From IMG/VR virus record IMGVR_UViG_3300013006_001934, positions 1 to 46,300 of that record: DNA of 46,300 bases; one strand, written 5' to 3'. Every line of letters begins with the position of its first letter. Position 1 is the stretch's first letter. Both the position numbers and the translations under genes were made by a program. Positions 1-46,300 of this stretch are shown here, piece by piece. The notes under the pieces were generated by a model, which saw only the letters and a program-made list of their open reading frames with translations, was not told the DNA's origin and ran no database searches. This stretch comes from a virus. Taxonomy: Duplodnaviria > Caudoviricetes.

Positions 1-1
1 T

Positions 2-3000
2 GAATATTTTAGCTTCTGCACTTGCAACATAGTTTGGATTTGGTATTAATGTTACTTCTTTACCTTTACTAGGAGTATAATCTATCCTTTTTAAATAAAG
101 ATTAAATTCCATATCTAAACGATCTGTTCGACCTGATACAGAGTTTGCTGCGGCTTGATCAGCTGTATCCCATATAGTTAAATCAACAATACTTCTAAAT
201 AAACTCAAAATCTTTAGGCTAAGTCTTAACCCATATAAATTTTTTGTTAAAATAGTAATAGACTTTTTATAAGTTCTAGATGTTCCATCTTGAAACTCTC
301 TTTTTCCAAAAAGCTTTGTTCCAACCACTTTTGTACTAGTTAATCTTCTCGGTAATTTAACTCCACGAGATAAAATTGTTTCAGGTCCGTCTTGTTTTAA
401 AACTAATTTATTTACATATAGACCATTATTTATTTTACGAGAATAAAAAGGCTCTTCTAATTTTATATTTTCCAGCTCTGTTAAATTTGTATGTCTTGGA
501 GCACAATCTGCATAATCGTAACTCATTCTAACAAATTCAAAATTAAAACTTCCATTCAGCGGATAGGAGTTATCTGCTAAAGGTATTTCATTCCAATAAA
601 TAGATCTAACTTGAGGATGATCTCCTGCATATTTAACTAATTTAACTCCGTTTTTGTAGCCTATATCTCCTTTTGCATATCCTGGATTTGGAATAATTTC
701 ATAATCTACTATTCCTTCTATAGGACCTTCGCCAAGGATATCTAATACAGATATATTAGTTAAAGAAGTAATACCAATGTCCTTAGACTCTTTAAGAGTA
801 TTACCATATCTATAACCATAACTATCAATTTTTATATCTGCTCCTGCTCTAGCGACTAGAGTGCCACAATTTTTTGGAACAACAGCAGATTCTAGAGCAA
901 AGTTTTCATAATAAGATACATATTTGCCAAACCTCCAATTACCCCAGCCGAACTCCTTATGGTATGCTCCCTGATATTGGGATCGCTCGGTGCGGGACAT
1001 ATCTACCCACTTCGTGAAAAGACAAGAATATACATCTCCTTTGCCAATTGTATATGTTGCAAAATACATATAAAAGAGTGAATAAACACTATTAAAAGCA
1101 CAAGTATCTACGAATTTAACATAAAATGGATAAGTTTTTCCATTTTGAGATGGAATTCCATTTGGATATTTAAGATCACCATTAGATAATCGTTCTTTTG
1201 CAGTAGTTGATGTTTTTTCTAAAGTACCCGCTGGCAAGGGTAATGTTGGCGGCCAAATATCCTCAGTTCCAGTAAGAAATACTACTTGATGCTGTACTTG
1301 AGTCGGACTAATAGTTATAGTTGGTATATTTTCTTCTGGATTAGCGCTCAAACCACTTTTAGCTGTATTTGTAGTCTTTACGCTAAGAGTCTCGCTAAAA
1401 GGTGTAGATGCTGGACCAGAACTGCTAGTGCTTGGACTGTAGCAAAGATTACCTAATTCATCTTGGGTTCCACTTTGGGAATATCCGAGACTATAATCAC
1501 CTGTCACTTTTACTTCAACCTCATTCTTTTTTTTGTCTGGATCAGTTAAACTCATCCAAAAACAACTTTCTGCATCTACTCCTTGTCCTGGAGTAAAAGT
1601 TGTACTGGGAACATTTTTTCCTATATATGAAATTTCTTTTGGTTCGCCATCTTTTCTTATTGTTTCAAATTCATTTTTATTTATTTTTTTAAATCTTATA
1701 ATTTCGTCACCAACAGTTCCTAAAGTTAAAGTTATTTTATTATTTTTTATAATATCGTAATTCCAAGACGGTAGATTAAGCTTGCTTGGATAAACACTAT
1801 TAGAATTTTTGTTTGAAAATTCATATGCAGAAAAATTAAATGTTAATGTAACTTTTGAACTCGAGCCTCTAGCATTAGAGCAGCTAGCATAAGCATAAAA
1901 TGTTCCTGCGTGTTTTGGAGAGCCTGTTATAGTTTTGCTAGAGCTATTAAAAGTCAATCCTTCTGGAAGATTAGAGATTCCAATGACCGTATGTTTATTA
2001 TTTAATCCTGCTAAACTTAGATTTCCTACAGATGTATTTACTTGTTCATTAAAAGTTTTAGCACTAATTGTTGGCAGAGTTATTGCACTATTATAGTCTC
2101 CATACAATACTATTAAATTAAAATCTATTCTATTTCCTGCATCAAAACCTGGTCCACCTATAGTAAATTTTAAGTTAGCAGTTTGCATTTCTGAACTTAA
2201 ATTAGATGAGACGGTGCCACTGATTGTTTTAGTAATTGCATTCCATGTTAATCCTAAATTTGCTAATATATTTTTAGTACTTGAATCAAAAAGATCTACA
2301 TTAAATTGAGTAGCTGGTAAATTAGTAGTCAATACATAAGAGAAGCTTTGTCCTTTAAATGCATGTACTGTAGGAGCACTGTTTACATAAATTGGATCAT
2401 TACCAAAAGGATCTGTACTTTTTATTGTTAAGCTTTTGCTAGCTTTAAATTCTTCTAATTTAGTAGTGTCACCTACTTTAACATATTTATTTCCATACAA
2501 AACAGATGTTATAATTCCTGTAAAATATCCAACATAATTAATTTGTCTTTTAGTTAAAGGCATGGTTGTGCTCTGAGTTGCGCCAAAAGTTAATGGATCT
2601 GCAGAACTTGAATCCCCAAGTTTACCAAAATTTGTATAAGTTAAATATGATGCGACTTGATCTAATGTTACATTAAAATTAAAAGCACTGCCATATTTTG
2701 TAGTCGTAATAGCAGCGCTAGTTATCTTTGACGAATTTAATGCGACTCCAGGAGTGCCATACATTACTAATCCATTTACAAAACTCCAAACAAACCAAAA
2801 ACCTCTTGATCTATCTATACCTTCTATCGATACTGAGCTAGAAGTAGGCGGTAAAGGGGTTGAAGTAGTTCCGCTGCTAAAGATTGGATTATAAGCCTCA
2901 ACAAGGTCATTAACATCTGCTGTCAGATTATTTACACCAGGTTTTCCTACGTCATTATAAAGAGTCTGTCCATCAAAGGACATGCCATTTTTTCCTCGCC

Positions 3001-3055
3001 AAGCTAATCCTTCAATGTATTTATTTGGATCGCAATCTTTACATTTTTTAGCCAT
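2..3055 (-). CDS. Tail tip / central fibre protein, lambda gpJ-like, with long N-terminal Ig-containing extension; truncated at window edge
   Basis: Absent from the ORF track because no stop lies in the window. ATG at 3055 (MAKKCKDCDPNKY...) reads open to the edge. The in-frame motif SVLDILGEGPIEGIV (~706-751) matches the gpJ N-terminal motif; He_PIG-like LPEGLTFNSSSKTITGSP; directly follows gpI. Confidence 0.85.
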   Translation of the reverse strand, partial: MAKKCKDCDPNKYIEGLAWRGKNGMSFDGQTLYNDVGKPGVNNLTADVNDLVEAYNPIFSSGTTSTPLPPTSSSVSIEGIDRSRGFWFVWSFVNGLVMYGTPGVALNSSKITSAAITTTKYGSAFNFNVTLDQVASYLTYTNFGKLGDSSSADPLTFGATQSTTMPLTKRQINYVGYFTGIITSVLYGNKYVKVGDTTKLEEFKASKSLTIKSTDPFGNDPIYVNSAPTVHAFKGQSFSYVLTTNLPATQFNVDLFDSSTKNILANLGLTWNAITKTISGTVSSNLSSEMQTANLKFTIGGPGFDAGNRIDFNLIVLYGDYNSAITLPTISAKTFNEQVNTSVGNLSLAGLNNKHTVIGISNLPEGLTFNSSSKTITGSPKHAGTFYAYASCSNARGSSSKVTLTFNFSAYEFSNKNSNSVYPSKLNLPSWNYDIIKNNKITLTLGTVGDEIIRFKKINKNEFETIRKDGEPKEISYIGKNVPSTTFTPGQGVDAESCFWMSLTDPDKKKNEVEVKVTGDYSLGYSQSGTQDELGNLCYSPSTSSSGPASTPFSETLSVKTTNTAKSGLSANPEENIPTITISPTQVQHQVVFLTGTEDIWPPTLPLPAGTLEKTSTTAKERLSNGDLKYPNGIPSQNGKTYPFYVKFVDTCAFNSVYSLFYMYFATYTIGKGDVYSCLFTKWVDMSRTERSQYQGAYHKEFGWGNWRFGKYVSYYENFALESAVVPKNCGTLVARAGADIKIDSYGYRYGNTLKESKDIGITSLTNISVLDILGEGPIEGIVDYEIIPNPGYAKGDIGYKNGVKLVKYAGDHPQVRSIYWNEIPLADNSYPLNGSFNFEFVRMSYDYADCAPRHTNLTELENIKLEEPFYSRKINNGLYVNKLVLKQDGPETILSRGVKLPRRLTSTKVVGTKLFGKREFQDGTSRTYKKSITILTKNLYGLRLSLKILSLFRSIVDLTIWDTADQAAANSVSGRTDRLDMEFNLYLKRIDYTPSKGKEVTLIPNPNYVASAEAKIF

Positions 3056-3059
3056 AAAA

Positions 3060-4379
3060 TTAAATTGATAATGAATTTTGCGACATAGAAATTCCTCCGA
3101 TGTCTTGAATATCTATCGGATATCCAAGATGTGAAAAGTAAAAACTTTTTGTTGGATAATTCTTTTCTCCTGCTCCTACGCCTATTGGAGCTTTACCATC
3201 GCTTTCATATTTATTTGTTCTAGACTGGATTCGATATATTTGATCATAGGAACTAAAGACTTGTTGACTACCAATAATGAGTCTTCCATATCCAATTGGA
3301 ATTGGTCCTCCTTCTCCTACTGTATTCACAGGACCATTAAACGTATAAGAAGGTTCTCCTCCTCCACTACCAGGAGATGCTTCAAAATCTGCAGAAGGAT
3401 TTGCGATTGATTGAGGACTTACCATTGGTGGCGGTTTCATTAAAAGCATAGAAACTCCAAGAGCTACTAATCCTAATATAGCTGGTAATATAGCAGCTAA
3501 TAAACCAAGAGATCCTCCTCCAGATACTGGAGCTAGCATAACTGACATAAATATCATAATTACCATTTTAGCTCCTGCCATACCACCTGCTGCAGCTTTA
3601 CCACCACCACCTCCTTTTCCTCCTCCTCCATTGTGAACAAGTATGTCGTTCGCAATATAAGTATGATTTGTTAACACATGAAAGTTATAAACTTTTTCAT
3701 TTGTATCTTCTTCTATCTTTTCTATAGGCATAACATCGCCACTTTTATGTATAAGAACGTCTCCAACTTTAAAATTTTCTAAAGGAGTGAATCTATTATA
3801 TTCATTAAAAAACCAATGATTACCTGTGGCTCTAATGATCGAGCCATCCCATAATGTAATTTTTAAAATTTTATTATTGTCATGTTCAAAGACTTTTTCA
3901 ATTATGTCAATTTGTATTTCTTTATCCTTATTAAAGGAAAATATTTCATCGCCTTCTTTTAAATCTTCTATATTCTTCATTCCGCTAGGAGTAGATATTT
4001 TTGTACCAGCTGGGAAACATCCTCCACCTCCACCACCCCCTCCGCCTCCTGCGCCTTCTAGCACTGGTATAATATCAATTGTCTTTAACTGGTTTTCAAA
4101 ATTCATAAACATTTCAGATTGAGATAACATTTCAAAATGCTCTTTTTTAACTTGACTGTTCTCTGTTGGCATTTCTTCTGCTTTAGGTACCCATAATGGT
4201 CTATTATTTATTAATATTTCATATTTAGCATTCTTTTCAGCTTGACTTATAAGAAATTTAGTTAATTTTTTCGTATTTGCTTCTATAGCCCTAAAAGCTT
4301 CTGCAACGCTTTTGACGTTCAAGTTCCATTCTTCACCAATCTCTTGGCCCAAGTTACCATGTAATTTAACTTTTACCAT
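3060..4379 (-). CDS. Tail assembly protein I (ubiquitin-like N-domain) with inserted Hint domain
   Basis: N-term VKLHGNLG...SVAEAFRAIEAN...IDIIPVLEGAGG; hydrophobic segment; C-term SYTFNGPVNTVGEGGPIPIGYGRLIIGS typical of gpI; lies between K and J. Confidence 0.9.
   Translation of the reverse strand: MVKVKLHGNLGQEIGEEWNLNVKSVAEAFRAIEANTKKLTKFLISQAEKNAKYEILINNRPLWVPKAEEMPTENSQVKKEHFEMLSQSEMFMNFENQLKTIDIIPVLEGAGGGGGGGGGGCFPAGTKISTPSGMKNIEDLKEGDEIFSFNKDKEIQIDIIEKVFEHDNNKILKITLWDGSIIRATGNHWFFNEYNRFTPLENFKVGDVLIHKSGDVMPIEKIEEDTNEKVYNFHVLTNHTYIANDILVHNGGGGKGGGGGKAAAGGMAGAKMVIMIFMSVMLAPVSGGGSLGLLAAILPAILGLVALGVSMLLMKPPPMVSPQSIANPSADFEASPGSGGGEPSYTFNGPVNTVGEGGPIPIGYGRLIIGSQQVFSSYDQIYRIQSRTNKYESDGKAPIGVGAGEKNYPTKSFYFSHLGYPIDIQDIGGISMSQNSLSI
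3630..4019 (-). other. Hint (intein/BIL-like) autoprocessing domain, 130 aa, no homing endonuclease
   Basis: Block A CFPAGTKISTPSG, block B IRATGNHWFF (TxxH), blocks F/G VYNFHV..NHTYIANDILVHN; next residue is Gly. Confidence 0.93.
4020..4049 (-). repeat. Gly10 tract immediately before Hint Cys1; a second Gly-rich tract follows the Hint (~3598-3629)
   Basis: Mixed GGN codons encode EGA-G10-C; downstream HN-GGGGKGGGGGK. Confidence 0.95.
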
Positions 4380-5118
4380 TGATTAACTCCTTGTACCTTA
4401 AAACATAGCTAGTATGCTTTTTAAGAAAACTATCATATATATTTACACAAGAAAAGGAATTGAAAGGCTGATGTAAAATTAATCCATCACCGATATATAC
4501 TGCCGCATGAGTAGGAAATTCATTGGAGACCCCAGGAAAAGTCATCATTAAACCATCAGATTTTTGTAATTTTACATTTTTATCTAATTTTAAAAAACCT
4601 TGGTGTTTGAAATTGCTCTCATACAAGTCCTTGATATCTTCTAAATATTTAGGATAAACTAAATCTTTAGGAAAACTTATATGTATGTTCTCTTCTTTCA
4701 AAGCGTATTCTTTCATTAATGTAAAGCAATCTGATTGGCCAAGAACAAAAGGTCTTCCAATGTAAGGATTATTTTCTTCATTTGGCTTATGAAAATTAAA
4801 AAAATCATATTTAATATTATATAATATATAATGAATCTTATAAAGATTACTATTATGTTTATCCATTTCACTAAACTCTATGCTTTCATTAACATGAGAA
4901 TGATAGCATCCTATAATTTTACCTAAAATAGAGCAATTTAAATAGTCTTGTGGGGATATCATAAAGTTATTTTTTCTATCGTCTGATCTATTTCGACAAG
5001 GATATATATCGAATTTATATGTTTTTTTGTCTAAATAAATAAAACCACAAATTTCTTCTTCAGGTTTTTTTAAAGCTAAATTTTTAATAGAATTTTTAAT
5101 TTGAATATTGAATTCCAT
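4366..5118 (-). CDS. Tail assembly protein K (JAB/MPN metallopeptidase + NlpC/P60)
   Basis: EEICGFI...YHSHVNESIEFSEMD (JAMM E, HxH, S, D); YIGRPFVLGQSDCF...HAAVYIGDGLILH. Start moved to the ATG at 5118 (MEFNIQ), just after the gpL stop. Confidence 0.9.
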   Translation of the reverse strand: MEFNIQIKNSIKNLALKKPEEEICGFIYLDKKTYKFDIYPCRNRSDDRKNNFMISPQDYLNCSILGKIIGCYHSHVNESIEFSEMDKHNSNLYKIHYILYNIKYDFFNFHKPNEENNPYIGRPFVLGQSDCFTLMKEYALKEENIHISFPKDLVYPKYLEDIKDLYESNFKHQGFLKLDKNVKLQKSDGLMMTFPGVSNEFPTHAAVYIGDGLILHQPFNSFSCVNIYDSFLKKHTSYVLRYKELINGKS

Positions 5119-5119
5119 A

Positions 5120-7429
5120 TTATGCTGCTCCAGGGCTTTGCTGAGATTGGAATTTGCCTTCAACAGAAGGAAATCCTCCAAATGGAAGTATTCCGATCAA
5201 TTGATTTCCATTTCCATCTTTTGGCGCTTGAATTTCCATTTTAACTAAAGGATCGTATTTCGAACCATTGGTTCCATAAGTATCATTTAAAGATAAATTA
5301 ATCTTGCCGAAATTCATATTTTCTTTCCATCTCAATCTACATCCTTCTAGACTCTTAGAGCATGAATCTGCACTCCAGTATAATGTATTTGGAGGAGAGT
5401 TTATGGAATCTGAAGTATGATCCATTTTGCAAACAAAATAAAATTTAATTTGATTTTTTTCTATGTATATATAATTTCCGAATTTATAAGCTGTTCCTTG
5501 CTTCCAAAGAGCTTTATCTATCCATATACCAGAGGTCCTTGCAAGATAGAAAGTGTTGTTTGATTCATCTGCTACTGGTGGTGCAGATTGGAGCCCTATG
5601 CTTTTTTGTGAGGACGATATATTTGTTTTAACGGCTACCCCAGAGTTAGAAGAGGTTACTATTTGATCAACGTAACCATATACTCCTGAGTGAATAACAG
5701 TTAATCTATCTGATTTTTCATATAAACATCCAGCTCCTCGATAAGAGAACGGACAATTTTTAGATAACAAAAGTCTTCCAGGTAATTTTATTCCTTCCAC
5801 ATCTAAAAGAGACGCTAATTCATAAACTACATTTTGAGAATCTTCTTGCGTTTTTCTGTCTATGTAGTAAATGTCTGGAGTTAGTTCAACTTCATAAATT
5901 TCAATTTTATTTTCATCAACTTGGTCTAAGTAAAGTCTACCCATATTGTGATATGAATTATACATTTGAGCATCACCAGTCGTATTCAAGTCGTCTGTTG
6001 CATAATCTGTAGCAATTAAATTAATATTTTGAGTTCCTAATTGAACATTGTCTCCTGTATGAGAAGCTACAAATGTACATCCTGTTGAGCTAATATTTTT
6101 TAAATATTGATCGTATGCAAATCCTGAGGAGCCCCAACTGTTAAATAATAACTTTGGCATATTTGAAAATTGTGTTGAAAATGAAATATCTAATTCCCCA
6201 GAAGTAGCTGAACCAAAATTATAATTTAATCTTAATACTGCTAATTTAGCATTTTCATTAGTAGCTGAATTTGTGCCAGTATAAATTCCAGTAGGTATAG
6301 TTAAGTAATTAATATCAAAACTACCAGTTAAAGATTTTGAGAAAGAAGTGGTAAAACTTGAGGTTGTCTGAGAAGAAATCGAATAATTAAAACTTTGCCC
6401 TTTAGCTTCCTCTATGGATCTAAAAGATAAGAAAGTAGCTAATTCAGAGCTCGATTCAGAAAAAGTGACAGGATAATTAACAGTTGAGCTTGTATTATTA
6501 GTGAAAGCTTTAGAGTCATAATAACAAAGAACTTTAATTTTATTATCTGTTCCTAATTTTCTAAACTCTTTCGAATCGTTTTGTATTAATCGCGTATAGC
6601 CTGCACTTGATGGAATAATAAAATTATCTGAAGAAAAACTGTCTATAATATCAGATGAATTGTTTACTTGTGCATTAACAAGCAAATTAAAAAAATCTAA
6701 AGAATTTAAGTGATAATTGTTCTTTTGAAGATCAATATTTAAAGTTTTTAGTCTATCGTCTGTGCGTAAAAGCGTAAAGATTTTATTAGTAGTCGCAGTA
6801 GTCTTTCTTGTATAAACTAACCATTTAGCAAAATCAATCGGGCACCTTTCTAAAGATCTAACAGTTAATGCATCTCCATCTCTTGAGGCCCAAGGGGTAT
6901 CTGTAAAAGTATTAAAAGGATTGACTCCTGCTGGAAAATTATTTGGACTTAAGTATCTTACAAAGGTTTTTCTTCTTGTCACTTTAGATCCAACAATATC
7001 TTTTAATTCATTTATTTGCATTCTTATGTACTTGTAAAAAGAGTTAAATTCGTCATCTAAGAATTGACTAGAAAATTTAATTCTTGGGGTTGGTATTGTT
7101 CCGTTTGAAGTTATATCAAATTGCTCTCCATAAATTGGAAATGGAAAATAAAGGTTTCCTCTCCAAGAAATAATTCCTCTATTTATATTGAAAAGATTAA
7201 AATCATTGTGTACTCTAATCACTCCGTCTTTAACTGGACCTTCTTTGTTTGGATAAGACACCATCGCTGGTTTAATCTCATTCAAATCAATTTCGTAAAG
7301 AAAAACTGGAGTACTAGGTTCTATTTCATGAATGTGAGAATTTATAGACCTTTGAGCTTCAAGCGCTTGTAAAAAATATTCACTTGCTTGAATAGTACCA
7401 TTCGCATTTATTCTTGGGCCCATTCCCAT
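5120..7429 (-). CDS. Minor tail protein L (lambda gpL-like) with large internal insertion
   Basis: IVGSKVTRRKTFVRYL, DIYYIDRK, YELASLLD, CPFSYRGAGC...DSCSKSLEGC (4 Fe-S Cys), LPFGGFP. Confidence 0.9.
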   Translation of the reverse strand: MGMGPRINANGTIQASEYFLQALEAQRSINSHIHEIEPSTPVFLYEIDLNEIKPAMVSYPNKEGPVKDGVIRVHNDFNLFNINRGIISWRGNLYFPFPIYGEQFDITSNGTIPTPRIKFSSQFLDDEFNSFYKYIRMQINELKDIVGSKVTRRKTFVRYLSPNNFPAGVNPFNTFTDTPWASRDGDALTVRSLERCPIDFAKWLVYTRKTTATTNKIFTLLRTDDRLKTLNIDLQKNNYHLNSLDFFNLLVNAQVNNSSDIIDSFSSDNFIIPSSAGYTRLIQNDSKEFRKLGTDNKIKVLCYYDSKAFTNNTSSTVNYPVTFSESSSELATFLSFRSIEEAKGQSFNYSISSQTTSSFTTSFSKSLTGSFDINYLTIPTGIYTGTNSATNENAKLAVLRLNYNFGSATSGELDISFSTQFSNMPKLLFNSWGSSGFAYDQYLKNISSTGCTFVASHTGDNVQLGTQNINLIATDYATDDLNTTGDAQMYNSYHNMGRLYLDQVDENKIEIYEVELTPDIYYIDRKTQEDSQNVVYELASLLDVEGIKLPGRLLLSKNCPFSYRGAGCLYEKSDRLTVIHSGVYGYVDQIVTSSNSGVAVKTNISSSQKSIGLQSAPPVADESNNTFYLARTSGIWIDKALWKQGTAYKFGNYIYIEKNQIKFYFVCKMDHTSDSINSPPNTLYWSADSCSKSLEGCRLRWKENMNFGKINLSLNDTYGTNGSKYDPLVKMEIQAPKDGNGNQLIGILPFGGFPSVEGKFQSQQSPGAA

Positions 7430-7447
7430 ATTATTTTTTCTCCATTT

Positions 7448-8047
7448 TTATGCAGATACTTCTTCAAACTTAGCACGAATAGAATAATTTTCTTTAAATG
7501 TGAAATTGGTTTCCCATTCTCTACAAACATATTTTGTTCTATAAGACTGTTCTGAATAAATATCTCCTGGATCATAAGCGAAAGCTTGAATTGATGCTCT
7601 TTGCTGTAAAAAGTAAATAATTGCTCTAGCTTCTCTAGATGTTCTTTGATCAAAATTTAGTTGCAAAGTTTTTAAGTCTGGATTTATACTCTTAGCTATT
7701 CTTTGTTCATATCCATTCCCAAACCTAATTGTTGAAACCGCTGGTTTATGTTGGAAGGAAGATGTGTAAGACGGGGTCCAAAGAAATTTACATACTGTTG
7801 ATCTTTCACTCACCCTTACAATGCCTCCCCAATATTCATTGCCCAGATCTGTTCCTGGTTCACTTGCCGTTATTTTTAAATGATCTTTTAAACAATACCA
7901 AACCACATTTTTATATCTTATAATATCATTTTTTAAGAAAACGTAATTTAGAGACTTATTTGCCCAAAGAATCATAGAATCATTTACTGATCCTGTGTCC
8001 TCTGCTCCAAAACTTTTTCGACTATATATTGATGTACCCATTCCCAT
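7448..8047 (-). CDS. Minor tail protein M (distal tail) with small N-terminal aromatic module
   Basis: PAVSTIRFGNGYEQRIAKSINP...IIYFLQQR...AFAY...AKFEEV, gpM signature; upstream of gpL. Confidence 0.88.
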   Translation of the reverse strand: MGMGTSIYSRKSFGAEDTGSVNDSMILWANKSLNYVFLKNDIIRYKNVVWYCLKDHLKITASEPGTDLGNEYWGGIVRVSERSTVCKFLWTPSYTSSFQHKPAVSTIRFGNGYEQRIAKSINPDLKTLQLNFDQRTSREARAIIYFLQQRASIQAFAYDPGDIYSEQSYRTKYVCREWETNFTFKENYSIRAKFEEVSA

Positions 8048-8057
8048 AAATTTTATC

Positions 8058-8549
8058 TCAACTATAATTCAAAATTTTCTGAATCAAATCTTTCATCTCT
8101 TTCAAAGGCATTTGAACTTTTTGACCTTTTTTATAGTAAAGCAATGAGTCTGCTGGACTAATATTATCAATATTAATATTAAAATGATTAGCAGCCCATT
8201 CAAATGCAAATTTCATATTCTCTATTTTTAAATCATCTATTTTTTCTACCTTATCTACAAGTAGTTCACAGTAAAAAACATTTCCATCTGGCCTATGTAG
8301 ATTGTGTTTAATTATTTTATCTACATTTGGTATTTCTGGATGAAGATACTCTGGAAATTCAGCTATATCATATGAATTTAACCTTCTAATAAAAAGCACT
8401 TTTTCAATAGAACCATCTTGAGCTCTTTGAATGTGGTATAGATTGTTCTCTATATACCAATTTATCCAGTCCTTGAAATTGTAAAGCTTCGCTTCTGGGA
8501 TGTCCTCTGAGATTAGAAATGTGTACAGTTCTTCGTATATTCCTTGCAT
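8058..8549 (-). CDS. Hypothetical protein
   Basis: 163 aa ORF with strong RBS (AAGGAGCAAGG); no recognised motif. Confidence 0.7.
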   Translation of the reverse strand: MQGIYEELYTFLISEDIPEAKLYNFKDWINWYIENNLYHIQRAQDGSIEKVLFIRRLNSYDIAEFPEYLHPEIPNVDKIIKHNLHRPDGNVFYCELLVDKVEKIDDLKIENMKFAFEWAANHFNINIDNISPADSLLYYKKGQKVQMPLKEMKDLIQKILNYS

Positions 8550-8616
8550 AAACCTTGCTCCTTTTATATTAACAATTACACTTAAAGGGGTGTAATTCTT
8601 CTAAAAGGTATAAGGT
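8550..8616. promoter_or_regulatory. Divergent control region with back-to-back GTGTAATT motifs (putative late promoters) and RBS elements
   Basis: AATTACAC (8574-8581) and GTGTAATT (8590-8597); each is followed on its own strand by TAAAAGG-N3-AAGG and an ATG. Confidence 0.65.
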
Positions 8617-9423
8617 ATGTTATCTAGATTTACAAGAGAATTTAATAGGGTCTATATTAATGATGTTCCTGTAACAGGAGCGCAATCAATTTCTGCTAGT
8701 TACGACCTCCCAATAGAGAATATTAAATATTTAGGCTCTAATAATAATCATTTAAATAGGGCTCCAATTGGGATATTCATTGGGGCTCTAAATTTAGACT
8801 CTTTGTTCATTAATAATGATCAATTTATTCAATACACTGGCGAATTAGGAGCTAATTTGAAAGTCCAATATGAGGATAATACATTCGGTATGAATAGCGG
8901 ATATATGGCCGAATATGATTTTTCTTGTGGAATAGGCACAATACCAATTTTATCTACAAAATGGAACTTTTACAGTGATTTTGGTAATATTCCATCTTCA
9001 AAATTGCCTTTTCCTATGGATGAAAGCAAGCTTAATATAGTTAATCCAGGAGACATACAGATAGATTTTAATGAATTAGAAAATGAGAAAATTAACAATT
9101 TAAAGGTCAATATTAAATGCAATAGATTGCCTATTTTTGATGCAACTTCTGTAAAGCCTGTGGATGTTAAATTGCAATATCCAATTATTATTACCACAAG
9201 CTTTTCAATATCTTTGCATGATTATCAAAACAAACGCTTATTTGACTATCCAAGTAATCAAAATGTCTATGATTTTAATATAAATTTATACAAAAATAAT
9301 ACATCGACTGTAGTTAACTCTTTTAATATAAGAGATGCTTTGCTGATTAGAGAAGACTATAGTGTAGATGTAGATGGAAGTAGTTTAATGCAATTAACTT
9401 ATGAAAGCACTACGTCAAGATAG
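8617..9423 (+). CDS. Putative tail tube-like structural protein, paralog 1
   Basis: All-beta pattern, GAQSISASYDLP..., CNRLPIF...PVDV; resembles the two following ORFs. Confidence 0.5.
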   Translation: MLSRFTREFNRVYINDVPVTGAQSISASYDLPIENIKYLGSNNNHLNRAPIGIFIGALNLDSLFINNDQFIQYTGELGANLKVQYEDNTFGMNSGYMAEYDFSCGIGTIPILSTKWNFYSDFGNIPSSKLPFPMDESKLNIVNPGDIQIDFNELENEKINNLKVNIKCNRLPIFDATSVKPVDVKLQYPIIITTSFSISLHDYQNKRLFDYPSNQNVYDFNINLYKNNTSTVVNSFNIRDALLIREDYSVDVDGSSLMQLTYESTTSR

Positions 9424-9455
9424 TGTAATTCAAATAGGTAAAAGGAGCAAGGAAT
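9423..9455 (+). promoter_or_regulatory. GTGTAATT motif + TAAAAGGAGCAAGG RBS
   Basis: Same architecture as 8550-8581; the 14-mer TAAAAGGAGCAAGG is identical. Confidence 0.65.
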
Positions 9456-10286
9456 ATGGCCAGAATATATTACGATCAATGTGAAATAAAAATAAATAAT
9501 ACTGGCGTATTAGCGGTATCTGCTAGTTTTAGTTCAGATATTACTTTAGGACCAATCTACACTCTAGGAAAGAGAAAACCTTTTAAAAACCAAATAACAA
9601 CTGGACCTAGTTCTAGCACTTTCCAAATATCTTATTTGATAAACCCTACAGGCGACCCAGCTTTTAATTCCGTTAAAGAGATCAAAAATTTTATATCTTC
9701 TCCGACAAATTATGATGGAGTAACTATAGCATTCGCTGGAGTAACTGGACAAAAATGTTATTTAAATAATTATAATTTAAAAATTGAACCTAATAATGTT
9801 ATAACTGCTCAAGCTAGTTATATTACATATGATCCAATTATAACAAATACTTTATTTCAAACTCCAAGGGATTTAGCTAATCCAAATAACGCTTCTGCAA
9901 CTAGTATTGCTCATAGCTCAAAAACTAATGTAGCATCTGGAAGAAATATTTTTGCTAAAGGCACCGCCAGCGAAATTACTGCTGATTTATATAGTTTATC
10001 TTATGCTTTTACTTGTAATCTAACTCCAATTTATGCTTTAGGACAACAAACTCCATTAGAAGTAAAACCAATTAGAGCTCAAGAGACTGTAAATATTACA
10101 GAAAATTTATTCACAAAATTAGTTTATACTGGTGAAAATATACCATTAAAAATTGAAATGTCTGGACTTTTAGATTCTAATAGTTTCACAATAGAAATGC
10201 CAGATGCATTTATTAATAATTCTACGTTAGCATCTAATCTTGATGATATTGTCCGAGCAACTAAAACAATAGTTCAATATTATTAA
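9456..10286 (+). CDS. Putative tail tube-like structural protein, paralog 2
   Basis: Internal repeat TLGPIYTLGKRKP / NLTPIYALGQQTP; shares the YLNNYNLKIEPN-type motif with paralog 3. Confidence 0.5.
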   Translation: MARIYYDQCEIKINNTGVLAVSASFSSDITLGPIYTLGKRKPFKNQITTGPSSSTFQISYLINPTGDPAFNSVKEIKNFISSPTNYDGVTIAFAGVTGQKCYLNNYNLKIEPNNVITAQASYITYDPIITNTLFQTPRDLANPNNASATSIAHSSKTNVASGRNIFAKGTASEITADLYSLSYAFTCNLTPIYALGQQTPLEVKPIRAQETVNITENLFTKLVYTGENIPLKIEMSGLLDSNSFTIEMPDAFINNSTLASNLDDIVRATKTIVQYY

Positions 10287-10287
10287 T

Positions 10288-11259
10288 ATGTTTTATAATG
10301 GAAAAAATGTAACTTTAAAAATCAACAATCAATTGATTGTTGCTACTGAAGCTCAGATGTCTTATGAGGCTCAAATTAGCCCTTATCTAGAAGTTGGTCA
10401 AAGACATGCTAATGATATAAGAGCAGATAATACCATACAAGGATCTTTAAATTTTAGCTATCACTATACTGGAGCAGATCCAATTAAAAATTTATTAAGC
10501 TTGGATGAAGGAATTACTTTTGATTTTGGAGGAATAAAACAAACTGGTTATATAAAAAGTTATAATGCTCGATTTAGTCCGCATAACCCAGTAGTATGTT
10601 CAACAGAAATATTATTTTTTAGAAGCCCAACTGGAACTTTTGTCCCTACTTATGATAATGGAGAAAATGTAAATAATATAGTTCATATTAATGACATTAG
10701 TATTAGTAATTTTAATAATCAAAATTTAACAGGTTCATATTTAAGTGCAAGTTATAATTATTCTACAGATGTAAGACCAGAGATTTATATTGGCGACACT
10801 TTTGAAAGAAGAGGAGTTTTTGGTTTAAAAGAAATTACTTTAAATATCACTTGTGACAATTTAAATCCTTTAGTAGAAATATCTGGCACAAGAGTAGGAG
10901 TAGTCTTGGGTACTTCACCTTTTGGAACATCTCTTGTGACTCAAGGATATGGAGTTACTGGATTTTTAACTAAAAAAGCTTTCCAAGCTAAAAATGAAGA
11001 ATTCTTAGTAAATGAATTAACTATCAGACAATTTAATGTGCTTGATGAAGCTACTATCTCATCCTTTTCCCCAACTTCTGGTGGTTATAAAGACTCAGTT
11101 ACAATTAATGGAACTAATTTTAATTATGTAGCTAAGGTTTTTTTTGGTGAATATGAAGCAGATGGATTTACTATAAATAATAGCAATACAATTACTGCTG
11201 TTGTACCTAGGATAAAAACTGCAGCTAGTCAACAAATAAGGATGCTAACTTTAGCATAA
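10288..11259 (+). CDS. Putative tail tube-like protein, paralog 3, with C-terminal IPT/TIG domain
   Basis: GYIKSYNARFSPHNPV; C-term ISSFSPTSGGYKDSVTINGTNF...ITAVVP. Confidence 0.6.
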   Translation: MFYNGKNVTLKINNQLIVATEAQMSYEAQISPYLEVGQRHANDIRADNTIQGSLNFSYHYTGADPIKNLLSLDEGITFDFGGIKQTGYIKSYNARFSPHNPVVCSTEILFFRSPTGTFVPTYDNGENVNNIVHINDISISNFNNQNLTGSYLSASYNYSTDVRPEIYIGDTFERRGVFGLKEITLNITCDNLNPLVEISGTRVGVVLGTSPFGTSLVTQGYGVTGFLTKKAFQAKNEEFLVNELTIRQFNVLDEATISSFSPTSGGYKDSVTINGTNFNYVAKVFFGEYEADGFTINNSNTITAVVPRIKTAASQQIRMLTLA

Positions 11260-11264
11260 TATAT

Positions 11265-12995
11265 ATGGGACTTATTACTTCTACTGGATTTTTTAAATAT
11301 ATTCCACCAAATCCAAAGATAACTTCTACCTCTAGTCCAACTGGAGCTTTAGGCCAAGTGATCTCTATAAATGGAGAAGATTTAGATTATGTTGATACTC
11401 TTTCTTTTGCTGGAGAAAATTTAAATTTTTCATTAGTAAATGGCAATCAAAGGATGGATTTTCTAGTTCCTTCAAACCCAGATACTGGGAAATTATTAAT
11501 TGCTTCTGATACTTTTACAATTACTGGTCAAAATAATTTACCTTTTTTACCCATATTTGAATTAGAGGATTTTGATCCTGGAAATGGATCAGAAGGAGAT
11601 GTGATCAATATTAGTGGAAAAGTTTTAACGTCTATCAATACTGGATATATTTATGCTACTCCAATATTAAATGATATAAGTTATTACTTCAGTGGAGCGA
11701 AGAATTACTTTGACATACCAATGTCAACTAAAAGTGGAGTTTATAGTATAAATTTTGCAGAAAATATTAATCCTACTGGTGAAATAAATAATTTTGAAAG
11801 ATTAGCTGCTAATTATTTTAATTTTAGCAGTGGAGCATCATTAAATGTTAGGTATAACATTACAGGGGATTTAAGTAAAAAATATTATGAAAACCATGTA
11901 CTTTCTCTCTCTGCAATGATTACCACGGGTTTCCAATCTTATGCAATCCAGTTACCAACTGGATTTTCTGGAGTTGTGATTCCTATCTCTTCTGGTCTAA
12001 ATCATACAAATTATGCTGTTTTTTTAAATCTACATAAACGTTTTCCTGAAGATTCATCTACTAATAATTTTAATCAGATCTATATTAGCGAAAAAACTAC
12101 TGGATCTTTTAAGATAAACGTATCAAATGTCCTAGATACTGAAATGGATTTAGATGTCTTGTTATTTACATCTAGTGGATTCATGTTGGATTCTGGAGTT
12201 TTTGAAAGAAATTTTGTAAATATTCCTGCAAATTCATCTTCTGAAATTATATATTTTGATCGATTAAGTGGAATAGATCGACAAAATAATTTATATCCAC
12301 CGTTTTTATTCACAAGCATAGAAAAAATTGATGGTATAAATATAGGTAATTCTTACATTTCTACAAATGTATCCAATTTAGAAAAAAATAATTTTACAAT
12401 TAACGTCCCAAATAAAACGATCAATAATACTTTTCGTTTAAATTATTTTACAATTAAAAATGATTATACTAATTTAGCAACATTTGTTTATGAAGGAGAC
12501 AAGTCTTATTATAAAAAAGTTTATTTGTTTACTGGATCTCAGGACACTTTTCAAGAACGTCTACCAATGAAAAATATAACAATTAATAATAAAAATAATT
12601 TGTCTTTTGAAGTGCCTTCAACTGATTATTATATAAATAGTAAAATTGAATTAAATAATACTGCCAATATTTCAAAACAATTTGCAACTAATTTTATAGA
12701 AACTCCAACTCCTACTTCTGTGAATCCTAGTGGCGGATTTAACGGAACGAATATAAGCATACAAGGCAAAAGTTTTAAAAAGCCTATATTAATTGATAAT
12801 CCAGCTGCATATGAAAGCTGTTTTGTAAGATTTAGATATGCTGACAATATTTATCCAGAAAGTAAAAGCACTTTTCAAACTTCTTTTAGAATCATAAACA
12901 AAGGATTATTAAGCGGATCTATACCTTTGAGCAGTATTCCAACTGGTCGATACGCAATACAAATGATGTCTGAAAATGGAGGATTATTCGAATGA
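11265..12995 (+). CDS. IPT/TIG-domain tail fibre or appendage protein
   Basis: PKITSTSSPTGALGQVISINGEDL; FDPGNGSEGDVINISG; PTSVNPSGGFNGTNISIQGKSF; central lectin-like repeats. Confidence 0.7.
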   Translation: MGLITSTGFFKYIPPNPKITSTSSPTGALGQVISINGEDLDYVDTLSFAGENLNFSLVNGNQRMDFLVPSNPDTGKLLIASDTFTITGQNNLPFLPIFELEDFDPGNGSEGDVINISGKVLTSINTGYIYATPILNDISYYFSGAKNYFDIPMSTKSGVYSINFAENINPTGEINNFERLAANYFNFSSGASLNVRYNITGDLSKKYYENHVLSLSAMITTGFQSYAIQLPTGFSGVVIPISSGLNHTNYAVFLNLHKRFPEDSSTNNFNQIYISEKTTGSFKINVSNVLDTEMDLDVLLFTSSGFMLDSGVFERNFVNIPANSSSEIIYFDRLSGIDRQNNLYPPFLFTSIEKIDGINIGNSYISTNVSNLEKNNFTINVPNKTINNTFRLNYFTIKNDYTNLATFVYEGDKSYYKKVYLFTGSQDTFQERLPMKNITINNKNNLSFEVPSTDYYINSKIELNNTANISKQFATNFIETPTPTSVNPSGGFNGTNISIQGKSFKKPILIDNPAAYESCFVRFRYADNIYPESKSTFQTSFRIINKGLLSGSIPLSSIPTGRYAIQMMSENGGLFE

Positions 12996-15900
12996 GCGTA
13001 TTTTTTACAATAAATTCCTCGCAACCAACTATTCAAGCTCCATCAACTGCTTTGGCTATCAATGGGGAAACAATTTTTATTTCTGGAGAGCAATTCAATA
13101 AAAATATTATTAAAATTTCTGGACAAGATGTATATAATCCATCTTCAAAGTTCACGTTTAATGGAATTTTTAACCAAAATATATCTGGAATTAATAATAC
13201 ATTATCTAAAGATACAGTAGGATTTACATTGTCTGGTATTTCTCCATCTAAATACAAAGTATATGTTTATAATGACTCAAGCGTTTCAAGTAATTATTTT
13301 GATTTAAAAGTCTTAGCTCAACCCACCATTAGCGGTTTTGATAATAAAAATGTGCTTCCAGGTCAATATATTAAAGTATCTGGATCTAATTTTTATCCTG
13401 GTGCAAATATTTCATTTGTTGATGATTTAGGTAATAAAGTTCGTCCATCTTTTCAAGAAACTGGATTATATAGAGTTACTGGGGCAGATACGCAAAATTA
13501 TGGAACTGGATATCAAATTGGAAATATTTTCTATTTAGAAGGAATAAAAAATTATACTAAAAATTCTTATGCAATTCTTACGGTATCTACCACGGGCATA
13601 AATGGTTCTCTTGGGAGCTTTAATATAAATAATTCTGGTATTTTTACTGTTCCAAATTTAAATACTGAAATTGAATTTATTCCAAGGACTGGAAATGGTA
13701 GAGGAGCTTTAATTAATTTTCTTTATGAAAAATACGAGAATACAGGATTATTAGAGTTCCTAGAGTTTCAAGTACCATATAATATTAGAAAAAATCAAAG
13801 CGGTATAATAGAAAATATAAAATTTAAAGATATATCTAGCGGAACTCAATTCAGTGGTTTTTATATATCTGGATATCCTAATATATATAATTTTTCTCCA
13901 CAAACTGGTTTGATAGAATCTACTAGCGTTTTACTAAGTGGGGATAATTTATCATTCACGCAATCTATTAAAATTGGTGATATTCCCATAAGTATATACT
14001 CTCTGCTAGGAGATACAGGAATATCTTTTACAATACCAAATTTTAGTTCTTCTGATCATATTACCATTTCTGGAATTTATGGTTCAGATAAAAGTGCAAA
14101 TATCTTAAGCGTTTATTACCCTCAATTAACTGCTAGTGGTTTTACTCCCAATGATGTATTAGCTGGCACTGGAGCAGTAGTAAACATAAGTGGTAGATAT
14201 CTTCAAAGAATAAATTATATTAATCTTGGGCAACCAAATGTATTAATAAAAGATATTATAGTTAATGCAAACGGTACTTTAGCTTCATTTGTTCTGCCAA
14301 ATGCTTATACTACCACATCTCTTAGAATTTTTTCTGTAGATTTTCCTACTTCTGGTCATTTAATTAAATCTCCAAGTTCAAATAATCTTTTAATATCTAC
14401 CACTAGACTTTCTGAAGCAAATATTGATATCAGATATTTATCTGGTATACAAGCTGCGAAATATTTAGACGAAGTAGAAATATATAGCTCTAGTGGAACT
14501 TCTGGAGATTATGGAAATCTAACTAACTCAGATGTCTTCTTTTTAGGAATTACTGGGCATATAGATGAACCAAATGCCTATTCAATCAGTGGAATTAAAG
14601 TCTCAAATTCTGCTACTGGTATCAGATTTAAAGTGCCAAGAGAAGTAAGAAATCCTCAAGCAAGAATTAAAATTAAAAGAAATCGTTTTGGAGAAAGCTA
14701 CATTCTTCCATCAAACAAATCAATTGATGTATTGCCTACTATTTTTAATGTAACTTCTTCTAATACTTTATATAATAGTTTAGGATATTTAACTATATCA
14801 GGTATCAATGCTTCTAATGCTAATTTAATTTATTTTAGTGGATATTCGGGTACTCAAAATCTTTTAGGATATAAAGAAATAAAAAGTTTTCCTCTAGAAA
14901 TAGTGAGTAGAAATTTATCTCAAATAACTGCAGCTGGTGAAAGCAATTTAACTGGATATTCAATTTTTGAAGCTAAACTTGGTGGAGATATAACTGGATC
15001 TGGAGAATTATTTTTATTTAATAACTATTATGATACTGGAATTGGATATGAAAATAATATTATTACAAAAAATAAAAATATTAAAGTATCAGCAATTAGC
15101 GGGTTTCGTCCACCAAATTCAGATATATTCACTAGCCCTGGATATGTTTCTACATCATTAGAAAATCCATTTTTTTATCAAATACAAACCAATTCTAGAG
15201 CAACTCAATTTGAATTTTCTGCAACGACAATCTCTGGAGTTGGAGTAGGAGAGTTTCCGAGTGGATTAGAAAATTATTTAAATCCTCAAAATCAAATCTT
15301 TGGTCAACCTATGATTGGTGGAATTTTTTATTTAAAAATAAGAGCTTTAGATGGAGAGAGACCAAATGAGGGGATGATTTTAAATTTAGCAGTTGGAACT
15401 TCTGGCAGATCTTTAAGTGGTCCAGGAATAACTTATCGAGGAGACTGGAATACTGGAATCGGATATATAGGAAGTAATTTGAGGAGAGATGTAGTAAGCA
15501 CGATTCCTCCAACATACGGCGTTAATTATTGGTATGCAGCATATACCAATATAGATTCTGAACCTGCACCAGGTAATCCAAATTGGATTCCATTCACAAA
15601 TGAATTTTCAGCAACAGCTACTAAAATTTTATTAGCTGAAGAATCTAATATTACTAATTCATTAAATATGGGACAAGAAGGAGTTCCAAGTGGATTTATT
15701 AAAACTGTTAATGATGTTAATGTAGACGATGGAAGTGGATTTTATATTGGGTATGATAATAGATACAATCCTGGCAGACCAAAGTTCAGAGTTGGAAATC
15801 AGTCTAGTTATATTAAATTTGATGGAAAAGGACTTGATGTTGTTGGCGCACTATCTGGTATTATTACAACTTCAAGAAATGTTACAGATGCTCAAAATAC

Positions 15901-18475
15901 AGTAAATAGTGATTATTCTGTGGCGTTAGGTTTAAATAATACTATAACAGCTAATAATGATAATGTATTTATATTCGGAACAAATAATACAGTCACTGGT
16001 GCTCGTGGAAGTAGTATTATTGCTGGAAAAAATAATAGAATCACTTGTGTAAGTAGAATTTTTACAGATAATTCAAATATAGGTGGTGGATCAGAAAATC
16101 TTGTGTTGGGTTCTTTCTGCAGCATCTTAGGCGGATATGGAAATTCAGTAGACGCAACTTCATCAGGACTTTCTTCAATAGCTAACCAAATGTTTATAAA
16201 TGATATCAGCGGGTCTGATAACATTGTAGAATATTTATCAGAAGTATTTACAACTGACTTAGCTATATTAACCTCTTTAGAATCTATAGAAGATATATAT
16301 AGAACTGAAAAAATTTCTAATATTACTGTTGGAGATTATCAAATGAGTGTCACGCCACAGTTTAGTGGCGATGAATATCTTAGAGTTAATAATTGGGTCA
16401 GTTTATTATCTCCAAACTTGTACTCTGGGTCTTTTGTTACAGAAGATCCAAATTATATTTGCGAGTTTAAAGTAGGAAAAACAGGCTTACCCTCTGGTTC
16501 GAAAAGATATTTTGTGCCATTTACAAAAAACTTCACCCATTACTCGGGCGAAAAAAATCTAGTTATTCTAACTAGTATAATTGAAGGAGACCAAAACTAT
16601 AAATTAATTAATCCAAGTGGATTAGATTCAAGTGGTTTCTATTTGAATTTTCCCAACAATCTTTCTAGCGGATTAAACGTCAGTTATTTCGTAGGTCCTA
16701 CTGGATTTTTCACTGGAACAGAATTTAATTCATCAGTATCTTTAGAGATAAACAAAAATCAACCATTCTTGAACTTAATATCAGGAACAGGATACAGATA
16801 TGACATACCATTACGAAGAAAAGGTATTAATTTCCTAAATACAGTTAATAATTTTAGTCATGAATCTATTTATATAAGTAATTTATCTGGTAACTCTTCA
16901 GATTTAAAATTAGCTTTAAGCTCTAATATAAAAGACGAATATGTAGATTGCTTGTCAATAGGATATACTGGAAGGATTAATAACCAAAATATACAAGTGT
17001 ATCAAACTGGATTAAACTCTGGGAGTGGGGCAAAATTTATATCTTTATTATCTAATATCAATGATAGTGGATATATACCATTCTGTAACATAGTTCAGAC
17101 TGGAAATAGTATCGATAACGTTTATGCATTTATGATATCAGGAAAAACACATTCTGGATTTTATTTTGAGACTGCAGAGGTTCTAAAAGAAAATATTATA
17201 TTAAATGTAAGTATATATAGGACTGGTCAATTTACTTTTGATAATACAATCATCAATGTCGAATCTCAAAGGTTGACTGGATTTTTATCAAAAGATGTAT
17301 CTATTAAATTTCAAAATAATTTAAATTATTACCCAAATACTTTAATAACAACAGAGAATGTTAATTCTAGCAATATTTATATAATATATGCAAAAAACAT
17401 ATCAAAAACAGGATTATATGCTAAACTTTCAGATGATTTGAAAACAGGAGAAATAATTAATATAAATCATGTTTCTTTTTCTAACACTGGCGATCAAGTT
17501 TTTGATCTTAAAGCTAATACATTAATTGATTCAAGCAGCATCTTAAGTGGTGATACATGCATCTACTTGAATAATAATTTTAATCATTCTGAGTTGAAAG
17601 TCTTTCCTAGAGTATATAGTTTAAATAGCGATTTCATAAATCGACCTTATATTATTCAAGATAAAACAAATAATAGTTTTTGTTTCAAATTATCTGGAGT
17701 CTTATCTCCTTCTCAAATGACAGGGATTGTATGCGAATATATAGCTTCTGATCTAACCAGAGATCTTAATATAGCTAGAAGTGTGTTATCAACTTTTAAT
17801 TATAGTCGTCTTGGCGCATTTGGATTCGCAGATGTTGGAAGTTCATCAATACTTGGCGGCACAGGAAATTATATTAAGGGGCTTGTTTCTACAATAGCTG
17901 GAGGAGTTTTAAATCGAATCGTTGGAGATTTCAATTTGATTCCTGGAGGAAGATCTAATCAAATTATTGATCTATCTGATCAAACTTCACAATATCCAAA
18001 AAGTGCGTTTTGTACGATATTAGGAGGCGGAGGTAATCTTATTGAAGGAAATTCTCAATATTCTAATATTATTGGTGGCAGTGGAAATCATATATTGAAT
18101 TTAGACTTGTCGAATGATAAAGCTGGATCTACTATCGTTGGTGGCTCTTCTAACGAAATATCTGGAGCTTTTTCTACTATTCTTGGTGGAGAAAACAATA
18201 GCATATCTGGATCTTATAGCCATGTTTTCGGAAGAAATATCAACCTTACAAAACCTGGCTCCGTTGTTATTAGTGATAGTAGTACTGGAAATAAAAATAT
18301 CAATCAGGAAAATACTATAGTATTAAATTTCTCTGGTGGGCTATATATTACTGGAAATGCACTTGGAACATCTCCTATAGTTCTTGACGTAACTAAATTA
18401 CCTACTTCTTCTGCTAGTTTACCAATCGGAGCTGTGTATCTTATTGGAACAGCTCTAAATGTTAAAACTACTTAA
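12992..18475 (+). CDS. Large tail fibre / adhesin (IPT/TIG repeats, Ig, GG-x2-N beta-helix repeats, lectin-like repeats)
   Basis: Multiple P-x-I-x-x-F-x-P...G...I-x-G-x-N IPT starts; repeated S-x-I-x-GG-x-x-N motifs at ~15900-16160 and ~17830-18260. Confidence 0.78.
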   Translation: MSVFFTINSSQPTIQAPSTALAINGETIFISGEQFNKNIIKISGQDVYNPSSKFTFNGIFNQNISGINNTLSKDTVGFTLSGISPSKYKVYVYNDSSVSSNYFDLKVLAQPTISGFDNKNVLPGQYIKVSGSNFYPGANISFVDDLGNKVRPSFQETGLYRVTGADTQNYGTGYQIGNIFYLEGIKNYTKNSYAILTVSTTGINGSLGSFNINNSGIFTVPNLNTEIEFIPRTGNGRGALINFLYEKYENTGLLEFLEFQVPYNIRKNQSGIIENIKFKDISSGTQFSGFYISGYPNIYNFSPQTGLIESTSVLLSGDNLSFTQSIKIGDIPISIYSLLGDTGISFTIPNFSSSDHITISGIYGSDKSANILSVYYPQLTASGFTPNDVLAGTGAVVNISGRYLQRINYINLGQPNVLIKDIIVNANGTLASFVLPNAYTTTSLRIFSVDFPTSGHLIKSPSSNNLLISTTRLSEANIDIRYLSGIQAAKYLDEVEIYSSSGTSGDYGNLTNSDVFFLGITGHIDEPNAYSISGIKVSNSATGIRFKVPREVRNPQARIKIKRNRFGESYILPSNKSIDVLPTIFNVTSSNTLYNSLGYLTISGINASNANLIYFSGYSGTQNLLGYKEIKSFPLEIVSRNLSQITAAGESNLTGYSIFEAKLGGDITGSGELFLFNNYYDTGIGYENNIITKNKNIKVSAISGFRPPNSDIFTSPGYVSTSLENPFFYQIQTNSRATQFEFSATTISGVGVGEFPSGLENYLNPQNQIFGQPMIGGIFYLKIRALDGERPNEGMILNLAVGTSGRSLSGPGITYRGDWNTGIGYIGSNLRRDVVSTIPPTYGVNYWYAAYTNIDSEPAPGNPNWIPFTNEFSATATKILLAEESNITNSLNMGQEGVPSGFIKTVNDVNVDDGSGFYIGYDNRYNPGRPKFRVGNQSSYIKFDGKGLDVVGALSGIITTSRNVTDAQNTVNSDYSVALGLNNTITANNDNVFIFGTNNTVTGARGSSIIAGKNNRITCVSRIFTDNSNIGGGSENLVLGSFCSILGGYGNSVDATSSGLSSIANQMFINDISGSDNIVEYLSEVFTTDLAILTSLESIEDIYRTEKISNITVGDYQMSVTPQFSGDEYLRVNNWVSLLSPNLYSGSFVTEDPNYICEFKVGKTGLPSGSKRYFVPFTKNFTHYSGEKNLVILTSIIEGDQNYKLINPSGLDSSGFYLNFPNNLSSGLNVSYFVGPTGFFTGTEFNSSVSLEINKNQPFLNLISGTGYRYDIPLRRKGINFLNTVNNFSHESIYISNLSGNSSDLKLALSSNIKDEYVDCLSIGYTGRINNQNIQVYQTGLNSGSGAKFISLLSNINDSGYIPFCNIVQTGNSIDNVYAFMISGKTHSGFYFETAEVLKENIILNVSIYRTGQFTFDNTIINVESQRLTGFLSKDVSIKFQNNLNYYPNTLITTENVNSSNIYIIYAKNISKTGLYAKLSDDLKTGEIININHVSFSNTGDQVFDLKANTLIDSSSILSGDTCIYLNNNFNHSELKVFPRVYSLNSDFINRPYIIQDKTNNSFCFKLSGVLSPSQMTGIVCEYIASDLTRDLNIARSVLSTFNYSRLGAFGFADVGSSSILGGTGNYIKGLVSTIAGGVLNRIVGDFNLIPGGRSNQIIDLSDQTSQYPKSAFCTILGGGGNLIEGNSQYSNIIGGSGNHILNLDLSNDKAGSTIVGGSSNEISGAFSTILGGENNSISGSYSHVFGRNINLTKPGSVVISDSSTGNKNINQENTIVLNFSGGLYITGNALGTSPIVLDVTKLPTSSASLPIGAVYLIGTALNVKTT

Positions 18476-19257
18476 ACTTTTTTCAATCTTTCGATTAATT
18501 CGAATACTTTGCTTTTAGGAACATCTTTTATAGATGCGAAACTTTCTGCACCATCAAACTTCTCTTTAATTAACTTATTTTTAAGCACTTCGAAAGATAC
18601 TCCTTTTTCTTGCATCACTTTTTCTAATAAAGCAGCAGGATTCATAGGATTCTCTTTTTCAGAATCTTCTTTAGCTACCAATCCTAATTTTGCATCTCCT
18701 AACTCTTCTTGAGATACGATATTAATCTTCAAGAAATTACGAACACATCTTACAAACGCTCTATTTTCTGCTATAGCTGCTAAGAAATATCTAGCAAAGT
18801 CTTTCGTATTAACCAATGAAGCATCTGCTAATGCTTCAAATACGACTGGTCTATCTTCAGTTTCATAATTAGGAATCCAAGTGATCCTACAAGATGTAGC
18901 AAAATAATTATCTGCTGCAGTTATTACTTTATACTCAACGCTTGTAAATCCACGAATTTGAGCTAGCTCTTTTATACCACCTAAAAGAATAAGTAAATCT
19001 TTATCTTCTAATTTAGAAACATCTGTTTGTTGAGTTCTTTGCCTATTGGAAACGAGATACTGAGTTTTAACCATTCCTCTCCAATTAATAGATCCATCCT
19101 CGTTGAATTGATAGGTTATATTATCGTTCTCAAGTAGTCCAAATCTATTACGAATAAATAGTTTTGGTGGGGTAACTTTAGGCAAAGTCTGAATTTTATC
19201 TGTGAATATCTGCTCATTTTTCAACGAGCTACTATTAATTGAAATTGATTCTTCCAT
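18472..19257 (-). CDS. Putative single-strand annealing protein (Rad52/Sak-like)
   Basis: LLILLGGIKELAQIRG...EALADAS...AAIAENRAFVRCVRNFLKI resembles the AETRAxxRAxR helix of phage annealing proteins. Confidence 0.5.
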   Translation of the reverse strand: MEESISINSSSLKNEQIFTDKIQTLPKVTPPKLFIRNRFGLLENDNITYQFNEDGSINWRGMVKTQYLVSNRQRTQQTDVSKLEDKDLLILLGGIKELAQIRGFTSVEYKVITAADNYFATSCRITWIPNYETEDRPVVFEALADASLVNTKDFARYFLAAIAENRAFVRCVRNFLKINIVSQEELGDAKLGLVAKEDSEKENPMNPAALLEKVMQEKGVSFEVLKNKLIKEKFDGAESFASIKDVPKSKVFELIERLKKV

Positions 19258-19263
19258 TTAAGT

Positions 19264-19292
19264 ATATTACCGCTGTTTTAAGTTTATGTCAA
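19264..19292 (-). promoter_or_regulatory. sigma70-like promoter
   Basis: TTGACA-N17-TAATAT, 6 nt before ATG 19257. Confidence 0.7.
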
Positions 19293-20453
19293 CTCAAATA
19301 GATAGAAGTATTTAGATTCTTCCCAAAAAATAGGGTCATCTATTACTTTAATAGCTTTATTCTCGAAAGGTATATCGTTCATATAAGCGGCTTTTGAATT
19401 ATAAATTTTGCCTTTGCTTATTGTGATTTTATTGGATTTGTAAAGTAAGCTATCAATATTTCTGTCTTTTAATATTTCTAGATCTTTCTTCTGAGTTTTC
19501 ACAGACCTTATAATTTGAGCATAGTCCATATAATCTAGCTTAATACTCTTAACAAAGTCTTCTGATAAAAACGTGGACAAGACGAATGTTTTTCCTAATT
19601 TTTTCAAGTCTTTCACAAATTCTATACTATGATTCTCATCTAAATCATAAATAATCTGAGCAATGTTATCTTTATATTTATTTAAAATATCATATCTTAT
19701 AGGTTTTGAAGTAACTATTGAGCAATTATTTCTTTTAAGTTGCTCTTCTAAAACTTCTTCATTAAACTCATAATCCATTCTCATAATCAATGAATTAACT
19801 CCTAACTTAGAGATATCTGCAATTACGCTATTTGGAACGGATTCTATTAATCTTCTGCTATAATCTTCTCCGATATAATTTGTCTTTATATTGATTTTTT
19901 CCATTCCAAGAAACTCTAATACATTATTAGCTATTTCTATTGGATCTATTTCATTAATTGTCTTGGGAGATTCTTGAGCCGAATAACTTGGCTTTCTATC
20001 TTTTTTAGTTGCTTCTAATGTTTTGACTTTATTTTTTGAACTAAAGTATGGCCCAGCATTTTCTGGTCTACTATTTGAATATAAAGCTACGATAGGCTTA
20101 TCATAATGACTTGCTACATGGACTCCAAAGCTATCTGCACCAAAATGTAACATGCCTCTTTTTATAATATAAGCTGCTTGATTGATAGTAGTCTTACCTT
20201 GCAAATGATAACAGTTTTCTACAGGTTTTTCATCTTTTCCGCCAATTTGCACTATATGAATCTTTTTTTCTTGTAGTCTAGGAAGAAGTTGATTTATCAC
20301 TTCTTGCCAAAGGTCATAGCTTTTAGAGTCATATTTACTGCATGGTTGAAATGATACATAATCATCAAATGGAATTGGACAATATTTTTCATATATAGAT
20401 GGTTTATCTATTTTAAGACCACAATTTAAAGCGTAAGTTTCAATTAGATGCAT
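19284..20453 (-). CDS. Glycosyltransferase family 9-like, C-terminal lobe, plus unknown domain
   Basis: IVQIGGKDE...LQGKTTINQAAYIIKRGMLHFGADSFGVHVASHYDKPIVALY. Confidence 0.75.
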   Translation of the reverse strand: MHLIETYALNCGLKIDKPSIYEKYCPIPFDDYVSFQPCSKYDSKSYDLWQEVINQLLPRLQEKKIHIVQIGGKDEKPVENCYHLQGKTTINQAAYIIKRGMLHFGADSFGVHVASHYDKPIVALYSNSRPENAGPYFSSKNKVKTLEATKKDRKPSYSAQESPKTINEIDPIEIANNVLEFLGMEKINIKTNYIGEDYSRRLIESVPNSVIADISKLGVNSLIMRMDYEFNEEVLEEQLKRNNCSIVTSKPIRYDILNKYKDNIAQIIYDLDENHSIEFVKDLKKLGKTFVLSTFLSEDFVKSIKLDYMDYAQIIRSVKTQKKDLEILKDRNIDSLLYKSNKITISKGKIYNSKAAYMNDIPFENKAIKVIDDPIFWEESKYFYLFELT

Positions 20454-22359
20454 ATTTATAATCCTTGTAAGCTATATTAGTTTTACCATTATGAAGATAA
20501 GTTAAAAATCTTTGCGTTTGAGAATACGGCAAGAAAGCTAATTCAAAGTATCCTTTGTGAGTAGAGATACCTTCTAACCAAGTCAAGCTATCCATTTGAG
20601 AAATATATTGTATAACTTTATGGACATGAGGATTTGCTTCTAAGATATCAAAGTATTCTGGTTTAATCGCTACATATAAGTTGTATGATGGATATTGTTC
20701 TTTGATAGACTTGAAAAGACTTGTAGATAAGAATATATCTCCTATGCTTTCTGGCATAACATACAATAACCTTTTACCATCATCATCTTTATCTAGCAAA
20801 TCATCAAAAGCAATTTTCTGATTTTTACTATTGTCTTGAAGAGCAACTTGACGAAAATAGTTTTCTATATCAACCCTTTTAGTTCCTTTTTCTATTTCTT
20901 TCATCCAGTATTGATAGCCTTCATCTTCTTTATTTATATCTTTAGCTTTCAATATACTCTTATATAACTGCAGAACCCATTCAGAATTATCTTTAATTTC
21001 TGGCAGAGTACAATATGCATCTTTTTCTTCGACTTCGAAAGAGTAGTTTTTATCTACAACGGGAGAAGAGTCTATGAAGTCTTCTATAATTTTACCAATT
21101 GTTTCTACTGAATAGTTTTTTACTGTCCATTCTCTTGCTTTTTTGCCGTAGTCTGATCTTTCTTCTTTGGACATGCTATAGACTTTTGATAAATTAATTG
21201 CTATAGATTTTGGAGATGTAGAAGCTTTAATGAATTCTGTTCCATGCTCTCTGTATTCATTCCATTCTAATGGAAGACTATACGCCTCTTGTTGGCACAT
21301 CTCTTCTCCACAAGAGTAATTGGTAACTAAAGTGATAAGTTCGGTGAGCTTGGCTTCTTGTATTGGAATTTCTTGACCTCCGCTAGTAAATGGATGACAA
21401 TAAACATCCATCAAATTGTAGACCTCATTTAGACTTTCTTCAGTTACCCCTAAGCCTACATTAGTAGTGATTTGAGATTTTTTATTTCCACAGAATCCAC
21501 AATCTAAGTCTTGACCATTAAAATTTTTAACTTCATAATTACCGCATGCTTTGCATATGTATGTAGTAAATATTTCCTTGGGATCAATATCATATTCTTT
21601 TGCTAGCTTCATGATATTCCAGCCTTCACCAAAATGAGTATGAAGTAATAACCCAGAGTTTTTTATATTATTCTCTTTTTTCCATATAGAGTATCCTTCT
21701 AAAAGATTGGGAACGCTTTTCCTCAACTGATTCCTAAATACGAATCCAACAATAAATTTATTCTTATCTATATTAAATTTAGATCTTAACTCTAATCTTT
21801 TTTCGTCAGAAATTCTATAAAAATTATCTGTATCTAATGCACCATGAACAGTCTTGACATGGCCATGTCCTAACTTATGTAAGGCTTTTGTTGCAAAATC
21901 ACTCCATATCCAATAATTTTTAACTTTGGGCGCGCATTTAACAGCTGATTCAAGAATAGGTAAAGAATCTAGAGTCGTCCATATTACTGAGCTTATCTTA
22001 TTAAACCAAGGCTTATCTATGGCGAAATCTACTCCCCAAATATCTTGCACAGCAATATAAACATCTGGTTTTTCCTCTTTTATTATCTCGTCTAATAAAT
22101 GAGCTCCATAACTAGCCATTCTAGCTAAATGAGGATCTTTATTTAATTGCTCTACTTCTTGTTGCGAATTTGGAAGTGAACCACAGCTTTTCCAAGGAGT
22201 TCTTTCTAATTGAGGATTTCCTTTCTGCATTCCGCAGCAATAATTTACTATATCATATTTATTAGTTTTATATAAATATTTGATAATGGCTTTAGAATTT
22301 CTTCCAAAGCCAGTCTTCGCTAAAGAAAAATCAGATTGAAAGACTATCTTTTTACGCAT
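20440..22359 (-). CDS. GT4-type glycosyltransferase fused to a GT9 N-terminal lobe
   Basis: KTGFGRNS, RNQLRKSVPNLLEG, LNEVYNLMDVYCHPFTSGGQEIPIQEA; CxxC...CxxC insert; C-term MPESIGDIFLSTSLFKSIKEQYP. Confidence 0.85.
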   Translation of the reverse strand: MRKKIVFQSDFSLAKTGFGRNSKAIIKYLYKTNKYDIVNYCCGMQKGNPQLERTPWKSCGSLPNSQQEVEQLNKDPHLARMASYGAHLLDEIIKEEKPDVYIAVQDIWGVDFAIDKPWFNKISSVIWTTLDSLPILESAVKCAPKVKNYWIWSDFATKALHKLGHGHVKTVHGALDTDNFYRISDEKRLELRSKFNIDKNKFIVGFVFRNQLRKSVPNLLEGYSIWKKENNIKNSGLLLHTHFGEGWNIMKLAKEYDIDPKEIFTTYICKACGNYEVKNFNGQDLDCGFCGNKKSQITTNVGLGVTEESLNEVYNLMDVYCHPFTSGGQEIPIQEAKLTELITLVTNYSCGEEMCQQEAYSLPLEWNEYREHGTEFIKASTSPKSIAINLSKVYSMSKEERSDYGKKAREWTVKNYSVETIGKIIEDFIDSSPVVDKNYSFEVEEKDAYCTLPEIKDNSEWVLQLYKSILKAKDINKEDEGYQYWMKEIEKGTKRVDIENYFRQVALQDNSKNQKIAFDDLLDKDDDGKRLLYVMPESIGDIFLSTSLFKSIKEQYPSYNLYVAIKPEYFDILEANPHVHKVIQYISQMDSLTWLEGISTHKGYFELAFLPYSQTQRFLTYLHNGKTNIAYKDYKYASN

Positions 22360-22364
22360 TTAGA

Positions 22365-22949
22365 TTACCAAAGGTCTTCGTGATCTTCTGATGAAGTAGG
22401 AGCTTCTGTCGAGTCCTGCATTTTGTCTTTCTGTTTTCTTTCGTCTATGGATTTAGCTTTGTTATTTTTTAAATTTTTGATCTCTTCGCTACGTTCTGTA
22501 GAGAATATATGTCCTAAACCAAATTTAATATATTCTGCTACCATACGACCTTCAGCGAATGTAAAGCCAATTAAGAAGCTTGTGGCAGGCTGAGTAGTCT
22601 GCACTTTGGAAGTCTTAATAACATTAAGACTATATCCAATTTGCTTATCCTCCCTTAAGTATGGAGAGAACTTTATTCCTAATTTTTGATTCTCTGAATT
22701 ATGGAATAAATCTATAGATCGGTTGTTATCTATCACATCTAATATTCCACATACTTCAATTTTAGATAGTTTAACTACTACTTTTTTCTCTGGATTCTGT
22801 GCATTATCAGAAAAACTACCGATCTTCTTTTGATCATTCCAGCTAGCCTGTTTAATTAAATTTAAATAAAAATTGCCATCAATATTATTAAAAGAAAAGC
22901 TACAAGCTGTTCCAGTTACTCTTGGTGTTGGTTTATAAATTTGTATCAT
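22365..22949 (-). CDS. Putative ssDNA-binding protein, Whirly-like
   Basis: IYK, KLSKIEVCGIL, LFHN, FTFAEG motifs; acidic tail EDHEDLW; adjacent to DnaE. Confidence 0.55.
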   Translation of the reverse strand: MIQIYKPTPRVTGTACSFSFNNIDGNFYLNLIKQASWNDQKKIGSFSDNAQNPEKKVVVKLSKIEVCGILDVIDNNRSIDLFHNSENQKLGIKFSPYLREDKQIGYSLNVIKTSKVQTTQPATSFLIGFTFAEGRMVAEYIKFGLGHIFSTERSEEIKNLKNNKAKSIDERKQKDKMQDSTEAPTSSEDHEDLW

Positions 22950-22956
22950 ATATTAT

Positions 22957-22985
22957 ATATTATCAAACTCTTAACTAAAAATCAA
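22957..22985 (-). promoter_or_regulatory. sigma70-like promoter
   Basis: TTGATT-N17-TAATAT, 7 nt before ATG 22949. Confidence 0.6.
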
Positions 22986-22986
22986 G

Positions 22987-25524
22987 TTATTTTTCTTTAA
23001 TTTCTCCAAGTTTCATAAAGATCTTATGATCTTGAATTGATATCAAATCCGCGAATACAGTATCTTCACCTTTTTTCTTACCTTTAACTATCACAATATT
23101 ACCTTCGTCTGGTAATATATTATTCATTTCTTTACATTCATCTATCTTGTCATTGAATATTAATGCAGTTAATTTAGAGCTCTCGTCTTGTACAGACAGT
23201 CTTAAATATCTGGTCTTCTTTGCGTTGTTGGCTATACCTAAATATTGTTCTTTAATTATGCCTATGAATATAACTGATAATCCTTCTGGTGCTTCATTGA
23301 CTTCTCTTATGTTTAATAGATCTGGCTTCTGATCAGAAAAGATATCTTTTAAACTAGTATTATATGTATATCCTAAAAGTTTATTTTCATAATACCAATT
23401 AGCAAACCTTTCATTTTTGCTATTTTGTTGATATATCTTCTTGTATGGATCGTAAGATTTTGTTATTGTTTCTAGCCTTGTTTCTTTGATTATAAGTTTA
23501 CCTTTTTCATCTTTTGTGTTACTTAGCAATTTAATAATTTTAAATAGATCATAATCAAACTTTTCTCCATACATCATACAGTATTTTTGCTCATTTTGAG
23601 TTAATATATTCCATAGTTGAGCTTCTAATACTACCTTGCTCCTAGACTGTTTGAAATCCTCTAATGCTCCAGCTTGTATTAATGGAGATAGCACCCTTAT
23701 CGACAACTTCGCTTGTTGCCCAGACTTAAATACGTCAAACTTCGAAGCGTATTTATTTCTAAAATCATTAAGTCTTTGAATGGATTTATCGCTAATTCCT
23801 TTGATAGATAATAAGCCGAACCTAATATCATCTCCTTCAACACTGAAGTCCATTTCTGATTTAATAATATGAGGTGGTAATAGCTTTATATTAAATAAAT
23901 CCATTTCTTTATGGATCTTAGATATTTCATCTATAGGATCTGGCTCGAATCTAGTCATCCTTAATAAGGATAAAAAGAATTCTTTTGGATGTTTAAATTT
24001 TAAATAAATTGTAATTGCTGCTAATGCTGCATAGCTTTGACTGTGACTCGCATTAAATGAGTAATTGGCAGAATCTTCTAGAATTTTCCATAGAGTTTCT
24101 CCAATCTCTTTCTCTAAGTTATTTGATACGCATTTCTTTTCGATCTTCTCTTTCCAAGCTTTAATTTCTTCGACTTTCTTTTTACCAACAATTCTCCTCA
24201 ATATCTCGGCTTGATCTAAAGTAAATCCAATTTTGTGTGCCATTTGCATTAATTGTTCTTGATAAAGAGCTAGACCTCCTGTTCTCTTTAATGTCTCATC
24301 GAAAAATGGATGAACAGATTGATATTCTCCAGTCTCTACATATTTAGCATATTGATCAACGAATTGTAGTGCACCTGGCCGAGCCAATGCTAATACGGCA
24401 CTTAACTCTTCTAAATTTCTTGGTCGGACCTTTCTGCAAACTTTAAAATTTGTGTCTGCCTCGATTTGAAATAGACCATGAGGACTTCGGAGGTCTTGTA
24501 GTTGCTGATAAATAAATACATCTTCTGTATTGATATCTTCTATCTTAGACTTAATCATAAGACATACATCATAAACTACCGAAACGCTTCTTAAACCAAG
24601 CAAATCTAGCTTAACATTAAATTGACTAATATCATTCATATCAAAAGAACTTACCAGTTCCTTGTCGGAAGATAATTCTAATGGACATGCTTCTGATAAT
24701 TTTTCGTGAGATATTTGAATACCAGAAGGATGAACGCCTTTGTTTTTTATCAAATTTCTTAGTTTCAAAGCTATATTATAAATCTCTTGATTTTGATCAC
24801 ACCATTCTTTGAATTTTTCTACTTCGTTATAGGCTTCAGAAATATCTTTAACTTGACCGAATGTTTTTGGAATTAAACTGCTGATGTGAGTCATCTCGGT
24901 TTCATTTTTTTCCTCTACGATTTTACCACATTCTTTGATAAGAAGTTTTCCGCTTAAAGTATTGAATGTCAAAATTTTACTAATTCTATTTGGAAAGACT
25001 TCATTTAAGAAATCTATGACCTTATGGCGATTGTAATAACAAATATCCAAATCTACATCGCACATTAAACTTCCATCAAGATATGTGATTCCATCAACAA
25101 CTTGTTTCTTCGCTCTAATCTTAGAGATAAATCTTTCAAAGTAAAGATTATGTTTAATTGGATCTATTTTAGTAACGCCTATCAAGAAAAGAATTAAACT
25201 ACCCGCTGCACTTCCTCTTCCTAGTCCAGTAGGAATTTCGCTTTCTTTACAGAAGTTAATAACTAACCATACTAGAATTATATAATCAATAAATCCTAGA
25301 TCTTCTATAATCTCGAATTCATGATCTAATCGTTTTTTATACTCTGGTTTTTTAGGAAGATTATTGTAAGCTAGTTTTTTTAGAAAATCAGCATTAGAAA
25401 CGTCTTCGGATAATCCTAGATTTCTTTTATGCTCTGCTTTGACTTTGAATTCTGGCAACCTTACTCCATAAAGCGGTAAGTTTATTTTTTTGAATGAATT
25501 AACAAAATCAATAGTCTTCGTCAT
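22987..25524 (-). CDS. dnaE: DNA polymerase III alpha, catalytic part lacking the PHP domain
   Basis: GLGRGSAAGSL, LYFERF, DVDLD, GVHPSG, KLDLLGL, YQEQLM, YSFNASH, IRFGLLSIKG, C-terminal OB fold. Confidence 0.95.
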   Translation of the reverse strand: MTKTIDFVNSFKKINLPLYGVRLPEFKVKAEHKRNLGLSEDVSNADFLKKLAYNNLPKKPEYKKRLDHEFEIIEDLGFIDYIILVWLVINFCKESEIPTGLGRGSAAGSLILFLIGVTKIDPIKHNLYFERFISKIRAKKQVVDGITYLDGSLMCDVDLDICYYNRHKVIDFLNEVFPNRISKILTFNTLSGKLLIKECGKIVEEKNETEMTHISSLIPKTFGQVKDISEAYNEVEKFKEWCDQNQEIYNIALKLRNLIKNKGVHPSGIQISHEKLSEACPLELSSDKELVSSFDMNDISQFNVKLDLLGLRSVSVVYDVCLMIKSKIEDINTEDVFIYQQLQDLRSPHGLFQIEADTNFKVCRKVRPRNLEELSAVLALARPGALQFVDQYAKYVETGEYQSVHPFFDETLKRTGGLALYQEQLMQMAHKIGFTLDQAEILRRIVGKKKVEEIKAWKEKIEKKCVSNNLEKEIGETLWKILEDSANYSFNASHSQSYAALAAITIYLKFKHPKEFFLSLLRMTRFEPDPIDEISKIHKEMDLFNIKLLPPHIIKSEMDFSVEGDDIRFGLLSIKGISDKSIQRLNDFRNKYASKFDVFKSGQQAKLSIRVLSPLIQAGALEDFKQSRSKVVLEAQLWNILTQNEQKYCMMYGEKFDYDLFKIIKLLSNTKDEKGKLIIKETRLETITKSYDPYKKIYQQNSKNERFANWYYENKLLGYTYNTSLKDIFSDQKPDLLNIREVNEAPEGLSVIFIGIIKEQYLGIANNAKKTRYLRLSVQDESSKLTALIFNDKIDECKEMNNILPDEGNIVIVKGKKKGEDTVFADLISIQDHKIFMKLGEIKEK

Positions 25525-25765
25525 CTTTGCTTTTCTTTTTCCGCTTTTTATTTGATTTAAAATTGTTAATTGACTTATCTATATTTATTTGAAATTCGCT
25601 TAAGCCTTCTTTAAGAGCTGCAAAAGACTTCTCTTCATTATTCAAAGAGTAAAATACGTCTGCTTTACTATTAGTCTTACCATGCTGGATAGTAATAAAT
25701 AAATAATCTATATTTTCTTTCTCTAGTTTACCTAGAATATCGTAGATGTTGTCCATTGATGCCAT
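25508..25765 (-). CDS. Hypothetical protein
   Basis: 85 aa, preceded by a good promoter, overlaps the dnaE start. Confidence 0.65.
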   Translation of the reverse strand: MASMDNIYDILGKLEKENIDYLFITIQHGKTNSKADVFYSLNNEEKSFAALKEGLSEFQINIDKSINNFKSNKKRKKKSKDDEDY

Positions 25766-25772
25766 ATTGAGT

Positions 25773-25801
25773 ATTATATATTTCTATTAGGAAAAATGCA
25801 A
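25773..25801 (-). promoter_or_regulatory. sigma70-like promoter
   Basis: TTGCAT-N17-TATAAT, 7 nt before ATG 25765. Confidence 0.7.
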
Positions 25802-26443
25802 TCAAATATTAACCATATGCTTGATTTTATTCCAGACTTTAAAATTTAGCTCTAAATCTGACAAAGCGTTATGCAAAGAATCATAATCATGATTGATATC
25901 TAGATCTTTTCCAGCTGCGGTCAAGTTTGTTCTAATATTCTTAACTCTAGTATGATATAATTTATACATATATTCTGGCAAAGATTCTTTTTTAGGGTCA
26001 AAAGCATTTGAAGTCTTTATTCCTTTATAAATCAAATTTGTGTCTATAGCTTTAGAAAGAAAATCGTAAGGTTTCAAATTCATGAATTTATAATATTCAC
26101 TAAGAAGATATAAATCAAAACCCAATATATTGTGGCCAACTATATAATCCGCTTTCTCGATCCACTCTCTTAAGGTAGGAAAGAATAATTCTGGGTCAAT
26201 ACCATTCTTTTGAATATTCTTTGGGTCATATCTTGTTATTCTTGCTGCATCTTTGCTTATTTTTAAATCAGTCTTCCATTTTAAATGAATGTCTTTACTA
26301 TCAATAATTTTATCTCCTTGACATTTTAACATAGCAATTTGCCAAGGTATATTATGACAAAAATTAAGGCATAGATTTAGAGTCTCACAATCTATGAAAA
26401 GTAAAGTTTTATTGTTATCAAATCTTAAAAGATGTTCGTCCAT
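25802..26443 (-). CDS. DEDDh 3'-5' exonuclease (DnaQ/epsilon-like)
   Basis: FIDCET, IVGHNILGFD, HNALSD. Confidence 0.9.
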   Translation of the reverse strand: MDEHLLRFDNNKTLLFIDCETLNLCLNFCHNIPWQIAMLKCQGDKIIDSKDIHLKWKTDLKISKDAARITRYDPKNIQKNGIDPELFFPTLREWIEKADYIVGHNILGFDLYLLSEYYKFMNLKPYDFLSKAIDTNLIYKGIKTSNAFDPKKESLPEYMYKLYHTRVKNIRTNLTAAGKDLDINHDYDSLHNALSDLELNFKVWNKIKHMVNI

Positions 26444-26447
26444 TGTA

Positions 26448-26966
26448 TTATCCTATATCTTCAAATGAATCGTTAACTTGATTAAAGTTTGCATATTTCT
26501 CATAAATATAATATGGTACTTGCATATTTCTGATATTGTAATGCCATTCAATGTGTTCTAGTCTATTTTGTTTAATCCATACTCCATTATCTTCTGTTAA
26601 ATTATATAAATAAAACATACTAAGGTCATGTGCAAAAGCTACAATGTATACTGGTGCTCCTAGTTTATTACCACACCAAACACTTAAATATTTTTGCTTA
26701 TCTCTTTCTGAGTATCTGCTTAATATTGATTTAAAATAATTTGGCACAGGTTCTGCGAAATGATTATCTATTCTTGTGAGTTCTAGGACTGCGTTAGCTA
26801 CTGGTTCATTACTCTCAAAACTTATGCATATTAGGTCTTGGTCTATAGCATATAGACCATCTTCACCATAAAGCATGTTTCTATAAGGCAAACTCCTATC
26901 TTCATTATCTTTTCTTTGGCGAACTTTCGTGCCATATTCATTTACTATTTTTTCTATTGTTTTCAT
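26448..26966 (-). CDS. Hypothetical protein, possible PD-(D/E)xK-like fold
   Basis: YAIDQDLI...AVLELT...LGAPVYIVAF; weak pattern only. Confidence 0.45.
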   Translation of the reverse strand: MKTIEKIVNEYGTKVRQRKDNEDRSLPYRNMLYGEDGLYAIDQDLICISFESNEPVANAVLELTRIDNHFAEPVPNYFKSILSRYSERDKQKYLSVWCGNKLGAPVYIVAFAHDLSMFYLYNLTEDNGVWIKQNRLEHIEWHYNIRNMQVPYYIYEKYANFNQVNDSFEDIG

Positions 26967-27727
26967 TTCTTGACCTGTTCTAACCAGCTTTCAAAGCAGA
27001 ATTCATTACTAGACATATGCTCCATTTCTGGTTTATTTAAAGTAGTTCTATTGTTAATGCATCTAAAAGTTAAAAAGCTTTTAAAATCTTTTTTATTCTT
27101 ATAATAGATGCTTTTAGTATTAAAGGACTCAAGATTATTTGATTTAGCATACTCAAGCATTTTGTTTTTAACAAGAGGATCAAATATCAAAGAGTTGTCC
27201 TCAATAAAAATTGATGGTTTAAAATTCTCTAAAAATGGGACACATTGATATCCTTTTAAACAGTTATTAAAAATGAAGTTATCATAGAATGGTAGAGCTA
27301 TCTTTAAGCTATCGTTGAAATGCTCTTTGAGGATATTCATATCTAATCTTGGAGTATAGTAAAATCCTTCAGTATTAGCCTTTGTCCACAATTTTATAAG
27401 TAGCTTATAGCCTTCGTCTCCATTTGCGAATAATATCACTTTGTGATGCTTCTTAAGCTCTGGTTCACTTTTATTCAAATGGTCTTCGCAAAATACAAAT
27501 TTTATACCAAATATTAAATCGATATCAATTGATTTTAAGTTCTTGTATGCCTGTAAGAAACCGCTAAAGCAATCTTCTACTAAAAATACCTTCTTAAGTT
27601 TATTGTCTTTGGCTATTTGGATAATAGAATCTGGTCCATTATCTGTTTCGCTCTCTGGCTTAAGAGTCAATATGCTCTTTCCTATAGAAAAATGGCTTTT
27701 AAAAAGTGGAATAACATTGTTCATCAT
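26963..27727 (-). CDS. Stand-alone PHP domain of DNA polymerase III alpha
   Basis: SHFSIGKSIL, LIFGIKF, VILFANGDEGYKLLIKL, EGFYYTPRLD. The second Met (27724) may be the true start. Confidence 0.85.
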   Translation of the reverse strand: MMNNVIPLFKSHFSIGKSILTLKPESETDNGPDSIIQIAKDNKLKKVFLVEDCFSGFLQAYKNLKSIDIDLIFGIKFVFCEDHLNKSEPELKKHHKVILFANGDEGYKLLIKLWTKANTEGFYYTPRLDMNILKEHFNDSLKIALPFYDNFIFNNCLKGYQCVPFLENFKPSIFIEDNSLIFDPLVKNKMLEYAKSNNLESFNTKSIYYKNKKDFKSFLTFRCINNRTTLNKPEMEHMSSNEFCFESWLEQVKK

Positions 27728-27730
27728 CTA

Positions 27731-27759
27731 TTTATATCTGATATTATTATCTAGGTCAA
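27731..27759 (-). promoter_or_regulatory. sigma70-like promoter
   Basis: TTGACC-N17-TATAAA, 6 nt before ATG 27724. Confidence 0.6.
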
Positions 27760-28715
27760 GTTAAATCGTCAAAGGCATCTTTTGATTTTTGATTAATCGA
27801 ATTGTTATTATGTCTTGGGCATCCAGTATATTGTCTTTGCTCTACTGTGAATCCTTTGATATCTTTAAATTCTCCAGTAAAATTCGATTCTACTATTTCT
27901 CCAGCATCATTAAGTTTAACATGATAACTAAATGGGTCTTTATATGGACATCTCCAATTGCCTATGCTACACATCCACTTATTCTTAGGATTATCTACAG
28001 CAAAATTTGATTGAGCACTATCTTTGTCAAAATTATTAATATGTTCATTTACATACTCTAAATAGTGTTCAAATCCTTTAATTTCATCCTCATCGAACTG
28101 CAACTCTTGAATTGGTTGCTTAGGAAACCTTAAGAATAGAAATTTGATAATAGGCTTTAATTTAGGCCATAATTTTTTACTTGCTAGACTATACATCATT
28201 GCTTGTATGTTCGCTTCAAGGTCATCACCCCTAAACTTGTATTTGGAGCTCTTGTAGTCGATTATATGCATTTCTTTTTTGATTTTAATAGGCTTGTCTA
28301 TAAAACCTCGAATATGATATTTAGGCTTATCGTTTTTAATTTCAAATGCATATTCTGGTTTGATTATCTCTCCATTTTCACCAAAGAAATCATTTTTTAA
28401 TCCGACTAATATCATTTCATCTAATAACTTATAGTTGCTTTCATTGAGATTAACTTTAGCTGATAATTTTTTAACAAGTTTAGATACGCCTTTATCTCCA
28501 TCTATCGAGTTACTCTTAATAATATTCTTATAGTTTTTACTGTGCCTTTTATTTAAAAGAAGCTCAAAAATTGTATGACATATTGTTCCTCTGTCGCTTC
28601 CATCATTAGACTTCTGTGGTGTTTTGATGTGATAATTGTTCCAGTAAACCCAAGAACAAGTTTCAAGAGTTTTAATTCTAGACGCAGATAATATTTTTAA
28701 AGATTGTTTTTCCAT
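27756..28715 (-). CDS. PD-(D/E)xK RecB/Cas4-like exonuclease
   Basis: LSASRIKTLETC, RGTICH, RGFIDK, IIDYKS, QAMMY, C-terminal cysteines. Confidence 0.88.
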   Translation of the reverse strand: MEKQSLKILSASRIKTLETCSWVYWNNYHIKTPQKSNDGSDRGTICHTIFELLLNKRHSKNYKNIIKSNSIDGDKGVSKLVKKLSAKVNLNESNYKLLDEMILVGLKNDFFGENGEIIKPEYAFEIKNDKPKYHIRGFIDKPIKIKKEMHIIDYKSSKYKFRGDDLEANIQAMMYSLASKKLWPKLKPIIKFLFLRFPKQPIQELQFDEDEIKGFEHYLEYVNEHINNFDKDSAQSNFAVDNPKNKWMCSIGNWRCPYKDPFSYHVKLNDAGEIVESNFTGEFKDIKGFTVEQRQYTGCPRHNNNSINQKSKDAFDDLT

Positions 28716-29605
28716 TGCAAGATTTCCTCTTTGTTCATTTCGCCAAAGTCTTTTTTAATAGGTAAGGCAATTTGTATTTGGTTTCTATCAAAATGTTTCA
28801 ATAACTTTTCTTTAGCTTTTTCTGATGCTAAATTCCCTGCTTTGTTCTTAAGTTCATCATTATTAAATGATATATAGATTTTATTTGGATTTAAGACTAA
28901 TAAAGTATTTAAAATACTAACGCTTAGAGCTAGGCCGAAAGTAACAATCACATTTTTCACTCCAGCCTCCCATAGACTTAACATATCTCCTATGCTCTCG
29001 ACTATGATGACTTCTTTGCTTTCAGAGAGTATCTTTGCGTTGACTTGCAAGGGATAACGCCAATTAATCTTATCTCCTATCAATTTCCATTTTGGACAAA
29101 ATTTTTCATTTCTATTTAGAATATCTCTACCAGCCACTCCAATTAATTTCTCTTGCTTATCTAGAATTGGAAAGATATATCTGCCTTTCATTCTACCTTC
29201 AGTTAGTATTCCTCCATTAAAAATATTCATAGTCTCTTCTGAAATATTTCTTTTCTTCCAAAAGGAATGATCTTTTATTAATTTATCAAGAACATCATTT
29301 GAATAGCACTTTACTTGTTTGATCTGAGGTTTTCTGTAGACTGTGTATGATGATTCAGTTTGGACTTTCTTGTTTATCCATTCTTTAGCTTCTATATTAT
29401 TAGGAAGATTCAAAGTCATTCTTACTAAATCTTGAAGATTCCCAGTTGTATTCTCTTTGTAATCTATCCATTTGCCACTATCTTTGTATATTACTAATAC
29501 ATTCTCATTATCTGAATCTCTATAAAGAGGCTTTGTTCTGTACTCTTTTAAATACTCTTTCAAATCATACCCTAAATTAGATAAGATTTCTTTTATGTTT
29601 TCCAT
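28697..29605 (-). CDS. DNA primase (DnaG-like TOPRIM)
   Basis: RYIFPILD...GVAGR...PKWK; VIIVESIGDMLSL; FNND; KKDFGEM. Confidence 0.88.
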   Translation of the reverse strand: MENIKEILSNLGYDLKEYLKEYRTKPLYRDSDNENVLVIYKDSGKWIDYKENTTGNLQDLVRMTLNLPNNIEAKEWINKKVQTESSYTVYRKPQIKQVKCYSNDVLDKLIKDHSFWKKRNISEETMNIFNGGILTEGRMKGRYIFPILDKQEKLIGVAGRDILNRNEKFCPKWKLIGDKINWRYPLQVNAKILSESKEVIIVESIGDMLSLWEAGVKNVIVTFGLALSVSILNTLLVLNPNKIYISFNNDELKNKAGNLASEKAKEKLLKHFDRNQIQIALPIKKDFGEMNKEEILQWKNNL

Positions 29606-30249
29606 TCTAATGCCTCGCTAATAATTGGAAACTCTTTAATGAATATCTTTTTGCATCTTTCTGCAATTAGTCTATGTTCTTTTTGAGTATTTTGTTGCGT
29701 TCTTAATTCAAGATAATGTATCCAGCTTCTCAATGAGCCTTTCATATACATGGTCGTTTGAGTTGTCAAAGGTAATATCATTCTAGCCACCTCTTTAGCT
29801 ACTCCATTTTCTATCATTGAATCATAACAATGCTGAGAAAGCGATAAAGATTCTACAAGAAGTTCGCTAACTTTATCATATGCATCTGTATTAGTTGGCA
29901 TAAGGTGCTCTCCTACTTGCCTGTTCTTATCTCCTTGCAAGCGAAGTTCGATATCTTCAAATTCATTTGCTATACTATACCTTTGACTGAACTCTTGAAA
30001 GCTAAATGATCTATGTCTAAGAATTTGCGCTGCAATTCCACGGCTTGTTTTAATTTCAACGCACATATCAACTAATTCAAATGGACTCCAATGCTTGTGA
30101 TTGATTAAGAATTTTAAAAGCTTTGGCGCAGTTTCTACGTTCATTTGATTAGAAGGATTGCTAACCCTAGCGCAAAACGCAACCAAATCTTCTGCATTTT
30201 TCATACCTTTAATTTCTGGTTTTGTTATTGATATTAATTCTACGTTCAT
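29593..30249 (-). CDS. thyX: FAD-dependent thymidylate synthase
   Basis: HWSPFE, QILRHRSFSFQEFSQRY, EVARMILP, TQKEHR. Confidence 0.97.
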   Translation of the reverse strand: MNVELISITKPEIKGMKNAEDLVAFCARVSNPSNQMNVETAPKLLKFLINHKHWSPFELVDMCVEIKTSRGIAAQILRHRSFSFQEFSQRYSIANEFEDIELRLQGDKNRQVGEHLMPTNTDAYDKVSELLVESLSLSQHCYDSMIENGVAKEVARMILPLTTQTTMYMKGSLRSWIHYLELRTQQNTQKEHRLIAERCKKIFIKEFPIISEALEWKT

Positions 30250-31736
30250 ATCAGTTCTCCATCTTGGTTATCGCCACCTTGATCAAAATTAAGTCTTTCA
30301 TTTTCTGCATCAACTATTTCTCTCAAAGTTCCCCTCTCTTCTACATTGAAATTACCCACATCAAAGTTTATATAATTATTAAAATATTTAAATTCACTTT
30401 GGCCAACTCTTCTGCGAACTAAATCATGATGCCCTGTGCCTTCTCTGCCTTGAAATCTTGTTTTAATAGCTATCAATTTATGAGTTCCGAATTGTTCTCC
30501 ATCGACTTGAATTTCATCTTGAGTTTTTCTTCTGAAAATTCCAACAAATGAAGCGAACCATTGCATTCTATCAGATAGAGAAATTGCAGAGCTATCGTCC
30601 GTGACTTGACTTGAATTGCGATTAAAATTTTCTCCAGTTCTATTCAATTGCATAGCCGTGATAACTGGACACTTTATTTCTTCGGATATTCTTTTCAGTT
30701 TGTCAATCTTATCACCAATAGCTTGATGCTCTGCCCAGTTTTGACCTACTTTTTCTCCAGTCAATTTTATGTAATCGTAAGCTATCAAAGCTTGGTTGCC
30801 TCTCCCAACTTTTGTATAATACCATCTTCTAATAATAGAGGATATTTCATCTATACTTTTATTTGAAACATGATAATGATAATGAGTCATATTTTTGACC
30901 TTTGGCCAAGCCTCTCTTACCTTTTGTATCATTTCTGGATTTTTTCTCCAATTACCTGTTTCTATATACCAAAGTGGGACACTAGAAATACTTGCGACTA
31001 ATCTCATTTGAGTGTCTAAAGTGCTCATTTCTGTATCAAGAATAAGAGCTTTGGTATTTTTATTATGTACATTGGCAGTTTTATAACATATATCATTGAG
31101 CCATGTGCTTTTGCCTTGTCCTGGTCTACTTACTATAGAATATATATTCCCTTGTTTTAACCCTCCATACATATTATTAAAATTGTTATATGGAGTCTTT
31201 AGTCCAGTCTCTTGTCTGGGATTATTACCAATCTCTTCAATTATGCTCTCCATTTCTTCAAAAAGGTTAACTGGCTCGCCCTCTAGGTAATATTGAGTTA
31301 CCTTATTATTATAAATCTCATCTACTTTAGATACTATTTTATCTATTCCATCTTCTGCATTATCTTTAACGTACTTCTTGACATTTTCAGCTGTTTCAAA
31401 TAACTCTCTTCTTACTTTTAGTTTACTCAATTCCTGACAAGCACTTATAGTCCCTTGAGGATTGATTTGAGTCATAGCCAGAGAATCTATATAAGAAAAT
31501 ATATCAATCTCATCTTTAAAGGATATGCCAAGATTTTTAATCTTTTGAGCTAATAATACTTTATCTATTTTATTGTTTTTATTTAGCTCATCTTTGATGC
31601 AAGAGAATATTGTATTATGGACATCATTATAAAAGTCTTTTTCAGATATAAATCTGGCTACATCAAAAAACACTTCTGAATTTCTAATGAGACCACCTAG
31701 AACATGACGTTCTACTTGAACCGAGTATATGGGCAT
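30246..31736 (-). CDS. dnaB: Replicative DNA helicase
   Basis: ERHVLGGL N-domain; Walker A SRPGQGKST; DTEM; YDYIKL; AMQLNR. Confidence 0.93.
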   Translation of the reverse strand: MPIYSVQVERHVLGGLIRNSEVFFDVARFISEKDFYNDVHNTIFSCIKDELNKNNKIDKVLLAQKIKNLGISFKDEIDIFSYIDSLAMTQINPQGTISACQELSKLKVRRELFETAENVKKYVKDNAEDGIDKIVSKVDEIYNNKVTQYYLEGEPVNLFEEMESIIEEIGNNPRQETGLKTPYNNFNNMYGGLKQGNIYSIVSRPGQGKSTWLNDICYKTANVHNKNTKALILDTEMSTLDTQMRLVASISSVPLWYIETGNWRKNPEMIQKVREAWPKVKNMTHYHYHVSNKSIDEISSIIRRWYYTKVGRGNQALIAYDYIKLTGEKVGQNWAEHQAIGDKIDKLKRISEEIKCPVITAMQLNRTGENFNRNSSQVTDDSSAISLSDRMQWFASFVGIFRRKTQDEIQVDGEQFGTHKLIAIKTRFQGREGTGHHDLVRRRVGQSEFKYFNNYINFDVGNFNVEERGTLREIVDAENERLNFDQGGDNQDGELI

Positions 31737-31743
31737 GTAGTTA

Positions 31744-31772
31744 AGTATAGTGCCAATTTAGCACTAAGTCAA
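31744..31772 (-). promoter_or_regulatory. sigma70-like promoter
   Basis: TTGACT-N17-TATACT, 7 nt before ATG 31736. Confidence 0.72.
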
Positions 31773-32021
31773 CTAATCTTTTTTCTTCTTTTTGGGTTTT
31801 GATAAATCTGTAATTGATTTGATTGTGCAGTCTATATTTAAAGTATTTATAGCTTCTGCCCAATAATTAACGTATTGCTGGAGACCCATAGCATTAAGTT
31901 GATTATCAAATTTTGTCATCACTTGAGGATCTCCTTCGGAATTAAAATTAAATAAAATAAATCCACCGAAAGAGTTTTCATTAAGTGCCTCCAATAATTG
32001 TTTTGGAAAATCTTTTTGCAC
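31773..32021 (-). CDS. Hypothetical protein
   Basis: 82 aa, GTG start, preceded by GTGTAAAT. Confidence 0.6.
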   Translation of the reverse strand: MQKDFPKQLLEALNENSFGGFILFNFNSEGDPQVMTKFDNQLNAMGLQQYVNYWAEAINTLNIDCTIKSITDLSKPKKKKKD

Positions 32022-32034
32022 ACATGAATTTACA

Positions 32035-32454
32035 CTAAAAAATACTTATATTGAAATTGTCAAGGAAAAACTTAGCAGACAATACCTTTAAATCTTTTTC
32101 GTAAATCTCTAAAAGTTTAAAATTGTTTTTCTCTAGCCATTCTTCTTTCTTGCAATCTCTTTTTATGCTTTTTAAGTAATTCATTCTGGAGTGATTATGA
32201 AAAAATTCATTAAAATTATCATGCTGTGCGCCGTTTACTTCTACTGCTATTCGTTTTGTAGCATTTAATATATCCACCTTCATAAGTGAACCATAGACTG
32301 GAAATTCTTCGTATACAATATGGTGCTTCCAATATTGTTGAAAGAATTTTTTAGTGTTAAACTGAATTTTACTTCTGCTAGGTTTATCCCAATCTATTAA
32401 ATATTTTGAAACGTTTTTATTGACTAGCTTTCCATTCAAGCTCAATAATCTCAT
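32035..32454 (-). CDS. Endonuclease, DUF559/Vsr-like PD-(D/E)xK
   Basis: EEFPV...KVDIL...IAVEVNGAQH...RDCKKEEWLEKN. Confidence 0.8.
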   Translation of the reverse strand: MRLLSLNGKLVNKNVSKYLIDWDKPSRSKIQFNTKKFFQQYWKHHIVYEEFPVYGSLMKVDILNATKRIAVEVNGAQHDNFNEFFHNHSRMNYLKSIKRDCKKEEWLEKNNFKLLEIYEKDLKVLSAKFFLDNFNISIF

Positions 32455-33596
32455 GCAGTTATCAATTTTTTATATTTCTCAAAAAGGAAATCTGTAATTT
32501 TAACATTCTCTTCAAGATATTTTCTAAAGTTGTCCATACCTTGATGCTGCTTCTGTAGTTCAAGACCATTCTCCTTTAATTCTTCTACGATCTGATCGCT
32601 GCAAGTAATCCACGCCCCTTTAGCAATAATAAATTGCCAAGCTAAAAGTTGATCAATTATTTCGTACTCTCTCCAGATAGATGTTCCATTCTTACGACCA
32701 TGTTTGATTGGATACTCCACTTTGTTGTTTGTTGTTTCATTCGTAGACTTTTTAATCGACACTTTAGAAGTGTGACCAATGATCTTATTTTTTACAGCAT
32801 CGTATCTTTCATTTGGCTTTTCCAGAATAAGGTCTTTATTATATCTTGGTTCAAATTCTATGATCCAATTTGCATAATGTAATAAGGCATTTCCGCCAGT
32901 AGCAGTTGTTTGTCTAATGTCTTTATTTGCTGAATATGGATCGAGTTTAATATCAGATCGTACTTGGCTAATAAAAATAGCCATATGTCCTCTTTTGGAT
33001 AAAGCGATTGACATCTTTTTCATTAGCACAGAGGATATGACTGCTCCACCAGCTACTTTTGTAGCATCTGATAAAGTTTTACCAGCGTCATTTTTAGGCA
33101 TCAACCCGTCTACAGAGTCTAGAATAAAAAGATACTTATTGTTTTCTGGATTATTCCTTACGAGATCTAGCATCAGCTCTGATACAGTCTCAAAAATATT
33201 CGATTCGAATACGAAGCAATTTCCATTTTTCCAAAGACCTGGATCGCCAACGAACTCTACTCCAGACCTTTCTTGTATCTCTTTGCTAAGTCTTCCTTCA
33301 GCTTTAATCAAGAGTCCTCTGGAGTTTTTTACAGTCTTTAAGAAGTTCTTCATTACCTCTAGTGCTTCTGAAGTCTTGCCTCCCTCATTCATTCCTATAA
33401 ATCGATGCAATCCAGGGCAAAATCCTCCGCCCATAACAAAATCTAAATTCAAGCTACCAGAAGAGACTTTATAATGAACTTCTTCTTCGAAGTTGTAGTG
33501 GTCATCTTTATTAGATTTTAAGAATGCCTTTAAACGGTCATTAATACCCTCATCTTGTTGAGGGGAAGGTTCTATATTTGATTTAGGTCTGGCCAT
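32451..33596 (-). CDS. recA: RecA/UvsX-like recombinase
   Basis: SSGSLNLD..MGGG, Walker A GMNEGGKTS, ILDSV, FISQVR, TGGNALLHYA. Confidence 0.9.
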   Translation of the reverse strand: MARPKSNIEPSPQQDEGINDRLKAFLKSNKDDHYNFEEEVHYKVSSGSLNLDFVMGGGFCPGLHRFIGMNEGGKTSEALEVMKNFLKTVKNSRGLLIKAEGRLSKEIQERSGVEFVGDPGLWKNGNCFVFESNIFETVSELMLDLVRNNPENNKYLFILDSVDGLMPKNDAGKTLSDATKVAGGAVISSVLMKKMSIALSKRGHMAIFISQVRSDIKLDPYSANKDIRQTTATGGNALLHYANWIIEFEPRYNKDLILEKPNERYDAVKNKIIGHTSKVSIKKSTNETTNNKVEYPIKHGRKNGTSIWREYEIIDQLLAWQFIIAKGAWITCSDQIVEELKENGLELQKQHQGMDNFRKYLEENVKITDFLFEKYKKLITA

Positions 33597-33927
33597 TTAA
33601 AAATTCCTTTAATGTCTTAACTTTCTTGGTTATTGTCTTATCATTTCCTATTTTATTACTCTCTAAATGATATGATATTTTTATATCTTTGTCAACATTT
33701 AATGAAGACTTTTCTTTTAATAAATATTTCTTGCCTTCGAAAGATAGTAGCCACTCTAAAGATTTAATAGGTTTCTTTTTAATATTAAACCAAAAACTAC
33801 AATTTGGCTCGAATTGTATTAATTTTTTAGCTTGATTTATTTCGTAACCCCAAGGTATATTTTTGGAGTCTACAAATTTCATTATGATATATCGACATAA
33901 TTTTATTCCAGATAGAGGGTTCTTCAT
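33583..33927 (-). CDS. Hypothetical protein
   Basis: ORF 33583-33948. A TTGAAA-N17-TAGAAT promoter (33939-33967) spans the first ATG, so the start is more likely 33927 (MKNPL). Confidence 0.55.
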   Translation of the reverse strand: MKNPLSGIKLCRYIIMKFVDSKNIPWGYEINQAKKLIQFEPNCSFWFNIKKKPIKSLEWLLSFEGKKYLLKEKSSLNVDKDIKISYHLESNKIGNDKTITKKVKTLKEFLNGQT

Positions 33928-33992
33928 GCTTAAATATGATTCTATCATATTTCTTTTTATTTTTCAAGACATATATTTAATAAATACCTTAT

Positions 33993-35156
33993 CTATACTT
34001 CGTAATGTTCTAAATCATTTCTTATCATTTTATCCACTAAAATACCGAAAGAACTATGAGGCTTCCAGCCTAACTCTTTTCTCGCTTTGGTTGAATCTCC
34101 TAATAGCAATTCTACTTCTGCTGGTCTATAGAACTTCGGATTAATTTGAACTAGTAAAACTGGTTTGTCATTCAGATATGCATAATACTTCTCATCTTCT
34201 GGTTTTCCAGTTTTATTTTTCCATGATCCAATCATATAGCAAAATCCAAAGGCCAATTCAACAAATTCACGAATAGTGTGAGCCTCATTAGAAGAGAAGA
34301 CGTATTCTCTTGGAACTCCATCATAATTTTTATTGTATTTATCTTGGTTTAACATCCTCCAAACACCATCTATAAAATCTTCGGCATCGCTCCAATCTCT
34401 TTTAGCATCTATATTGCCTAATTCTAGGGGAGTAAATGATTCTCCATTTTTAATAGCATTAAAAATTTGAGCAACCTTCTTGGTAATTTTTCTAGTCACA
34501 AACTCCTCTCCTCTGCGAGTCCCTTCGTGATTAAATAACCAACCTTGAATTGCGTAAAGATTGTAAGAGTCTCTATATACCTTAATCAATTGTCTAGATG
34601 CAGCTTTACTTGCTCCATAGGGGCTTCTTGGTCTTAGTGGATGATTTTCATCTTGAGGAGAGTATTTTACATTTCCAAATTCTTCGCTAGATCCTGCTTG
34701 ATATAATCTGCAACTTGGTTTATATAACCTAATTGCTTCAAGTATATCTAAGACTGATGTAGAATTTGTTGCCCAAGTTTGACGAGCAAAGTCCCAGCTA
34801 CTAGCTACAAAACTTTGAGCTGCAAAATTAATGAAATAATCTGGTCTTAATTTTTCTACTGTCCTTGCTATAGCATGAGCATCTGTGAGGTCAAAATTAA
34901 TAAGATGAAATCTATCAGAATCAAGATGCTTAATATTTTCATGATTATATACGCTTAACCTTCTAACTCCTCCAAATATTATATAATTTGTATGTTTCAA
35001 TAGATAATCTGCCATATGACTACCATCTTGACCAGTGACCCCAGTTATCACTACTACTTTCCTACCATCAAGTAATTTGCTTGCATCATCAATATTCAAT
35101 ATATTTGATGTGTCTATTTTCTTACCATAATATGTCTCTTGAAAGTTCTGGCTCAT
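33993..35156 (-). CDS. gmd: GDP-mannose 4,6-dehydratase
   Basis: ITGVTGQDGS, AAQSFV, YQAGSSE, PRSPYGASK, LFNHE, FVTRKIT, RPAEVELLLGD. Confidence 0.95.
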   Translation of the reverse strand: MSQNFQETYYGKKIDTSNILNIDDASKLLDGRKVVVITGVTGQDGSHMADYLLKHTNYIIFGGVRRLSVYNHENIKHLDSDRFHLINFDLTDAHAIARTVEKLRPDYFINFAAQSFVASSWDFARQTWATNSTSVLDILEAIRLYKPSCRLYQAGSSEEFGNVKYSPQDENHPLRPRSPYGASKAASRQLIKVYRDSYNLYAIQGWLFNHEGTRRGEEFVTRKITKKVAQIFNAIKNGESFTPLELGNIDAKRDWSDAEDFIDGVWRMLNQDKYNKNYDGVPREYVFSSNEAHTIREFVELAFGFCYMIGSWKNKTGKPEDEKYYAYLNDKPVLLVQINPKFYRPAEVELLLGDSTKARKELGWKPHSSFGILVDKMIRNDLEHYEV

Positions 35157-35162
35157 ATATAT

Positions 35163-35191
35163 ATGTTATAATTTATTTTTATGAAATTCAA
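35163..35191 (-). promoter_or_regulatory. sigma70-like promoter
   Basis: TTGAAT-N17-TAACAT, 6 nt before ATG 35156. Confidence 0.55.
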
Positions 35192-35192
35192 T

Positions 35193-36002
35193 TTATTCAC
35201 ACAGTTTATTTAGAGTCTCCTCTAAAGAATATTTGGGTTTAAAACCTAGAGATTGCAATTTAGTTGTATCCATCCAAAAGTTTTTCGTTTGAACTTGCTG
35301 ATGAAATTTTGGGATTTCTATTGTTCTAATCGTACTTCTAGAATTCAATTTATTCTTACAATAATCAATAATATCTATTAATTTTGTGCTTGTATTGTCT
35401 CCAATATTATAAATTTGATTTGTTTCTGCTTTTTTCATTATTAAATCAATAGCTATACAAACATCTTCTACATTTAAATAATTTCTATAATTATCTCCTT
35501 TATAAATGTCGATTTCTTCATTCTTTTTCAATTTGTCTATCAAAAACTCTAAAGCATTTTTCTTTGCTGTAGCCTTTTGATCTCCACCAATAACATTACA
35601 AAGTCTCAATATCTTATATTTGATATCGTTCGTTTGACAATAAGATACTGTTAATTGCTCTTGAGTATACTTAGTTATAGAATAAAAACCTTTTGGATTA
35701 CAATAATCCGTTTCTTTATTCATCTCGCAATTGTTTTTACCATAAACAAACCAACTAGATATTAAATTAAAATTATAATTTGAATCAATATTTTTAAATA
35801 GTTTTGTTAATAGCATTAAATTTGTATCCACATCTATAGATGGATCTGTAAATACATTATAATTAGAATTTGTAGCCCTAAAGTACAAAATATCTTTATT
35901 CTGTGAATTTATAGAGTCTCTTGATTCTGGGTAAGAGTCTTGACCATACAAATTCATCCATTTGCTTCCTATAAATCCAGTAGAGCCAAAAACACTTGTC
36001 AT
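35193..36002 (-). CDS. NAD-dependent sugar epimerase/reductase (extended SDR)
   Basis: GSTGFIG, ISSWFVYG, YSITK, RLCNV. Confidence 0.88.
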   Translation of the reverse strand: MTSVFGSTGFIGSKWMNLYGQDSYPESRDSINSQNKDILYFRATNSNYNVFTDPSIDVDTNLMLLTKLFKNIDSNYNFNLISSWFVYGKNNCEMNKETDYCNPKGFYSITKYTQEQLTVSYCQTNDIKYKILRLCNVIGGDQKATAKKNALEFLIDKLKKNEEIDIYKGDNYRNYLNVEDVCIAIDLIMKKAETNQIYNIGDNTSTKLIDIIDYCKNKLNSRSTIRTIEIPKFHQQVQTKNFWMDTTKLQSLGFKPKYSLEETLNKLCE

Positions 36003-36003
36003 A

Positions 36004-37308
36004 TTAATTTTTATATTGTTGTAAGACTTTTTCTATATAATCAATATTTTTATCTGAAATTGTTGGAGCACATCCAACGAAAAATACTAAATCAAGTACT
36101 TTATTTGATTCTGGATAAGATCTATAATCATCTAAATGTTTATATCCATTATGCATTAATAGATTACCTGCAAAATAATTTCTTGTTTGTATTCCACTTG
36201 CTTCAAGATAAGAAACAAGTTTTTGTTTTTGATTTTTATTTTCGCAAATTAAAGGAACGCCAAAAGGTGTCCACTCTGTTTTATTTAACACATTCACAGA
36301 CCGAATATTATTTACGTATTTTAAAAATAAATTTGAAATTTTTGAGCAGTTTGTGCTTCTTGTTTCACAAATGAAATTTAATTTTTTGAGTTGTTCTATT
36401 CCAATCGCTCCTTGTAAATCTAATGGTTTTAAATTATATCCAATTCTATTGAATACATACTTATGATCTATAATTGTTTCTGGAAAATCTTGAAGCCAAT
36501 TAGAGAATCTTTTTCCGCAAGAGCCATTGGCCAACAAGTTACAAGTTCCAACGCAATAACAATCACGACCCCAAGTGCCATAACTTCTAGATAACTGAAC
36601 GATCTCTTCGTTATTAGAGGAAACCATTCCTCCTTCTAATGTGGTAATTTCATGTGCAGGATAAAATGAGCAAGCTGAAACTTCTGCATATTCATTTAAA
36701 TACCTGCCATTCCATTTAGACCCTAAAGAATCGCAATTATCTAAAAGTAATTTTATATTATTACATTGAGCTATTTCAACTAATTTATCCATATCTGGTG
36801 GATTACCTAAAACTGGAGATAAAAAGGTCGCTACTGTTTTACTTGTTATTTTATCTTGTATTTTATTGATATCGTAATTTAATGTACTCCATTCTATATC
36901 AATAAATACTGGTTTTAATCCATTTTGAATAATAGCTGAAACTGTAGTTGGAAATCCTACTGCTGATACCATAATCTCATCTCCATCTTTCCATTTGTAG
37001 TATTCCTTGCAAGCTGCTACTAGCAATAGATTAGCTGAAGAGCCAGAGTTCGTAAAAAATGAAGATTTTTGATTTATTGCCTTGCTAAAAGCCTTTTCAA
37101 ATTGAGCACAAACTTCTCCACTAGAAGACCATTTACCAAATAGAAGAGTTTCAATAGCTGCTACGATTTCGTTATCGTCAAAATATGCTCCAGAATAATA
37201 TACTTTATTGTCTGGTGCATTTAGATTATGACAGAACTTTGGTAATCTGCCATATTTTTCTTGTAATTTATTTACAAAATTTTTAATTTCTTCTTTATAT
37301 TCGTTCAT
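36004..37308 (-). CDS. rfbH: RfbH/DdhC-type NDP-4-keto-6-deoxyhexose 3-dehydrase (DegT family)
   Basis: NSGSSANLL, DNCDSLG, SFYPAHEITTLEGG (His in place of Lys), WGRDCYC...C...CGKRF, DHKY, GYNLKP. Confidence 0.85.
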   Translation of the reverse strand: MNEYKEEIKNFVNKLQEKYGRLPKFCHNLNAPDNKVYYSGAYFDDNEIVAAIETLLFGKWSSSGEVCAQFEKAFSKAINQKSSFFTNSGSSANLLLVAACKEYYKWKDGDEIMVSAVGFPTTVSAIIQNGLKPVFIDIEWSTLNYDINKIQDKITSKTVATFLSPVLGNPPDMDKLVEIAQCNNIKLLLDNCDSLGSKWNGRYLNEYAEVSACSFYPAHEITTLEGGMVSSNNEEIVQLSRSYGTWGRDCYCVGTCNLLANGSCGKRFSNWLQDFPETIIDHKYVFNRIGYNLKPLDLQGAIGIEQLKKLNFICETRSTNCSKISNLFLKYVNNIRSVNVLNKTEWTPFGVPLICENKNQKQKLVSYLEASGIQTRNYFAGNLLMHNGYKHLDDYRSYPESNKVLDLVFFVGCAPTISDKNIDYIEKVLQQYKN

Positions 37309-37309
37309 T

Positions 37310-38110
37310 TTAAATCATCATATGTTTATATTTGTCAAAATTTGATAGTATATATTTTGGAAGATTTTCCTGGATATCTATTTTCTTTAATTTTACTGAA
37401 GAGTTGTTTAAATCATCAGAGTATATAAAAGTCCCTTGATCTTTTATTCTCTCGTCAAATTGTTTAAAGAACTCCTCTTTTGAGGGAATTTTAGATTTAT
37501 CTAAGGGTTCTATGCAAGATAGATATTTATTATATACTTTCTCTTTGCCTCCTTGATAGCCAAAATGCCATCCAGCTTCTTCGACATGAGAAACATGATC
37601 TTTTATATTCCTTAAGTTTTGAGGAGTATAGTTGATTAAATCTCTTGCTTTTGCGAATATTGTTCCAATCCATGCTTTATCTACAGTTTCTAGATTTAGA
37701 TAAAATACCAAATACTTCATTCCAACTGATAGAAATTTAATATCTTTAAAGTACTCTTCAAATTTATCTTTAATTTCTGGGGCCCAAATTTCATCTACAT
37801 CTGAAATACCTATTATATCATCTTCTTTTAAGTCTGCTTGTTTCAATCCTTTAACTATGCAATTTCTTTGATAGTTTTCCATAGCCCATCCATCTTTTTG
37901 TGGATAATCTGTGATTTTTATATGAATTATTTTATCTAAAAATTTTGAATATCTATTCTTATTTTCTTCAAAATAAAATGGTTTATCTAACAAGGATTGA
38001 GTTTTTGATGCCTCAACTAATATAAATTTGTCTACAACATCATTAAGTACATTGAGTCTAATCTCTAATATATCTAATTCATTATTGAATGGAAAACAAT
38101 CATATATCAT
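37310..38110 (-). CDS. Glycosyltransferase family 17 (MGAT3-like)
   Basis: IYDCFPFNNELDILEIRL, FILVEA, ENYQRN, SDVDEI, GWHF. Confidence 0.88.
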   Translation of the reverse strand: MIYDCFPFNNELDILEIRLNVLNDVVDKFILVEASKTQSLLDKPFYFEENKNRYSKFLDKIIHIKITDYPQKDGWAMENYQRNCIVKGLKQADLKEDDIIGISDVDEIWAPEIKDKFEEYFKDIKFLSVGMKYLVFYLNLETVDKAWIGTIFAKARDLINYTPQNLRNIKDHVSHVEEAGWHFGYQGGKEKVYNKYLSCIEPLDKSKIPSKEEFFKQFDERIKDQGTFIYSDDLNNSSVKLKKIDIQENLPKYILSNFDKYKHMMI

Positions 38111-38913
38111 AGCATCTCTTTGATTATACTAATAATTTTATCGTTTTCAATATTTTCAACTAAATTAGACTCTAAATAATTTGCATTATTATTAATTGGT
38201 TGCCAATTTTTTGAGCTTCTTGCTGATGGGTAATAAGAGTAACCATATAAACCTATAGTTGGAAATGAATATCCAGAAGCAATCCAAGACATAGCGGAGT
38301 CTACTGTAACGAGTAGTTTGCAAGATAAAACAAATTTAATTGTTTCAAAAAATGTGCCAATAAATCTATTTTTACATAATTGGGGTTGATCAGGAAGACC
38401 TATTTGTACAGGAATATATCCCAAAGATTCTATAAAATTTATAATTTCTTTAGCTTTTGAGAGTGAGGGCATTTTGTCTTGCCCTCGTGTCTCTGCAAAT
38501 AAATTAACAGCTATTAAATTTTTATTGTCTTCTGTATTAAAATGTTTATTCAAACTTATAGACAGATCATTTGGTGGAGTTAATCCATGCATTAAGCATA
38601 CTTCTTCTGTTTGATGTCTATTCAAATACCAATTGTCTTGGGTATGCGATGGCATTGGATTAAAAATAATATCAAATTTTTCATTTGAAATAAAATTAGC
38701 ATCTTCTTCTGATGGCCATCCATCATATTTATCCCATATATGTACATTATCTATTAAATCATTATTGAAGAATATATCTTTTAAACTTTCATATTTTTTA
38801 TTAATACCAAAATACAATTTTGAATTTGGAAAATCTCTTTTAAAAGCTTTACATGCTACGAGATTAATGCATAAATCTCCATATTGGCCTTGATTAAATC
38901 CTATGGCTTTCAT
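38107..38913 (-). CDS. Glycosyltransferase family 9-like
   Basis: GQYGDL...FKRDFPNS; LLVTVDSAMSWIASGYSFPTIGLYG. Confidence 0.8.
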   Translation of the reverse strand: MKAIGFNQGQYGDLCINLVACKAFKRDFPNSKLYFGINKKYESLKDIFFNNDLIDNVHIWDKYDGWPSEEDANFISNEKFDIIFNPMPSHTQDNWYLNRHQTEEVCLMHGLTPPNDLSISLNKHFNTEDNKNLIAVNLFAETRGQDKMPSLSKAKEIINFIESLGYIPVQIGLPDQPQLCKNRFIGTFFETIKFVLSCKLLVTVDSAMSWIASGYSFPTIGLYGYSYYPSARSSKNWQPINNNANYLESNLVENIENDKIISIIKEML

Positions 38914-39565
38914 AATATTTTTTAAAGTATTCTATTTTTTCTTCCCTAAATGATGTTCCACCATGACCAATTAGATCATAAGTATTAATATTACCATGAA
39001 ACATTTCATCAGAATTTTCATATAAAAAAGTTTTATCAGAATAATTTAATTTTTGTATTTGTTTATAAAAATCTGTTTCAAGATGATTCATTTCGTTAGG
39101 AATAATATTTTCAATAAGTTGATTTTCTCCAAACCAAACATTTGTTTTTACTCCTGAATCATGACCATTGTCTTTAGCAAAAACAAGTCTTGTTGAATCA
39201 TTTATTTTTGATGCCCAATCAATATAAGCTGAAATGTTATCTTCGTTCATTATAAAATCATAAGTAATTCTATAATGATAGTTTTTACCATATCTATTCA
39301 ATAAACTCAACCCATTTTTAACTAATTGCATTTCTGGGTAGCCATGATAAGAAAATTGTTTATATGATCTATCTATTAAGGTGAAATCTGTTAAATCGAC
39401 TATTCTTTTAGAGATGTAATAACTATCTGATAAAACAACAAAAGAATCCTTAAAAAAAGATCTTATTCCCAAAATTAATTGATAAAGCATCTCTTCTTTG
39501 AGGTCAGATTTTGGGTCATTAGTATTTGAAGTTACTATGAAATTTTGAAATTTTGAATCTATCAT
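38894..39565 (-). CDS. Hypothetical protein, possibly glycosyltransferase-related
   Basis: Inside the glycan cluster; VVLSD...YRITYD pattern only. Confidence 0.5.
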   Translation of the reverse strand: MIDSKFQNFIVTSNTNDPKSDLKEEMLYQLILGIRSFFKDSFVVLSDSYYISKRIVDLTDFTLIDRSYKQFSYHGYPEMQLVKNGLSLLNRYGKNYHYRITYDFIMNEDNISAYIDWASKINDSTRLVFAKDNGHDSGVKTNVWFGENQLIENIIPNEMNHLETDFYKQIQKLNYSDKTFLYENSDEMFHGNINTYDLIGHGGTSFREEKIEYFKKYYESHRI

Positions 39566-40194
39566 AAATTGATCGCAACATGCGGTGGTATGTTTCTAAA
39601 TTTATCGTCCTCTTTTCTCCAAAGCATGCTTGAATGACTCCAATCTAAATTCTTTAATATAAATACGTTTTGATAGAAACTTTTATCATGAATTCTAATC
39701 TCTATAATTTCAAAAGCCATTTGTTCCAAAAATTTAATAAAATTCTGGATAGGGTATAATAATCCTGGATATATAGTGTTATGTTGAGTCGTTGCTTCTG
39801 GTATTGTTAAATAAAGTAAATGATCTTTTTTTAATATATTCTTTATTTCTAGTAAGCAATTATACGGATTAGTTAAGTGCTCTATTGTTTCAAAGCATAA
39901 TACTGTATCAAAAAACTCATTTTTATTTGTATTGAAATTGTCTAGATCTACTTTTTCATAATTAAATGGTGGATTCTCAAAGTCTGCTCCATCATATCCA
40001 TAGTATTTTTTTTGAATGTCTGGAGATAAACGATTATATATAAAGCCAAGTCCACATCCAATATCAGCAATATTTTTGTCTTTTAATTCATTTAATTTAA
40101 GATCTTCTATAAGGAAATCTAATCTGGGTTGATGTGATCTTTCGTATTCTTCGTATGAGTGACCATATGTTTTATAAAAATCTTCATATTTCAT
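39562..40194 (-). CDS. Class I SAM-dependent methyltransferase
   Basis: IADIGCGLG; FDTVLCFETIEHLTNP. Confidence 0.9.
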   Translation of the reverse strand: MKYEDFYKTYGHSYEEYERSHQPRLDFLIEDLKLNELKDKNIADIGCGLGFIYNRLSPDIQKKYYGYDGADFENPPFNYEKVDLDNFNTNKNEFFDTVLCFETIEHLTNPYNCLLEIKNILKKDHLLYLTIPEATTQHNTIYPGLLYPIQNFIKFLEQMAFEIIEIRIHDKSFYQNVFILKNLDWSHSSMLWRKEDDKFRNIPPHVAINL

Positions 40195-40204
40195 ATTGAA
40201 TGTA

Positions 40205-40906
40205 TCAAGGTTTTATGAAAAAAACGCCAGTATAATCAATATTAATAATTTTAATATCAGGTTTATCTTTTAAAAATTCATCTACAGCTCTTCTGCAGCC
40301 TTGCCAATGACCATAATCATCTAGCATAATTACTCCTCCAGAAGCTACAGAATTATAAAACATTTCTAATTCGCATTTTGTACTTTCATACCAATCTGTA
40401 TCAAGTCTTAAGAATGCTATTTTTTCTGGAACATATTCATTTTTACAAATATCACCAACATGATATTTTATTAGATCTTCTGGATAATCAGAACTTATTT
40501 TTATATTATTTTTTACTTCATCTAAAGATGAAATACACAACCAAAATGGATTGCTATTAATTAGGCTATCCGCGGTTCGATTATCTTTATCAAAATCTTT
40601 ATCTGTATGTGGAGTCATACCAGAAAATGTATCATATAGATGTACATTTCTATTTAGAGCATTATTTTTTTGTAATGTCATTAACATCGAGATAATGCTG
40701 CCACCTTTCCAGACTCCAACCTCTACTATGTCTCCTTGTATATTTTGATCTAAAATATATTCTATAGCCTGCGCATTTGCAACAAATCTATCATCTCTAA
40801 TCATTGAGAGTGGATTGCATTTTTCTTTTACATATTCGATGAAATTTTTGAATTCATCGTCAGGTTGTTTATTAAAGAAGTTATTCATATTTATTATCTT
40901 ATGCAT
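40205..40906 (-). CDS. TylF/MycF-family sugar O-methyltransferase
   Basis: GDIVEVGVWKGGS, LYDTFSGM, LRLDTDWYES, LDDYGHWQG. Start may be the internal MNNFF. Confidence 0.92.
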   Translation of the reverse strand: MHKIINMNNFFNKQPDDEFKNFIEYVKEKCNPLSMIRDDRFVANAQAIEYILDQNIQGDIVEVGVWKGGSIISMLMTLQKNNALNRNVHLYDTFSGMTPHTDKDFDKDNRTADSLINSNPFWLCISSLDEVKNNIKISSDYPEDLIKYHVGDICKNEYVPEKIAFLRLDTDWYESTKCELEMFYNSVASGGVIMLDDYGHWQGCRRAVDEFLKDKPDIKIINIDYTGVFFIKP

Positions 40907-41604
40907 TCTATGTCGAAAAATCTAAAAGAATTATCTATATGGTCTTGGTCATGTATTGAATTTCCATAATATTTGAACCACTCTCTTTTAAAGTTGTTTT
41001 CCTGGAGAATATGCCACCATAATCTTTCTGAGCCAGGATTAAAGATGTTTAATTTATCTAAATTATTATAACATCCATCTATGCTAATGTCCATCCATTT
41101 TGGAGATGAATAGAAAAAGTAATCAGCTGGTAAGCCGTCTTTAAAATGATGAACCCATATTTCATCTTCTTGTAATCTCTCCATGTATTCTATTTTAAAT
41201 TCAGATCCTATGACTTGATTATAGTGATTACTTATTGGAGGATTTATTAGTCTTATATCGGCTCTGTGCATTATAACCGCATCATATTTTATATTATTTT
41301 CTTGTTCGTATTTTTTTCTTATCTGATTAACTCTATATCTCGTGGTAAAATGTGGAACCATTGTCATTAGCGGCTGATAGTTATACTCAAGATCTTCTAT
41401 TTCATAAGCTACAGGTTTATAAAGATCAATATATTCTTCACAACTTCCATCTGTAGTCACTTCTGGTCTTTCATTCCCATGAAGTCTCCAAGTATGTATA
41501 AAAATATCAGGATTTAATGTATCTATAATATTCTTTTTAAAAGAATCGTAACACCTTTTAAATGATCTTGGATTTGCTGCTATTTGAATTGCTACTTTTT
41601 TCAT
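40894..41604 (-). CDS. Putative glycosyltransferase-like protein
   Basis: KVAIQIA..PRSF...DIFIHTW...KYDAVIMHRAD pattern; glycan-cluster context. Confidence 0.55.
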   Translation of the reverse strand: MKKVAIQIAANPRSFKRCYDSFKKNIIDTLNPDIFIHTWRLHGNERPEVTTDGSCEEYIDLYKPVAYEIEDLEYNYQPLMTMVPHFTTRYRVNQIRKKYEQENNIKYDAVIMHRADIRLINPPISNHYNQVIGSEFKIEYMERLQEDEIWVHHFKDGLPADYFFYSSPKWMDISIDGCYNNLDKLNIFNPGSERLWWHILQENNFKREWFKYYGNSIHDQDHIDNSFRFFDIECIR

Positions 41605-42260
41605 GAGTCTTTGTATCTTTTTTCTATTGGTATTAAAGAATGGTTTACATAAAGAGCCTCTTCATGAACAAATATACCTTGTTGAAAATTGTTGTAATGA
41701 GAAGCCTTTGGTATATCTATTAAAATTTGACACCAATTCCTATCCTTTAAGAATGGTATCGATAAGTTAGTCTTAGATCCTAAATCATCTAGAAGAATAA
41801 TGCTATTATTATTTAAATTTTTATAAGCAAATTCTATTTCTTTAAGTTGATGTTCATTAGCATTTGGAAATGAACTATCCAAAGAGTCTAGATATAGAAA
41901 ATCAATTGGTTGATTAAAGTTCTTTAAAAAATTCAAAGAATCATCTATTACATATGTAGTCTGATCTTTGTACTCTTCTGTAGCAATTTTGCAGCTTTCT
42001 ATATTGTTTAGTTCAATATCACATGTCCAAACATGCCCACCAAATTTAGATACATAGTCGCAAAAAATTAATGTAGATCCACCATCTGCAGCTCGATCTT
42101 CTATATTAGGACAATTAAGGTAATTTTTTCTTGTTGTTCCAGTCTCGACAAAGTTATTAGGCTTACTATCATCAAGTAAGCTTAATGCTATCTTCATTGT
42201 AGCGAGCCTAGATCCTAATGCTCTATCTCCATTCTCATATCTTTTAAAGAAATTTTTCAT
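41601..42260 (-). CDS. SAM-dependent methyltransferase (Methyltransf_24-like)
   Basis: FVETGT, DGGST, IDFLYLDS, ILLDD. Confidence 0.8.
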   Translation of the reverse strand: MKNFFKRYENGDRALGSRLATMKIALSLLDDSKPNNFVETGTTRKNYLNCPNIEDRAADGGSTLIFCDYVSKFGGHVWTCDIELNNIESCKIATEEYKDQTTYVIDDSLNFLKNFNQPIDFLYLDSLDSSFPNANEHQLKEIEFAYKNLNNNSIILLDDLGSKTNLSIPFLKDRNWCQILIDIPKASHYNNFQQGIFVHEEALYVNHSLIPIEKRYKDS

Positions 42261-42952
42261 TATTTTATTACCTTTTGAATATAAGATCTAAAGTGACTTA
42301 CTAGCTTTTGATAAAAATCTTTACCAAATCCAGGAATATGAATCATTAAATCATCATTTGTCCAGTCTCCGTTAGTATTTAGTGAATCAAGATATGTTCC
42401 ATTGTGATCTCTCACTTCTTTATCACTATATGGATATGAATTCATTGATTTTTGTGGTACTATTTTGATAATATCTTTATACTTTGGATCTTGATAGGTC
42501 GCCATAATAGCTGTTTGCTCTTCGCCAAATTTAAATTTATTTTGTGGTTGTAATTGGTACATCTTTTCTTTTACTTCTTTTAGATACTCCATTCCTTCTT
42601 TTGAATTTTTAAAGATAAAAACTCCAGCATTAATGTTCTGAGAGTAATCTGTACAGATAAAGAAATGATGATTTTCATCTATTAGGTCTTCTATTCTTTT
42701 ATTAAAATTAGTAAAAATTGTATCACAATCGCACCAATAAACATAAGAATATTTACCAGTATTTAGTAGCCCCTCTATAAATAAGATTTTATCAAAACCT
42801 AAATATGCCTCAGTTTGAGTCAAGAAGCATCCAGCGTAATTATTTTTTTCACAATACTCAATCTTATTATTCATCGTGATTTCTGATAGCTCTCTCATAT
42901 CTGGAGTTGATATAGAGCAGACGCAAATCTTTTTATTTAATTCTGTAGACAT
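42260..42952 (-). CDS. Glycosyltransferase, GT34 (GMA12/MNN10)-like
   Basis: NKIEYCEKNNY, YVYWCDCDTIFTN (DxD), INAGVFIFKNS, EQTAI. Confidence 0.82.
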   Translation of the reverse strand: MSTELNKKICVCSISTPDMRELSEITMNNKIEYCEKNNYAGCFLTQTEAYLGFDKILFIEGLLNTGKYSYVYWCDCDTIFTNFNKRIEDLIDENHHFFICTDYSQNINAGVFIFKNSKEGMEYLKEVKEKMYQLQPQNKFKFGEEQTAIMATYQDPKYKDIIKIVPQKSMNSYPYSDKEVRDHNGTYLDSLNTNGDWTNDDLMIHIPGFGKDFYQKLVSHFRSYIQKVIK

Positions 42953-42957
42953 TGAAT

Positions 42958-43563
42958 TTATTTTTTATTTATGACCATCAATAATCCTCTTTCACAAATC
43001 TCATCATTCCTTGAACATTTTGTAAAAAGAAAATTCGGCTTTCCTAATTCATCTGATAGTGTTTTATATCTCATTAGATTTGGAAAATCTCTTGGGTTAA
43101 TATCATGGAAAAACATAAATGAATCTGGTTTCATTATTCTAAAAACTTCTTCAACCCAAGTTCCTGCATTAAAATGATCAGCGTCAGAAACTAAAAAATC
43201 ATATGAATTATCTTCTGCTTGATAAACAAATTCTTTTTCTTGCATCGGAGCAAGAATTTTTGCATTTGTTTTTTTTAGGTTCTCTAGAATTTCTGGTTTT
43301 AAATGCCCACCAAAATCATGAAGATTATCAACGCAAGTTAATTCTCCCATATTGTTGTATTCTATCCCTTGAAGAATTAAACTTGTTACAAAACCAGTAC
43401 CTATTCCTAGCTCTACTATATTTTGAGGTTTTGATGACATCAGCGCGCCTAGAATCAAAACTCCATGAGGAATATCTATTGCTGCTCCATTTGGTCTTAG
43501 CGCATCAAAGCTCATGCTTATTTCAGCACTCTTATTAAAAACATCTCCGAGGCTACTTTTCAT
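42958..43563 (-). CDS. SAM-dependent methyltransferase (Methyltransf_24-like)
   Basis: KPQNIVELGIGTG, YDFLVSDADH, FFHDI. Confidence 0.85.
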   Translation of the reverse strand: MKSSLGDVFNKSAEISMSFDALRPNGAAIDIPHGVLILGALMSSKPQNIVELGIGTGFVTSLILQGIEYNNMGELTCVDNLHDFGGHLKPEILENLKKTNAKILAPMQEKEFVYQAEDNSYDFLVSDADHFNAGTWVEEVFRIMKPDSFMFFHDINPRDFPNLMRYKTLSDELGKPNFLFTKCSRNDEICERGLLMVINKK

Positions 43564-43565
43564 AT

Positions 43566-44366
43566 TTATATATTTCTTATGTACTCTCTAGCAAATTCAG
43601 ATCCTACTTTATCATTTGTTTTTAGAATAAAATCTTTTAATTGATGTATATCAACGTCATGTATAATCTCACCTTGTATCTTTTTCATCTTGTACTTTTG
43701 ATGATAATTAATATATGGGCCATGTTCTATTGCTCCATAATATTGATAGTTTGGTTGGGTTGTACAAATTCCATTATTTTTTATAGATTGATCTAATGAG
43801 TCAAATACGCTTAGCTTATTATATCCATAGCAATCTTTAACCTTCATAACTTCATCTGTTAACAATTCTTTTCTTACAGCCCAATTAGAACAATCAATAC
43901 ATCCATTAACTCCATCCTCTATATTGCTTGTGATGATATCGTAATCAATTAATTCATTCTTTAGATTAACTAAAGATAATGAATCTGATTCTGTAAAATA
44001 ATAATTTGAATTATTGGCTATTGAAAATTTAAAACCTTCCCAATTACCCCTGACTACTCCTCCTCCATGATTCAATTGTTGATTAAATCTTTTCACATGA
44101 AGGAAAATATTTGGATTAAACGAGTATTGATCTTCATTCAGGAATTCAATTTCTTCTTTAGAGATGTCAAATGCTTTCTGGAATTCAATTGGTGAAGCAT
44201 TGTCTACAATGTAAAGATGCTCTTTTGGCCCATAAATATATCTTGCATAATCATACCATATGTTAATAAATTCAGCATGCTTGCAAATGGTATTTCCTCT
44301 TGCTTTATGAATACAGCTATTTGGAGAGGCTTTAGTTGATGCGCCAAAATAAAAGGTTGTAATCAT
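43566..44366 (-). CDS. Hypothetical protein, possible GT-A glycosyltransferase
   Basis: LYIVDNASP and YYFTESD resemble GT2-type motifs. Confidence 0.5.
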   Translation of the reverse strand: MITTFYFGASTKASPNSCIHKARGNTICKHAEFINIWYDYARYIYGPKEHLYIVDNASPIEFQKAFDISKEEIEFLNEDQYSFNPNIFLHVKRFNQQLNHGGGVVRGNWEGFKFSIANNSNYYFTESDSLSLVNLKNELIDYDIITSNIEDGVNGCIDCSNWAVRKELLTDEVMKVKDCYGYNKLSVFDSLDQSIKNNGICTTQPNYQYYGAIEHGPYINYHQKYKMKKIQGEIIHDVDIHQLKDFILKTNDKVGSEFAREYIRNI

Positions 44367-45304
44367 GAATTAACTATACTCTTTTCGGTGTTTATTTTAT
44401 AAATTCTTTTAACCGCTTGATTATTAAAATTTTCTAGATAAGGAGCTAGAATATAACCTTTATTTTCCATAATATTATTAATAATTTTAACCATATGGAC
44501 TGCATCATAATTCAATGGAAAGCAAGTCTCTGGAAACATCAGCCATCTCATTTGATGACTAGGAATAGATGAAAATGGTTGAGATGATTGTTTTGAATAA
44601 GTTAATGTAGGTATTCCATATCCATAAGCAATATATCTAAAGCCGCTATCTGTTGAAAGCATAAATTTTGCATTAGATATTAATTCGCAAACTTCTTGCA
44701 TCGTTCCATTAAATAAATGCACATTAGGTAGATCTTTAACCTTGTCATAAAAATAATTTGTTTCTGGCGTAGATATTAAATATACTTTATGATTTTCCGC
44801 TGTCTCTTTTATTAGCCTTTCAAGATACCAATCTTCTAATCTATGGCCAGCTGACGTAGAGGATATGAGATGAAACACTATATAATCACCTTTTGTGTTA
44901 TCTATTTTTAATTCTGGCTTTGGAAAGAATCTATAATACCTTAACCAATCAAAGTCCATATCAATCCATTTTAATGAATCTATATGAAGATCATAAAACT
45001 TATCATATGTTTCAAACTCTTCTTGTACATCATCTGGAACATTTTCTAAAGCACCATAATAGTTATCTGTGCCAAATTGACAATCTACCCAAAATGGCTT
45101 ATATTTCTTCTTTTGTATAATGTTGATATTTTTATACATAGATGGGTATAGAATGCTCAACCCTTCTTTCTGGAAGGTTTTACCTTCGCTATCTATATAA
45201 GCTGTTATAGAGGCTTCTTTGTATTTTTCTTTTATAGCTGGAACGAATCTATTACCAAGTAAGCAATCTCCTAAGCCACCTTCTAGTCTTACTGCTATGT
45301 TCAT
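44363..45304 (-). CDS. Glycosyltransferase family 9-like
   Basis: EGGLGDCL...IKEKY; LISNAKFMLSTDSGFRYIAYGYGIPTL. Confidence 0.8.
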   Translation of the reverse strand: MNIAVRLEGGLGDCLLGNRFVPAIKEKYKEASITAYIDSEGKTFQKEGLSILYPSMYKNINIIQKKKYKPFWVDCQFGTDNYYGALENVPDDVQEEFETYDKFYDLHIDSLKWIDMDFDWLRYYRFFPKPELKIDNTKGDYIVFHLISSTSAGHRLEDWYLERLIKETAENHKVYLISTPETNYFYDKVKDLPNVHLFNGTMQEVCELISNAKFMLSTDSGFRYIAYGYGIPTLTYSKQSSQPFSSIPSHQMRWLMFPETCFPLNYDAVHMVKIINNIMENKGYILAPYLENFNNQAVKRIYKINTEKSIVNS

Positions 45305-45675
45305 TTTTGGCTATCTCCTTTAGCTATTCTATAGCTATCAGAGTCTTCGTGATGAGTAGAGAATTCTATTATTTCGCTATCCTCTAAAGCTGTTAATTGG
45401 TGAGGTGCAAACCTTGGAATATCAACTACATCACCAACATTAATTTCTTTTGTGAATTCTTCAGCATTTTCTAGATTAATTGATTTTAAGGAAAGCTTGC
45501 CTTTAGATACAAAAAAGGTTTCTTCTTTATTGATATGATAATGCATAGAGAATCTTGCACCATTATTAAACTTTAATATCTTACCACAGTATTCATCGTT
45601 ATTAACTATCCATACTTCCTCACCCCAACCTTTAGTTACATTTTTAAGTGGTTTTCTTGTCTCGATTGATTTCAT
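45301..45675 (-). CDS. Cupin, sugar isomerase-like
   Basis: KGWGEEVWIVN, SMHYHINKEETF, IPRFAPHQL, EFSTHH. Confidence 0.85.
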   Translation of the reverse strand: MKSIETRKPLKNVTKGWGEEVWIVNNDEYCGKILKFNNGARFSMHYHINKEETFFVSKGKLSLKSINLENAEEFTKEINVGDVVDIPRFAPHQLTALEDSEIIEFSTHHEDSDSYRIAKGDSQK

Positions 45676-46300
45676 TATATATATCTAATATACCTTCTTT
45701 TAGATTATATTTGATATTATATTTTAAGTCAATATTTAATTTAGATGTATCTGCTTCTGTGAAAGGTTGGAAAAAGTCATATGGACAATCTATGTATTCA
45801 ATTTCGGACTTTTTATTTAAAACTTCATTAATAGTATCAATAATAGTATTAAAGTCTACAGCTTCTCCTGTTCCTAAATTATAAACCTCATATTCTTTAT
45901 TCTTATCTAAGCTATGGATAAGACAATCTACAACATCTTTAACATAAATGAAATCTCTTTTTTGCTCTCCATGTTTGAATAATTTGGCTTTATTATATTT
46001 ATTAACTTGTTGGAGTAATTGATAAACCATACTTGCGCTTTTGTTTTTAAATTCTTCATTAGAGCCATATACATTAAAGAATCTAAATCCTATTAAATTT
46101 TTAAATTTACTCTTGTATCCTCTGATAAGATTCTCCATTATCATTTTTGAAAAAGCATATGCATTAGCTGGCTTAAGATCGTCTGTTTCTTCACATCTTT
46201 TATCTGTTATTCCATATACCGAAGCTGATGATGCGAAGATAAAGTTTTCAGTATCTACTAGATCTAATAGATTCTTTGAACCTTGAACATTATTATTTAA
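45644..46300 (-). CDS. ADP-L-glycero-D-manno-heptose 6-epimerase-like SDR, 5' end outside the window
   Basis: The frame stays open upstream of 46144 to the edge: FIFASSASVYG...PANAYAFSK; then GFRFFNVYGSNE..K...ASMV, KRDFIYVKDV, QPFTEAD. Confidence 0.8.
   Translation of the reverse strand, partial: LNNNVQGSKNLLDLVDTENFIFASSASVYGITDKRCEETDDLKPANAYAFSKMIMENLIRGYKSKFKNLIGFRFFNVYGSNEEFKNKSASMVYQLLQQVNKYNKAKLFKHGEQKRDFIYVKDVVDCLIHSLDKNKEYEVYNLGTGEAVDFNTIIDTINEVLNKKSEIEYIDCPYDFFQPFTEADTSKLNIDLKYNIKYNLKEGILDIYNEINRDKKTT

Follow-up and report, generated by a model that had tools for sequence, protein, structure and literature searches.

The window, a 46,300-nucleotide stretch that is part of a large phage genome, carries a lambda-type tail-tip operon on its minus strand. 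Pfam and PHROG matches give the gene order M-L-K-I-J. The genes for gpM (7448..8047, Pfam PF05939) and gpL (769 aa, 5120..7429, Pfam PF05100) are given as context. The next gene encodes gpK (250 aa, 4366..5118), in which Pfam and motif matches identify a JAB domain (about 4813-5079) and an NlpC/P60 domain (about 4399-4758). The gpI gene occupies 3060..4379 and encodes 439 aa. Its product, the lambda-type tail assembly protein I, matches PHROG 32 tail assembly protein with an E-value of 4e-23 and contains an inserted Hint domain. The gpJ gene lies at 2..3055 and runs off the window.

The preliminary description divided gpI into a ubiquitin-like (Ubl) domain, a run of ten glycines, a Hint domain, a GGGGK linker, a hydrophobic segment and a gpI motif, and this layout was confirmed on the 439-aa reading frame, with all segments on the minus strand. 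The Ubl domain, predicted to be a beta-grasp of the MoaD/SAMP type, comprises aa 1-110 (4050..4379) and ends in G109-A110, the predicted gpK site. It is followed by the Gly10 spacer, aa 111-120 (4020..4049), which is encoded by mixed GGN codons (G111-G120) and in which G120 is the -1 residue. The Hint domain extends from C121 to N250 (130 aa, 3630..4019) and contains no endonuclease. Behind it is a GGGGKGGGGGK linker at aa 251-261 (3597..3629), which provides the +1 residue, Gly251, as well as Lys255. A hydrophobic segment at aa 272-315 (3435..3566) corresponds in the alignment to the hydrophobic stretch of lambda gpI, and the hydropathy windows span about 266-319. Lastly, invariant columns define a conserved C-terminal motif at aa 344-380 (3240..3350), which is predicted from the plug of lambda gpI to be a lumen plug.

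The Hint domain was matched by the Pfam PT-HINT model (PF07591; for background see PMC3482391) with an E-value of 6e-11 and 43.2 bits against a cut-off of 27.7. Its best solved relative by sequence was the C. thermocellum BIL 2LWY (E 2.9e-14), which was also the best fold match (Foldseek 5.3e-12, rmsd 1.7 over 136 columns), and Tetrahymena BIL2 was the second-best fold match. In the full-length gpI model the mean pLDDT was 57 and the Hint region reached about 78-94. The fold was poor beyond the Hint, so the Ubl domain was modelled separately. The gpI Hint contains C121 (C1), T185-x-x-H188 (TxxH) and H249-N250 (His-Asn). Together with a HINT fold of about 130 aa without an endonuclease and with no Cys, Ser or Thr at +1, these residues are those of type A BILs such as 2LWY. 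Class 1 inteins have a +1 Cys, Ser or Thr for the branched intermediate; this residue is G251 in gpI, and a canonical intein was rejected. The dN/dS ratios, calculated from 19 distinct locus genes (71 pairs) and rough given a mean dS of about 0.85, were 0.157 for the Hint, 0.211 for the Ubl domain and 0.193 for the C-terminal part, which indicates that the gpI Hint is under purifying selection. The complete catalytic residues, the PT-HINT score and this low ratio all bear out the original identification of an intact, non-canonical Hint with Gly at +1.

In the mechanism proposed for type A BILs a thioester forms, the terminal Asn cyclises and the flanks can be rejoined through the freed amine, with cleavage dominating (PMC4031507, PMC7664689). 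One type A BIL spliced only after its +1 residue had been changed to Cys (PMC4031507). The gpI Hint differs from type A BILs in its host, which is a phage tail-tip assembly protein rather than a polymorphic toxin or a cell-surface protein. It also differs in its position just behind a protease-processed Ubl, with oligo-Gly on both flanks. The gpI Hint belongs to a known type of self-processing domain, but its hosts are lambda-type tail-tip proteins, and no description of Hint domains in gpI or gpJ was found in the literature searched, which included little subscription content.

Residues 1-113 of gpI, modelled alone with 53 sequences, gave a pLDDT of 86. The model resembled MoaD, SAMP1 and CysO (VIA Z 8.0-8.6, rmsd 2.2-3.0 over 75-83 residues), and all of the top 10 VIA rows were of MoaD, SAMP, CysO or Urm1 types. 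Foldseek found the same families with a best E-value of only 0.015. Thus, the suggestion that aa 1-110 form a beta-grasp held up in structure prediction. In the structural alignments, residue 110 of the model falls on the final residue of MoaD (1fm0_D 81) and of its S. aureus counterpart (2q5w_D 77), and G109-A110 aligns with G96-A97 of lambda gpI. G109 is conserved in 23 of 23 aligned gpI rows. The Hint had been placed exactly at the C-terminal glycines of the Ubl; instead, the Ubl ends at residue 110 and the Hint starts after a further ten residues, which would separate its thioester from the Ubl.

The JAMM motif of gpK is complete, as first described, and consists of E22 and H73-S-H75-x7-S83-x2-D86 (H73-D86 at 4861-4902); the NlpC/P60 cysteine is also present. 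A strict JAMM motif was found beside 31 of 31 complete Hint-bearing gpI rows, duplicates included. In two sets of loci, 21 of 80 and 10 of 72 gpK reading frames departed from the strict pattern, most of them as spacing variants, Ser-to-Thr variants or cut frames. The Hint as a substitute for gpK was rejected, since the JAMM site is intact wherever the Hint occurs.

JAB-Ubl complexes are a structurally solved type. The predicted complex of the gpK JAB domain with gpI 1-113 scored 0.83 against 0.00 for the best control, using custom alignments and a zinc that the calibration pairs were without; the mark set for this score was reached by 116 of 157 solved pairs and by 2 of 215 mismatched pairs. 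The runs agreed in at least 91% of contacts, with a partner pLDDT of at least 84. In the complex model, gpI residues 104-113 lie on gpK residues 22, 73, 75, 83 and 86, and D86 contacts G109. This prediction may represent likeness to solved JAB-Ubl pairs rather than proof. By this model, gpK is predicted to bind at G109-A110 of gpI, and the Hint lies ten residues downstream, on the plug side.

According to a conference summary, the Ubl of lambda gpI is cut off by gpK, and this step serves as a checkpoint in assembly (PMC12908700); the cleavage had been predicted earlier (PMC1779556). In virions, lambda gpI is resolved only over residues 134/135-222/223, with the plug in the tip lumen (PMC10721106, PMC12617516), where it forms a trimer (PMC10721106). 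The gpI and gpK proteins described here share with the lambda pair (TAPI/TAPK) a beta-grasp head with a terminal Gly, a Gly-rich linker, a hydrophobic segment, a plug motif, a partner with JAB and NlpC/P60 domains, and the L-K-I-J order. They differ in the 130-aa Hint and the long Gly/Lys linker between head and plug. In addition, cleavage of the Ubl by gpK is reported for lambda, whereas here only binding is predicted.

The best 120 of 172 gpI homologs were examined, and the cluster counts that rest on them are counts of related sequences, not of independent events. A Hint occurs at the same site in at least 28 clusters, one of them partial, and Hint-bearing gpI is thus neither chance nor a one-off. 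C1, TxxH, His-Asn, the -1 Gly and the +1 Gly are present in 28 of the 28 Hint-bearing clusters listed, and the catalytic positions are invariant in 23 of 23 aligned gpI Hints. When the best 80 of 442 viral loci were inspected, a Hint was present in 23 of their 81 gpI reading frames. The preliminary description had been concerned that homologs might mostly carry Cys, Ser or Thr at +1, which would make this gene a one-off degenerate mini-intein. None of the listed Hint-bearing clusters does, and the tabulation of homologs that it proposed gave a recurrent Hint at a common insertion point. A degenerate mini-intein that rides along as a non-processing passenger would account for the missing +1 nucleophile, and the type A BIL that needed a +1 Cys to splice (PMC4031507) fits such an element. 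However, the invariant catalytic positions and the dN/dS of 0.157 argue against it, and an inert Hint, lying between the gpK site and the plug, would stay on the lumen trimer protein. We regard this explanation as highly improbable.

Five clusters in the same clade (P0029-33, 63-74% identity) have no Hint and retain the Gly/Lys linker, and 28 of the 33 clusters listed for the clade keep a Hint. In a 40-row tree from which the linker and Hint were left out, P0029-33 nest among Hint-bearing rows, and a single Hint-bearing clade was rejected (AU p 4e-6). A second Hint type, of 144 aa, occurs in three places on the gpI tree (AU p 2e-9), which indicates that the Hint type is swapped repeatedly in gpI. 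One locus, L147, encodes a Hint-less gpI of the P0032 type in the same operon with an intact JAMM site. A metagenome scan with P0032 gave 8 loci with best identities of 61-71%, whose spans fit Hint-bearing genes, and no Hint-less sister was among them. A Hint-only search gave 40 new proteins of 241-769 aa, none of which was gpI-like. A scan of prokaryote genome contigs with the Hint-bearing alignment gave 29 pattern matches, none of which was confirmed. A joint that skips the Hint was absent from the contigs of 4 sequencing runs, of which two may be those that the window came from, contigs being prone to lose rare variants. In GenBank phages no gpI Hint was found (5 records, each below 60% identity, with helicase or hypothetical annotations).

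The relationships of the Hints were taken from a careful 35-row tree, and an 87-row tree was made in quick mode only. In the 35-row tree the closest neighbours of the 130-aa gpI Hints are the gpJ-leader Hints P0125/126 (98/99), and those of the 144-aa gpI Hints are the tandem gpJ-leader Hints of P0121/124 (99/96). A single gpI-Hint clade was rejected (AU p 0.0005), which leaves two lineages. Transfer between gpI linkers and gpJ leaders, in one direction or the other, is likely.

Scanning for gpJ-leader Hints gave 157 confirmed stretches, and 80 loci with 49 distinct complete Hints were kept. The -1 residue is Gly in 49 of 49 (only 3 were matched by a pattern that demands this Gly), the +1 residue is Gly or Ala in 47 and the +2 residue is Gly in all 49. 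A motif resembling the gpI cut site, hydrophobic-x-G-[A/S/Q/E], lies ahead of the Hint in 45 of 49, against 143 of 1658 background windows, and a stricter version of this motif lies behind it in 37 of 49, against 11 of 1658. The leaders ahead of these Hints have about 10-25 residues and contain no Ubl. None of the 86 gpI reading frames in loci with gpJ-leader Hints contains a gpI Hint. For Hint-less gpJ of GenBank phages, 6 of 7 start with a leader that resembles the cut site, six having been chosen from the top matches rather than by a survey, and lambda gpJ starts directly at GKG. No close gpJ-leader Hint was found in GenBank phages (20 records, all weak, terminase, helicase or hypothetical), and two GenBank phage records cover at least 80% of the query of Hint plus gpJ. 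From these motifs we infer mimicry of the gpI cut site by gpJ leaders, and colonisation of gpK-processed linkers by these Hints. Many gpJ proteins start with such a short leader, so gpK may mature gpJ too. The residue after G-[A/S] shows weak co-variation between gpI and the gpJ leader (SK in both in 4 cases; K in gpI with G in gpJ in 5).

Related Hints with poly-Gly ahead of them were also found in Tim44-like secreted bacterial proteins and in other proteins, and related Hints with poly-Gly behind them in GP38 adhesins. Poly-Gly thus lies beside Hints in proteins without a Ubl, and Gly flanks are a habit of the Hint family. The Gly spacers of gpI had been read as a sign of domestication. This reading was not sustained, since the same spacers flank the nearest Hints in gpJ leaders and those in secreted proteins without a Ubl. 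Gly spacers specific to a Ubl were rejected for the same reason.

The preliminary description interpreted the locus as an E1-free system of Ubl transfer. Needing neither E1 nor ATP, the Hint would charge Ubl-Gly10 as a thioester and pass it on to Lys255/261, a tail protein or a host protein, and gpK would act as the de-conjugase. The ciliate Ubl-Hint fusions cited as precedent are real: Tetrahymena BIL2 joins ubl4 to a lysine of ubl5 and to Ras without ATP (PMC8616854), and BIL2 is the second-best fold match of the gpI Hint. Like the gpI Hint, BUBL1 BIL2 (PDB 6Y75, 6TMM) comes after a Ubl, lacks a +1 nucleophile, has a lysine downstream and needs no E1. Several features of gpI are consistent with transfer. 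First, a lysine follows the Hint at +5 (24) or +6 (4) in 28 of 28 listed clusters, the Gly spacer has 9-11 aa in 27 of 28, and C1 is invariant. Secondly, no E1 or E2 family was found in the 42 of 47 window reading frames that were scanned, and no ThiF in three partial relatives (29-63% complete). Third, gpK would still cut a conjugate at G109-G111, judging from the complex model.

There are, however, several points against this system, which we consider a long shot. BUBL1 BIL2 lies between two Ubls and has its acceptor lysine in ubl5 (PMC8616854), whereas gpI has one Ubl, a 10-residue spacer, a structural C-terminal part, a dedicated JAB and Hint-less sisters. The ten residues between the Ubl end and the thioester also argue against it. 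The Gly-Gly before the Cys, from which a Ubl-Gly-Gly thioester had been proposed, is not conserved: the -2/-1 residues are GG in just 17 of 28 listed clusters and QG in 11, and Gly-Gly occurs in 10 of 19 distinct locus genes, while 2 of the 19 have Ser at -1. The GK repeat is also found without a Hint, for example in the Hint-less sisters and in gpJ of cultured phages. In addition, the nearest Hints have no preceding Ubl, and the Hint is dispensable in sister lineages. Ordinary maturation of gpI is enough to explain the intact JAMM site, which is equally intact in L147. Lastly, the BIL mechanism would leave the freed Gly amine in the active site, where it would compete with any lysine. Of the fates proposed for the thioester, hydrolysis and aminolysis by Gly agree with known type A BIL chemistry. 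The dedicated Ubl ligation with gpK as de-conjugase was not supported, in view of the ordinary lambda gpK reaction and the Hint-less sisters.

A related proposal is that the BIL is an ATP-free ligase of tip assembly, which would join Ubl-Gly10 or a Ubl-mimicking gpJ leader to Gly/Lys motifs of tip proteins, with gpK removing the tag at the checkpoint. We think this has an outside chance. Transfer to lysine, if true, would give phages an equivalent of the E1-free ubiquitination in ciliates, and a ligase would complete a viral Ubl write-erase cycle in two genes. The Bil and Bub systems resemble this locus in combining a Ubl with a JAB peptidase. They differ in that E1 and E2 are required there, whereas here the pair is phage-encoded and structural, with tail genes as neighbours. 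In Bub, the JAB peptidase processes a Ubl precursor by cutting it after the Gly (PMC11601596). Bil tags the central tail fibre, and its authors speculate that phage tail deubiquitinases counter Bil (bioRxiv 2023.09.04.556158); nothing ties the gpI Hint to Bil.

The explanation we favour is that the gpI Hint is probably a self-removing insert that colonises gpK-processed linkers, with splicing and cleavage both leading to a normal plug. In this mechanism, an N-S shift would occur at G120-C121, as the intact C1 and TxxH suggest, and cyclisation of Asn250, as the intact His-Asn suggests, would release Gly251. The Gly251 amine would then attack the Gly120 thioester and rejoin Ubl-Gly10 to the GGGGK-plug, which is the layout of the Hint-less sisters. 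Alternatively, the Gly120 thioester would hydrolyse. During tip assembly gpK would cut at G109-G111, as reported for lambda. The splicing route would thus restore a sister-type linker for gpK, and the cleavage route would free the same plug directly. Since both routes would give a plug with an oligo-Gly/Lys N-terminus, the site would tolerate an imperfect splicer. A Gly thioester and a Gly amine would be the least hindered junction pair by general chemistry. This Gly/Gly junction is well suited to testing whether splicing can proceed without a side-chain nucleophile, and it may be of use as a tool for traceless ligation. The insert would move between gpI linkers and gpJ leaders, which share the motif hydrophobic-x-G-[A/S]-G...GGK, by recombination at runs of Gly codons.

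Four observations do not fit easily with a self-removing insert. First, an insert that is only tolerated and has no endonuclease ought to disappear readily, and its retention in 28 of the 33 listed clusters, together with the occurrence of PT-HINT only in gpI and gpJ in three partial relative genomes, hints at a benefit. Secondly, if cleavage dominated, the Ubl would be lost early and the gpK checkpoint avoided; the intact JAMM site is difficult to reconcile with this, except where splicing is efficient or processing slow. Third, C1 and TxxH are invariant though C-terminal cleavage alone would release the plug. Lastly, the lysine at +5 or +6 is invariant in 28 of 28 listed clusters.

A benefit would be provided if the Hint were a domesticated, self-timed pro-domain, which as a steric block or sensor would hold gpI and gpJ assembly-incompetent until autoprocessing, beside gpK. 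Purifying selection and the retention noted above are consistent with this role, as is the confinement of PT-HINT to gpI and gpJ in three partial relative genomes. The role is easy to picture for the gpJ-leader Hints, which are known in at least 49 distinct forms behind short leaders. The lambda Ubl is described as a removable assembly gate (PMC12908700), and Zn switches Tetrahymena BIL2 (PMC8616854). On the other hand, the Hint-less sister L147 has the same operon and the same JAMM site, the Hint type has been exchanged repeatedly, and the same Hint family is found in unrelated secreted proteins. A pro-domain is unlikely in our judgement. The behaviour of a further Hint within gpJ also argues against a pro-domain. 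This internal Hint is absent from the window gpJ and from L001, L002, L006, L008 and L014. It is found in many relatives (18 locus rows, with R, G or M at +1) at about aa 673-774, which corresponds to window positions 734-1039, and it comes and goes among close relatives.

In relatives of this phage, the tail-tip protein gpJ was a second location of the Hint, the intein-like domain found in the gpI of the window. A hypervariable loop immediately ahead of the gpJ core, which corresponds to positions 734-1039 of the window, contained a Hint in some sequences (L007:7324-12687 and 17 further rows) and lacked it in others, among them the window, and the +1 residue of the loop Hint was R, G or M. 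Two loci encoded a gpJ with two tandem Hints of 144 aa separated by a Gly/Lys linker of seven residues (L035:2395-5616 and L036:6687-11696), and the gpI upstream of this gpJ had no Hint.

In loci L046-L125 and in L206-L211 of the GenBank phage set, a short leader at the gpJ N-terminus ended in hydrophobic-x-G-[A/S]-G(n). This ending resembles the end of the ubiquitin-like (Ubl) head of gpI, and the same motif often recurred downstream of a Hint in gpJ. gpJ is possibly a second substrate of gpK, the JAB and NlpC/P60 protein predicted to cut gpI.

Two gpI-like genes were present in a single tail operon in L058, L086, L088-L089, L092-L094 and L116. The JAB part of gpK was a separate ORF of 121 aa in L179, L182, L183 and L185, three of which had an unusually long gpI adjoining this ORF.

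Hints were identified in other proteins as well. In the GP38-type Gly-rich adhesins P0118, P0165 and P0169, poly-Gly and Lys came after the Hint. Proteins of about 740 aa in the P0073-P0117 group carried two or three tandem Hints at the C-terminus, whereas P0123 contained seven in tandem. The Tim44-like bacterial proteins (P0122, P0145, P0146 and P0155-P0164) had a signal peptide and poly-Gly together with between one and three Hints, for which the +1 residue was Lys.

Elsewhere in the window, gpL (5120-7429) is a protein of 769 aa in which a large insert contains a weak match to an H-type lectin. Tail-like genes lie at 8617-18475 on the strand opposite to the M-L-K-I-J block. DNA polymerase III alpha functions (22987-27727) are split among separate genes for the catalytic part, the exonuclease and the PHP domain, and a long cluster at 33993-46300 and 19284-22359 comprises sugar-nucleotide genes along with genes for glycosyltransferases and methyltransferases.

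Follow-up and report, generated by a model that had tools for sequence, protein, structure and literature searches.

In chaperone-usher pili, each Ig-like domain lacking strand G is filled by an extension at the N-terminus of the subunit that follows. The nearest phage precedent for a joint of this sort, by description, is that between BppU and BppA of the Lactococcus phage Tuc2009, for which the crystal structure report describes a 25-residue C-terminal BppU hairpin that completes a sheet of BppA domain 2, giving a composite that resembles a titin domain and attaches an accessory carbohydrate-binding protein (PMC4742702). In phage T5, the duplicated tube domains of pb6 and p140 form trimeric rings, pb6 bears a C-terminal Ig-like domain described as an independent decoration, and the side fibres attach close to the tip via Ig-fold proteins, being grafted on a separate p132 dodecamer (the p140/p132 collar) (10.1101/2022.09.20.507954; PMC8718954). 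One of these sources adds that fibre anchoring could differ in lambdoid phages (10.1101/2022.09.20.507954). Finally, IPT/TIG domains (PF01833) occur in arrays in bacterial surface proteins, plexins and MET, as single chains among the matches that we saw.

Here, we describe a locus of an uncultured Caudoviricetes virus, contained in a 46,300-nt stretch of DNA (referred to throughout as the window) that carries a siphophage-type tail module by Pfam and PHROG matches, and in which an IPT array that shares the fold and tandem order of those just mentioned is instead cut across consecutive genes, ORFs A, B and C. Judging from the sequences, we consider it likely that the three proteins join up again in head-to-tail order through beta-strand complementation, so that a long fibre of beaded domains would be held on a tail-tube ring, itself predicted to be trimeric. 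The preliminary description of this DNA proposed a donor-strand lock as in chaperone-usher pili, and head-to-tail complementation does fit the data: ORF A lacks all of strand G and ORF B its second half, and in sequence the N-terminus of the next protein matches strand G. This likeness is mechanistic only, however, and membership of the chaperone-usher family can be rejected, since a Pfam scan covering 30 of the 53 window ORFs recovered no chaperone or usher family; there is also no sign of a homopolymer. Here, the donor strands run from residue 2 and are not preceded by a leader, such that B and C open directly with the donor strand, and the product would be a multidomain heteromeric chain of IPT fold in a phage tail module, rather than a pilin polymer. 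As in Tuc2009, one phage structural protein would complete the beta-sandwich of another, which is predicted here from sequence and fusion geometry. In Tuc2009, however, the anchor donates a C-terminal hairpin at a single baseplate joint, whereas here the distal protein would donate an N-terminal strand, and would do so at two serial joints of unlike register, with IPT/TIG domains, a tube ring, and fused and re-fused relatives that show a fission origin. In comparison to T5, where the Ig-like domain is a decoration and the fibres sit on a separate collar, the incomplete IPT domain of the tube protein itself is the predicted socket. The joining principle, strand complementation, is a known one; in the open-licence literature, we found no account of N-terminal strands being donated in series within a tube-anchored IPT fibre, using searches that also missed the Tuc2009 work.

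Within the window, lambda-like tail-tip genes on the minus strand (gpI-, gpK-, gpL- and gpM-like, positions 3060..8047, matching PF05100, PF05939, phrog_32, phrog_30, phrog_18 and phrog_14), which mark a siphophage-type tail, are followed by five plus-strand genes, two of about 270 aa and then ORFs A, B and C. The first of three adjoining, co-oriented genes (8617..9423, 268 aa), with no Pfam or PHROG match, is presumed from its position and inspection to encode a tube-ring paralogue; the second (9456..10286, 276 aa), also a presumed tube-ring paralogue, matches the phrog_290 minor tail protein (E 1e-6), and both are syntenic in relatives. The third is ORF A (10288..11259, 323 aa), comprising a tube domain and a C-terminal IPT domain, IPT1. 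ORF B (11265..12995, 576 aa) covers the G strand of IPT1, IPT2, IPT3 with an insert, and a partial IPT4, and ORF C (12992..18475, 1827 aa) covers the remainder of the IPT4 G strand, more IPT domains and fibre modules. We found no cultured phage with this family, and a tblastn search of ORF A against annotated phages returned a single weak IPT match.

Residues 1-250 of ORF A (10288..11037) form a duplicated tail-tube domain, as indicated by an AlphaFold model (pLDDT 81) for which the top Foldseek match was the major tail protein 8xan_A (E 1e-7, TMq 0.54), with the T5 tip chains 7qg9_A and 7qg9_G also matched at a probability of 1.00. The two tube domains lie within one chain, as in duplicated tail-tube proteins of the T5 pb6/p140 type. 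Because pb6 and p140 form trimeric rings, as given in the sources (PMC8718954; 10.1101/2022.09.20.507954), the modelled ORF A protein probably also forms a trimeric tail-tube ring, and the tube ring of the preliminary description is thus borne out at the level of fold. The remainder, approximately the last 70 residues, is IPT1 (11050..11256), a candidate acceptor that holds strands A-F only, as seen from the Pfam match, the model and alignment to a one-chain orthologue, P0168. Specifically, only positions 4-61 of the 94 in TIG_SUH are matched (23 bits vs a cut-off of 24), and the model has six main strands, the final one being 317-321. Taken alone, this six-strand domain is still folded by AlphaFold (pLDDT 72-90), and a sequence search of solved structures returned weak IPT matches only. 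The protein reads ...QQIRMLTLA at its C-terminus, and strand F with the following turn (QIRMLTLA; 11233..11259 including the TAA stop) shows the highest conservation of any 8-residue window in the domain (rank 1 of 67). The last strand is absent from ORF A, yet present in a natural fusion and in fused orthologues, such that the domain is incomplete alone, as had been suggested.

ORF A and ORF B are separated by a 5-nt intergenic gap (TATAT, 11260..11264) that is 1-13 nt long in relatives and absent from the fusion in locus L038, and the ORF ends, gap and differing frames are as originally described. The N-terminus of ORF B reads MGLITSTGFFKYIPPNPKITS, and its residues 2-13 (11268..11303), the first candidate donor, correspond to the G strand of IPT1, based on a G-strand profile, a column-for-column match to in-cis G strands, and the position of Gly2 on fusion residue 324. 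The cut is therefore at the F-G turn, with the entire G strand on the ORF B side. Downstream, ORF B contains a complete IPT2 and an IPT3 with a large insert (11313..12704) of weakly H-lectin- and gp53-like modules, all below the Pfam cut-off (for the window, H_lectin at E 0.11; for L038, Gp53-like_C at E 0.086), and then IPT4 (12705..12995), the second candidate acceptor, which stops approximately four residues into strand G, as seen when it is set side by side with fused IPT4 ends. Its C-terminus reads ...GRYAIQMMSENGGLFE and falls at about residue 579 of P0168, in a weak alignment (probability 46, E 2e-4). Among relatives, the length of ORF B ranges over 553-1115 aa, while its two ends stay constant.

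The N-terminus of ORF C reads MSVFFTINSSQPTI and lies within an ATGA overlap with ORF B, in a different frame, again as previously described. A Shine-Dalgarno-like GGAGGA (12978..12983) is located within the last codons of ORF B, and a word search found such a site ahead of ORF C in 17/17 loci and ahead of ORF B in 1/17. The conserved last Gly codons of ORF B may stem from this overlapping site. Residues 2-9 of ORF C (12995..13018), the second candidate donor, correspond by G-strand profile to the second half of strand G of IPT4, with the start of ORF C aligned to residue 581 of P0168 (probability 97). The preliminary description had held that at both junctions the missing last strand is the N-terminus of the next protein; this applies to the whole G strand at A|B, whereas at B|C the strand itself is cut about four residues in. 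A complete internal F-turn-G end, at ORF C residues 88-113 (13253..13330), which had served as its template, reads YKVYVYNDSSVSSNYFDLKVLAQPTI. The remaining part of ORF C (13025..18475) holds approximately six more IPT domains, followed by beta-roll-like and other fibre modules, as suggested by repeat and domain analysis with matches below the Pfam cut-off (LbR_Ice_bind E 1.5e-4, UspA1_rep E 0.04); H_lectin is a precomputed annotation on 4 of 21 ORF C homologues, among which there was no B-C-only fusion.

Fused relatives, a search for which had been suggested at the outset, were recovered by profile search. Locus L038, with the same neighbours as the window, carries a natural A-B fusion (P0124) in a single ORF of 920 aa, which is 56% identical to ORF A over 1-318 and 36% identical to ORF B over 10-576, and which still overlaps its C gene. 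Across its junction, which reads EIKVLGVGGLGVSSGLFKY, gap-free pairwise alignments place ORF A residue 323 on fusion residue 323 and ORF B Gly2 on residue 324, and therefore there is no linker at all once the ORF B Met is removed. Pfam TIG (PF01833) covers residues 255-334 of the fusion, spanning the junction, over all of its positions (1-84 of 84; 36.2 bits vs a cut-off of 20.9), and AlphaFold folds this stretch as one IPT domain (pLDDT 92), with the seven-strand beta-sandwich of IPT/TIG domains. In this model, strand F (316-321) is followed by a two-residue turn, G' (324-329) and G (333-334), where G pairs with an A' strand, a segment that is not modelled as a strand when ORF A is folded alone. 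The model superposes on whole IPT domains, such as that of Sec5 (1uad_C, Z 13.0, rmsd 1.7, 86/92 residues), and was made from an alignment in which the A rows sit on IPT2 instead of IPT1. As the fusion was folded as one chain, the model speaks to geometry rather than to the association of separate chains, and two Ig halves of any origin tend to fit together.

More distantly, at least 13 orthologues among the best 150 of 15,661 matches in a representative profile search combine the tube domain (28-36% identity) with 9-11 detected IPT domains in one chain of 1243-2186 aa, and as this search was flooded by unrelated IPT arrays, fused forms are undercounted. Profile alignment onto P0168 places both the ORF A end and the ORF B Met on residue 324, and both junctions map inside IPT1 and IPT4 of the one-chain orthologues. 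From this mapping, A corresponds to IPT1 minus G, B to G1, IPT2, IPT3 and IPT4 up to mid-G, and C to the rest of G4 and about six IPT domains. In another orthologue, P0033, for which we looked for a genomic locus and found none, IPT1 is complete in cis and the protein ends there. Together with the ORF ends and the partial TIG_SUH match, these relatives establish that IPT domains are split across consecutive genes, as proposed in the preliminary description.

The donor segments were scored with a 12-column G-strand profile built from 104 complete repeats of fused orthologues, using 171 other phage N-termini as controls. For both proteins, the majority of distinct N-termini scored above the control maximum (11/15 for B and 21/27 for C, noting that homologues are not independent), and 4/15 and 6/27, respectively, did not exceed the controls. 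The register was mostly uniform within each protein, with column 1 on residue 2 of B and C mostly four columns further in. A profile from 98 bacterial repeat ends gave weak enrichment only, with B at ranks 2-79 of 173 controls and C at 0-66. The second residue is G, A, P or S in 17/17 B and 16/16 C sequences (related rows), compared to a background of 12/43 other window ORFs and 72/142 ORFs in the loci (28-51%). The N-terminal Met is removed when the second residue is small (of the G, A, P, S type), and the small second residues of B and C fit such removal. In terms of conservation, the B donor scores 0.51 vs 0.45 for the neighbouring domain, with 34/86 windows equally high, and the C donor scores 0.43 vs 0.50, below average, with 143/213 windows equally high. 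The A|B joint is the firmer of the two. In loci L017 and L018, a TG-S/Y-F motif occurs at both the B and C N-termini.

In the assembly that we propose, ORF A would form the ring, and ORF B, with its Met removed, would insert its first 12 residues into the G-strand groove of ORF A IPT1, the last two residues of ORF A providing the turn ahead of the donated strand. The first 8 residues of ORF C would then complete the G strand of ORF B IPT4. Since the grooves are of unequal length, the order should be fixed as A-B-C and B would not be expected to polymerise. Each ring subunit would carry one A-B-C arm, and an arm of approximately 10-11 IPT domains would bring the distal modules of ORF C to the host surface, where its beta-roll-like and lectin-like modules (weak Pfam matches) may bind, such that the fibre is probably adhesive.

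This assembly needs to be weighed against other readings of the same gene layout, beginning with those in which the three proteins are covalently one. That the breaks are sequencing or assembly errors within one long gene might be entertained given the one-chain versions in relatives, yet we assign this a negligible probability. Among 36 loci examined (five at each junction being too short or mis-picked, one being the window's own contig, and several being duplicates), all 31 readable loci are split at A|B, as are 31/31 at B|C, with varied spacers, and 27 protein clusters of 320-324 aa (47-97% identity) terminate at or just before the ORF A end point. Both junctions are identical in Logan contigs (not raw reads) of two runs that are possibly the window's own source, and a contig (again not raw reads) from another study, with 119 substitutions across the stretch, has no indels at either junction. 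Error is thereby ruled out, and the frameshift assembly errors that the preliminary description had allowed for were not found. We regard it as very unlikely that A, B and C are joined by recoding (frameshift, read-through or hopping) or by ligation of the adjoining termini, although the termini are adjacent in the fusion fold, B lacks a Shine-Dalgarno-like word in 16/17 loci, and SPP1 tube proteins gain Ig domains by frameshift (PMC8718954). The A|B gaps of 1, 3, 4, 5, 6, 7 and 13 nt represent all three frames, always with a stop, and the B|C spacings of -4 (29 loci), -1 (1) and 0 (1) two frames; C has its own Shine-Dalgarno-like site in 17/17 loci, and the Pfam scan found no intein or ligase family on A, B or C. 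A fixed frameshift or read-through is rejected on the same grounds, namely the gaps in all frames and the site of C.

If the proteins are indeed separate, the truncated IPT domains could simply be tolerated, with A, B and C as separate tail proteins joined by other surfaces or not at all, and the N-terminal strands as leftovers of fission. We consider this improbable. AlphaFold gives a folded ORF A domain even in the absence of strand G, the ORF C donor is not specially conserved, and the tube-gene tail is variable in a large clade cut after strand A, all of which would suit leftover strands; against this, the terminal strand of ORF A ranks first in conservation among the windows of its domain, B retains precisely the 12 residues that A lacks at 44-93% identity of A, a fusion without a linker falls within the split clade, and a split at a joint under load would be expected to lose the fibre unless the parts bound again. 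A looser topology, in which the B donor also enters the C-terminal groove of B itself (closing or polymerising B, so that fibre length would vary) or strands pass between adjacent arms, seems to us decidedly unlikely. It draws on the pilin-like arrangement of a donor at one end of B and an acceptor at the other, and on the motif shared by the B and C N-termini in L017 and L018, but the last four residues of B should already fill the first half of the second groove, and the domain order is fixed and colinear in fused orthologues. Serial, ordered strand complementation thus remains our preferred reading.

The history of the family bears on this reading as well. L038 lies inside the split clade on three adjoining tube genes (support 97/95, 97/95 and 95/97), and a tree holding all 14 split loci together without L038 was rejected (AU p 0.011, in a test with two loci dropped, the clade chosen after a quick tree, a simple model and long branches). 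Most simply, this can be read as fission in the clade ancestor, followed by one later linker-free re-fusion. The nesting implies that the re-fusion was tolerated, and this is easiest to accept if the termini of A and B were already touching. Overall, from their sequences, A, B and C appear to be pieces of a single ancestral tube-fibre polyprotein, cut within IPT domains. The fused, split and re-fused relatives make this an unusually clear case of tolerated gene fission inside a fold, and account for how B can reach twice its length, or C swap its distal modules, while the ends stay constant.

For side-fibre attachment outside the T5 group, the locus offers a concrete and cheaply testable answer, in the form of a 74-residue domain and a 12-residue peptide, and if such pairs are tight and orthogonal, they would be ready-made assembly tags. 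For annotation, the locus serves as a warning that an Ig domain that looks "truncated" at the end of a phage gene can be a socket.

In a wider survey of the best 80 of 101 further loci, the array was fully fused in L039 and L040 and cut elsewhere at a range of sites: after strand A of IPT1, with the next gene starting from A' (at least 51 loci, by pattern); after strand F of IPT1 (L078, L079 and L084, with ambiguous downstream register); within strand A of IPT2 (L116); after strand A of IPT5 (L042, L044, L050 and L052); and between strands D and E of the last IPT domain (L042, L044 and L052). Because the linkers comprise only a few residues per repeat, an intradomain cut is expected by chance, and we therefore reject the idea that such cuts are non-random in themselves; the weight rests on the persistence of cuts with contiguous ends, not on cut position. 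Where IPT1 is cut after strand A, the tube-gene tail is variable, making strand donation less sure there. We tentatively suggest that the family may represent Ig-domain fission as a general, repeatedly invented plug system, with at least five cut sites in one IPT array, each a peptide-plus-groove pair, in which the two joints of the present locus would be non-interchangeable locks that set the assembly order, leaving the middle and distal adhesin modules exchangeable without touching the tail tube. If true, the family would provide a naturally occurring collection of split-Ig tags, orthogonal and non-covalent, for which fused, split and re-fused states are all on record. The cut types occupy separate groups of a quick tree.

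Among the best 80 of 101 further loci, the IPT array of relatives is also cut at other positions. In a group spanning L046-L112, which comprises 51 loci assigned to this junction type by pattern, the junction sits after the tube orthologue, with the tube gene retaining a strand-A-like tail and the following 1100-aa IPT fibre gene beginning at strand A'; the second residue is small in all 51 of these pattern-assigned loci. As judged from sequence, this junction would represent the reciprocal design relative to that of the window. Three loci (L042, L044 and L052) carry one additional cut after strand A of IPT5 and another in the last IPT, where it separates strand D from strand E and precedes a gene of >2400 aa; the genes concerned in L042 lie at 11531-13819 and from 13835 onward. 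In L088, L100, L109 and L118, a 1600-aa tube fusion is followed by a small IPT gene of 195-210 aa, which bears a conserved N-terminal extension of 17 residues.

Tube genes adjoining A, the duplicated tail-tube protein, also appear to gain appendages, as in L001, where the equivalent (7814-9136, +) of window gene 8617 encodes 440 aa, compared to 268 aa in the window, and its product has an additional C-terminal domain with a weak PF25489 match. Relatives encode versions of B as short as 553 aa and as long as 1115 aa, and in the window its IPT3 holds an insert of ~290 residues (11661-12560, +) with weak H-lectin/gp53-like matches. The fibre gene C is in two ORFs only in L016 among the 36 loci examined (12635-18061, +; 1221 and 560 aa, with a 78-nt gap), which would be either an error or a further fission.

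The IPT1 region (window 11011-11220, +) gives a weak profile match to AcrIF14 chains (E 0.055), which probably reflects chance or a common sandwich.

Elsewhere in the window, all on the minus strand, a lambda gpI-like tail assembly protein (3060-4379; phrog_32) carries a Hint domain at residues 119-250 and is possibly self-processing. Pfam/PHROG matches identify a DnaE-type polymerase in two genes (22987-27727), with an exonuclease gene between the PHP domain gene (26963-27727) and the catalytic part (22987-25524), as well as glycosyltransferase and nucleotide-sugar genes (19284-22359 and 33993-45304) close to the fibre genes.
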